This document shows positions 1-64,000 of a stretch of DNA of 64,000 nucleotides, piece after piece. The DNA is from the human T2T-CHM13v2.0 reference genome, Homo sapiens. The translations under genes and the position numbers were made by a program. The notes under the pieces were generated by a model. The model had not been told where the DNA came from. It ran no database searches and saw only the letters and a list, made by a program, of their open reading frames with translations. Where the stretch lies: assembly GCF_009914755.1 (NCBI RefSeq), contig NC_060935.1; one strand, given 5' to 3'. Each line of letters starts with the position of its first letter. The stretch's first letter is position 1.

Positions 1-1150
1 AATTCTAGATTCGCAAATAAATTTTGTAATGCCTATAACATATAAAGGATTACTGCTACTGCTAGTGATACACATAATATAAAAAATCACAAATTACCCA
101 ATTAAAAAATGGACAAAAGATATAAGCAGGCCATTCAGAAAAAGCAATTTCAAATAGACAAGTCAATAAACATGAAAGACACTCAACCTTCTAATGAGGA
201 AAATGAAAGTAAACTAAAAATGGATTATCACATTACAGCATCCGATTGGCAACAATTAAAAAAATTAATAACATAGTTGGATGGGATTGAGAGAAAAGGG
301 GATCCAGTCAGACAGCGGGGGGCATTGGTCCCCCATTACCCTCACAGTAAAAGCCAAGGTGTTCACAATGGTTTCCAAAGTTTTCTATGGTCTACCCTTT
401 CCCCTACCTCTTTGACCTCATCACTTGCTCATGCTTTTCATGGCTACCTCCTTCATATTGTTGCTTGGACACGCACACAGCTGCTCCTGCTTTAGGGCCC
501 TCACACTAGCTATTTTCTCTGCCAAGGCTATTCTTTCCTGTCTTACTCAAGTCTTTGTTCAAATGGAGTCCAACGAACCTTGGGCATCTCTACTTAAAAT
601 TGCAACTGTTCTCCCTCTCTGTCCCCTAACATTCTGTACTCCGTATCTCCCTTCCCCTCTTTCTTCTTTTTATCTTTTAAAATTATATTATATATAATTA
701 CATGGCATTTATCATCTTCCATGACCCTATATAATTTAGTTATGTTACATTTATTGTCTCTTTCTCTACTTCTCCCATGTAGAATATAAGTTCTAAAAGG
801 GCAGAGATCTTTGTTTTGCTCAGTAATATAGGTCAAGCATTAAAACAATGCCTGGCACCAATAGCTACCCAATAAACAGTTTCCATATGAGTGAATAAAA
901 GAAAGAATGAATGGACGAATGAAAGAATGAATTAGTTTTAAGAGGAAAAAATTGTGTTCTGTTGTAAAAAGTTATTGCCTTAATCTATTTTATATTTTAA
1001 AGGAAAAAAGTAACTTACATTGTATTAGTCTGAAATCCCGATTTCAAATGAAGATATGATAAGACCCAGAAATATGACTTTCTTTCGGGAGAGAATCTCT
1101 AAATGAAAAAAATCATATGAGATCAGGCTTTATATGTACCATCAAAATCC

Positions 1151-1193
1151 TAATTAAATCAGCCCTAATCCAATCACAACTCTAATCCAACTC
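1151..1193 (+). promoter_or_regulatory. Cluster of DUX4-type double-homeodomain motifs (putative enhancer)
   Basis: TAATTAAATCA (1151-1161), TAATCCAATCA (1166-1176) and degenerate TAATCCAACTC (1183-1193), all in the same orientation; DUX4 consensus is TAAYYYAATCA. Confidence 0.55.
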
Positions 1194-1634
1194 TCTCCAT
1201 CTCTTCCAGTTGAATCACTGTCTCCAATTCTACTAAACTCTCATTTACCAAGTTATTGGCCCACAAAATGTGAACATTTTGCTTAAAAATGTTTCTTTGT
1301 GGCTTTTAAATAGGAATACGAAAAAAAAAATGCCCACATGTCAGAAATTACATTTTAAAATAAAGTAACATAAATAATGAAATCTACTTCAAATTTTTAA
1401 CCTGAAAATGACACATTTTCTAATATAAAAAACTAGTGCTTTCTTTGATGTTTTGACAAGTGAGAATATAAAAATAAAGTGTCTAGCCCTCTACCAACAA
1501 AATCTTGATTTTAAATGAAGACATTCTAGGGCTTAGAGAGATTATTTCCTGGAGACAGCCTCCAAATGAAATATCATTTGCTGATGGTCCAGACTGGGTT
1601 ACTGGATAATGTCATAAGTTACTCACCTCTCATC

Positions 1635-1645
1635 TAATCTAATCA
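1635..1645 (+). promoter_or_regulatory. Perfect DUX4 consensus motif
   Basis: TAATCTAATCA, about 460 bp from the 1151-1193 cluster and in the same orientation. Confidence 0.45.
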
Positions 1646-2198
1646 CATAAATACCTCACCAGCTGACCAGTGTACTACTGCGAAGACAATTAAAATCAAA
1701 CATATTAAAAATAGTTAAAACTAAAAAACTAAAATGTAGAAAATAGAGATAGAAAAAGACATGCCAGGCAAATTCTAATTTAAAAACCTTGATGTAGCAA
1801 TGTTAGTTAGCAAAAGTATTCTTAGGTTGAATAACATTAATAGGGACAAAGAAGTGCATGTATTATATTACGAAGAAAAATCCACTAGGAAAATTACTAT
1901 CGGACATGTATGCAGCTAATGACATAACTTGAGAAAATATGAAGCAAAAGTAAGAAAAAGTGACAAATCTAAAATCATGGTGGGAATTTTTTTAAGATAA
2001 ATTTCTCTCAGACGAGCAGATCAAGCAAACAACAACATTGATCTACTATATAAGTTATATGTGTGTACATATATGTGTGCATTATATATGTATGCTTATT
2101 GTATTTCTATGTGCATGTAAAAAGTTCACTGTAATCAGAGCAGAATATATATTCTTTTCAATAAACATTGAATATTTACAAAAAGTAATCAAGTATAA

Positions 2199-2567
<369 letters not shown>

Positions 2568-2779
2568 TGATAATAGTCTTGCCAATTTTTAAATTTTATA
2601 TAAATGTTCAAAATGTTTATGTAAATGAATATGTATTCCTTTATGTTTTTGCTTTATTCCTCCCACTTAATGTGTGCTATCTGTAGCTCTGATATACTAT
2701 TTAGAGTTTCATTGTATAAAAATACACACCATAACTTGTTAATTCTAGTAATTATCTTTTCGTTGTAGTGATAATTGCA

Positions 2780-5300
2780 AATAATGCCACAATGAACATT
2801 TCTGTAAATGTGCAAAGGTGCATGTGTGTGCATTTTTCATATATATATTTCATCAACAGGAGATGAGAGTTCTTGTTCTATAATCTCACCACACTTGATT
2901 GTCCGGCTTTTCAATTTTAGCTCATTTGGTGGGTATATAGTGATATATCATTGAGGTCTCAGTTTGCATTTCCCTGATTATTAATTCACATGTTAATTGT
3001 CCATTTGGATTTCTTCTTCTGTGAGGTATCTGTTTAAATCTTTCTATTGAATCATCTTTTCTTTATGGATTTCTATGATTTCTTAAGTTTAGGCATAGTT
3101 CTCTGTCACTTATTTGTGCTGCATATACAATTTGCCACTTCTCTGCTTCTCTTTTTGGAACCACTTTTAGAGTGGTTCAATTATCATTCTTTTCCTTTTT
3201 GCTTAATGCATGGTATTTCTTGATTATGAATGTCCCTACTTGGGAAGTCATAATGATATTCTCAGGTATTATCTTCTAAAGGTTTCATAGCTGCACATGA
3301 AATTCATTTTTGTGCGTGGCATGCTGGAGAAGGGGCCTTGAAATCCGATGGAGCAGATATTCTTACCTTGTCCCACTTTTATAAGAGTGGCTTTGCTATT
3401 CTTGGCCCTTTGGACTTTACTATAAAATTCAGGAGCCAATTGTCAAGTTCCACAAAAATACTTTTGGAATTTTAATTGTGATAATATTTAATTTACAGAT
3501 TAAGAAAACATTCTTAAAAATGTAATGACATTTTTACAATACTAAGTCTTCAAATCTATTAACAGGTTATATTTTTCCATTTGTTTAGGATGTCTTTAGT
3601 TTATATTAATATGCTTCTCTAAGTACATTCATATTGTTGTCTTCATAGAAATTTTGCAAATTTTTGTTAGCATTAGTCTTGTTACTTAATGCTTAATGCT
3701 ATTATAAATGGCGTCTTCCTTAAATTTTGGTTGTCTCATTGTTGCTGGTGTGTAGAAATATCATTGATTTTTATATGTAGCTATTTTAAATTCAGAGAAC
3801 TTGCTAAGCTCTCTTATTAATTCAAAGGGTCTATTCAGAGATCTTTCAGATTTTGTCACATGTACAATCATGTCATCTGCCAATAGTGACAGCTTTGTTT
3901 CTTCCTTTTCTGTTTTCCTTCTTTTTTCTTTGCCTTCTTATGTTGGTTAGGACTTCCAAGATAATGTTGAATAAAAATGCTGATAGCAAGCATCCTTGTC
4001 TTTTTCCTGATCTGCAAGGGAAAACGTATAACTTTCATTATTAAGTATGATTTGGCTGAAGGTTTTGGATAGATGCACTTCATTAAGATTTTTGCCTACT
4101 ATTTTTAATTTGCTGAAAGAATGATGAATTGATGAATTTTATCAAATACTTTCTCTGCATCTAATGAGATTCTCTTTAGTTTGTTAATATGTGCTATTAC
4201 ACTATTATTTTTTAAAGTTTCATCCTTTCATTACTGGAATAAACCCATCTAGGTCATGATGTATATATTGCTGGAATCAATTTGCTCAGATTTCAGTTAG
4301 GATTTTTTCATCTATGTTCATAAGCGAGATTGACCTATTTTCTTTTCTCATAGTATCCTTGTTGGGGATTCGTACCATAAAATGAATTGGGAAGTATTCT
4401 TTCTTTTTCTATTCTCTGAGAAAATTTATCTAAGATTGGAATATCTTTCTTGAATGTTGACTAAAATTTCTTGGTGTAGCCATCTGGGCCTCGAGTATAT
4501 TTTCTGGGAAGAGTTTTACCTACTGCGTCAGTGTCCTTGAGGGTTATGGATATATTTATTGTTCTGTTTATTCTTTTGTCAGTATCACTGTTATATTTTT
4601 CTAAAAATGTATTTACTTCATTGAAATGTTAAACTGTATTGGCATAAAGTTGTTTATACTTCTTTGTTGTCTCTTTTATGTCTGCAGCATCTGTAGTGAT
4701 GACTTCTTTATCTTTGTTGATATTGGTTATTTGTGCCTTCTATTTTTGTTCTTCCTCATTTTCACCAGTCTTTTAAATTTTATTAGACTTTTTTAAAAAA
4801 GCCCAACTTTTGGTTTTGTTCATCATATTTTATATTGGCTTTTTATTTCATCAGTTTCTGGTCTCTTATTATTTCTCTTCTTTTTCTTTCTTTGCTGTTA
4901 CTTTTTTCTGACTTCCTCAGATGGGTGCTTAGCTCATTTAGTTTTTTTAACCTTTTTCCTTTTCTTAAATATTTATTTAAATTTATAAATTTCCCTTTTA
5001 ATGCTATTTACCTGCATCCTACAAGATTTGAAATGTAGTATTTTCATTTAGTTCAAAATATTTTCTAATTTCCATTTTTTATTTTCTCATTAAAAATTTA
5101 TTTAGAAATATACTTTTTATTTTATAAATTTGGGAATTTTTTAGTTATCATTTTGATATTACTAACTTCATTGTTTGTGGTCAAATAACATATTCTGACT
5201 GTTCTCAACCGTTTGACATTTGTTAAAGCTTGTTTTATGGCCACAGTTATGGTTAATTTTGTAAATTTTTTATAGAACTTGGAAAAATATATATTCTGCA
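2780..5300 (-). mobile_element. Degenerate ancient L1 (L1M) fragments, antisense
   Basis: T-rich with antisense L1 ORF2/3' motifs (tttgcatttccctgatta, catccttgtctttttcctgatct, ggaataaacccatctaggtcatgatgtat). Confidence 0.65.
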
Positions 5301-5559
5301 GCTCGGCAGAACTGAATTTTATATGACTATTGCTTTTTAACTGCTTGATCAGTAGGGTCCAGGTTTATGCCTGTCATCCTTGGGTCTCTGTTATTCTCAA
5401 AAGTGTCTCAGCTTAGAAGGTAAATGATAGGATATAATTAATGTCAAAGTTTAGAGCCACTCTTATTAAAATCTTAGATGAGTATAGAATTTCTACCAAC
5501 TCAGTCAACATTCAGCATTTTGCTAGAGATCATATCTAGTTACTTAAGACTTCCCTATT

Positions 5560-7200
5560 TCTAAAAAAAAAAAAAAAGAGACATGACTATTAAAAAAAGA
5601 AGAGATATAATTTTTATGATTTTTTCCTAGAAAATATTATCTACGTGGAAAATTCTAGAATTAATGGCCAAGCTAATAGTACTAATAGGAAATAAGAGGT
5701 ACAAGGTTTGAAAAGGGATGTAAGATCAATAAATAATAAGAAAACTTAATAGAAAAAAATTTCCATGTACAGTACACTCAAAAAATTATAAAGTTCCTAA
5801 GGTTTTATCTAAGAAAACAGATTCATTATCTTTTTGATGCAAATCTGAAGCTTCATTGATATACATGCAACAAGATCTGAATAAATGTATAAATATACCA
5901 GTTAATTGGTGGGAATGATCAATGCAGGAGCTATGAAAATACACCTCTAATTTTCCTTTAATTTCAATGCATTCCCAATTTAAATTAACAGTATTTGACA
6001 GAACCTGACAGATTTATTCTAAAATGAATACTGAAGTTTTACTCTATAAATATACCCAAGATAATTTTGAAAAAAGTTGAATAAGTACATGGAGACTTGC
6101 CTTACCAATTATCCTAAGTATAAAGCTTTAGTAATTAAAACAATCTAACATTGGCATAGAAATGTACAAATAAATAAATGGACCAGATGAAGAGTTTAGA
6201 AAGACATCTATCCTTACATTGTAACTTAGCATATGTGAGAAAAGGATTCCAACTGAATGGGGAAAATGGTGGCAAACAACTGGATTTCTTAAAAAAAAAA
6301 AAAAGTTCTGTTTCTTACAATAACACACAGTATTCTAAATAGGCAAAACAAATAAAAGTGAAAAGCAAAGAAAACAATGACAAGAAAATATGATCTTTTT
6401 GACCCCCAAAGAATACATGGATTACTTAAATAGTACACAAAGGCACAAATCATAATGGAAAAGATCAATAAATTTGACTACATTTAATTTTTTCAAATAT
6501 CAAAAAAACATAAACAGTAAATGGAGGTGGTGTGCTGAGATAAGTTATTTGCAACAATACAATAGACATAAAATTATCCCAAACATTTAAAGAACTTTTA
6601 AAAATCACTAGAAAAAGAAAGCAATTTAACTGGAAAAAATCGGCAAAAGGTATAACTGGTAATTCAGAAAACCGAAACCCACAAAAGAAATAAATCAGTG
6701 AAAAATTACTTGACTTCACCAGTAAACAAGTCACACAATAATAACAACAACAACAACAACTACAATAATAAAATAAAAGGAGATAAATCATTTTACCAAA
6801 TTGCCAACAACTGAAAAGTTGACATTATCAAATGCACCTGGAGGTGTGGAGCAACAGAAACTCCTATTAGTACATAGGTTTATTAGGATAGCCACTAGGT
6901 AGAGCAATTTGACATTGCCTAGTAAAATTAAAATGTTGTTTCTTTATCATTTAGAAATGATAATTCAAAGTATCTACCCTAGATAAATTGTCACATATAA
7001 GAAAGAGAACACACACAGCACTGAAAGTAATAGGAAACACTGGAAGTAATGTAAATACCCACCAATAGGAAAGTGCAATAATAAAATATATTTTTATAAC
7101 AGACCATATATAGTGTATGTATGTGTATGTATGTATATATACATATGTGTACCTATGCATATGTGCGTGTATGTATATATGAATATATCTTGAAACTGTT
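5560..7200 (+). mobile_element. Degenerate ancient L1 3' fragments
   Basis: A-rich with L1 3' motifs (aaatggaccaga, aagatcaataaatttgactacat, gtggagcaacagaaactc). Confidence 0.6.
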
Positions 7201-7230
7201 AATGTTGAATTTAAAAATTGCAGAAAATGA

Positions 7231-7531
7231 GGCCAGGCACAGTGGCTCATGCCTGTAACCCCAGCACTTTGGGAGTCTGAAGCTGGCAGATTGCTTGAGC
7301 TCAGGAGTTTGAGACCAGCCTGGGCAACATGGCAAATCCCTGTCTCTACAAAAAATAGAAAAATTAACTGGGCATGGTAGCCTGCGCCTATGGTCCAAAC
7401 TACTTAAGAGGCTGAGGTGGGAGGATGGCTTGAGCCTTGGAGAGGGAGGCTGCAGTGAGCCAAGACTGCACCACTGCAGTCCACCCTGGGCAACAGAACC
7501 AGTCCCTTTCTCATAATAAATGAATAAAAAT
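7231..7531 (+). mobile_element. Alu (AluJ-like) with target-site duplication
   Basis: Starts ggccaggcacagtggctcatgcctgtaa; flanking TSD aaaaattg(c/t)agaaaatg. Confidence 0.93.
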
Positions 7532-7591
7532 AAAAATTGTAGAAAATGGGCATATTTAGCCTAAAATTATTTATATGAAATAAAAATAGCA

Positions 7592-7915
<324 letters not shown>

Positions 7916-8119
7916 TTATTGATGGACACCCAAACATGGACAGTGTAGCCTATTCATGACTGTAGTTGCTTATAGGCAGGGGGAGAGAGAACAGGATTTA
8001 AGATTCAGATCAGAGAAGGAATCCCATTTCATCTGAAATATTTATTTATTTCTACTTAAAAATACTTGTAGCAGGAGCAAGATTTTTAATGGATATCTGT
8101 TTTTACTACTTTATGCAGC

Positions 8120-10350
<2,231 letters not shown>

Positions 10351-12768
10351 AAAACTACTTGAAGCAAATTTGATAAAATATTAAGGTTTCAGTTCTGGCT
10401 GGTTGGAATGCAGGTTTTTGTTTCTCAAAACAAAAACTCGGACACCACAAATTTGGGCCCCAATATCAAAGGAGATAAACATATAAATGTAGAGTCTTTT
10501 CATTATAGTCTTATCTTCAACTACTGACAGGTGCCCCCATCTTCAAAGGAAATGAATAGGTTCCTGTAGGAGCACTCTCAGTGATGCCTACCAGTCATAC
10601 ATAGCAAACGCAACTCTTCAGTGCCTGACTCAAATACAAGCCAAGAATAACTAGACATACGAGGAAAACGTTTAACATGAAAGACAGAAACAAAGACATT
10701 GTGGAAGGGCAAACTCAGAGGAAACAGACACAATGTAGAGAGCAAATAAAACTTAAAAATTCTTATAATACTTAGAGAAGAGAAAATCTGCAGCCATGGA
10801 AAATTTCAGAAATATATGATGAAAGGAATATTCAGAGAACAAAAAAAATTCCTGGAAATTAAAAATAATTGCCAGAAGGTTTGGAAAATAGTAACAAAAG
10901 AAAAAGCATTAGGAAATGGAGAGTAAAGAAAATTAGAGGATCAATCAAGAGGTTGCTGTCTAACAGTATTTGCTGTCTACTGGTATTTCCAGAGAAGGAG
11001 AAAACTGAAAATATAGAAAGGAATGCCAAAGGAATAATGTGAGGCAATTTCACAGCAAGGAACAACATGAGTTTCTATATTGAAAATTCTAGCACAATGA
11101 TTGACAAAGAAGACTTACCAATTATATCTTAATGAAATCTTAGAAAACAAGGAACAGAAGAATATGCTAATACTGTTTAGAGAGTAAAGACAGATTACAA
11201 AAAGGAACAGAAAACAGGTTTTGGATTTTTGGAAGGTAGAATTCAGCAGAACAATGTCTTGAAAATCCTGAAAGAAAAGCATGAGGATAGAACAAAGACA
11301 TTTTCAGACTCAGACATGCATACTTTGGGAGAGAGTTGTGATATTTGTGGCCATCAAATAACTTTAAATTCCCTTTTTATTTTTCGGTAAACCTCCAACT
11401 TTATGACCCCTGCCTCATCAAGGTCAAAGCCGGAACTCAATTATCCAGCACCTATTGCAGTGAAGACATAGAGATATGACCTAGACTCTTCCAATCAGAC
11501 ATTCCCATGGAGGACTATAATGTAAAGAAATATGAGGAAGTAGATTTCATGAAGGATCTGTTCCTGGAGAAGGGCAGTGAGAGACAGTGACCTTTCAGAG
11601 GCAGCAGTAGCTTAGACTCTAATTGGAAATGTCCCTTGCCCAGAGTCTTTGGTGTCTTTGACCAGAGGATATATAGGAATATCTAACTATTGTTTGTTGG
11701 GTAATCTGGATATTGTTCCTGGATACACAGGCTCCAATCCCTAGTCTCTGGTCCTGCTGAAGATTCTGTGAGCTACTTAATAATCTCTAATGAAGCTTCT
11801 AAGGATGCTTCTGGTAGATATGCTTTACCAACACAAGGGAGTAAACCAGGAAGGAGACTTGAGATGGGGGGAATCAGGATCTAACATAATAGAGAGGGAA
11901 AGGGAACCCCCAGGATTACAATGACTAGAAACCTCAAGATGCACGTCATGCAACAACCTGAAGACTCATCAGTCTAGATTTAAGTAAGCATCTGAGGGCT
12001 CCAGTAAGAATATTTCTGAGAAAAGAAATCTGATTCAGTACCAGATGTGTTTTATGCATTTAGAAGAGATTTACCTTTCTGGAAATGAATCTGGGAATGA
12101 ATTAATATAAAGTGTAAAGCCAAGCAAATGAAAGAATGAGACAGTTATTAACTGCAGAATAAAGAAAAATTTATACATGTATATAGAATTCACTTTAAGC
12201 CAAAGGGGATTTTTTTAAAAAGCTAAAAAGGTTATTGAGTAGTTTACAGAATCTCTGGGAGAGTCCATGTAAGTCCAAACTTACATGCTACTCAAGACAT
12301 GTATTTAAAATGTATTGACAGTCCAAAGAAGCATATATTAGATAATTCCTTAAAACTCAATGGAGTGGTGTGTCCTTGTAGATGGATTCAGCAGGAAGAC
12401 TTCTGGCTCCTGCCTCTCTCTGCTGCCAGATACCACTGTTACTGCTGCAGTATCCATGCAACAGATGAAAATAAAGATGATTTGAATGAGGTTAATAATC
12501 CCATGTTCAATTTATTATATGTCAGAATGAAATAATAATGCTGCACTTAAGATGCTGGATTTAAAGGCCAAGTCCCAAACTTTGGGTTTTATGTCACAGT
12601 TTATGCTGTCCATGCCTGATACTTGCTGCCGTGTGTCTTTCTCCTTTATATCCACACTCCTCTAGATGTTCATAAAAAGAAGTCCACACCAAATATTGGC
12701 ATTTGTAGGCACAAAAGGTACAGGAAAAGTTGCCCTTTAACCTTCTTTCTCTCTCTCTCTCTCTTTCT

Positions 12769-13073
12769 TTTTTTTTTTTTTTTTTGACAGAGTTTCACTC
12801 TTCTTGCCCAGGCTGGAGTGCAGTGGCGTGATCTCAGCTCACTGCAACCTCCGCCAGGTTGAACCTCCCAGGTTCAAGTGATTCTTCTGCCTCAGCCTCC
12901 CAAGTAGCTGGGATTACAGGCCACCACCACGTCCAGCTAATTTTTGTATTTTAAGTAGAGACAGGGTTTCACCATGTTGGCCAGACTGGTCTTGAACTCC
13001 TCACCTCAGGTGTCCCACCCACCTCGGCCTCCCAAAGTGCTGGGATTACAGGCGTGAGCCACCACGCCCAGCC
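12769..13073 (-). mobile_element. Alu (AluS-like)
   Basis: (CT)n and poly-T, then gacagagtttcactctt ... gagccaccacgcccagcc. Confidence 0.95.
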
Positions 13074-16000
13074 TTACCTTCCTTTTCTCATGCAGCTTAT
13101 GAGGAAAGGTCTGTCAAAGCTTTTGGGTCAGAGACATGCAGATATTTTGGAGAGAGAAGCAAGCACATCTCATGGAAGAGACTTATTCCCTTAAGGCAAG
13201 TGCCCATTAGAGATGAAAGCTGCTTGTCAAGTAAGACACATTCTGGAGAGCTGCCACCTCAACAGCTTGTATTAAGCACCAAATAAATGTAGCACTCATG
13301 GAGTATAGAAGATAGAATTCTCACCAAGGTCTGAGGTTGGTATAGAAGGAACCCTGATGTAGGAGAGCCTCAGATTGGTCTGGAAGGCAGAGTTTATAAC
13401 TTAGAAAAGAGAAGGAAGAGATAAGTGAAGCAAGGGAAGAAAAGCATAGAGTCAAGGACAGTGATTAGGACCATTTGACTGGAACTACGTTTGTATAAGA
13501 AAATTGAGAGAGAAATTTGGGAAACAAGAAGCAATAAAGATGTGGTTTAAACACAATCATTTACTTTGTTCCCTTTCCAAACCTCACTAAAGTGACAGTA
13601 ACAGGATTTTTGTTTTAAGAAATGAACTTACAAAGACAGAAAATGGTAAAGGAAAACAGGTAGTGGCCAGTTTTGGAAATTGGAAAGCAGATGGACAAGT
13701 GTAAACTGATTTATCAAACACTGGAAAGTTGAGTCCTAAATTGGCAATGAGGAAAGCCAAGAAGCAACACAATTGTCTCTACAGAACCCAAAAGGCTTAG
13801 GATGTCATGGCATTAGGTACCTCTGGGAGTGACAGTTAAAATGAGGCTAAGGAGAATTTGTTGAAATCTGTCTAACAAAACAGAGCCCTAGGTTCCCACC
13901 CTCCTCTAAGCAGCTGGATAAACTGCCCCTCTTACACCCTGGCAGAAGATTGAGCTTCATTTTTTCTAGAGTGAGGAAAAAGGTGGCCTCTGGACTGGGA
14001 ATTTCCAGATACTTTTGAGAGTGTGGTTGTCATAGGGAAAATAAGTTGATAAAGTGAACTGTACAAGTAGGGTACTTTTAGAAATGTGTAGCCTCTTTTG
14101 CCATTTGGGAGGGAAGTCAGACCTGTACTCTCCAGGAGAAAGACTGAAGCATCTTTTGCATTGAATATGACCAGCTCTAGAAATATCATTGTTAGGAGTT
14201 CACCTAGGAAACAGCCCAGTTAGAATATCATTCAGGGAAGCATAATCACTAAAACAATTCATGTACCCTGAGCTTCTACTCTGCCTTTTTTGTGCTGTAC
14301 TTTTTTATATAAGGCAATTACTAAAGGCTACCAGACATGTGAGGAAAGCCTTAAATATGAAAGAGACCAAAGCAAAAAAAAGAAAGAAAGATAAAAAGGA
14401 CAAAAGTCAATTTCAAAGAAACAGACCATGCAGGGAGAAAAACAAAACAGAATTTCAAAAACCATTGAGATTTTAGTATTTCTAGAGAGGTAAAAGAAGA
14501 AATGCTCCCATGAAGCAAGAATAAGACAATAAGAAAGAAAAGCAATGTACATACATGCAGGAACTCTCAGGTAACAGAAATGATCACTGGAAATTAAAAA
14601 TTTGATTGGAGAAATGAAAAAGACAGAGAAAGGAAGTTTAGAGATAAAGATGAAGAAATTTTTTAGAAGATAAAATATAGTGATAAAGGAATAGAAAACT
14701 TGGGGGAGGGGAAAACAGGTGAACATTAGAGGTCTAATCCATGAAAGGTCCAATATCTAAATAAGAGGAGTTAATACACAGACGAAAAGGAGTAGAGGAA
14801 ATCAAAGAAAGAACTAAAAAAAAAAAAATCCTAAAATTAAAGAACTTCATTTTTGAGATGGATAAAATGTAAGAATATGGGTTCAAAAAAAGCTTCTATA
14901 AACGTTGATAGAGAGACAAACAACCTAAAATAAACAACACACATAATGAACAGGTCATCTGTAAAGAACCAAGAATCATATTCATATCCTCTTCATACTC
15001 ATGCTCACACCAATACCCACACAATAATTTCAAAAGTTAATAACCCCCCCTCTCCGAAATACAGAATTAAAGGTATAATTAAAATCAGAATTAAAGGTAC
15101 AATTAGCATATACAAAGGAAAAAACTATAGGATAATATTTATCTCCATCTAGATGAAGAAGTATTATAACTTTCTAAACATGAAAAACATGAAAAATATT
15201 ACAAAGGAAAATAAAATATTGTAAGTCAAAAACATTTTTGTTAAATAAATTTAAAGAAATACAAGTTAAATGACAAACTGGCAAAAAAACTATTAACATA
15301 TCTAACAAAAGGGTTTAATATGTAAAATATTCATGTAATTAATATGTAAAATGTTTATATAAGTAGGTAAGAAAACACCCTGGGACCCTATTAGAAAAAA
15401 ACAGGCAAAGGATATGAACCAATACATAAGATGAAATCCAAAAGACTAATATTTATGAAAAAAATCAAAATCAACCTTAGTCGTTGTCCAAGAAATGTAA
15501 ATTAAAACTTGATCTAACTTTTTAACTTACCAAAATTAGTAAAATATATATTTTTTCAAAGTAAATTTGATCAGTGTTCAGGATGTAAAATATATTTTTT
15601 CTTTAAAGTTTTGGCAACGTGTATTAAAGATCTTAAAATATTTAAATTCTATAATGTAATTTCATTTATAAATATCTAATCTAAGAAATTTCATTCATTC
15701 AACCAATATTTTACGGGATGTACTGTTTTAGATACTGAAATACGGACTACATATTTAAGTAAAAGTGATTAGTAATAATCGTGCAAAAGTAAAAACAAAA
15801 TAGCTGTCCAATAATACAGGATAAGTTTAATCACTTGTCTACACAGAGTAGAATTTTTTCAGTTATCAAATATATTATGCTTATAAATTATTTTAAATAA
15901 GTAGTAGATTTTCTAACTGAGAAAAAAATTTGATTAAACATAGCATTTAGATATTGACTGTCAGAAGAAACAAGGGCTGATGTCTGAGGCATTTTGTTAA

Positions 16001-19000
16001 CAATCCCCCACTTGAAGTAATAGATTTGAAATACATATGCAGCAAGAAAGACAAACAGTTTGGGCAAGGGCTGCAGTGAAAGGGACTGTTAAACTTACTC
16101 AGCTTCACTTCTTAACTTGCCCAGTTTAACACCCCCCAACACACACACACAGCAAGAAGCTTAGGAGGCATTATTTCTAAAAGACCTGAAGAAAGACTTT
16201 CTAATTTCCAGAAATCCATTAATTTTAAGGGATCAAGTATTATTTTTTAATTATTCTGATAAGAAAATACTTTTCTTTGGTTGTCAGAACTGTCAAGTTT
16301 TCTTAGATGACGAATTCTGCCTTATTGTGATTACTGTGGGTAAGGGTAAAATGGAAGAGTATCAAGTGACAGTGTAATTATTCTCTACTGGTAGCTATGG
16401 TTCCAGTTGAAAGAAGCAAGTAGTCTCACAACAAAAGCAACCATTGAAGACTCATAGAGAAGTGACACATTTGGCTAGAACACTGAAGGATCTCTCCATC
16501 ATTGTACCTGGCAAATTCTAAGCAGTTTTTTTTTTTTTTTGGAGCGCAGTCACACTTACAAATTGTAGTATTTTCTTTTGATATGCAACATCTGAAGACT
16601 ATATGTATAAGGAGACATTGCATCATTCTTCCTAGAATCCTTAGAAATGTAGAAAAGAAGTAACGCAGTTTATAAAACAGATACAAAGTGCTCAACCCAA
16701 AGCTTATTTTACTTGTATATTCAAAAAAATATATAGGTTTGTGTGATTTTCATAGTCAGCATTTTGTTACTTCTTGAGGGAAAGACCCTCAGCATGATAT
16801 TTAAGTTTCTGATATTTAATTATCCTTCTAAATTGTCTCACTTTTCTCTTTTCTTTTCTTTAGAGCAAGTTTTCTAATAGAAAGAATGAAATATTTTATT
16901 TTATATTCCAAAAATATAAAGAATTTATAATAAAATCATTGTAGAATAATTTTTAAGATTAAAAAATTGGGATGAGATTGGGAGACTATCATATGATACA
17001 GGTAATCTTGTCACTTGTACATCCTCAGTGTCTCGCTTGAGTAGTGACAGCTTTAAGTAGGAGAGGAAGACAAGCTGGATTCTTGGGTTCTTCTATAAGG
17101 AAGATAAAGAGAGCACACCCTGGGGTGTCTAGATGTCCTTGGGGCCTCATGGAAGACTATCATTGGATCCTCTGACAGGCACTGACCATATGTCTGGGAA
17201 AAGGGAGATGTAATAGTCAGTGGTGACTACGATAACACATTATTGCCCTTGATAGAAATAAAAGACATATAAAGGAGTAACTTAGTTTCAGGAGAAAGAT
17301 CATCAATTTGTATTAAACCAGTTGACTTTCAGGGGCTCACTGGGCCATCTAAGTTGGAGAAGGAGAGCAGAAGCTTAGGAGAGAGTCAGTTATTGGAGAA
17401 AGTTATGACAATAAATAACATGTTTAAAGGGAAACAGCATGGTACTAACAGAAACCCTGAATATAAATAGGAAATTTTAAGAGAGAAAGAAAGTTAAGAG
17501 GGATAAAAATTGAACTTTGAGATGTCTGCATGTGTGTGGTAGAAGAGGAGGTAGAACCCAGAAGAAAGAAAAGAACCAGTGTTAAAAGAAGTATCAGTGC
17601 CCTGGAGGTTGTAGGAGTTTTAGGAGGAAGGGGGAGGTGTTCTGTGAACCAGTGATGTTCTGTGAACCAGATGTTCACAGAACCACTGGTTCTGTGAATC
17701 AGTGAAGTGTAACCCCTGGAGCAGAATTTGGGAGGCAGTTTGATGATTTATGGAGAACAATGTCAGTAGAAAGGTGGGGGCAGGACCTGGGGTTGGGTGG
17801 GGGAGAGAGAGAGAGGAGCCTGAGAGGAGGGAGAGAGGGAGTAAGGACAGTAGCTTAAATTAGGAAAGAGATTGATGACTGATGATTTAATAAAGAGAAA
17901 AATAACTGATTATTTAATTCAACATAGTCCTGGACCAAGTGGGAAATGTTGATTTAAGGAGTTCAAATGGAGAAATTAGCCCTAGAAAGCAGTGTTTTCT
18001 CCTGAGAGGACGGAGAACAGTGAGAAACATGGGGTGTAATCAATAGGTGACAGAGGGAAGTGTGTGCCAACTCATTTAATTAATAAAAATGTTTTGGGTG
18101 CCTACAATATATAAGAAAACCAATATTCTTGGAAAACACAATAGTGAACAAGACACAGATTATGTTCTCAATACTTTTATATGGAAGATAAGTCAAGGAT
18201 AGACATAATTGTAGAGACTGAAAACACAAGCTATTGAGTTAGTTATAAATTTCTCTATACCTTGGTTTCTTCCTTCATAAAATTGGGATAATGATAGTAC
18301 CAACTTCATAGATTAGTTGTGAGTTTTGAATAGGATACTATAAAGTGCTTAATAAGGGGTCTGTCTAAATGAAGTGCTAAATAAAAGTGACACTGTTCAC
18401 ATTATATAAGGTAGAAGTGATAAGTGGCAAGAGAACTACAGGATATGAAAGAAGATGTGCTGTTTTGTTGGGACAGTAAAGGAAGATGAACAGTCAAGTT
18501 CATCTACTTGGGAAGGAGTGGAACTTAAGAACTGACGAAGAAGGGAAAGTTTGGGAGAGAGAATGTGGGAGGGGAGAAACAGTTTGAAGTTGAATAATAG
18601 CATAAAGTCAAAACTCAGGAAGATGTCAAGACATCAGTAAAATAGGCACTCAGTTAAAAACTGCCCCTAGTTTAAAAAATCTGTTTCGAGCATCCCAATC
18701 TTTTTTGAGCTTCCCTTTCCTAGTGTCCTAACAGGACTATTTGACCAAATAGAGAAATCTAGCCCACGAACCTCCCTCAAGTTCTTATTTCCTTTTTTAT
18801 CCAGGATAGATATAATGGTTCATTCTCCATTCAACCCATCAACAACCTTATCCCTTTCTCACTGAGGTATACTTGCCTGGAAAAATCCTAACCCTGATGG
18901 AACCTTACTATCTGCTTTCTTCATCTCTTTTGAATGGCCCTTCTCTATGGGGAAAATTCCTGTCATGCTAGATTGGTCCATGTAGGGCTGATACCAGTTG

Positions 19001-19421
19001 TGCGAGGGATAGGGGACACATACTGCAAAGTCACACGGTATGAGTTAAGGAAACACATCATCTTTATTCTTTGTTAGTTCCGTACCTTTCCTCTTTCTTT
19101 CCCTTAACTCTAATTTGCCTTTATCACTTGAATGTATAGTTTATTTTCAGTCGTTCTTTCTTTTCCTTTTAATACAATGAAATATGCCTCTTAGTTGTCT
19201 TTAACGCTTTTCCTCCTAAACCCTATTTTTAAATGAACATACAGAAATTTGTGAAAATCATCATACCTTGATGAGTTAACACAATGAGTTATTCTGATGG
19301 GTATGAAACCAGCACCCAGGTTCTGAACAGATTAACTTCACTCAAGAGATCCCCTCAAGCCCCCCTACACAACAACCCCTCTTTTCCCAAGGTAGCCACT
19401 ACTCTGACTTCAAACATAGAT

Positions 19422-19459
19422 TACTACACTTGATCTTAGCCAAAAGGCCAAGAAGCAAT
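19422..19459 (-). pseudogene. 3'-truncated (tailless) U2 snRNA retropseudogene, first ~38 nt
   Basis: Reverse complement ATTGCTTCTTGGCCTTTTGGCTAAGATCAAGTGTAGTA matches the U2 5' end with two CpG transitions; 16-bp TSD tcaaacatagattact at 19410-19425 and 19460-19475. Confidence 0.9.
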
Positions 19460-20014
19460 TCAAACATAGATTACTTTGCCTCCTTTTCATCTTTATATAA
19501 ATGCAATTGTGTAATAGGTATTCTTCTGAGTCTTGATAATGTTACTCAATATTGATCTTTATAAAACTGCATTTTCATGTGGCTTTGGTTTATCTTCATT
19601 GCTATATGGTATTCTGTTGTGTGAATATACTGCAGTGTACTTATTCATTCTATTGCTGATGGACATTTGGGTTGTTTAAGTGTTTGGCTACCAGAAACAA
19701 TGTTGTTATGAACATTACTGGATGTGACTTTCAGCTCACAACCATACACATTTCCTAGGCATGTGGAACAGTTGGATCACAGAACATATGTATGTTCAGT
19801 TTTAGAAGAAACTGTCCAAATAGTTTTCCAAAGTGATTATAGTGCTTCATATTCTCTGTAGTAGGGTATGAAAATTCCCACTGTTCCACATCCACACCTC
19901 CACTTGAATTATCAATCTTATAAAATTTTAGCCTCTCTTTGTAATATTATTATTCTATTCTGGTATTTAATTTCTGGATGCCTAATATTTTTTCCAAATA
20001 TCAATTTTTAATCT

Positions 20015-20034
20015 CTGTGTATTCTTTCTTTTAG
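20015..20034 (+). promoter_or_regulatory. Splice acceptor of the KDM4D coding exon
   Basis: Polypyrimidine tract attctttcttttAG, 350 nt upstream of the ATG; a positional homolog lies upstream of KDM4E. Confidence 0.7.
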
Positions 20035-20384
20035 ATTTTGTTCTAAACACTGAGGACATTCTCTGCTACATTTGGGTCGTACCCCCAGGTCTGAGTAATT
20101 CAATAGACTTAAGAAGACAGAGCCCAGCAGCAACCGAAACATAACAGAGTTGCAGGATCAGCTAACGTCAATGCCTGGGCAAAGCTGCTGCCCAGAGTGG
20201 AATCTCACTAGTGAATAAACAAGCCCAAGAAAGATTATCATCTCATTTGCAAAAAAAAAAAGTACGCTGGTAGATCCTGCTACCTCATAGATAACACCAG
20301 TCAAATTTTTTTTTAAAGTAGCATTTTCCTACATTGTCAACTATCTAGAACATACCTAAAAACTAAGAGTTTACTGCTTATTAA

Positions 20385-21956
<1,572 letters not shown>

Positions 21957-22501
21957 GTCCACGGGCTGTCTTTATATCCCACTGCCCTGCTGTGTGACAG
22001 TTTGATGAAACTGGTTACATTTACATCCCAAAACTTTGGTTGAGTTTGCAGGACTCTAGGCATGCATGAAAGAGCCCCCCTGGTGATGCCCTTGGATGCT
22101 GCCAAGTCCATGGTAGTTTTCAATTTTGCCATACTTTTGTTCTTCCTACCGGACCCTGGAATGTCTTTGGATATTGCTAAAATCTATTTCTGCAGCTGAG
22201 GTTTTATCCACTGGACACATTTGTGTGTGAGAACTAGGTCTTGTTGAGGTTAGCATAACCTGGTATATGCAACTACCATCCTCTGGGCCAACTGTGGAAG
22301 CTGCTGCACTTGTGAAGAATCCTGAGCTTTGATTCCTCTTCAGTCTACGCATTTCTCTCTTCCCCTCCCTCACCCCCTTTTTCTTATAAAACTAGGTTCT
22401 TTATACAGATAAGGTCAGTAGAGTTCCAGAATAAAAGATATGACTTTTCTGAGTTATTTATGTACTTAAAATATGTTGTCACAGTATTTGTTCCCAAATA
22501 T

Positions 22502-22507
22502 ATTAAA
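22502..22507 (+). terminator. Candidate KDM4D polyadenylation signal
   Basis: ATTAAA followed by T/GT-rich tracts, conserved in the paralog at 54831-54836; an alternative AATAAA lies at 22430-22435. Confidence 0.55.
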
Positions 22508-22729
22508 GGTAACCAAAATGTTAAAATCTGATTTTATTTCAAATATTGTGTTTTCAACCTGTGTGTGTATGTGTGTGTGTGTAGATTATTCTTTATGTAC
22601 TTCATAATTATTTGAAAACATTTATGGCATTGTGTGGTGGTGAATGAGCTCAGGGGATGGTTGTCGCATTATGGCTGTCTGGCTGGGTAGGGGGGCTGGG
22701 TTGCAGTCATGCTTCGAGGATGGTGGATT

Positions 22730-23402
<673 letters not shown>

Positions 23403-24164
23403 AAAGCTGGAGGCATCATAGTACTTTATTGCAAAATCTACTACAAATCTGTAGTATCAAAACAGCATGGCAGTGGCATAAAAACAGACACATAGACCAA
23501 TGGAACAGCGTAATGAGCCAAGAAGTAAACCCATGCATTTATGGTCACTTGATCTTGTTAAAGGTGCCAAGAACACACAGTGGGGAAAGGACAATCTCTT
23601 CAGTGAATGGTTCTGGGAAAACTGGATAATCCACATGGGGAAGAATGAAATTAAATCCTCATCTCACACCATATACAGATATCAACTCTAAATAGTTGAA
23701 AGAGTTAAAACATAATACCAGAAACTGTAAAACTACTAGAAGAAAACGGGGAAAACTTCCTTTTTTTGGTGTGGTGCAGATTTTTAATTTGATTTATTTA
23801 TATTTTTAAATTTTTTATTTCCATAGGTAATTGGGAAATAGGTGGTGTTTGGTTACATGAGTTTTTTAGTGGTGATTTGTGAGATTTTGGTGCACCCATC
23901 ACTCAAGCAGTATACACTGCACCCAATTTTTAGTCTTTTATCCCTCACCCCCTTCCCACCCTTTGCCCTTGAGTCCCCAACATCCATTGTGTCATTCTTA
24001 TGCCTTTGCATCCTCATAGCTTAGCTCTCACTTATGAGTGAGAACATCTGATGTTTGGTTTCCCATTCCTGAGTTACTTCACTTAGAATAATAGTCTCTA
24101 ATCCCATCCAGGTTGTTGTGAATGCTGTTAACTCATTCCTTTTTATGGGTGAGTAGTATTCCAT

Positions 24165-24232
<68 letters not shown>

Positions 24233-25777
24233 ATGTATATATATATATATACCACAGTTTGTTTATCCACTCATTGATTGATGGGCATTTGCATTGGTTC
24301 CACATTTTTGCAATTGCAATTTGTGCTGCTATAAATGTGCACATGTAAGACCTGAATAGATGTTTGTCCAAAGGAAACATTAAAATAGCCAACAAGTATA
24401 TTAAAAGGTGCTCAGCATCATTAACCAGGGAAATGCACATCAAACCACTTTGAGATACCCCTTCACACCTGTTAGGTTGGCTATTATCAAAAAGTCAAAA
24501 AAGACAGCAAATGTTGACAATGGTATGGAGAAGAGGGAACTCTTATACACTGTTGATGGGAATATAGATTAGTACAGCCATTACAGAAAACAGTATGAAG
24601 GTTTCCAAAAGAAATTAAAAAGAAACCTATCATACAACTCATGAATCCCTCTCCTGGGCATATACCCAAAGGAAATGAAATCCTCACCTTGTAAAGATAT
24701 CTGCATTTCTATGTTCATTGCGGCACTCTTCACAGTAGCCAAGATACGGAAACAGCCTGGCTGTTGACTGATGAATGGATAAAGTTTTTTCTTTTTAAGA
24801 TGGAGTCTCGCTCTGTCACCCTGGCTGGAGTGCAGTGTCACCATCTCAGCTCACTGCAAGCTCTACTTCCCATGCTCAAGGGATCCTCCAGCCTCAGCCT
24901 CCTGAGTAGCTGGGATTATAGGCCTGCGCCACCACGCCCAGCTAATTTTTCTATTTTTAGTAGAGATGGGGTTTCACCATGTGGGCCAGGCTGGTCTTGA
25001 ACTTCTGACCTCAAGTGATTGGCCCGCCTCGGCCTACCAAAGTGCTGGGGTTACAGGTGTGAGCCACCATGCTCAGCCAATAAATCCTGATACATAGACA
25101 CTATGGAATATTTTTCAGTGCTAAAAATGAATAAAATCTTGCCATTTGCCACAATGTGGATGAGCCTGGAGGATGTTATGCTAAGTGACATAAGCCAGAC
25201 ACAGAAAGAAAAATATTGCATGATCTCATTTGTGGAATGTTAAAAAAAAAAAAGAAAAATTCAAATATACGGGGATAGAGAATAAAATAGTGGTCACCAA
25301 TAGCAGGAGTGTGGGATGGAGGAAAAATGAGGAAATGATCAGAGGATAAAAGGTAACATATATAGGATGAACAAGTTGAGAGATTTCATGTATCACATGA
25401 AGACTATAGATAATAAAATTGTCCTGCCAGATGTGGTTGCAGAGGCCTGTAATCCCAGTGCTTTGGGAGGTCAAGGCAGAAGGATTGTTTGAGCACAGGA
25501 GTTCAAGACCTGCTTGGGTAACATAATGAGATCCCCTCTCTGCAAAATAAATAAATAAATAGTGCTAGATTCATGCTAAATGAGTAGATTTCAACTACTC
25601 TAGCCACAAAAACACAAAACAATGAAACAATGGGCATGTGAGATGATGGATATGTTGATTTCCTTCACTGTAGTAACCTTTTTATTGCCTATATATGTTC
25701 TGTAAAAGCATGTTTTATATCTTAAATATAAATAAAAAATTTTAATAAATAGAACTACCAGCAATCCCACTACCAGG
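23403..25777. mobile_element. Nested L1 fragments (+ strand L1M with an antisense primate L1 3' end at ~23790-24345), plus Alus at ~24785-25078 (-) and ~25427-25560 (+)
   Basis: aacagacacatagaccaatggaac; ttatgagtgagaacatctgatgtttgg; (TA)n at ~24176-24250. Confidence 0.8.
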
Positions 25778-33014
<7,237 letters not shown>

Positions 33015-33665
33015 GGTATATATCCAAAGGAAATGAAAGCAGCACGTTGAAGAGATAACGGCACACCTATGTTCATTTTCATTGCAGCATTTTTCACAAT
33101 AGCCAAGATATGGTGTCAACCTGTGTCTCTCAGTGGATGAATGAATGGATAAAGAAACTGTGGCATATGTATAAAATAGAATTCTATTCAGCCTTAAAAA
33201 GATTGAAATCCTGTCATTTGCAACAACATCAATGAACCTGAAAGACATTATGCTAAGTTAAATAAGTCACACAGGAGAACAAATACTGCGTGAACTCATT
33301 TATATGTGGGAGCAAAGAGTCAAACTCATAGAAGCAGAGAGTTTAATAGTAGTTATCAGAAGCTGAAGGGTGGGAACATTGAGGAGATGTTCGTCAATGG
33401 GTACAAAATTTTAGTTTGAGAGGAGCAGGTTCTGGAGATTTATTATACAGCATGGTGACTATAGTTAATCATAATGTATTGTGCACTTTACAATTGCTAA
33501 GAGGGTAGATTTGTGCTCTCACTATAAAAGATATGTGAGATAATGCATATGTTAATTAGCTTTATTGACTTATTCCACAGTGTATACACATATCAAACTG
33601 TCATGTTGCACACCATCAATATACACAATTTTTATATGTCATTTGAAGAAAACAATTTAAAAAGG
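33015..33665 (+). mobile_element. L1 3' end (L1MA-like)
   Basis: gaatggataaagaaactgtggcatat, ctgtcatttgcaacaacat, cagcatggtgactatagttaa. Confidence 0.85.
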
Positions 33666-33679
33666 AGCAGGGTATTATT

Positions 33680-34840
33680 CTCCCTATTATTTAGGGTATA
33701 GCATTTATATAATTTATTTGGAATTCTGCTACAAGATAGATTTGTCTCTTTTCTTCAATTTGTCAATTTATTCAATCATTTATATCAGTATGAACTCACA
33801 GATATTTATTTTGTACTTTTGATTATAATTCAAGATGACTTTTTTTTTTTTTTTTGCTAAGTTTCTTCAAGCTTTGGCCATTGGGAGCTGTTTCTGTTCA
33901 TTCCTGTGCCCCGTTGCCGTACCCCCATCAAGGTTTTTGTTTGCTTGTATTTAAAACATCCTTGTTTTCAAGCACTTCAAGATATCCCAGACTTGTCCAG
34001 TACATTTCCTTTCCTCGGTCTAGAAATTTCTTTTTCTCCATCAGTATTGCCAATTCTTTATTTTATTTTTCTTTAAAGGCATCAGATTTCAGTACCTTAA
34101 TCATCTCTTTTTTTGTGTATCTTTGTTTTCTCTTTTGTTTATCATTCTGTCATTATTTTAATCTTTCATTTTTATTGCCTAATTCTGTTTTTTTTGGTTT
34201 TGGTTTTTACTAACTGCTGAGTTGAGCATCGAGATGAATAGACTTTTACAAACACGGATATTAATTTTGAAATAAATATGGTTGGGTTCAACTCCTTTTT
34301 GCTGACTTTAAATTATATTTAATTGTGGTCAAGATTGTGCTCAATATACTGATTGTATGGAATTTTAATTGATATTTATTTTGTACCCCGAATTGCTAAA
34401 TTTTTGTAAATGTTTTATATCTGTTGTAAAGCATTTCTCTTTGCTTTATGGTGGTGGTGAGTCATATGATCAAAGTTGTTAAGTTTGTTCAAACTCTTAT
34501 AGCATTATTAATTTTCTTCTCTCCTTTGTCACTTTCAGAGAGAATGGTGTTAAAGAAAAATCAAAACTCCTGCCATAATTGCAGAATCATCAGTTTTACC
34601 TTGTAATTCTCAGGATTCACTTTCTATGACTCAATGCCATATGGTTAGGTGTATGATGTTCATCACTGTAATATGTTTCTAGTGAAGTTTTCTTTTTGAT
34701 AGTTATAAAATGTGCCACTTTGATCCTATAAATACATTGCTATCCCAGGTTTCTTTTTTTAATATTTGTCCTGTTGTGCCTTTTTCAACCTCTTAATTTT
34801 CAGCCTCTTAGTTAACTCTGTTTTAAAATTGCTTTTTAAA
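33680..34840 (+). repeat. Upstream block of the duplicated cassette, copy 1 (paralogs ~40680-41775 and ~58800-60255)
   Basis: Shared ordered anchors: gaactc, gattataattcaa, ttggccattgggagctgttt, aataaatatggttgg, tggtcaagatt, gttcatcactgta, taaaatgtgc. Confidence 0.85.
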
Positions 34841-34880
34841 AAAGGACCTTTATAAGTCAAATCAGGAAACTAGCCCTTGG

Positions 34881-36380
34881 GTGAAGGACATCAGTTTCGT
34901 GACCCTGCTATGGATCGATTACAGCAAAGTGGCCTCCAGTGTGGCTGCCAGGGGACGAGGGTGACTTTTTCCCATGGACGTCTTTGTGCACATCCTGTAA
35001 ACCGAGCCCTATGAGCTGCGGAAACACAGGCAAGACCAGGCAATTGTGGACCACATGGAGCCCAGGGCACTAGACAGCCAGCAGCTGAGCACCTAGAGGG
35101 AGGCCCAGTTGACCAGGAGAGCCGTGTTAGGCCTGAGGCATCTCCCTCTTCACTGAGCTCAAAGCCCCAGTTTGCCTGTGGCCGTGGGTGCCGTTATGTG
35201 CTCTCCACGCCTCCGTCCTTCAGTGGCCCTAGGGGCTGCTTCCCATAGCGAGGTCACCATGACCTGCAGCTCCCAGAAGCCTGGCTGGATCCCATTGCTG
35301 ACCCTCATTCTGTCCACCCCAGATCTTCATCCCCAAACTGGCAGACATGGTCGTGGTCATAGTCGTTGTGCTCTGGAACTGGGGGCTCAGGAGCCGACCA
35401 TTCTGGCTTAGGCCAGGAGGCCCCTCTTGGTGGGCACAGTGCACTTAGTTCTGGGCCCTGAGCCTCATCCGCTGTATACAGATGAAGCTTTGATGGACAA
35501 AGTTGCACCTTTGAACTTGGGGCTTCAGCATCTTGCCAAGGCTTCTGGGTGCTGCTGTGCCCCTGATCATCAACCCTTGGGGTCCCCACTGAATCATGAT
35601 GAACCCATGCACCCTGGCCCCTATGCCTGCTAACCCAGGGTAGCACCACTCAGAATCTCTCTGACATTGTTCCCCTGACTCCTCCCAATGTCATTGTGTC
35701 TTTGAATAAGTTCTGCAGGGATGCTGCTCCAGATTGCACAGCCCCTGTGAATCTGGATGAGACTGAAGCAATGGACCACTCATGCCTCTAGGATCCTGGC
35801 CCCTACTGAGGTTGCCAGAATCTCCTAAGCCCCTGACTCATCTCCTGGTGCTAAAGGTAGACAGAGCTGCACCTCAGAATTTGGAGATATTTGCCTTCAA
35901 TGCAAGATCTCAATCATCTGAACCCATGACTGTTGAATATGTTGCCAAATGTGGCTGCCCCTCTGACCTCAACTACAGAAGCCACAGAAGGCTCCCAGCC
36001 AAGCACAGTTCGGGTCTGGACCTGTGTATTAGATTCTTCGACCTTCAAGAACTGACACATTTTCAAGGTTACCAAATGCTGCCTCCTGTTTGTTAAATTT
36101 GACACTCCTAGTGTGTATCTGACATGTAAAAAAAGGAAAATCCTGAAAACATATTTTAAAATCACAATTATAAAAGAGATATATCTAAAACTAAGTGATT
36201 CAGAAAAATTGAAAACTAAAAGAATGGGGGAAACTGTACCAAGGAAAATGCAAAAGCAAAAGGAAACAGAGGTGGTAGATCTTAATATCAAACAAATGTA
36301 GACCAAAGGGACATAGAAGGACTCTTTATAATACTAAAGGCTAAATTTCACAATGAAAATACAGCCTTTATAAATAGCCA
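34881..36380 (+). pseudogene. 5'-deleted KDM4D/E-like pseudogene with a KDM4E-type 3' tail
   Basis: Homology starts at the [14 protein letters not shown] codons (tggatcgattacagcaaagtggcctcc); stops and frameshifts; tail translates DEALMDKVAPLNLGLQHLAKASGCCCAPD and aligns to 50112-51420. Confidence 0.9.
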
Positions 36381-36399
36381 TGCAACTTTTTCTTCCATT

Positions 36400-36910
36400 A
36401 AACTTTTAATTATTTTTGTTTTGGTATAGTATACATGTATAAATTACAATTTTCACCATTTTAAGTGTATAGTTTAGCTGCTTTAAGGACATTCCCATCG
36501 TTGTACAACCATCAACACCTTCTATCTCCAGAACGTTTTCATCATCACAGACTAGTACTCTACCCATTAAACAGTAACACCTCATTATAGCCTGCCCTGG
36601 CTGCTGGTATCCCTTGTTTTATTTCTCTAATAATTTCAGTATTTTAGGTACCTCATGTAAGTGCAATGATACAATATTTGTCCTTTCATGTCTAGCTTAT
36701 TTGACTTAGCATGATGTCCTCCAGGTTCAACTACGTTGCAGCATGTGTCAGATTTCCTTCCTTTTCAAGGCTGAATAATATTCCACTGTAGGTATATACC
36801 ACATTTTGTTGATCAGTTCTTCCACTGATGAACACTTATGTGGTTTCCACCTTTTGGCTCTGTGCATGGTGCTGTTATGAACACTGGTGTAAACATATCT
36901 TCATGTGTCC
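36400..36910 (-). mobile_element. L1 3' end (L1MB-like), antisense
   Basis: cttatttgacttagcatgatgtcctccaggttca, ggctgaataatattccactgt. Confidence 0.8.
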
Positions 36911-38204
36911 CTGGTAAAACCATTTAATCACCTTTTAGAGTAGGTTACACATTCTTCATTGAACATCATTAATACCCCTGTGCGTCTGCCTTGATTGGAG
37001 ATCTGATTAAATACCTGCAGTAAATCAGTTTTTAATGTCATCTGAAATTCAAAAATTGTAATTAAATTTAATTAAAATTTTAGATTAAAACTTGTGTCAC
37101 TTCTCCTGAATTTTAAGAGACTACTGACAGCTGCATACCAAATATATGCACACCAGCATCTATTACTATTTCAGGGAATTCATGGATCTCTCAGTTCTAT
37201 CCTAAGTCCCAGGTTTAGGAGTCTAAAGTTTCTCTCAGTATCCCCTTATCACGGATGTCTCCTTGGCTTTGAAACAGCGTTTTCAGTCTTCACATAATCT
37301 GCAGAGTTTGGGGAGAGTTGTGCTCCATATCTTTTTATTCCTGCTGGCAGTAACTCACTATGGGCACAACATGGCTCTGTGGGAAGCTGGGCATGGTGAC
37401 CAGGTGGCTGTGTGAAGCCAGGAAGCTCTTGCCAAACTCACAGCCAGCACTGTACATGCACTGAAGCTCACGGGATCCCTTTACCTGGCACAGGACGGGC
37501 AGTGCAAAGCTTGTGTGCTTCTGTCAGAGTGAGCGTGGGTGGGTAGTGGGCACTGCTTCTAGTGGGCTTCCTTCTTCATGGCCTTCTGGTCTCAGAGGCT
37601 GCCAAAGTCCTGACTGAATCCACATAGGGTGAGCGCTTGCACAGAGAATCCAGAGGCGGGTGTCCAAGGCCCCTGTGCTGGGCTCGAGCAGTGCTTGGGA
37701 GACGGTTACCCACGGAGCTTTCCGTGCTGGGCTTGTCTTTCTAGGGGGAAAACAGGAGGGGCGGGCATGGGCTGCAGGGTCCAAAGTGGAATTTACCACA
37801 GTTGGAAAAGAAAGTTCTGGTAAAGTATTATTTCTTTTCTCTTTTATGGTATAGGGCTCTCCTTTTTATGGTACAGATTTAGGCCAGAAATTTGAGATCC
37901 AGCCTAGAACCCATGTGAGTTTCATTAAGTATAAATTGCAGTTTCTATAAGACAAGTTTGAGTAGTACTTTTAAAACAGAAGAATTTAAGTAACTTTACT
38001 GTACTGAAGACAGAAAAAAAGGACAAATGTAGGGATATAGAAAACAAACAACATTAACCATAAGGTAGAATTATGTACCCAGTAATAGAGAATATCCCCT
38101 TATTTTCAAGTACCAATGGATAATTCACAACATTTGACAATATATTAGGGTTAAAAGAAAACATGAATAACTTATAATTTCAAAAGAATAAGAAAATATA
38201 TATA

Positions 38205-38630
38205 TTTTTTGAGACAGGATCTCGTTCTGTCACCCAGGCTGGAGTGCAGTGGTACAATCTCAGCTCACTGCAACTTCTGCCTCCCAGTTCAAGCAATTCT
38301 CCTGCCTCAGGCTCCCGAGTGAGTAGCTGGGATTACAGGCATGTGCCACCACGCCCAGCTAATTTTTTGTAGTTTTAGAACAAACAGGGTTTCACCATGT
38401 TGGCCAGGCTGGTCTCGAACTCCTGACTTCAGGTGAACTGCCCATCTCGGCCTCCCAAAATGCTGGGACTACAGGTGCGTGCCACTATGCCCAGCTAATT
38501 TTTGTATTTTTAGCAGAGATGGAATTTCGCCATTTGCCCAGGCTGGTCTCGAACTCCTGACCTCAGGTGATCTGCCTGTCTTGAACCCCCAGAGTGCTGG
38601 GATTACAGGCATGAGCCACCGCACCTGGCC
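38205..38630 (-). mobile_element. Alu with an extra left monomer (trimeric)
   Basis: A full antisense Alu runs through gctggga(c/t)tacagg into a second ctaatttttgtattttt plus left arm. Confidence 0.85.
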
Positions 38631-38639
38631 AAACATTCT

Positions 38640-38955
38640 TTTTAGAAAAAAAAACAAAACTTTCATTTTAGGTTCAAGGGTACATGTGCAGCTTTTTTAT
38701 ATAGGTAAACTCATGTTATGGGGGTTTGTTGTACAGATTATTTAAACACCTAGGTACTAAGCTTAGTACTATATATATGTGTGTGTATATATATGTGTGT
38801 ATATATATGTGTATATATATGTGTATATATATGTGTATATGTATGTGTATATATATGTGTATATATATGTGTATATATGTGTGTATATATATGTGTATAT
38901 ATATGTGTATATGTGTGTATGTATGTGTGTGTATATATGTGTGTATATATATATA

Positions 38956-39017
<62 letters not shown>

Positions 39018-39135
39018 CTCCTCTCCCTCTTCCTACACCCTCCACCCTCAAGTAGACCCCAGGGTCTGTTGTTCCCTTCTTTGTGTCTATGAGTTCTCAT
39101 AATTTAGCTCCCACTTATAAGTGAGAACATGCAGT
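38640..39135 (-). mobile_element. Primate L1 3' end containing a compound (TA)n/(TG)n microsatellite (38768-39015)
   Basis: ggttcaagggtacatgtgcag, tttagctcccacttataagtgagaacatgcagta. Confidence 0.85.
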
Positions 39136-39329
39136 ATAATTACCATGAAATAAAACTAGAAATTGATTCAAAAACTCTGAAAATATAAAGATGCACTTTC
39201 CCTGAAAGTTTAAAATTCTCTGTTGAGCAAGTTTAGATAAGAGGGAAACATAAGCCAAAATAGCCAAACTCCACTGGCGTTTCGAAGCTATAGGTCTATT
39301 TGACATTGTTAATTCATTGACTCAGCCCA

Positions 39330-40335
<1,006 letters not shown>

Positions 40336-40363
40336 AATTTTAATTAATTTAATCCATTTAGAA

Positions 40364-40661
40364 TTTTTTTTTTAGACAGTCTCGCTCTGTCACCCAGGCT
40401 GGGGTGCAATGGCACAATCTCAGCTCACTGCAACCTCTTCCAGTGTTTCTCTTGCCTCAGCCTCAGCCTCCTGAGTAGCTGGGATTACAGGCATGTGCCA
40501 CCATGCCCGGCTAATTTTTGTATATTTATTAGAGATGTGGTTTCACCATATTGGCCAGGCTGGCCTCGAACTCCTGACCTCAAGTCATTCCAATCTCTGG
40601 AGGCCGATATCTCGTCCTCCCAAAGTGCTAGGATTACAGGCATGAGCCACCTCGCCCAGCC
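40364..40661 (-). mobile_element. Alu, rearranged
   Basis: Antisense Alu with a short non-Alu replacement near 40588-40615. Confidence 0.85.
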
Positions 40662-41833
40662 TAATTGTGCCTGGCCTAATTCATTTAGAATTCTTATGAA
40701 AAAGAATTTTGTCACTTCTCAGCTATTTGTTAATTTATTTAATTTTTAATTTACATCAGTACGAACTCATATTTATTTCATGCTTGGATTATAATTCAAT
40801 TTATATATTTTCTTGCTCGGCTTGGAGATTTGGCCGTTGGAAGTTGTTTTCCTTGTGCCCCTCAAAGTAACCCCATTTTTGACTGTGTGTATTTACCAAG
40901 TTTTTATTTTTCACTACTGCTAATGCTTTGGGCTTTGTCTGTATATCACTTGCCTAGGCCTAGCAAGTGCTTTGTTATCAATACTGCTACTTATTTTTTA
41001 TTTAAAAGTATCATATTTTAGTTTTATTAATCATTTCTATTTCAGTATACATTTTCCCTTTTGCTTATTTATCCATGATCATTTTTATATTTCATTCTCT
41101 TTTGCATATTTTTGTTTTGTTTCATTTTTACTCGCTGCTTGAGGGCAACCTGAAGATCAATAAGATTTTAGAAATGTGAATATAAATTTTCAAATAAATA
41201 TGGTTGGATTCAGCTTTTGTATTGTTGACTTTCAATTTCATTTCATTTTGGTCAAGATTGTTTTCTGTATATGCATTCTATGGGATTTTAATTTGATATT
41301 TACTTTGTAGTCCTGTATTGGTAAATTTATCTATTATAAATGTTTCTTGTGTACTGAGAAGCATTTTCCATTTGCTTTTTAATTGTTGCAATTTTGTTCC
41401 TCAAAGTTCTTAAGCTTGTACATATTATTATAATATTATTAATTTTCTACTCTGCTCTATTGGTTTCTGAAAGAATAATGCTAAAAAAATTAAAAACTAC
41501 ATCACAATTGCATATTTTACTGTCTGACTTTACAACAACTCTCAGTCCTGGCTTTCCATGTGTCAGTGCTATGCGTAGGGTCATAAAGTTCATCACTGTA
41601 TTATTCTGGTGAATTTTTCTATTCAATAACTGTAAAATGTGCCTTTTTAATTCTATAACTACATTGGATATTAACATAGCTGCTTTAGTTTTCTTTTGTT
41701 TGGTATTTGTCAGGGTTGCCTTTTTCCATTCCTTGATTTTTAACTACTTAGCTTCGTTTTCAGATTGGTTTAAAATGCAAAATGAAAGGGAGGGGCTTGG
41801 ACGGGTGGGATGCCTAATCTGGACCAAGCCCAG

Positions 41834-41885
41834 TGATTACATTAGCTGGGCCCTGATTGGGTTAGGGTGTTGCCCAGGTATAAAG
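41834..41885 (+). promoter_or_regulatory. Putative KDM4E promoter: paired DUX4-type motifs and TATA box
   Basis: TGATTACATTA (41834-41844), TGATTGGGTTA (41854-41864, rc TAACCCAATCA) and TATAAAG (41879-41885); strongly conserved with 60314-60365. Confidence 0.75.
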
Positions 41886-41907
41886 CCAGGGTCTTTGGAA
41901 CGTGGGG

Positions 41908-41994
41908 CTTTATTTGGAGTTTAGCTACCAACAGGAAACCTTCTCTTTGGGTCCTGAAGTATTTTCATATGGAATTGTGAGTTTTTGACCGAAG
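41908..41994 (+). other. Putative noncoding exon 1 of KDM4E
   Basis: Begins ~25-30 nt after the TATA box (TSS inferred); donor AAG|GTAGGT at 41994/41995, alternative TT|GTGAGT at 41976/41977. Confidence 0.55.
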
Positions 41995-42420
41995 GTAGGT
42001 CGTTTTATTTCTCTGTCGGAGCACTTTTGGATATTTGTCCTACTGAGAACCTTATTATCATCAATTTGTTCTAAGATTTTGTTAAATATTGTAAAACATC
42101 TCCACCAGATTTTTAGCTATGCTGCTTGTTTCTTACCTCAATGTGTTTTTGTTTGTACTTTCATTTATCTTCATGCCGATGGCTTTTTACTTCTCATCAT
42201 ATTTTTTGAAAACTCAGTTTTCATTCTTTGTCATTCCTGTTGGGTGTTCTGTTTCCTTTTGCAATGGTTTCTTCTTATGAATTTATTTTCATTGTTTCTA
42301 TTGATGTTAATGCATCCAGTTTCTTGAATGGAGTGCTCAATTTATTCATTTTCAAACTTGATCATTTTTCATTTTAGTTTGATGCTGCTCTTTTTCTGTT
42401 TTATGATTTGACCTGATGTT

Positions 42421-45400
42421 TGTCTCATGTGACCGTGTGAAGAGACCCCCAAACAGGCTTTGTGTGAGCAACAAGGCTGTTTATTTCACCTGGGTGCAGG
42501 CGGGCTGAGTCCGAAAAGAGAATCAGCAAAGGGTGGTGGGATTATCATTAGTTCTTACAGGTTTTGGGATAGGCGGTGGAGTTAAGAGCAATGTTTTGGG
42601 GGCAGGGGGTGGATCTCACAAAGTACATTCTCAAGGGTGGGGGAGATTATAAAAAACTTTCTTAAGGGTGGGGGAGATTACAAAGTACATTGATCAATTA
42701 GGGTGGGGCAGAAACAAATCACAATGGTGGAATGTCATTAGTTAAGGCTATTTTCACTTTTGTGGATCTTCAGTTGCTTCAGGCCATCTGGATGTATATG
42801 TGCAGGTCACTGGGGATATGATGGCTTAGCTTGGGCTCAGAGGCCTGAAATTCCTGTCTTCTGATAATAAGAAAAATAAAACAAAATAGTGGTAAAGTGT
42901 TGGGACGGTGAAAATTTTTGGGGGTGGCATGGAGAAATAATGGGAGATGTTTCTCAGGGCTGCTTCGAGCAGGATTAGGGGTGGCGTGGGAACCTAGAGT
43001 GGGAGAGATTAAAGTGAAGAAAGATATTGGGGTAAGGGGTGATATTGTGGGGTTGTTAGAAGGAGCATTTGTTGTATAGAATGATTGGTGATGGTCTGGA
43101 TGCAGTTTTTTATGAATTGAGAAACTAAACAGAAGACACAAGGTCCGAATAAGAGAAGGAGAAAAACAGGTATTAAAGGACTAAGAATTGGGAGGACCCA
43201 GGACATCCAATTAGAGAGTGCCCAAGGAGGTTCAGCATAGCCCTGCCAGCAAAGATTTATTTACTTTAAGAGGGAGTTAAGAGTGGCGGTTTGGGGATAG
43301 CACCAGGAGATATCAGCTGTGATGGCTTGGAGAAACAGTGTAAACCAGCAGTGTAAACAAGAGTAGGGCATTTATGAGTAGTTGAGAACAGTGAATAGGA
43401 GTATGACTAGAAAGAAGATAGTAGGGATGACTAGTTTTTGGGGCTCAGTCCAAGTAGTGGGGGTGACTGCATAAAGCCCTGTTGTAAAAAGTAGGGTAAG
43501 GATGAACAGACCTAATAGAATGAAGGGATGTATTAGGCTCATAAGGGTTATTACTGTTCTTCAGAAATACGAGTGAGTTTAAGGGAAGTAGGGGAGAGTA
43601 CTTGTGACTTCCAGGAGGAAGAGGAGAGATTAGGCTGGCTGTCCAACAGACACAGCTTTATCCTGGAATGGTGAACCCAGTGGGGAGGATCCTGCAGGTG
43701 GACGGCAGTTGGGGTACTATAGATGACTAAGTAGGGTCCAGTCCATCAAGGTTGTAGAGTTTGAGGGGTCAGATTCTTAACAAGAACTGATCGTTCAGCT
43801 AGGGTGTCTTCATATGGCTGGGGATCTGGAGTAGGCAAGAGAAGATTAGCAGCCTGGTGAATTTCCTGTCTAGCCTGCTGGAGGACTGGAAGATAGTTGC
43901 CTAGAGGACTGGTGTCTGGGACGAGGTTGGGGCTGAGCAAGAAAGTGCATCCATATAAAAGTTCAAATGGACTGTACCCTGTAGCATCTTGAGGACAGGC
44001 TCTAATTCTGAGAAGGGCAAGAGGTAAAAGTATTGTCCAGTCCTTTTAAAGTTGGTGGCTGAGCTTGGTGAGGTGTGTTTTTAAAAGACCATTAGTCCGT
44101 TCTACCTTTCCTGAAGACTGAGGACCGTAAGGGATATAAAGGTTTCACTGAATACCAAGAGCCTGAAAAACTGCTTGGCTGATTTAACTAATAAAGGCTG
44201 GTCTGTTATCAGACTGTATAGAGGTGGGAAGGCTAAACTGAGGAATTATGTCTTATAGAAGGGAAGAAATGACTGTGGTGGCCTTCTCAGACCCTGTAGG
44301 AAAGGCCTCTACCTATCCAGTGAAAGTGTCTACCTAGACTAAGAGGTATTTTAGTTATCTGACTCGGGGCACATTGAGTAAAGCTAATTTGCCAGTCCTA
44401 GGTGGGGGCAAATCCTCGAGCTTGATGTGCAGGGAAGGGAGGGGGCCTGAACACTCCCTGAGGAGTAGTAGAATAGCAGATGGAACACTGAGAAGTTATT
44501 TCCTTGAGGATAGATTTCCACGATGGAAAGGAAATGAGAGGTTCTAAGAGATGGGCTAGCGGCTTGTGACCTACATGGAAGAGGTTATGAAATGACAACA
44601 GAATAGAATGGGCCTGTGAGGCTGGAAGGAGATATTTTCCTTGGTCTAAGAACCATTTGCTTTGTGTAGGAAGAGATTGATAGGTGGAAGTTTTAGTGGG
44701 CGAGTAGGTGGGAGTGGCCAGATAAGAAGGAGAAAAACTGCCGTGAGGGATAGATGTTGGAATGCTAGGCCTTGAGAAGAGTTTTTATTAAGGAGGCATT
44801 AATGATGGAGGACCCTTGCATAGTGAGGAAACCTCTTTCAGCCCGTATAATAGCATGGTGGTGCAGGATATGGAAGGCATATTTAGAGTCAGTATAAATA
44901 TTGACGTGTAATTCCTTTGCAAGAGTGAGGGCTCGAGTTAAGGCAATGAGTTCAGCTTGCTGAGAGGTAGTGGAGGGGGGCAGAGCAGTAGCCTCAATGC
45001 TAGATGTGGAAGATACTATAAGCATAGCCTGCCTTTGCTGGTGTGTGGCGATTAGGCCTGGTGGAACTGCCATCAATAAACCAAGTGTGATTAGGGTGAG
45101 GAACAGGAAAGAAGGAAATATGGGGAAATAGAGTGAATGCCAGGTGGATCAGAGAGATACAGTCATGGGGGTCAGGTGTGGTATCCAGAATAACATGGGA
45201 GGCTGGATTGAAGACCCGGCCAGGAACAATGGTAATTGTGGGAGACTCAACAAAGAGTGAGTACAGCCGAAGGAGCTGGGGAGCAGAAAGTATATGTGTC
45301 AGGTGTGAGGAAGAAAATAGATTTTGGAAGTTATGAGAACTGTAGGGAGTGAATTGAGCATAGTCTGTGATTTTGAGGGCCTCTAAAAGTATTAGGGCAG

Positions 45401-48099
45401 CAGCAGCCACCACACGCAGACATGAGGGCTAGGCTAAAACAGTAAGGTCAAGTTGTTTGGACAGAAGGCTACAGGGTGCGGTCCTGGCTCTTGTGTAAGA
45501 ACTCCGACTGCACAGCCCTGCACTTTGGCTGTGTGTAATGAAAAGGGTTGGGATGAGTTAGGGAGAGCTAGTGTGGGGGCAGCTTCTAGGGCTGTTTTTA
45601 AGGAACAGAAAGGAGTGGCGAAAGGATTTAGGATCTGTGGGATCAACTAGGTTTGCTTTTGTGAGTTTATATCATGGTTTAGTCAGGATGGTAAAGCTAG
45701 GTATCCAAAGGTGGAAGTACCTAACCATGCCGAGGAAGGAAAGGAGTTGTTGTTTTGTAGAAGGGATTGGGGTTTGGGAGATTAGCCAGACACAATGAGG
45801 AGGGAGAGCACGTGTGTCTTCCTGAGAATTATGCCGAGATAGATAACAGATGAGGAAGAAATTCGGGCTTGATTGAAGTAATGGGGGCTGTCCGTGAAGC
45901 CTTGTGGCAGTACAGCCCAGGTAATTTGCTGAGCCTGATGGGTGTCAGGGTCAGTCCAAGTGAAAGCGAAGAGAGGCTGGGATGAAGGGTGAAAAGGAAT
46001 AGTAAAGAAAGCATGTTTGAGATCCAGAACAGAATAATGGGTTGTGGAGAGAGTTATTTAGGACAGGAGAGTATATGGGTTTGGCACCACGGGGTAGATA
46101 GGCAAAACAATTTGGTTGATAAGGCACAGATCCTGAACTAACCTGTAAGACTTGTCCGGTTTTTGGACAGGTAAAATGGGGGAATTGTAAGGAGAGTTTA
46201 TAGGCTTTAAAAGGCCATGCTGTAACAGTCGAGTGATAACAGGCTTTAATCCTTTTAAAGCCTGCTGCGGGATGGGATATTGGCATTGAGCGGGGTAAGG
46301 GTGATTAGGTTTTAATGAGATGGTAAGGGGTGCATGATCGGTTGACAAGGAGGCAGTAGAGGTATCCCATACTTGTGGGTTAAGGTGGGGAGATACAAGG
46401 GGAGGATGCGAAGGAGGCTTTGAACTGAGGGAAAAGGCAGCAATGAGGTGTGGCTGTAGCCCAGGAATAGTGAAGGAAGCAGATAATTTAGTTAAAATGT
46501 CTCGACCTAATAAGGGAGCTGGGCAGGTGGGGATAACTAAAAATGAGTGCATTAAAGAATGTTGTCCAAGTTGGCACCAGAGTTGGGGAGTTTTAAGAGG
46601 TTTAGAAGCTTGGCTGTCAATACCCACAACAGTTATGGAGGCAAGGGAAACAGGATTGTCAGATGAGTCTGTAGAAAAGAAGGATTCAAAGGACTCAGAG
46701 CTTGGGGTGGAGACTGAAGGAACAGACAGGAGAGAAAGAAAAAAGATTTGGGACAAGTCTCTTTGGGAGCAGAGACTAGGGAGGGACCAATGTATAAAAG
46801 AATGCCTGGATGTCGGGCACCTCAGACCATTTTTGCCCATTTTTCGACAAAAATTGTCTAGGTCTCGTAGGATGGAGAAATCAAAAGTGCCATTTTCTGG
46901 CCATTTAGAACCATTGTCGAGTTTGTACTGGGGCCAGGTGGTGTTGCAGAAGAAAATAAGATGCTTAGATTTTGGGTCAGGTGAGAGTTGAAGAGGTTTT
47001 AAGTTCTTGAGAACACAGGCTAAGGGAGAAGAAGGAGGAATGGAGGGTGGAAGGTTGCCCATAGTGAAGGAGGCAAGTTTAAAAAATAAGGGTAGAGACA
47101 CAGAGAAGGGGGGTGGGGAGCAGCCCTGAGCTGCAACGTAGGGGAGCAGCCAAAGCAGCTGTCCCCACAGTTGATTTGCCCATCAAGGGAATGTGGGTGA
47201 ATGATAATGTGGGTGAATGCGGAGATCAGACACCAATGGAACATGGGTGAATAATCAGAGACACATCCCCACAATGATTAAACACCAAGGGAAGGCTGCC
47301 TTCCCGAGTCCGTGACCAGCGCCGGAGTTTTGGGTCCAGGGATAAAATGTGTCTCCTTTGTCTCTACCAGAAAATAAAAGGAATTGAAATTAAGAGAAGA
47401 AAGAGATTGAAGGGTGGCGCCAAGATTGAAAGAAGAAAGAGGTTGAGGGATAGTGAGAGAGGTTGGAGAAGACAGTAAAAAGAGCTGCTTGCCTGATTTA
47501 AAATCAGTGAGATGTTCCTTGGGCTGGTTGGTCTGAGGACTGGAGGTCGTATGTGGATCTTTTCACAGAGTGAGGGTGAGGACAGGGGACTGGTCTCCCG
47601 AAGGAGTCCCGCTGACCCAGGTCTTCGGCACGAAATGTCTCACGTGTCCGTGTCAAGAGACCCCCAAAGAGGCTTTGTGTGAGCAACAAGGCTGTTTATT
47701 TCTCCTGGGTGCAGGCGGGCTAAGTCCAAAAAGAGAGTCAGCAAAGGGTGGTGGGATTATCATTAGTTCTTACAGGTTTTGGGATAGGTGGTGGAGTTAA
47801 GAGCAATGTTTTGGGGGCAGGGGGTGGATCTCACAAAGTACATTCTCGAGGGTGGGGGGAATTACAAAGAAACTTCTTAAGGGTGGGGGAGATTATAAAG
47901 AAACTTCGTAAGGGTGGGGGAGATTACAAAGTACATTGATCAGTTAGGGTGGGGCAGAAACAAATCACAATGGTGGAATGTCATCAGTTAAGGCTATTTT
48001 CACTTCTTTTGTGGATCTTCAGTTGCTTCAGGCCATCTGGATGTGTATGTGCAGGTCACTGGGGATATGATGGCTTAGCTTGGGCTCAGAGGCCTGACA
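42421..48099 (-). mobile_element. HERV-H provirus, deleted ~5.7 kb form, with two LTR7-family LTRs
   Basis: LTRs 42421-42850 and 47636-48099; 5-bp TSD ATGTT (42416-42420, 48100-48104); PPT rc agaagacaggaa; gag MGNLPPSIPP, RT NSPYNSPILPVQKPDKSYRLVQDL, RNaseH QQAELIALTRAL..VNIYTDSKY, integrase and env TM remnants. Confidence 0.96.
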
Positions 48100-48204
48100 A
48101 TGTTTACATATCCTGATGTTAGCATATGTTTTAGCTTAGCTTAATGCTAGCTGAATATTTCTTTTGTCTGGTTATATACTTATTTAAAAAATATGAATAT
48201 TCTG

Positions 48205-48227
48205 TATCTTTTGTTGTTGTTGTTTAG
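48205..48227 (+). promoter_or_regulatory. Putative splice acceptor of the KDM4E coding exon
   Basis: tcttttgttgttgttgtttAG, 367 nt before the ATG; the following UTR is homologous to KDM4D 20035-20384 (acccccaggt, agagtgga, ctca(c/t)agataa). Confidence 0.6.
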
Positions 48228-48594
48228 GTGTATTGTTTCGACTTCCTAGAAGAGACCCCCAGGTACAGTGGGACACTAGCTGCTACTAGTGCACCCAAGC
48301 CTGAGAATCAGGAGAAGCCTCACAGTGACACCCCCAACTGAGGAAACTCACAGAGCTGGGACATACTCTACTTCTTCAGAAAAAAGTATACTGACTAGAG
48401 TGGAGTCCCCCTGGGGAGTCAGAAAGCCTGTGAAAGATCTCACTTGTTCAAAAGTCCAAGTGTGAATTACTGTCTCACAGATAAACCAAAGTATTTTGAA
48501 AAACAAAGGGGAGAAAAGAAATTACTCCCCAGAACTCTCAGGCATCTAGAGGACACCCAAGAACGTGGGAGTCAGCTGCTTCTTGTGTGCAGCC

Positions 48595-50115
48595 ATGAAG
48601 TCTGTGCACTCCAGTCCCCAGAACACGAGTCATACCATCATGACGTTTTACCCAACCATGGAAGAATTTGCAGATTTCAACACATATGTTGCTTACATGG
48701 AGTCCCAAGGCGCACATCAAGCTGGCCTTGCCAAGGTAATTCCACCCAAGGAATGGAAAGCCAGACAGATGTATGATGATATCGAAGACATCTTAATAGC
48801 CACTCCCCTCCAGCAGGTGACCTCTGGGCAGGGAGGTGTGTTTACTCAATACCATAAAAAGAAGAAAGCCATGAGGGTGGGGCAGTATCGCCGCTTGGCA
48901 AACAGTAAAAAATATCAGACTCCGCCACACCAGAATTTTGCAGATTTGGAGCAACGATACTGGAAGAGCCACCCCGGTAATCCACCAATTTATGGTGCTG
49001 ATATCAGCGGCTCCTTATTTGAAGAAAGCACTAAACAATGGAACCTAGGACACCTGGGAACAATTCTGGACCTGTTGGAGCAGGAATGTGGGGTTGTCAT
49101 CGAGGGTGTCAACACACCCTACCTGTACTTTGGCATGTGGAAGACCACGTTTGCCTGGCACACAGAGGACATGGACCTTTACAGCATCAACTACCTGCAC
49201 TTTGGGGAGCCCAAAACTTGGTACGTGGTGCCCCCAGAACATGGTCAGCACCTGGAACGCCTGGCCAGGGAGCTCTTCCCAGACATTTCTCGGGGCTGTG
49301 AGGCCTTCCTGCGGCACAAAGTGGCCCTCATCTCGCCTACAGTTCTCAAGGAAAATGGGATTCCCTTCAATTGCATGACTCAGGAGGCTGGGGAGTTCAT
49401 GGTGACCTTTCCCTATGGCTACCATGCTGGCTTCAATCACGGCTTCAACTGCGCAGAAGCCATTAATTTTGCCACTCCACGATGGATTGATTATGGCAAA
49501 ATGGCCTCTCAGTGTAGCTGTGGGGAGTCGACAGTGACCTTTTCCATGGACCCCTTTGTGCGCATTGTGCAACCCGAGAGTTATGAGCTCTGGAAACACA
49601 GGCAAGACTTGGCCATTGTGGAACACACAGAGCCCAGGGTTGCAGAAAGCCAAGAGCTGAGCAACTGGAGAGATGATATAGTACTTAGAAGAGCTGCTCT
49701 GGGCCTGAGGCTTCTCCCAAACCTCACAGCCCAGTGTCCCACACAGCCTGTGTCCTCAGGGCACTGTTACAACCCAAAAGGCTGTGGCACTGATGCTGTG
49801 CCTGGATCCGCATTCCAAAGCTCTGCATATCATACCCAGACCCAGTCACTTACCCTGGGGATGTCAGCCAGGGTTCTTCTCCCTTCCACTGGAAGCTGGG
49901 GTTCTGGTCGTGGTCGTGGTCGTGGTCAAGGTCAAGGTCGAGGTTGCAGTCGTGGTCGTGGTCATGGTTGTTGTACTCGAGAACTGGGGACTGAGGAGCC
50001 AACTGTTCAGCCTGCATCCAAGAGGCGCCTTTTAATGGGTACAAGGAGTAGAGCTCAAGGCCACAGGCCTCAGCTCCCGCTTGCCAATGATTTGATGACA
50101 AATCTGTCCCTTTGA
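48595..50115 (+). CDS. KDM4E: Lysine demethylase 4E (JMJD2E), 506 aa
   Basis: ATG in GCCATGA context ([10 protein letters not shown]); intact JmjN/JmjC with HTED, GFNHG and CSC; RG-rich C-terminus; length matches human KDM4E. Confidence 0.96.
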
Positions 50116-51494
50116 GTGGTGGCCTTCAGCATCTTGCCAAGGCTTCTGGCTGCTGCTGTGTCCCTGATCTTCAACTCCTGGGGCCCCCACTGGATCGTGA
50201 TGAAACCATGCACCCTGGCCTGTGCCTGCTATCCCTCAACAGCACTACTAGTAATCTCCCTGATGTTGTCTGCATGACTCCTCCCAATGTCATTGTGCCT
50301 TTGATTAAGTTTTCCAGGGACACTGGTGGGGACTGGAACTGATTAAGTTCACCAGGGACACTTGCCTGGTGAACATGGGCAAGGCTGTAGCAATGGACCA
50401 CTTTTACGGCTCTAGGGTTCTGACTCCAACTAAGTTTTCCAGAATCTCCTGGGCTCCTGACTCATCTGCTGGGTCTAAAGACACTGAGTTTAGGGATATT
50501 TTCCTCCAATACATGATCAATCCTCTGGATCCACGGCTATGGAATATGGTGACAAATGTCAGTGTCTCTCTTATTCCAACCCCAGGATCAGAGAAGATTC
50601 TTTACCTGCAGTAACTGACACATTTCCAAGGCCCCCAGATGCTGTCTCCAACTGTGACAACCAGGGCTCCCAGAGGCCACTGAAGTCCCCTCCCCAAAGG
50701 TTGCCATAGGATGTTGTAGTACCTCTCAGGGATTCTCTGTCTACTCCACATATTTGCCTGTGGCCTTCACCATGGCCAGATGCCATGGACAGCACTTGTT
50801 TCTGATGTCCCCCTTAGGATACCTCCCTTATAGTGCTATGGGTCCAGATTCCATGGTAATTTGGGCCCACACTGGATGATGCTGAGAATCTTACTGAGCC
50901 TCTCATTTTTACTTCTCATCTGGTCCTCTATGTCTCTGACTCTGGATTCCACTGGACATTGCTACAACCCCAGTGAGGTTCAGGGCTTCCCACAATCCTT
51001 CAATTGCAACATGCCCTTTATCCTAGGCCACCGTCCACTGCTCATGTACAAACTAGACCTTTTGACCAACTGAGTTACTTAGCCAGTTATGGCTTCAGAG
51101 GTATTTTGTAACTATACTGATGTTAACTAAATTTGCTGTCTCTAATGTATATCTCCAAAGAAAATAAAAGTCTTAGTGCATGTTTTTTAAATTAGAATAA
51201 TATAAAATAGATATATCAAAAAGAAAGTGATTTAGAAAAGTGATTGAGATAAAAGAATGGGGAAACTATACCAAGCAAAGAACAAACATAAAAGTAGATT
51301 TACAGATCTTAATATCAGGCAAACCTGAATTGAGACCAAAGGTACATAGCATGGATCTTCACAATGCAAAATACTAAATTTCACAATGACATTACAGCAG
51401 TCATGAATATTCAAGTTCGACATAGTATAAATTATAGTACATAAAAGACAAGTTTAAAGAAACAGATTAAAAATAGGAACATTTAAGTCACCAG

Positions 51495-52175
<681 letters not shown>

Positions 52176-53585
52176 ATAGTCACTCATCCAAGGCAGAAAA
52201 AATGGAGAAATATAAGGATATGGAAAATTTAAACTACATTAACAATAAGGTAGTATTGGCATACTAGATGATAGAAAATACTTCCTCTCTTCAAGTGCCA
52301 AAAATGCTGAATTTTCACAAAACAATAAATATCTATTACATGCATAAACTCTGCAGCAAGAAAGCCTGATTTTGTTCCCAAGTTTCTCTTATCAGCTTGT
52401 ATGACCTTGAAAATTACTTAACCTTATGACTCAGTTTCCTCAACATAAAATGAAGATAGCACCTACCTCATGTGTGTAGTTGACAGTTCTATGAATTAAT
52501 ATATGCAATTTGTTAACATCAATGCTTGGGATACAATAGCATTATTGGAGTGTTTCTAGATGTAAAACTTAATAAAATACATAAAGAAATATATGAGATT
52601 CATTTACAATAGTGCTGAGGAAAATCTGCAGCCTTAAGTATTTTCTCCATCATATTCAAATAATGAAATTAACTGGATTAAACTTCTAATGTACAAGTTA
52701 GGAAAAGATAAACTGAAAGTAGTTGGAAGGAATTGATACATGTATACACAGAAATTAATGAGTTAGAATAACTGTAAAATGTATACTAAATCAACACAAA
52801 GCACCAATAATATGGATTTTTTGTTAGAAAAATTAACTTACTAGACACAAAAAATTTAAGACTAAATTTCTGTGTCTGAAATATAGAAAGAGCAGAAGAT
52901 CTGCCTATTCAAAAATGACAAGGATTAGACAAACTTGCAGAGGAATTGTGTGACATCTTCATTTCTAGTATACCTAGGCCTTTAAAATGAGAAAAAAAAT
53001 TCACATTTTAAAATAAATACATCATTGACAGAAAATCCTGATGAATTGCAGAATGAGAGAAAGTTATGGACAAAACTTATTGAGGAACATCAAGGTAAAA
53101 ATTTTAACTTAAATATTAGCTAAGAGAATCTAAATACGTTAAAAGAGTAACATATGATGACTACATGGGATTTATTGCAGGAAGGAAACAATAGTTTAAA
53201 GCAAGGAAATCTGGAAATATAACTTATCTTGTAAATATATCCAGAAGTTATATGATTATAGATGCTGATAGTCATTTGATAAAATTCAACAGTCAGTCTT
53301 GGTTTGCTCTCACCCACAAGGCAGCAATGAATCCTTCCATAAAATAAAATACAAAATTGTTTATCTAATAGTGAGATATTTTAGACCCAAGCCACCATTT
53401 TCCTTCATGTGAGGTATTTGAGGCACTTCAGTCAATAATTTATGGAATTTGCACTATTAACCACTGAAAATATTTTTAGAACTATAATTGATGGAAGGGA
53501 AGAGACAAAACTTATTTTGTTGTGGTTGCAGTTGATAAGGCTGAATGTGGGGAAAACTCAAGGAGGAGGTTAAACTTCTAAATGG

Positions 53586-55065
53586 TTTCTTTATGGTTAC
53601 CATGCTGGCTTCAACCATGGCTTCAACTTCCAGGAGGCCATGAATTTTGCCACCATGGAATAGATCAATTCAGGCAAAGTGGAGTCTCAGTGCAGTGGTG
53701 GGAAAGCCATTGTGGGCATCCTGTAACCCAAGTGCTATGACCTGTGGAAACACAGTCATTTGGGGCAGTTGCAGAACCCATGGAGTCCAGGGCACATGCC
53801 AGCCTGGAGATGCCCACCTGGTGAAAGATCCAAGTGCTGGAGAGGACTAGCCTGGCCCCAGTCACCACCCATGTCAACAGGGTCATGACCCACACAACCT
53901 ATGGCCTCAGGCTGTGGTTCCCATTGCCTTACCCTTGTGCCTGGTGTTCCCATGGCCTTTCCATCCTGCAGTGATGCTTCCCAGCCCACGAACTTAGCCT
54001 GGACCCACTGCCCACCCCAGCTATGCCAAGCCTGGTCTGAACCCCTCAACTGACAGACGTGGCCATGGTCCTTGCCCTCTGTAACTGGGGGCTCCGGAGC
54101 CAATACTCCAGGCTCCAGCCAGGAGGTGCCTCTTGATGGTCACAGGGCACACAGCTTTAGGCCCTCAGCCTCAGGCCCTGAGTCTAAGTCCTTGCCCACA
54201 GATGGAGCATTGATGAACAGGCCTGCACCACTAAGCCCAGGATCCAGCATCCTGCCAAGGATTCTAGGTGCTGCTGGGCCCCTGCCTCTGAGGCCATGGT
54301 CAGTCTTTATACCTCACTGCTCTACTAAGTGAGGGCTTCTTGATATTGCTCACATTTACATCTCAGGATTTTGGGCACATTTTCAGACCACTACAATTAT
54401 AGAGCCTTCAGTGCTGAGATAGCCCCTCTGGTGAGGCACCTGCGTGCTGCTGAGTATATTAATCATATCTTCTTTATCCTGCAAGACCTTTTAATGTCTT
54501 GACACTTCTACTTCTGTGTCACCAGCTGAGATTTCATCCACTGGACATGAATATCTCTGAGAACGAGGTCTTCCTGGGTTTGCTGGGAACTCATCTATCC
54601 CAGCGTCCCAATTGCTGGAACAACTATGGAGGCTGCTGCACTTCTGAAGAATTCACAATGTGGTTCCCCTTCAATCTCCTTCCCTTACCTACCCCTGCCC
54701 CAACTCTCCCTTTCTAGCAAAACTAGCCTTTTATGAACAATTAGGTCAGTAGAGTTAGAAAAAAGGTATCATCTTTCTGAGTCATTGAGGTATTCAAAAT
54801 GTGATGTCACCAGTATTTGTTCACAAATGAATTAAAAGTCACCAAAATGTAAGATCTGACTTTCTTTCTAATATTGTAGTTTCAAACAACTTGGAAAGGA
54901 GGTTATTCTCCATGCATTTTTCTTCATAGTTAGTTGAAAACTTTTAAAGCAAAATGTATTTTATGGGCTGGTTACATTGTGTGGTGATGCTGAGCTCAGG
55001 GCATGGTTGTGGGGTTCTGGCTGTCTGGCCAGGTGGGAGCACTGGGTTGCAGTCATACTTTGAGG
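53586..55065 (+). pseudogene. 5'-truncated KDM4D-like pseudogene with KDM4D-type 3' UTR and flank
   Basis: tatggttaccatgctggcttcaaccatggcttcaac ([12 protein letters not shown]), then frameshifts and deletions; TDGALMNRPAPLSPG; homology to KDM4D continues to gggttgcagtcat (22700 vs 55045). Confidence 0.9.
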
Positions 55066-57399
55066 CTGGCCTTATGCCCAGCCTGGTTCTCAGCTAAATA
55101 GCAGGACCCAAATTGCTGGGAAAGATGAGCAGCCCTAGGGTGAAGGTGCCATTATCTGACTATCTTCTCTCCCCGGGCTCCACTGCCTTTTCAAAGCTGT
55201 GTGTAGCTTTCACACTGATAACTCATTCACTCAACCCAATATCGTCCCCAAATAAGTGAGCAAGGTTTCAATCAGGAATGTGTGCTGTATAGAAACTAAA
55301 GAAGGATTGGACAACAGAGCAGAATGAGCTGGGGCTGGCTGAGTGGCCAGTCTCAGAAGGATTCACTGAGCAGGAGACTTTGGGGACACAATTACAAAAT
55401 GGGGAGGTCCAGAGCAGAATTCTCCACTTGCAGGGACCAGCAAGTACAACAGACCTAGCATAGAATGTGGTGAGTTTGTGTTTCCAGGAAAACAAAAGAA
55501 GCTTATTTGTGTCTGGGACACAGAGAGGAAGGGAGAGAGGCAGGGGGCAGAATATGGAGGGCCTTGTGTCCCATGTCAGGTGCATTATGTGGTGTTCCTT
55601 CAACTTGAAATAAGGAGGCATTAAAACAGCAGCGGAAAAGATGTGAATGACATATTTAAGTAATCAGCTTAGTTGTTCTGTGGAGAATGTGTGAGTAGGA
55701 GAAGCAATTAGACTATTTATAATAAAAGTGAGAGTGACAGTTGCTTACACTTAATTGTTAGTATTGCAAATGCACAGAAATGGAAAAATTCAGAATATAT
55801 TATTCACATTGAAAATGATAGTTTTGATGAAGAAGGAAACATTCAGAGAAGCAAACCACTCCTCACCTTAGTACCACCCTTCCTTAACTTCCCCACTCCC
55901 ATCCAGAATTTCAGGAAGGCTGTAAATTTTGAAGCATGAGTAATAAAAACCTGGTGCTTGTCTAAAGTTCTCAATAAAGAGCAGAAAAACTCTTATCATC
56001 CTGTCTCTCCCATTCATTCAGGCAACTTTGTCTTTCTTAACATAACAAGAAGTTTATTCTTTGGAAAATTCAAGCTGAGGGAAAACATAGGGTCTCCAGG
56101 CATACAGGAGGATGGACTGAGATGCCTGGCTGAAAGGGGATTTAAGCTAATAGTGACATGGTGGAACCAAAGATGAAAGTACACTGCATTCACTGGAAGG
56201 GAGTAGCCCAAGAGAACTGTTGATCCCTGAGTACATCCTGCATGACCAAGGAATGAAATTTTATGTGATAGATAAAAGCCTCATTGGCCCTGGAGTGCAG
56301 TAGGCAGACAGCCTTCAGCTGCAGAGAGCTGCCTCACCCAAAGCCATGCCTCTTCCCAGTTTGGCCCACATCTCATGACTGTTCAGTGCTGGAGCATTAA
56401 TCTTGGCCATCTTTGCTCAACTTAGCACATTGCTGAAGGGCCATTTGTGCTACAGATTTGCCGAGAGTATCTTTGGCCCTAATCCTCAGCTCCAATTTTC
56501 CCTGTGCTCAAACATGCTTCCTTCCTCTCCTTTTCTCAGATATGGATCCCAAGCACACTTGTTAAGAAAGATCTTGGTGCTGAAGTCTGTTCCATAACGG
56601 ACTTGACCTACAACTTTACTTCAGGTTTCATTGTGTTTCAAAAGCCTAATTTTCTTGAGAGAATAAAGAGTACTCACCCCTACGGAAATCATAGTTCTTT
56701 GCATGGTTATTTAGTGATGTGAGGAGATAGGAATGGCCACATGAGAATTTCAGCTTTTAATTTATGGAATTATTGTTGTGACCCCTGGTGAAAACATGTC
56801 CCTTTGAATGTCATAAGTCACAAGGGCAAGAAGCAAATATCTTGCCATTGGCATGATGAATCAATACCAGTTTTACTCCTGGATTAACTGGAACCATGTA
56901 CTCTGTTCTGAGCAAAACAGTATCATGTTCAGAGCAAGTGACTCTCACATACATTGCTTGTGGGAATGTTACATTATACAGCCCCACTGAAAAACTGTTT
57001 GTTAATGTTCTGTAAACTTGACCACTTATCTATCCATAGCCATTCTCTTCCTGAGTATTTACCCAACCATTAGAAATCAGGAACTGTGAATAATCCACGT
57101 GTCTGAACAGATGAGTGGAAAAACTATAGCATATTAAATAGTATTCAGTTATAAAAAGCAATGATTCATTTTATATTCATTCCAAAAAAAAAAAAAAGGC
57201 CAAAATAAGCTGTGCTCATAGAACTTAGGTCATGGTTGCCTCTGGTGAGAGTGGGAATTAACTGGAAAGTTCTAGGCATGTGAGAATGTTGTGGGGCTAT
57301 GGGAATGTTCTGCATCTCATTTAGAGTGATGATTACATGGGTGTATATAAGTTTAAACTGGAGGAATTGGCAGAGCAAGATAGTATAATAGAAGGCTCT

Positions 57400-58418
57400 A
57401 AATCAGATTTAGTCTGCCTTATATCAAATGGATCTAATAGATATTGACAGGACACTTCATCCACCAGTTGTAAAATACAGATTCTTTTCCTCAGCACATG
57501 GATCATTCTCAAGAATAGACCACATGTTAGGTAACAAAATACAACTTAAAAAGTTCAAAAATTCAAATAATACCAAGCATCTTCTCTGGACACAGTGGAA
57601 TAAAACTAGAAATAAAAATAAGAGGAATTTTGGAAATTACACAAACACATACAAATTAACCAATATGCACCTGAATCTCCAGTAGGTCAATGATGAAATT
57701 AAGAAGGAAATTGAGGAATTTCCTGAAACAAATCATAATGGAAACACAATATATTAAAACCTATAGGATACAGTAAAAGCAGTACTAACATGGAAGTTTA
57801 TAGCTATAAGTCCCTACATCAAAAAAGAGGAGAAACTTAAAATAAACCACCTAATGATGACTCTTAAAGAAGTAGAAAGGTAAGAACAAAAATAATCCAA
57901 AATTAGTAGAAGAAAAGAAATAACAAAGATCAGAGCAGAAATTAATGAAATCAAAATGAGGAAAACAATGCAAAAGATCACTGAAACAAAGTTGTTTTGA
58001 AAAGTTAAACCAAATTGAGAAACCTTTAGCTGACTAAGAAAAAGAGACAGAAGATCTAAATCAATAAAATCAGAAATGAAAAGGCAGGCATTGCAATAGA
58101 TGCTGCAGAAATTCAAAGTATCATTAGTGGCTACTATGAGCAACTATATGGCAATAAGTTGAAAAACCTAGAAGAAATGCACAAGTTGCTAGACACATAC
58201 AACCTACCAAGATAGAACGAGGAAGAAATTCAAAACCTGAATAGACCAATAACAAATAATGAGATCCAAGCTGTAATAAAAAGTCTCCCAGTAAATTAAA
58301 GCTGAGGATCCGATGGCTTCACTGCTAAATTCCACCAAACATTTAAAGAAGAACTCATACCAGTCCTACTCAAGCTATTCTGAAAAGCAGAGGAAGAGGA
58401 ATTACTTACAAACTCATT
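57400..58418 (+). mobile_element. L1 ORF2 fragment (endonuclease C-terminus onward)
   Basis: Translation MDLIDIDRTLHP..FFSSAHGSFSRIDHMLG; gacacatacaacctaccaaga. Confidence 0.9.
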
Positions 58419-59573
58419 TTATTTTTTTTCTGAATATTTTTGACCTATAGTTGGTTGAATTCACTGATGCTGAGCCCAGAGGTTACAGAAGGCTGCCTGT
58501 ATTCTATGACGAGGGATCCATTCACAGATAAGAGGACACATGAGCTCCAGTATACATGTCCAAGCGTGTTCTGAGCAACACTGTAAGAGGCCAAAGTGGA
58601 AACAATCCAAATGCCATCAACAGCAGAAACATTTATACTATTGGACACCTTACAGCAGGCAACAGGACCAAGTACAGATACACAGAACAACATAGATGAG
58701 GGAAATAAAACAAACAAAAAAACCATTAAACTGCATAAAGCAAAATTCTACTTATATAAGGTTATATAACATTTTCAAAATGAGCAACATTTTAGTAAAT
58801 TTATTTAGAATTCTTCTGCAGAGGGGTTTTGTCTCTTCTCTCCAATTTGTTAAATTTACTCATTTATTCATAACAGCATGAACTCGCAGGTATTTATTTT
58901 ATTCTTTGGATTATAATTCAATAATATTTTAGTTATTCTGTTGCTTAACTTGTTTAAGATTTGGCCATTGGGAGCTGTTTTCATTGGTTCTTGTGCTCTT
59001 CTAATATAACCCCATAAATGTTCTAACATAACCTCATCAATACTTTTGTTTGTTTTGTGTTTACCACATTCTTATTTTCCAACATTCCAAGATGGCTATA
59101 GGCTCTTTCTATATTTCCTGCACAGGTCTAGAAACTTTATTTCTTCATAAGTATTGCCACACCTTTTTTTTTTAACATTATCAGATTGCAGTTTTATTAA
59201 TCATCTTTAGTCTAGATTGCCTTTTGTTTATAATTCTATCATTGTTTTAATATTTTATGTTATTTGTTTTTACTTACTAATTGCTGGATTTCAACACAAA
59301 GATTTATAGGTTTTTAGAAAATATGGATATTAATTTTCAAATAAATATAGTCAGATTAAGTTTTTAAATTTTTGACCTTTAATTTTATTTCAACAAGGTC
59401 AAGATTATGCTCAATTTATTAACTTATGGAATTGTAACTGATATTTATTTGTAGCTGCACTGGGAAATTTTTGTAAATGTGTTCTACATATTGAAAAGCA
59501 TTTTCCATTTGGTTTTTGGTAGTTGCAGGTTACAATGATCACAGTTGTTAAGTTTGTTTGGCAAATTCTATAG

Positions 59574-59887
<314 letters not shown>

Positions 59888-60313
59888 AAATTATATAGGA
59901 TTCCTAACTTTGTTCTCTGCACTATTGGTTTCGATTAAAATGCTGTTACATTAAAAAAAAACCAACATCTCCTATGATGATGGCAGACTTTTCAGTTTTA
60001 CCATCTAAGTCTGAGTCTTGGCTCTCTATGGTCAGTGCCATGTGGTTAGGTGCATAAAGTTCATTACTGTAATATTGTAATATTTTCCTATGAAATTTCT
60101 TTTCATTAACTATAAAATGTGCTTCTTTGATCCTATCAATACACTGGATATTAATATTGCTACCCTAGGTTTCTTTTGTTTAATATTTGTTTGGATTGCC
60201 TGTTCCCATAAATTGACTTTTAATCACTTAGCGTTGTTTTAAGATTGATTTAAAATGTAGAATAAAAGGGAAGGTTATGGGAGGGTGGGACGTCTAATGT
60301 AAACCCAGCCCAG

Positions 60314-60365
60314 TGATTACATTGGCTGGGCGCTGATTAGGTTAGGATGTTGCCCAGGTATAAAG
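60314..60365 (+). promoter_or_regulatory. Paralogous DUX4-motif/TATA promoter upstream of the SRSF retrocopy
   Basis: TGATTACATTG (60314-60324), TGATTAGGTTA (60334-60344, rc TAACCTAATCA) and TATAAAG (60359-60365); spacing identical to 41834-41885. Confidence 0.75.
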
Positions 60366-60626
60366 CCAGGATCTTCGGGACCTGGCTTCATTTGGAGTTC
60401 AGCTACCAAGAGGAAACCTTCCTCTGGGTCCTGGAGTATTCGGCCTGAAATTGGGAATTTGGGAATTGCTGCTCTAGAGCGCTCCCTGCGGAGCTCGGCC
60501 GCCCGCCTCTCCCCCAGGTCTCTCCTGGCGTCCCCACGCGGGGCGCAACCGCAAGAGAGGAACGCAGGTCGCCCCACCAGCGCCCAGTGCCGCGCCAGTT
60601 TCCAGGCCCGGGCTGCTCTCGGAGCC

Positions 60627-61493
60627 ATGAGCTGCGGCCGCCCCCCTCCCGACGTGGATGGCATGATCACCCTCAAGGTGGACAACCTGACCTACCGCAC
60701 CTCTCCCGACAGCTTGAGGCGCGTGTTCGAGAAGTACGGGCGCGTGGGCGACGTGTACATCCCGCTGGAGCCCCACACCAAGGCGCCCCGGGGCTTCGCC
60801 TTCGTCCGCTTTCACGACCGGAGCGACGCGCAAGACGCCGAGGCCGCCATGGACGGGGCGGTGCTGGACGAACGCGAGCTGCGTGTGCGGATGGCGCGCT
60901 ATGGCCGCCGGGACCTGCCTCGCAGCAGCCAGGAAGAGCCACGCGGCAGGTCCTGGGGCGGCCGCTACGGACGGCGGAGCGGCAGCCCCAGGGGGCGACA
61001 CCGCAGCCAATCCCGGGGTCCCAGCTACTCTAGGTCCCGCAGCAGATCTCACTATGGGGGGTCTCGCTATAGCCTGTCTATCTACAGGAGATCTCGCTAC
61101 AGCCGATCTCCCTACAGACGATCTCATTACAGGGGATCTCGCTACGGCCGATCTCCCTACAGTCGATCTTACAGCCGGCATCACTACAGCCGATCTCCCT
61201 ACAGGGAATCTCGCTACAGGAGGTCTCCCTACATCCGGTCTTCCCGCAGCAGGTCTCCCTACCGCCGCTCTCACTCGAAGTCTGGGTCTCACTCTGCATC
61301 TCCATCAACCTCCAAATCCAGCTCTCCGTGAAGATCCAAGTCCTCCTCCATCTCCAGATCTTGCTCATGGTCCAGGTCTAGATCTACGTCCGGGAGTCCT
61401 CCCCCGACATCCAAGAGGGAATCCAAGTCCAGGTCGCGATCCAAGAGTCCTCCCAAGTCTCCTGAAGGGGAAAAAGGACAAGTGCCCTCCTAG
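60627..61493 (+). pseudogene. SRSF8BP: SRSF2-derived processed retrocopy, SRSF8 paralog; 234-aa ORF (60627-61331: RRM plus most of the RS domain) with premature TGA, ancestral stop at 61491-61493
   Basis: [24 protein letters not shown]1 RGFAFVRF, intronless; differs from SRSF8 as I recall it (PLEPH, DRSDA, VLDERE), so the symbol is inferred; frame continues after TGA to [18 protein letters not shown]. Confidence 0.8.
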
Positions 61494-62834
61494 GAAAATG
61501 ATCATCAGCTAACGCGTGATGGAGGACTTGGGGAAAAGGACTCCATACTCAGTCCATGGAAGCAGAGTCACTGGAAGAAGCGACTGCGTAATGAAACGGT
61601 TGGGTGATATTTGTCTACCTGTTTTACCAGTTTGAAGCGTTGCATCAGATGGCAAGATTCATTTTATGTGCCATTTTTTTGTTTTCAAATTTTCTTGTAA
61701 TTTAGTGAGGTGAATGACTTTAGATTGGATTTGGGTATTAGAGGGGAAAATTTATATTTGTCTTTTTTGCTTGTTTTTTATTTTTGAGATGTAGTCGAGC
61801 TCTGCTGCCCACGCTGGAGTGCAGTGGCGCCATCTGCATCTTCCACCTCCTGGGTTCAAGCAATTCTCAGGCCTCAGCCTCTGGAGTAGCTGGAATTACA
61901 GACGCCAGCCACCACGGAGGGCTAATTGTTGGATTTTTGGATTTTTAGTAGAGACGGGGTTTCGCCATGTTGGCCAGCCTGCCCTCAAACTCCTGGGCTC
62001 AAGTGATCTGCTCACCTTGGCCTCCTAAAGTTCTGCGATTACAGGTGTGAGCCTCTTCGCCCAGCGTGTATTTGATTCTATAGTGCTGATATTTTTGGTT
62101 TGAAATGAACAGGTTGGTAACCTAATTTGTGGCCTCCTGTCTCTTAAGAAATGTGTGCAGCCATTACACACAGCCGAACGCTGTCACGGCATTGCCTCAA
62201 AACTGCCTTCATTCCTTAAAGTTAAAAACTTACAAAAGGCGGTATAAATGTATATGTGTAATGTTATTACCTTTATATCTAACTGGTAATATGACCCAAA
62301 TTTGTATAAAGATTTTTCAGGTGAAAAGACCGGGTTTTGAGCAAACACAATTCTAATCTCTTCTGTGTTTTTGTGTACCAGGCCCGGCTGCATAGCAGTT
62401 GAGTGATGCTGGTTAGCTGTTAAGGTGGCCTGTTGCAGTGCAGAGTGCTGAGCTGTTTCCTGTTTTCTTCTGATTGCTCCTGAAAAAAGAAGCCCTGTCC
62501 TGAAGAACAAATGGCTGTTCAGTTTATTAAAATGCCTGTCAACTGCCCTTCCAGTCACCCAGGCCTGGAAGAGAAATAATAGAGCATGCAGTGAGCACAT
62601 CTAGCTGATATGATAATCACACCTCTTCCCCCTCCCTATTCTGTTAAATGGCAAATCTGATCATGTCAACATACATGAACTTAAAATATGGGGAATGTTA
62701 TGGAAGAAATGGTTTGTAACTGTAGGTACTTACAACATGGTGTATGTTTTTGATTATGAATATTTCTTACTATAACCGTGTTTCTATCATTGAATTAAAA
62801 TGTTTTCTTGGTGTTACCTTTTCTCAAAATAAAA
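61494..62834 (+). other. SRSF2-type 3' UTR of the retrocopy with poly(A) signal and tail remnant; antisense Alu at ~61762-62065
   Basis: SRSF2-UTR-like segments (gtgtgcagccattacacacagcc, gctggttagctgttaaggtggc); ATTAAA at 62794-62799; aaaataaaa at 62826-62834. Confidence 0.75.
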
Positions 62835-63454
62835 CTAGAAATATTTTGTAGAAAGTTGGTGGTTTTATTTTGCTGTTGGATACTTTCTGCTATTTGTACT
62901 TTTGGGAAAATTATGTTACCAAGTTTCTCATAGGATTCAATTATAATTAAAAAAAACTCTACAAGGTTTAGCTATGTGCTTTATTATTTTATCACAATGT
63001 AGTTTCTTTGTACACTCTTTCTTTCCTCTTCCTCCCTGTGATTTTTAACTTCTAAAGGTCTTTTCAAAGAATCAGATTTTGATTTTCGTTATTACCTATA
63101 CTGGGTGTAATATTTTCTTTTGTAATTGTTTCTGCTTATACCTTTATTTTCTTTCCTTTATTTTAATTCATCCCGCTTACTGAGTTGAGTGCTAAATTCA
63201 ATCATTTTTGAACTTGCTGATTTTTTTCTTTCAGTTCAATTAGATACTCCTCTTTATATATGTTATGATTTGACCTTGAATCCTGATATTAACACACCAT
63301 ACCAATCTGCCATAATCGATCCATCCTGGGTGGTGGAACTGATGGCCTCTGTACAGTTAAAGCTGTGGTTGAAGCCTGCGTGGCGTCACTAAGTTACTAA
63401 GGTAGCTTAAATCTCAGCATTTTGTTTGTCACACATTTGTCTTCAAATATTCTG

Positions 63455-64000
63455 AAATATACTGGACTCGACCACACCAGACGTTTGAAGATTTGGAAAG
63501 AAAATACCGGAAGAACCTCAGCCTCCTATTTGATGAAAACAGTAAATAATGTAATCCTGGACACGTAGGAACAATTCAGGACTTTCTGGAGCAGGAATAT
63601 GAGGTTTTCATCGAAGAGAGTGTCAACACACCCTACCTGTACTTTGGCAATGTGGATGACCACCTTTCCATAGCTCATGGAGGACATGGACCTTTACATC
63701 AACTACCATCACTTCAGAGAGCCCCTATATTGGTACGCAGTGCCCCAAAACCATAGTTGGCACCTGGAATGCTCAGTCAGGGAGCTTTTCCAGGTAGTTC
63801 TCAGGGTTATGAGGCCTTCCTGTGGCACTAGATGGCCCTCATCGTGCCCACCGTGCTCATGCAGAATGGGATTCCCTTCAATAGCATGAGTCAGGAGGCT
63901 GGAGAGTTCACAGTGACATTTCCCTATGACTACAACACAGGCTTCAACTGCAAAGAGGCCATCAATTTAACCACCCAGGATGGGTAGATTATGGCAATAT
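63455..64000 (+). pseudogene. KDM4D-like pseudogene (JmjC region), runs off the window end
   Basis: ccacaccagacgtttgaagatttggaaagaaaatac, gtcaacacaccctacctgtactttggc, MEDMDLY; multiple stops and frameshifts; JmjN missing. Confidence 0.9.

What the first reader, a model, noticed from the sequence alone, without database searches (positions are those of the whole stretch)
41834..48594. KDM4E probably has a distal DUX4-driven first exon spliced across an antisense HERV-H
Seen: two DUX-type 11-mers 20 bp apart (about two helical turns), a TATA box 15 bp downstream, a strong donor at 41994/5, and an acceptor at 48227 positionally homologous to the KDM4D acceptor at 20034. The core promoter is visibly more conserved between paralogs than its flanks. 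Inference: the real TSS is ~41908, 6.7 kb upstream of the ATG, and the ancestral ~0.55-kb intron grew to ~6.2 kb by HERV-H insertion. KDM4E is usually treated as an intronless gene.
Basis: partly seen in the sequence, partly recalled or inferred. Interest (0 to 1): 0.75.

Follow-up and report, generated by a model that had tools for sequence, protein, structure and literature searches.

The report
Distal DUX4 promoter of KDM4E
KDM4E does start at a DUX4-bound TATA promoter 6.7 kb upstream and is spliced across an antisense HERV-H provirus, but a 2013 study already listed this promoter in a supplementary table, so it is a gap in the gene annotation and not a discovery.

Summary
These are two DUX4 11-mers (41834-44 and 41854-64, minus strand), a TATA box at 41879, donors at 41976/7 and 41994/5, and an acceptor at 48227/8. 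An LTR7-type provirus (42421-48099, minus strand, 5-bp target-site duplication ATGTT) lies between them, so a 549-bp intron became 6,233 bp.

Published data support the interpretation. Young et al. 2013 (PMC3836709, Tables S1 and S4) list a DUX4 ChIP-seq peak whose best motif maps to 41851-41867. They join that peak to KDM4E by 290 and 789 spliced reads in DUX4-expressing myoblasts, against 0 and 0 in controls. Töhönen et al. 2015 (PMC4569847) list an unannotated embryo 5'-end cluster that maps to 41903-41998.

KDM4F is the paralog without the provirus. The same promoter also drives SRSF8.

Verdict: the finding is correct but already in print, in supplements only, and missing from RefSeq. I saw read counts but no junction coordinates, so the exact junction is still inferred.

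The parts
41834..41844 (-). DUX4 site 1 (TAATGTAATCA on the minus strand)
   Evidence: Exact match to TAAYBBAATCA. Identical in the KDM4F, SRSF8 and chr7 copies, and one base differs in the SRSF8BP copy. It lies inside the published DUX4 ChIP-seq peak.
41854..41864 (-). DUX4 site 2 (TAACCCAATCA on the minus strand)
   Evidence: Exact match. It sits centred in the 'best DUX4 motif' 17-mer of Young 2013 Table S1 once mapped to the window. All 5 genomic copies keep it as a match to the consensus.
41879..41885 (+). TATA box (TATAAAG)
   Evidence: Read directly. GGTATAAAGCC is identical in 4 of 5 copies; SRSF8 has GGTACAAGGCC. The embryo 5'-end cluster begins 24 nt after the first T (mapped with the offset).
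41903..41994 (+). Non-coding first exon. Its 5' end comes from the embryo TFE and its 3' end from donor B; donor A at 41976 is the alternative.
   Evidence: TFE FE99416 maps to 41903-41998. The exon is 77/86 identical to KDM4F over 41891-41976. It holds one upstream ATG, at 41969, opening a 3- or 9-codon ORF. Spliced reads join the peak around it to KDM4E.
41977..41982 (+). Donor A (AATT|GTGAGT)
   Evidence: 5 of 9 consensus positions. Conserved in KDM4F.
41995..42000 (+). Donor B (AAG|GTAGGT)
   Evidence: 7 of 9 consensus positions. In KDM4F the GT is TT. The TFE ends 4 nt past this donor.
41995..48227 (+). Intron 1, 6,233 bp (549 bp without the provirus and one copy of the duplication)
   Evidence: Coordinates. 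The KDM4F homolog is collinear without the insertion.
42421..48099 (-). LTR7-type (HERV-H) provirus, 5,679 bp, antisense to KDM4E
   Evidence: LTRs at 42421-42850 and 47636-48099 show 14 mismatches in 429 aligned bases plus indels. The 5-bp duplication ATGTT lies at 42416-42420 and 48100-48104. Minus-strand frames hit RVP, RNase_H, Integrase_H2C2 and weakly Gag_MA, in proviral order. The LTR end is identical over 22 nt to the start of the LTR7 reporter sequences printed in PMC8912925.
48208..48227 (+). Polypyrimidine tract and acceptor AG (exon 2 starts at 48228)
   Evidence: 15 of 20 pyrimidines, and the only such AG in 48100-48595. It aligns with the RefSeq-annotated KDM4D exon-3 acceptor and with a conserved AG in KDM4F.
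48228..50633 (+). Exon 2: 367-nt leader, coding sequence 48595-50115, 3'UTR. RefSeq starts this exon at 48295.
   Evidence: Hub annotation; sequence; 506-aa ORF. The leader 48228-48594 is 327/367 identical to KDM4F.

Best explanation
KDM4E is a two-exon gene in cells that express DUX4.

1. DUX4 binds two adjacent consensus sites at 41834-41864, just upstream of a TATA box at 41879.
2. Transcription starts at about 41903-41910.
3. A non-coding first exon of roughly 75-90 nt is spliced from 41994/5, or from 41976/7, to the acceptor at 48227/8.
4. That acceptor is 67 nt upstream of the RefSeq 5' end and 367 nt upstream of the ATG.
5. The intron was about 549 bp until an LTR7/HERV-H provirus inserted in antisense orientation, which made it 6,233 bp.

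Shown by data: DUX4 occupancy, DUX4-dependent spliced reads that join the bound region to KDM4E, and a 5'-end cluster in human cleavage-stage cells.

Inferred: the exact donor and acceptor, and that the embryo transcripts are spliced in the same way as the myoblast transcripts.
For: Sequence:
- All elements are present.
- No motif with 1 mismatch or fewer lies between 46555 and 50301. The stretch upstream of the RefSeq 5' end therefore has none.

ChIP-seq (Young 2013 Table S1):
- The peak at chr11:94751762-94752182 has height 305 and 3 motifs, is flagged 'Unique', and shows log2 fold-change 11.51 at FDR 3e-21.
- The next listed peak downstream starts at 94760152, which falls in the KDM4E 3'UTR. 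No peak is therefore listed at the RefSeq 5' end or in the provirus.

- The peak is joined to KDM4E by 290 and 789 reads with DUX4 and by 0 and 0 without. The activation ratio is 1747.9.
- The method kept only reads that overlap the peak, contain an intron of at least 20 bp and overlap the gene.

Embryo 5' ends (Töhönen 2015):
- FE99416 maps to 41903-41998 and falls significantly from the 4-cell to the 8-cell stage (score -35.6, q 0.03).
- The homologous SRSF8 cluster, FE99446, starts 23 nt after its TATA-like box. It rises from oocyte to 4-cell (51.3) and falls from 4-cell to 8-cell (-56.6).

Paralogs:
- KDM4F is collinear with KDM4E and has no provirus. It keeps the motifs, the TATA box, donor A and the acceptor.
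- All four chr11 copies of the promoter carry DUX4 peaks, with heights 289-390.
- The acceptor is homologous to the annotated KDM4D acceptor.

Precedent: mouse Kdm4dl, the KDM4E-like 2-cell gene, has splice junctions validated by RT-PCR (PMC7253418, passages).
Against: - I saw only read counts and no junction coordinates, so 41994 to 48228 is not directly shown.
- The acceptor lies 67 nt upstream of the annotated exon. If it is the acceptor used, a 100-nt read must run well past the junction to overlap the annotated exon, so a different acceptor is not excluded.
- FE99416 is listed only among clusters that decrease from 4-cell to 8-cell. It is not among the 32 that rise at the 4-cell stage, so embryonic induction at this copy is not itself shown.
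- The tables list only significantly changed clusters. The lack of a row at the RefSeq 5' end therefore does not exclude a proximal start site.
- Donor B is not conserved in KDM4F, and donor A is weak (5/9).
- The same peak is also joined to SRSF8 by 56 and 6 reads. This hints at some cross-mapping among paralogs or at long-range splicing.
- The hg19-to-window offset rests on motif centring at three sites in and beside KDM4E and on recalled RefSeq hg19 coordinates.
Confidence: 0.88

Rival explanations
1. The distal element is mainly a DUX4-bound enhancer, or the promoter of a separate non-coding RNA. On this reading most KDM4E mRNA starts near the RefSeq 5' end at 48295, and only a minority of transcripts are spliced in from upstream.
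For: RefSeq models a single exon from 48295 (hub table). The 5'-end tables list only significantly changed clusters, so a proximal start site could go unlisted. Vuoristo 2022 reports DUX4-activated transcribed enhancer-like regions (abstract seen in the listing).
Against: 290 and 789 spliced reads join the peak to KDM4E, against 0 and 0 in controls. This pair is row 5 of Table S4. No DUX4 motif and no listed ChIP peak lies near 48295. A TATA box, a start site at the expected distance, a donor and a homologous acceptor are all present and are conserved in KDM4F.
Confidence: 0.08
2. The linking reads and the 5'-end cluster are mapping artefacts. On this reading they come from the paralogous KDM4F or SRSF8 promoters and were wrongly placed at the KDM4E copy.
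For: There are five similar copies of the promoter in the genome. The start of the coding sequence is 552/557 identical between KDM4E and KDM4F. The same peak is also linked to SRSF8.
Against: Exon 1 and the exon-2 leader are only about 89-90% identical to KDM4F, and the SRSF8-type copies are about 84% identical, so 100-nt reads can be told apart. KDM4F transcripts would align to KDM4F with a 560-bp intron. Each paralog has its own separate ChIP peak and its own induced expression.
Confidence: 0.03
3. The adjacent LTR7 (47636-48099) supplies the working KDM4E promoter, through bidirectional or antisense activity.
For: The LTR ends 195 bp upstream of the RefSeq 5' end. LTR7 elements are active promoters in early embryos and pluripotent cells (PMC8912925, abstract and passages).
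Against: The provirus is antisense, so its 5' LTR points away from KDM4E. No DUX4 peak or motif lies in it. KDM4F has no provirus, yet the region around its promoter is induced to a similar degree (log2 fold-change 10.84).
Confidence: 0.02

Closest known systems
[quoted passage not shown] 2013 (PLoS Genet, PMC3836709, Table S4)
   Same: This locus is one of them. A DUX4 ChIP-seq peak is joined to an annotated gene by DUX4-dependent spliced reads.
   Different: 144 of the 238 are in repeats, mostly LTRs. This one is flagged 'Unique' and has only 5 genomic copies, which arose by segmental duplication. I found no mention of KDM4E in that paper's main text: it was absent from the 30 of 36 KDM4E+DUX4 papers listed, and I saw KDM4E only in its supplement.
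The SRSF8 promoter (an expressed retrocopy-derived SR splicing factor gene)
   Same: It has the same promoter cassette: both DUX4 sites, a TATA-like box and about 70 nt of first exon. It carries a DUX4 ChIP peak of height 390. Its embryo 5'-end cluster starts at the homologous position.
   Different: An intronless SR-protein coding copy is inserted into the first exon, between the homologs of 41983 and 41984, so no splicing to a KDM4 exon is needed. Its TATA is degraded to TACAAGG, and its induction is lower (log2 fold-change 5).
KDM4D, the parent gene, which has 3 exons in RefSeq
   Same: Its coding sequence lies in one exon preceded by non-coding exons, and its acceptor is homologous to 48227/8.
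   Different: Its promoter lies 23 kb upstream of the coding exon. No homolog of the KDM4E promoter was found in window 1-20400.
Mouse Kdm4dl (Qiao et al. 2020, PMC7253418)
   Same: It is a KDM4E-like gene switched on at genome activation, and its multi-exon transcript was missed by annotation and then validated by RT-PCR (passages).
   Different: It is a different species. I could not compare the promoters because no mouse sequence was available here.

Membership tests
Direct DUX4 target promoter | One or more matches to the DUX4 consensus TAAYBBAATCA | tested here: met
   There are two exact matches 20 bp apart. The consensus is quoted as the ChIP-seq motif in PMC12376486 (passage).
Direct DUX4 target promoter | DUX4 occupancy in cells | tested here: met
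   A published ChIP-seq peak of height 305 has its best motif mapping onto 41854-41864 (Young 2013 Table S1). This was read from a table and not recomputed.
Direct DUX4 target promoter | DUX4-dependent transcription from the site | tested here: met
   log2 fold-change 11.51 at FDR 3e-21 for the peak +/- 1 kb, with 290 and 789 linking reads against 0 and 0.
Direct DUX4 target promoter | Induction is lost when the motifs are mutated or deleted | not testable with these tools
   This needs a reporter mutation, a deletion or CRISPRi.
Unannotated upstream first exon of an annotated gene | A mapped transcript 5' end at the proposed start site | tested here: met
   STRT cluster FE99416 maps to 41903-41998. 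The mapping offset is fixed by motif centring.
Unannotated upstream first exon of an annotated gene | A defined GT-AG junction supported by reads | tested here: inconclusive
   Spliced reads exist, but the tables I could read do not give their junction coordinates. Sequence and homology favour 41994/41976 to 48228.
LTR7/HERV-H provirus | Paired LTRs with TG...CA ends, flanked by a short target-site duplication | tested here: met
   LTRs of 430 and 464 bp with 14 mismatches in 429 aligned bases, and the duplication ATGTT.
LTR7/HERV-H provirus | LTR sequence of the LTR7 type | tested here: met
   The reverse complement of 48078-48099 is identical to the first 22 nt of the LTR7 reporter inserts printed in PMC8912925, and the U5-side sequence is visibly shared. 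The subfamily was not determined. The middle of this LTR differs from the LTR7up consensus printed there.
LTR7/HERV-H provirus | Internal gag-pro-pol remnants on the same strand as the LTRs | tested here: met
   The minus-strand hits are RVP (E 4e-5), RNase_H (E 3e-11), Integrase_H2C2 (E 0.002, below the curated cut-off) and Gag_MA (E 0.003, below the cut-off). They follow proviral order.
LTR7/HERV-H provirus | Primer-binding site for tRNA-His | tested here: inconclusive
   The sequence next to the 5' LTR only loosely resembles the tRNA-His site as I recall it. No reference sequence was available.
Retroelement-derived DUX4 promoter (MaLR/ERVL LTR type) | The DUX4 motif and start site lie inside a repeat | tested here: not met
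   The peak is flagged 'Unique' in Young 2013 Table S1. The genome holds only 5 copies, all within KDM4/SRSF8-type duplications.

The most novel reading that the evidence does not exclude
The element is an old, non-repeat, low-copy DUX4/TATA promoter-plus-first-exon cassette that has been used by several genes. It drives KDM4E and KDM4F through a short intron. A retrocopy of an SR splicing factor gene landed inside the first exon of a third KDM4 paralog, between the two donors, and so acquired cleavage-stage, DUX4-dependent expression as SRSF8. In KDM4E alone the intron later took in an antisense HERV-H, roughly 7-16 million years ago on recalled neutral rates. That could couple or insulate the DUX4 promoter from LTR7 activity in pluripotent cells. 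I found no paper describing the SRSF8 promoter capture (search; 7 papers listed).
Probability: 0.5. Interest if true: 0.45.

Novelty: already known. Interest (0 to 1): 0.27.

Why it matters
KDM4E is a standard marker of DUX4 activity in FSHD muscle, 8-cell embryos and 8-cell-like cells. RefSeq, however, models it as a single exon from 48295.

- Studies that take 'the promoter' as the sequence upstream of the annotated start are looking at the edge of an LTR7, not at the DUX4-bound element 6.4 kb further up. Examples are the motif scan of the 'promoter region' and the promoter methylation analysis.
- Fixing the model, and probably also the KDM4F model, which starts at its ATG, would improve promoter-based analyses, primer and guide design, and 5'-end quantification.
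- Nothing here changes what is understood about DUX4 biology.

Tried and rejected
- The embryo long-read paper PMC10616205 has no KDM4E in its 8 held supplementary files.
- Vuoristo 2022 (PMC8990217) has no KDM4E in its main text or in its 5 held supplementary files, one of which is cut. The numeric hits there were unrelated expression values.
- Yoshihara 2022 (PMC9287684) lists KDM4E only as a DUX4-induced gene, without coordinates.
- Hendrickson 2017, Whiddon 2017 and Geng 2012 are not held. Their browser figures or tables may show the exon, and I could not see them.
- Supplemental Fig. S5 of the bioRxiv preprint 10.1101/2020.05.24.109710, which shows its 'KDM4E promoter' motifs, is closed.
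- A search for KDM4E together with HERVH or LTR7 terms gave nothing specific to this locus. KDM4E with KDM4F gave enzyme and cancer papers by title; none was opened. KDM4E with 'unannotated' gave only the mouse Kdm4dl paper.
- I looked for a homolog of the promoter upstream of the KDM4D coding exon and found none in window 1-20400.
- I considered that the promoter might be a dispersed repeat and rejected it.
- The primer-binding-site check on the provirus was inconclusive.
- Phrase searches such as 'chr11 94800' do not match colon-joined coordinates, so I used digit strings instead.
- All 15 supplement look-ups are used. I could therefore not check whether KDM4D appears in Table S4.
Full report
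**Observation.** Reading the sequence confirms every element at the stated place.
- DUX4 motifs: TGATTACATTA (41834-41844) and TGATTGGGTTA (41854-41864). Both are exact minus-strand matches to the DUX4 ChIP-seq consensus TAAYBBAATCA, which PMC12376486 quotes (passage).
- TATA box: TATAAAG at 41879-41885.
- Donors: AATT|GTGAGT at 41976/7 and AAG|GTAGGT at 41994/5.
- Acceptor: a pyrimidine-rich AG at 48227/8.

The window has 5 exact motif matches against 1.30 +/- 1.20 expected, and 1 of 100 shuffles reached 5. With one mismatch allowed the count is at chance (34 against 30.1). No site with 1 mismatch or fewer lies between 46555 and 50301, so the stretch upstream of the RefSeq 5' end (48295) has none.

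Donor 41995 matches 7 of 9 consensus positions. 31 of 3,296 plus-strand GT sites do as well, and it is the only GT with 6/9 or better in 41886-42300. AG 48227 is the only AG between the provirus and the ATG with at least 14 of 20 upstream pyrimidines.

**The inserted element.** A direct repeat, 42421-42850 and 47636-48099, has 14 mismatches in 429 aligned bases plus a 31-bp and a 3-bp indel. It bounds a 5,679-bp element flanked by the 5-bp duplication ATGTT.

Minus-strand frames hit retroviral protease, RNase H, the integrase zinc domain and, weakly, gamma-type matrix protein, in proviral order. The outer end of the LTR is identical over 22 nt to the start of the LTR7 reporter inserts printed in Carter et al. 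2022 (PMC8912925, passages).

It is therefore an LTR7-type HERV-H provirus, antisense to KDM4E. I did not determine the subfamily, and the primer-binding site is too diverged to call. The intron 41995-48227 is 6,233 bp.

**Paralogs.** The window's genome could be searched. The promoter has 5 copies:
- KDM4E (this one).
- Window 71279-71515, upstream of KDM4F, 88% identical.
- Window 60242-60440, next to SRSF8BP.
- Window 89886-90085, at SRSF8.
- One copy on chr7.

KDM4F is collinear with KDM4E on both sides of the insertion point and has no provirus. KDM4E 40677-42417 matches KDM4F 70192-71938, and KDM4E 48108-49151 matches KDM4F 71937-73015.

KDM4F keeps both motifs, the TATA box, donor A and the acceptor (AG at 72050-72051). 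The homolog of donor B has TT in place of GT. The RefSeq KDM4F model starts at the ATG (72459).

Identity between KDM4E and KDM4F:

| Region | Window coordinates | Identity |
|---|---|---|
| Just upstream of the core promoter | 41701-41799 | 68/99 |
| Core promoter | 41800-41890 | 85/91 |
| Exon 1 | 41891-41976 | 77/86 |
| Intron, 5' part | 41995-42420 | 359/426 |
| Exon-2 leader | 48228-48594 | 327/367 |
| Start of the coding sequence | 48595-49151 | 552/557 |

The KDM4D and KDM4E leaders are homologous: score 48 against 5.0 +/- 3.2 in 200 shuffles. The RefSeq KDM4D exon-3 acceptor aligns with AG 48227. No homolog of the promoter lies in window 1-20400.

**Published data that settle the interpretation.** Young et al. 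2013 (PMC3836709; main-text passages, supplementary rows) give two relevant tables.

Table S1 lists a DUX4 ChIP-seq peak at chr11:94751762-94752182 (hg19). It has height 305 and 3 motifs, with the best motif at 94751978-94751994. It is flagged 'Unique', with log2 fold-change 11.51 and FDR 3e-21.

Subtracting 94,710,127 places the 17-mer at window 41851-41867, centred on the 11-mer at 41854-41864. The same offset also centres two other best motifs: the 3'UTR peak on 50302-50312 and the SRSF8BP-copy peak on 60334-60344. It agrees with my recalled hg19 coordinates of NM_001161630.

[quoted passage not shown] It joins this peak to NM_001161630 (KDM4E) by 290 and 789 reads in two DUX4-expressing myoblast lines, and by 0 and 0 in controls, for an activation ratio of 1747.9.

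By their Methods, such reads overlap the peak, contain an intron of at least 20 bp and overlap the gene. Between this peak and the one at 94760152 (the KDM4E 3'UTR) no peak is listed, so there is none at the RefSeq 5' end or in the provirus.

**Embryo 5' ends.** Töhönen et al. 2015 (PMC4569847; passages, supplementary rows) define TFEs as sample-specific first exons assembled from 5'-end reads.

FE99416, chr11:94752030-94752125 (+), 'Unannotated', maps to window 41903-41998. Its start lies 24 nt after the first T of the TATA box, and its end lies 4 nt past donor B. It is listed among clusters that decrease from the 4-cell to the 8-cell stage (score -35.6, q 0.03). It is not among the 32 that rise at the 4-cell stage.

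The homologous SRSF8 cluster, FE99446, starts 23 nt after its TATA-like box. It rises from oocyte to 4-cell (51.3, q 0.019) and falls from 4-cell to 8-cell (-56.6). No digit string 94758 occurs in any of the 7 supplementary files, but these list only significant changes.

The TFE ending 4 nt beyond donor B fits reads that could not be split under the stated 5-nt minimum anchor. This is inference only. If right, it mildly favours donor B over donor A.

**Mechanism.** DUX4 binds the paired sites. The TATA box sets a start at about 41903-41910. A non-coding exon of 75-92 nt is then spliced over the antisense provirus to 48228.

It holds a single upstream ATG, at 41969, opening a 3- or 9-codon ORF.

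- Shown by published tables: occupancy, DUX4 dependence, spliced linkage to KDM4E, and an embryo 5' end.
- Inferred: the exact junction, and that embryo transcripts are spliced as in myoblasts.

Mouse Kdm4dl offers a precedent for a spliced KDM4E-like transcript at genome activation (PMC7253418, passages).

**Novelty.** The core claim has been in print since 2013, though only as a supplementary row.

I found no main-text discussion. Searches: KDM4E+DUX4 found 36 papers, 30 listed. KDM4E with HERVH/LTR7 terms. KDM4E+KDM4F found 16. KDM4E+'unannotated' found 6. Key subscription papers were not held.

RefSeq still shows one exon. A 2025 preprint names specific transcript isoforms for other DUX4 targets (RFPL2-203, LEUTX-202) but none for KDM4E (PMC12776069, passage).

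- Base-level anatomy of the promoter, first exon and intron.
- The boundaries, duplication and orientation of the provirus.
- The KDM4F empty-site comparison.
- The link between the 2013 ChIP/splice data and the 2015 embryo 5'-end cluster.
- The observation that SRSF8 uses the same cassette.

**SRSF8.** At SRSF8, homology to KDM4E runs from 40677 to 41964. It resumes at 41983 after about 2.07 kb that holds a 282-codon SR-protein ORF. The KDM4E intron sequence and a fragment of KDM4 coding sequence then follow.

Read at base level, the insert lies between the homologs of 41983 and 41984, between the two donors. A possible 6-nt duplication flanks it, and no A-tail remains. The in-window copy (59887-60440, then SRSF8BP, then 62851-63276, then KDM4-like coding sequence from 63465) is a duplicate of that arrangement.

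Noticed in passing
window 59887-60440 and 60466-61043; SRSF8 at window 88827-93585 (L008): SRSF8 and its in-window duplicate SRSF8BP carry the same DUX4/TATA promoter and about 70 nt of first exon as KDM4E. An intronless SR-protein copy (282-codon ORF) is inserted between the homologs of 41983 and 41984, and KDM4E intron sequence and a KDM4 coding fragment follow it. Both copies have DUX4 ChIP peaks (heights 289 and 390). SRSF8 also has a transient 4-cell 5'-end cluster. This looks like promoter capture by a retrocopy.
   Followed up: partly
window 71349-72459 (L002/L007): The RefSeq KDM4F model starts at its ATG (72459). Upstream it has both DUX4 sites (71349, 71369), a TATA box (71394), donor A (71491/2), an acceptor (72051/2) and a DUX4 ChIP peak (height 329, log2 fold-change 10.84). 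It probably has an unannotated first exon and a 560-bp intron.
   Followed up: partly
window 1166-1176 and 1635-1645 (+): Two exact DUX4 motifs lie in unique, AT-rich KDM4D intron sequence. They coincide with published DUX4 ChIP peaks (heights 79 and 73), and the flanking sequence is strongly induced (log2 fold-change about 9.5, FDR about 4e-16). The local hg19 offset here is 94,710,145. This may be a DUX4-driven internal start for KDM4D. I could not check Table S4 for it.
   Followed up: partly
window 50302-50312 and 50340-50350 (-): Two one-mismatch DUX4 motifs 38 bp apart in the KDM4E 3'UTR lie under a strong published DUX4 ChIP peak (chr11:94760152-94760686, height 242, 2 motifs). Their function is unknown.
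   Followed up: no
window 63465-64000: A KDM4-like coding fragment, homologous to KDM4E 48918-49502 at 77-79% identity, runs off the end of the window. It is not in the hub's gene table. It lies downstream of the SRSF8BP copy and lacks the leader and the first ~320 nt of coding sequence.
   Followed up: partly
window 41635-42055 (published peak): Young 2013 Table S4 also joins the KDM4E promoter peak to SRSF8 (NM_032102), 48 kb downstream, by 56 and 6 reads with DUX4 and 0 and 0 without. This is either long-range or read-through splicing, or cross-mapping between the paralogous first exons.
   Followed up: no
window 33710-35952 and 53580-55069: The two annotated KDM4D pseudogenes are partial copies of the same duplication unit. 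The first keeps the upstream block (homologous to 40677-41666) joined directly to the 3' half of the coding sequence, so it has lost the DUX4 promoter, the intron and the 5' coding sequence.
   Followed up: no
window 41815-41820: A TAATCT paired-like homeodomain core lies 14 bp upstream of DUX4 site 1. It is conserved in KDM4F and reads TAATGT in the SRSF8-type copies. A preprint reports that LEUTX and DUXA sustain KDM4E expression (10.1101/2020.05.24.109710, section 8).
   Followed up: no
G000 C7:47213858-47214057 (L003): A fifth copy of the promoter, of the SRSF8 type and with both DUX4 sites and an intact TATA box, lies on chromosome 7.
   Followed up: no

What the first reader, a model, noticed from the sequence alone, without database searches (positions are those of the whole stretch)
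60240..63300. SRSF2 retrocopy landed in exon 1 of a duplicated KDM4 cassette and captured its DUX4/TATA promoter
Seen: 58800-60460 aligns with the KDM4E upstream block (40680-41975) through both DUX motifs and the TATA box. Homology stops at ~60460 where the SRSF2 mRNA-like sequence begins. It resumes after the poly(A) remnant at ~62840 (atattttgtagaaagttggtggttttatttt vs gtttttgaccgaaggtaggtcgttttattt at 41981) and continues to ttatgatttgacct (42401 vs 63263). The donor AAG|GTAGGT has decayed to AAG|TTGGT, a degenerate TSD is plausible (aaattgggaat / aaactagaaat), and the KDM4 copy downstream (63455+) is a pseudogene. Inference: promoter capture turned an H3K9-demethylase unit into a DUX4-inducible SR splicing-factor unit, so one cassette couples chromatin and splicing regulators at zygotic genome activation. 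Established: KDM4E is a DUX4 target and an 8-cell gene. I cannot tell whether this origin has already been published.
Basis: partly seen in the sequence, partly recalled or inferred. Interest (0 to 1): 0.85.

Follow-up and report, generated by a model that had tools for sequence, protein, structure and literature searches.

The report
SRSF2 retrocopy inside a KDM4 promoter cassette
A processed copy of the splicing-factor gene SRSF2 sits just downstream of a promoter otherwise found only in front of the embryonic histone demethylase genes KDM4E and KDM4F, which gives a simple origin for why its sister copy SRSF8 responds to the embryonic activator DUX4.

Summary
The flanks of SRSF8BP (58798-60440 and 62844-63303) are collinear with the upstream blocks of KDM4E and KDM4F. 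The cassette then continues into a broken KDM4 coding copy.

The insert (60464-62831) matches SRSF2 exons 1-3 on chr17 with both introns missing. It lies about 100 bp downstream of a TATAAA box and a DUX4-consensus site. That site is present in 5 of 5 genomic copies of the core.

The insertion happened once, before a roughly 24-30 kb tandem duplication made KDM4E/KDM4F and SRSF8BP/SRSF8. The window copy is the decayed one, with a stop after 234 codons and one DUX motif lost.

Promoter capture is inferred, from conservation of the core and from papers reporting SRSF8 as DUX4-bound and DUX4-induced.

Three points count against the exact claim:
- The RefSeq SRSF8 start and a chr7 "retrocopy of the retrocopy" both show transcripts starting upstream of the TATA box.
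- The SRSF8 TATA box has decayed.
- The insert brought its own CpG island.

The retrogene origin and the DUX4 response are already published. I did not find the shared KDM4 promoter origin in print.

The parts
58798..59565 (+). Distal part of the KDM4-type host block. It is paralogous to 40678-41419 (KDM4E upstream), 33711-34509 (cassette B), and the KDM4F and SRSF8 upstream blocks outside the window.
   Evidence: BLAST. K2P is 0.32-0.35 to the KDM4E/KDM4F copies and 0.215 to SRSF8.
59566..59894 (-). Alu insertion specific to the SRSF8BP lineage. It is absent from the SRSF8, KDM4E and KDM4F blocks.
   Evidence: Alu-type multi-copy hits. The alignment to SRSF8 breaks here, 59577/59887 against 89560/89544. 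The hub table lists this stretch as masked.
60106..60451 (+). Conserved promoter region of the SRSF8 lineage. The stretch 60280-60451 is also conserved in the KDM4E and KDM4F copies.
   Evidence: In 50-bp windows, SRSF8BP against SRSF8 is 94-98% identical except 82-90% across 60206-60304, against 60-78% in the flanks. Cross-lineage identity is 82-91% over 60280-60426 against about 50-70% in most flanking windows (up to 82% at 60007-60254). KDM4E against KDM4F is only 60-76% over 60106-60254.
60314..60324 (-). Degenerate second DUX-type motif (TGATTACATTG). The other 4 of 5 copies have ...ATTA.
   Evidence: The chr7 copy, derived from this locus, still has the intact form, so the change is recent.
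60334..60344 (-). Exact match to the DUX4 consensus (TAACCTAATCA on the minus strand).
   Evidence: One search found 4 matches in the window against 0.9 expected. In the 114-kb extended region, 4 of 6 exact matches lie in the four chr11 promoter cores. The site is present in 5 of 5 genomic copies. The consensus itself is recalled, not taken from a tool.
60359..60364 (+). TATAAA box, 15 bp downstream of the DUX4 site and 100 bp upstream of the insert.
   Evidence: It is present in 4 of 5 copies; SRSF8 reads TACAAG.
60448..60459 (+). 5' copy of the candidate target-site duplication (AAATTGGGAATT).
   Evidence: It is not significant in this copy (8/12). The SRSF8 pair matches 10/12, reached by 34 of 2000 shuffles. 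The empty sites in KDM4E and KDM4F read GGAATTGTGAGTT.
60464..62831 (+). Processed SRSF2 retrocopy (SRSF8BP): 5'UTR, ORF and 3'UTR, ending at the parental poly(A) site.
   Evidence: Searches show exon 1, 2 and 3 matches with both introns missing. The start lines up with the 5' end of SRSF2 homology. RefSeq annotates only 60466-61043.
60627..61331 (+). Truncated SR-protein ORF of 234 codons followed by TGA (61329-61331). The original stop, TAG, is at 61491-61493.
   Evidence: Pfam RRM_1 scores 1.5e-17. The best PDB matches are SRp46 (1.2e-52) and SRSF2 (1.3e-45). SRSF8 and the chr7 copy have Arg at this codon.
60500..61300 (.). CpG island carried in by the SRSF2 mRNA (GC 0.58-0.71, CpG o/e 0.75-1.27).
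   Evidence: It is also kept in SRSF8. The KDM4E and KDM4F promoter blocks are CpG-poor (o/e 0-0.58).
61754..62065 (+). Alu inserted into the retrocopy's 3'UTR. It is absent from SRSF8 and SRSF2 and present in the chr7 copy.
62832..62843 (+). 3' copy of the candidate target-site duplication (AAACTAGAAATA). Only about 3-4 A of a poly(A) tail remain before it.
62844..63303 (+). Host block downstream of the insert, homologous to the stretch between promoter and coding exon in KDM4E (41991-42417) and KDM4F.
   Evidence: 70-73% identity.
63300..63382 (-). Inverted fragment of KDM4 coding sequence (KDM4E residues 277-304).
63451..64000 (+). KDM4 pseudogene of the cassette. It continues to about 64181, and its 3' flank runs to about 65123, beyond the window.
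   Evidence: It covers residues 104-363 in three frames with at least 4 stops. The first 103 residues are missing.
40677..42417 (+). Empty-site paralogue: the KDM4E upstream block, with DUX motifs at 41834-41844 and 41854-41864 and TATAAA at 41879-41884. A 5.7-kb repeat-rich insertion (42417-48108) separates it from the KDM4E coding exon.
   Evidence: the KDM4F cassette is collinear with 40677-42417 and 48108-51491.

Best explanation
Shown:
- SRSF8BP is an L1-type processed copy of a full-length SRSF2 mRNA.
- It sits about 100 bp downstream of the TATA box of a KDM4E/KDM4F-type cassette. That cassette runs: upstream block, DUX-motif/TATA core, short leader, intron, KDM4 coding exon.
- The insertion happened once, after this cassette lineage had split from the lineage leading to KDM4E and KDM4F.
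- It happened before a roughly 24-30 kb tandem duplication produced KDM4E/KDM4F and SRSF8BP/SRSF8.

Inferred:
- Transcripts started in the host block now run through the leader into the SRSF2 5'UTR and ORF. There is no upstream ATG in the leader, by my reading.
- They end at the retrocopy's own poly(A) signals.
- The donor-like GTGAGT at the target site was lost in the 5' copy. The dead KDM4 frame downstream is therefore no longer served.
- The result is a composite promoter. It joins the CpG-poor DUX4/TATA core inherited from KDM4, a stretch about 170 bp further upstream that is conserved only in the SRSF8 lineage, and the CpG island brought in with the SRSF2 mRNA.
- This composite explains why SRSF8 is both broadly expressed and an early DUX4-responsive gene.

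The window copy is the decaying twin. It keeps the exact DUX4 site, the TATA box and the CpG island. It has lost the second motif, and a premature TGA stop, where SRSF8 and the chr7 copy encode Arg, truncates its ORF. Both changes came after it had spawned a retrocopy on chr7.
For: - Collinearity on both sides of the insert and on through the KDM4 pseudogene and 3' flank.
- Both SRSF2 introns are missing, and the ends match the SRSF2 mRNA ends.
- KDM4E and KDM4F carry one copy of the target at the empty site. The SRSF8 TSD pair matches 10/12, reached by 34 of 2000 shuffles.
- The core exists only 5 times in the genome, so it is not a dispersed repeat.
- Distances give the grouping (KDM4E,KDM4F),(SRSF8BP,SRSF8). 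In the distal block, K2P is 0.165 and 0.215 within pairs and 0.32-0.35 between pairs.
- The two units are collinear over about 25 kb at 79-83% identity.
- The retrocopy's 3'UTR has K2P 0.147-0.179 to SRSF2 and 0.136 between the two copies. The insertion is therefore older than the unit duplication.
- The core stays at 82-91% identity across lineages and 94-98% between SRSF8BP and SRSF8, although the KDM4 frame behind it is dead.
- The DUX4 consensus is present in 5 of 5 copies.
- The RefSeq SRSF8 start (89921, from the hub table) lies 187 bp inside the host block, upstream of the retrocopy start at 90108.
- Papers, passages seen only: SRSF8 was bound by DUX4 in ChIP-seq (peaks assigned within 10 kb of a TSS) and rose 5.9-fold (PMC5409219). 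It rose 4.0- and 6.2-fold in the two lists of DUX4- and DUX4c-transfected myoblasts; the passages did not show which list was which (PMC5323140). It is listed among genes changed after 3 h of DUX4 induction (bioRxiv 10.1101/2021.05.04.442407). KDM4E is a DUX4 target active at the 4- to 8-cell stage.
Against: - No positional transcript evidence supports a start at TATA+30 (about 60390). The RefSeq SRSF8 start equals window 60277, upstream of both DUX motifs.
- The RNA that gave the chr7 copy began at or before about 59956.
- The functional gene, SRSF8, has lost the TATA box (TACAAG).
- The insert's own CpG island could be the main promoter.
- The high SRSF8BP-SRSF8 identity over the promoter and RRM could partly be gene conversion rather than selection. 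Synonymous distance in the RRM is 0.071, against 0.136-0.215 in neutral parts.
- RefSeq gives KDM4E and KDM4F no exon in the block, so "KDM4 promoter" is itself an inference. It rests on collinearity, the TATA box and motifs, and an acceptor-like site upstream of the coding exon.
- The published ChIP assignment has 10-kb resolution. Reads and probes for SRSF8 may cross-map to SRSF8BP and the chr7 copy (95% identical in the RRM).
- The poly(A) tail is almost gone, and the TSD is not significant in the window copy.
Confidence: 0.7

Rival explanations
1. The retrocopy did land in the KDM4 cassette, but the DUX4/TATA core is only a passenger. SRSF8-type transcription would be driven by the CpG island inherited with the SRSF2 5'UTR and coding region, plus a lineage-specific upstream element. 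The core would look conserved because SRSF8 and SRSF8BP exchanged sequence by gene conversion. The reported DUX4 response would come from another site within 10 kb, or be indirect.
For: - The CpG island is kept in both copies (o/e 0.75-1.27).
- The RefSeq SRSF8 start and the chr7 fossil transcript both begin upstream of the TATA box (hub table).
- The TATA box is lost in SRSF8.
- The stretch 60106-60254 is conserved only between SRSF8BP and SRSF8.
- Synonymous distance in the RRM is low, 0.071.
- ChIP peaks were assigned at 10-kb resolution.
Against: - The core is also conserved across the two lineages (82-91% against about 50-70% in most flanking windows). Lineage-specific differences are kept, which SRSF8/SRSF8BP conversion cannot produce.
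- The exact DUX4 site is kept in 5 of 5 copies.
- In the 114 kb examined, 4 of 6 exact consensus sites lie in these cores. None within one mismatch lies from -1000 to +500 of the annotated KDM4E start.
- SRSF8 responds within 3 h.
Confidence: 0.2
2. The shared block is a transposable-element promoter, for example a solo LTR with DUX4 sites. It would have landed independently next to KDM4E, KDM4F and the SRSF2 retrocopies. On this reading there was no KDM4 cassette and no capture from KDM4.
For: From my own knowledge, not from a call: DUX4 sites in LTRs are known to create promoters. The block has a TATA box and motifs in a compact core.
Against: - Only 5 copies of the core were found in the whole assembly, with 5 first-look candidates, all scored.
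- The homology is not confined to an element-sized unit. It runs collinearly for over 1.6 kb upstream, through the intron part, the KDM4 coding remnant and the 3' flank.
- The hub table does not list the block as masked repeat.
Confidence: 0.03
3. The direction is reversed, or the events were independent. Either the KDM4E and KDM4F blocks once held the retrocopy and lost it precisely, or SRSF8 and SRSF8BP are two separate insertions.
For: The retrocopy-to-SRSF2 distance (0.147-0.179) is about as large as half the distance between the cassette lineages (0.16-0.17). The order of split and insertion therefore rests on parsimony.
Against: - Both retrocopies share the same junctions, the same TSD and the same flanks.
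- KDM4E and KDM4F each hold a single undisturbed copy of the target with a conserved GTGAGT.
- Two precise excisions, or two identical insertions, are far less likely than one insertion.
Confidence: 0.02

Closest known systems
SRSF8 (SRp46, SFRS2B), the expressed SRSF2 (PR264/SC35) retrogene at 11q21 (Soret et al. 1998, Mol Cell Biol 18:4924). I saw the title only, in a reference list; the paper is not held.
   Same: SRSF8BP comes from the same insertion event, with the same junctions and the same host block. Identity is 83% over 59887-61759 and 95% in the RRM. The best PDB match of the window ORF is the SRp46 RRM.
   Different: The window copy has a premature TGA after 234 codons, two extra Alu insertions and one DUX motif lost. 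It keeps the TATAAA that SRSF8 has lost.
KDM4E and KDM4F, DUX4-responsive cleavage-stage H3K9 demethylase genes
   Same: They share the upstream block, DUX-motif pair, TATA box, leader and first part of the intron. The SRSF8BP cassette also carries a KDM4 coding remnant and 3' flank in the same order.
   Different: In KDM4E and KDM4F the site is empty and the KDM4 frame is open. Here the frame is dead and an SR-protein gene sits behind the promoter. RefSeq does not annotate the block as KDM4E or KDM4F promoter or exon.
Retrogenes that gain expression by landing in or next to the 5' end of an existing gene, or by inheriting a CpG-rich 5' region. This class is reviewed in PMC4772013 and PMC5470649 (search listing only); the description is from my own knowledge.
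   Same: A promoter-less mRNA copy becomes expressed from host sequence immediately upstream. A CpG island inherited from the parent is also retained.
   Different: The host was itself a member of a tandem gene family with a stage-specific (DUX4-type) promoter. The host gene died and the unit was then re-duplicated. One copy re-transposed to chr7 with the captured promoter on board.

Membership tests
L1-mediated processed retrocopy | Parental introns absent | tested here: met
   SRSF2 introns of about 325 bp and about 1000 bp are missing in SRSF8BP and SRSF8.
L1-mediated processed retrocopy | Ends coincide with the parental mRNA ends | tested here: met
   Homology starts about 30 bp downstream of the SRSF2 TATA-like box and ends about 20 nt after the SRSF2 ATTAAA.
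L1-mediated processed retrocopy | Poly(A) tail | tested here: inconclusive
   Only 3-4 A remain between the end of homology (62831) and the 3' TSD.
L1-mediated processed retrocopy | Target-site duplication with a single copy at the empty site | tested here: inconclusive
   The window copy matches 8/12, reached by 1252 of 2000 shuffles. SRSF8 matches 10/12, reached by 34 of 2000. The empty sites in KDM4E and KDM4F hold one copy.
SR protein of the SRSF2/SRSF8 type | N-terminal RRM | tested here: met
   Pfam RRM_1 scores 1.5e-17 over residues 17-86. PDB matches are SRp46 at 1.2e-52 and SRSF2 at 1.3e-45.
SR protein of the SRSF2/SRSF8 type | C-terminal Arg/Ser-rich domain in an intact ORF | tested here: not met
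   The RS-rich sequence is present, but a TGA cuts the frame after 234 of 288 codons. It is open in SRSF8 (282 aa) and in the chr7 copy (293 aa).
KDM4D/E/F-type gene cassette | Collinear upstream block, core, intron part, coding region and 3' flank | tested here: met
   seven collinear segments against the KDM4F cassette.
KDM4D/E/F-type gene cassette | Open KDM4 reading frame | tested here: not met
   Only residues 104-363 are present, in three frames with at least 4 stops. The 5' end is replaced by an inverted fragment.
Direct DUX4 target promoter | Match to the DUX4 binding consensus near the start site | tested here: met
   There is an exact match at 60334-60344, kept in 5 of 5 paralogous cores. 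The consensus is recalled, not taken from a tool.
Direct DUX4 target promoter | DUX4 occupancy and DUX4-dependent transcription from this promoter | not testable with these tools
   There is published evidence for the paralogue SRSF8 only: ChIP-seq within 10 kb and 4- to 6-fold induction. Nothing was found for SRSF8BP. Cross-mapping between the copies is possible.

The most novel reading that the evidence does not exclude
The captured promoter has become a mobile, self-contained unit. The chr7 element (G000:C7:47213577-47216483) is a retrocopy of an SRSF8BP transcript. It carried about 505 bp of the KDM4-derived promoter (both DUX motifs and TATAAA intact) together with an open 293-codon SR-protein frame. 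It may therefore be a third, unrecognised DUX4-inducible SR-protein gene. Part of the "SRSF8" signal reported after DUX4 induction or in cleavage-stage embryos may really come from it and from SRSF8BP, whose TATA boxes are intact, rather than from SRSF8, whose TATA box has decayed.
Probability: 0.25. Interest if true: 0.6.

Novelty: new member of a known kind. Interest (0 to 1): 0.45.

Why it matters
It gives a concrete, sequence-level origin for a known but unexplained fact: the SR splicing factor SRSF8 is an early DUX4-responsive gene. Its upstream region is a paralogue of the KDM4E/KDM4F promoter, acquired when an SRSF2 mRNA copy landed in a spare KDM4 cassette.

It also predicts where DUX4 should bind. 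It warns that SRSF8, SRSF8BP and a chr7 copy can be confused in expression data. It offers a clean example of promoter capture followed by tandem duplication and re-transposition.

It does not change what is known about retrogene birth in general.

Tried and rejected
- Reverse direction or independent insertions: rejected, because the junctions are shared and the empty sites in KDM4E and KDM4F are intact.
- Transposable-element origin of the core: rejected, because there are only 5 genomic copies and the collinearity extends well beyond the core.
- Cassette B (33711-37777): examined as a possible third witness. A deletion removes everything between the equivalents of 60190 and 63956. The 116 bp in between match nothing in the SRSF8BP cassette, so it says nothing about the insertion.
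- A proximal DUX4 site at the annotated KDM4E start: none within one mismatch of the strict consensus from -1000 to +500. One preprint reports a motif there using a matrix-based scan. Its supplementary figure is not readable here.
- Absolute dating: not attempted, because rates differ about twofold between neighbouring segments.
- Cross-species mapping: impossible, as no other mammalian genome is held.
- Literature on the origin: searches for SRSF8+KDM4E (1 paper, irrelevant), SRSF8+retrogene (1, not on this point), SRSF8+DUX4 (7), SFRS2B+DUX4 (2), SRSF8+8-cell (1, mouse), and the KDM4D/E/F terms (16) found no statement that SRSF8 shares a promoter with KDM4E/KDM4F.
- Soret et al. 1998, which may describe the 5' flank, is not held.
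- The table that mentions SRSF8BP and SRSF8CP lies beyond the stored part of that paper.


Full report
**1. The observation**

A BLAST of 58000-64000 against the window and against a 114-kb extension fetched from the same assembly gives collinear matches on both sides of SRSF8BP.

Against the KDM4E upstream block:
- 58798-59557 matches 40678-41419.
- 59887-60440 matches 41421-41963 (75%, E 3e-102).
- 62851-63276 matches 41991-42414 (70%, E 2e-36).

The break at 59566-59894 is an Alu found only in this copy. Against the KDM4F cassette, just outside the window, the match continues in the same order:
- through the upstream block and core (59905-60440);
- through the part after the insert (62844-63303);
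- through a KDM4 coding remnant (63465-64177);
- and through the KDM4 3' flank (64703-65123).

KDM4E equals KDM4F plus a 5.7-kb repeat-rich insertion at 42417-48108.

The coding remnant covers KDM4E residues 104-363 in three frames with at least 4 stops. An inverted piece sits at 63300-63382.

**2. The insert**

A search of the whole assembly with 60441-62850 and a local BLAST place the parent at chr17:77631100-77634316, the SRSF2 locus. Exon 1, exon 2 and the 3'UTR exon match in order. The two introns (about 325 and about 1000 bp) are absent in both SRSF8BP and SRSF8.

Homology begins about 30 bp after the SRSF2 TATA-like box and ends about 20 nt after its ATTAAA. In the window the retrocopy runs 60464-62831, with a later Alu at 61754-62065.

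The ORF starts at 60627. It has an RRM (Pfam 1.5e-17). It is closest to the SRp46 and SRSF2 RRM structures. It stops at a TGA after 234 codons, where SRSF8 and the chr7 copy have Arg.

**3. Junctions**

The empty sites in KDM4E and KDM4F read GGAATTGTGAGTT once. SRSF8 has AAATTGGGAACT before the retrocopy and AAATTAGAAACT after it. That is 10 of 12 matches, reached by 34 of 2000 shuffles.

The window copy has 8 of 12, which is not above chance (1252 of 2000). Only 3-4 A of a tail remain.

The duplicated target overlaps a GTGAGT donor-like site that is intact in KDM4E and KDM4F. Both copies of it are mutated in the SRSF8 lineage.

It is AAA|GTAGGT in SRSF8 and AAA|GTTGGT here, so the GT is kept. 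It is AAG|TTAGGT in KDM4F, where the GT is lost.

An acceptor-like site lies upstream of the KDM4E and KDM4F coding exons, roughly where KDM4D exon 3 begins. RefSeq annotates no upstream exon for KDM4E or KDM4F. "Exon 1" is therefore an inference.

**4. Order of events**

The core exists five times in the assembly:
- SRSF8BP;
- a chr7 copy (98%);
- SRSF8 (93%);
- KDM4E upstream (84%);
- KDM4F upstream (84%).

K2P distances in the distal block are 0.165 for KDM4E-KDM4F, 0.215 for SRSF8BP-SRSF8, and 0.32-0.35 between the pairs.

The stretch from KDM4E to SRSF8BP is collinear with the stretch from KDM4F to SRSF8 at 79-83% identity. One tandem duplication of about 24-30 kb therefore made both pairs.

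The retrocopy's 3'UTR has K2P 0.147-0.179 to SRSF2 and 0.136 between the two copies. The insertion came before that duplication, and close to or soon after the split from the KDM4E/KDM4F lineage.

A third old cassette (33711-37777) has a deletion over the critical part and is uninformative.

**5. The promoter**

In 50-bp windows, identity behaves as follows:
- SRSF8BP-SRSF8 is 94-98% over 60106-60451 except 82-90% across 60206-60304, and 60-78% in the flanks.
- Cross-lineage identity is 82-91% over 60280-60426 and about 50-70% in most flanking windows (up to 82% at 60007-60254).
- Over 60106-60254, KDM4E and KDM4F are only 60-76% alike.

That last stretch is therefore conserved only in the SRSF8 lineage.

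The exact DUX4 consensus is present in 5 of 5 cores, the second looser motif in 4 of 5, and TATAAA in 4 of 5. The second motif is lost here, and the TATA box is lost in SRSF8. The consensus is recalled, not taken from a tool.

In the window the strict pattern has 4 matches against 0.9 expected; 1 of 100 shuffles reached 4. In 114 kb, 4 of 6 exact matches are in these cores.

The host promoters are CpG-poor. The retrocopy keeps a CpG island in both copies.

**6. Where transcripts start**

The RefSeq SRSF8 start (89921, hub table) lies 187 bp inside the host block. It corresponds to window 60277, upstream of the motifs and TATA box.

The chr7 element (47213577-47216483) has an exact 13-bp target-site duplication. 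It ends about 20 nt after the AATAAA at 62829-62834. It covers the window from about 59956 to 62856.

It is therefore a retrocopy of an SRSF8BP RNA that began at least 400 bp upstream of the TATA box. It shows that SRSF8BP was transcribed in the germ line or early embryo. It does not support a start at TATA+30.

The chr7 copy keeps both motifs, the TATA box and an open 293-codon frame. It still has the ancestral state at the two positions that have decayed in SRSF8BP.

**7. Literature**

I saw passages only, through term searches, unless stated otherwise.
- SRSF8 was bound by DUX4 in ChIP-seq, with peaks assigned within 10 kb of a TSS, and rose 5.9-fold (PMC5409219).
- SRSF8 rose 4.0- and 6.2-fold in two lists from a study of DUX4- and DUX4c-transfected myoblasts. 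The passages did not show which list was which (PMC5323140).
- SRSF8 is named among previously identified DUX4-affected genes that change after 3 h (bioRxiv 10.1101/2021.05.04.442407).
- Its phosphopeptides rise within 2 h (PMC10655719).
- KDM4E is a DUX4 target that is transiently active at the 4- to 8-cell stage (PMC6341076; bioRxiv 10.1101/2020.05.24.109710).
- KDM4D orthologues are confined to eutherians (PMC3308871).
- The retrogene nature of SRSF8 is known from Soret et al. 1998 (title seen; paper not held).
- None of the searches found a statement that SRSF8 and KDM4E/KDM4F share a promoter by descent. Supplementary tables and figures of these papers were not examined and may bear on binding positions.

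**8. Verdict**

Promoter capture is the best explanation. It is supported by geometry, by conservation after the host gene died, and by the published DUX4 response of SRSF8.

The exact start site and the role of the TATA box are not supported by the positional evidence at hand. The CpG island brought in by the insert is a serious co-explanation.

The kind of event is well known. The specific link between a DUX4-responsive SR-protein gene and the KDM4E/KDM4F promoter appears not to be in print. The chr7 re-transposed copy with the promoter on board is an additional, untested lead.

Noticed in passing
G000:C7:47213577-47216483 (loci L002, L007, L022, L023): This is a second-generation retrocopy of an SRSF8BP transcript with an exact 13-bp target-site duplication. 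It carries about 505 bp of the KDM4-derived promoter (both DUX motifs and TATAAA intact), the Alu-bearing 3'UTR and an open 293-codon SR-protein frame. It is 97-98% identical to the window copy. A symbol SRSF8CP occurs in one paper's table, but I could not see where it maps.
   Followed up: partly
window 1166-1176 and 1635-1645 (+): Two further exact DUX4-consensus matches lie within the KDM4D gene span, upstream of its coding exon. One paper reports the neighbouring gene CWC15 as DUX4-bound and induced 5.4-fold.
   Followed up: no
window 60106-60254: This stretch is conserved between SRSF8BP and SRSF8 (90-96%) but not between KDM4E and KDM4F (60-76%). It lies just upstream of the equivalent of the RefSeq SRSF8 start. 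It may be a promoter element that arose in the SRSF8 lineage, or a gene-conversion tract.
   Followed up: partly
window 33711-37777: A third, old KDM4 cassette (LOC100420801 region) is about equally distant from the KDM4E/KDM4F and SRSF8 lineages (K2P 0.27-0.35). A deletion removes the core promoter and the first two thirds of the coding region.
   Followed up: partly
window 42417-48108: A 5.7-kb insertion of repeats separates the KDM4E promoter-type block from the KDM4E coding exon. KDM4F lacks it. The first part looked LTR-like to me by eye, but I ran no repeat library.
   Followed up: no
window 20394-21948 against KDM4F (72459-73983 in extended coordinates): KDM4D shares only the coding region with KDM4E and KDM4F (86% over the first 1.1 kb). 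There is no detectable flank homology, and KDM4D has no copy of the DUX/TATA block. Its annotated promoter lies beside CWC15, outside the window.
   Followed up: no
window 62003-63000: The predicted lncRNA LOC107984375 uses an Alu-internal donor at 62044/62045 and an acceptor at 62381/62382 inside the retrocopy's 3'UTR. It runs past the old poly(A) site into the host block.
   Followed up: no
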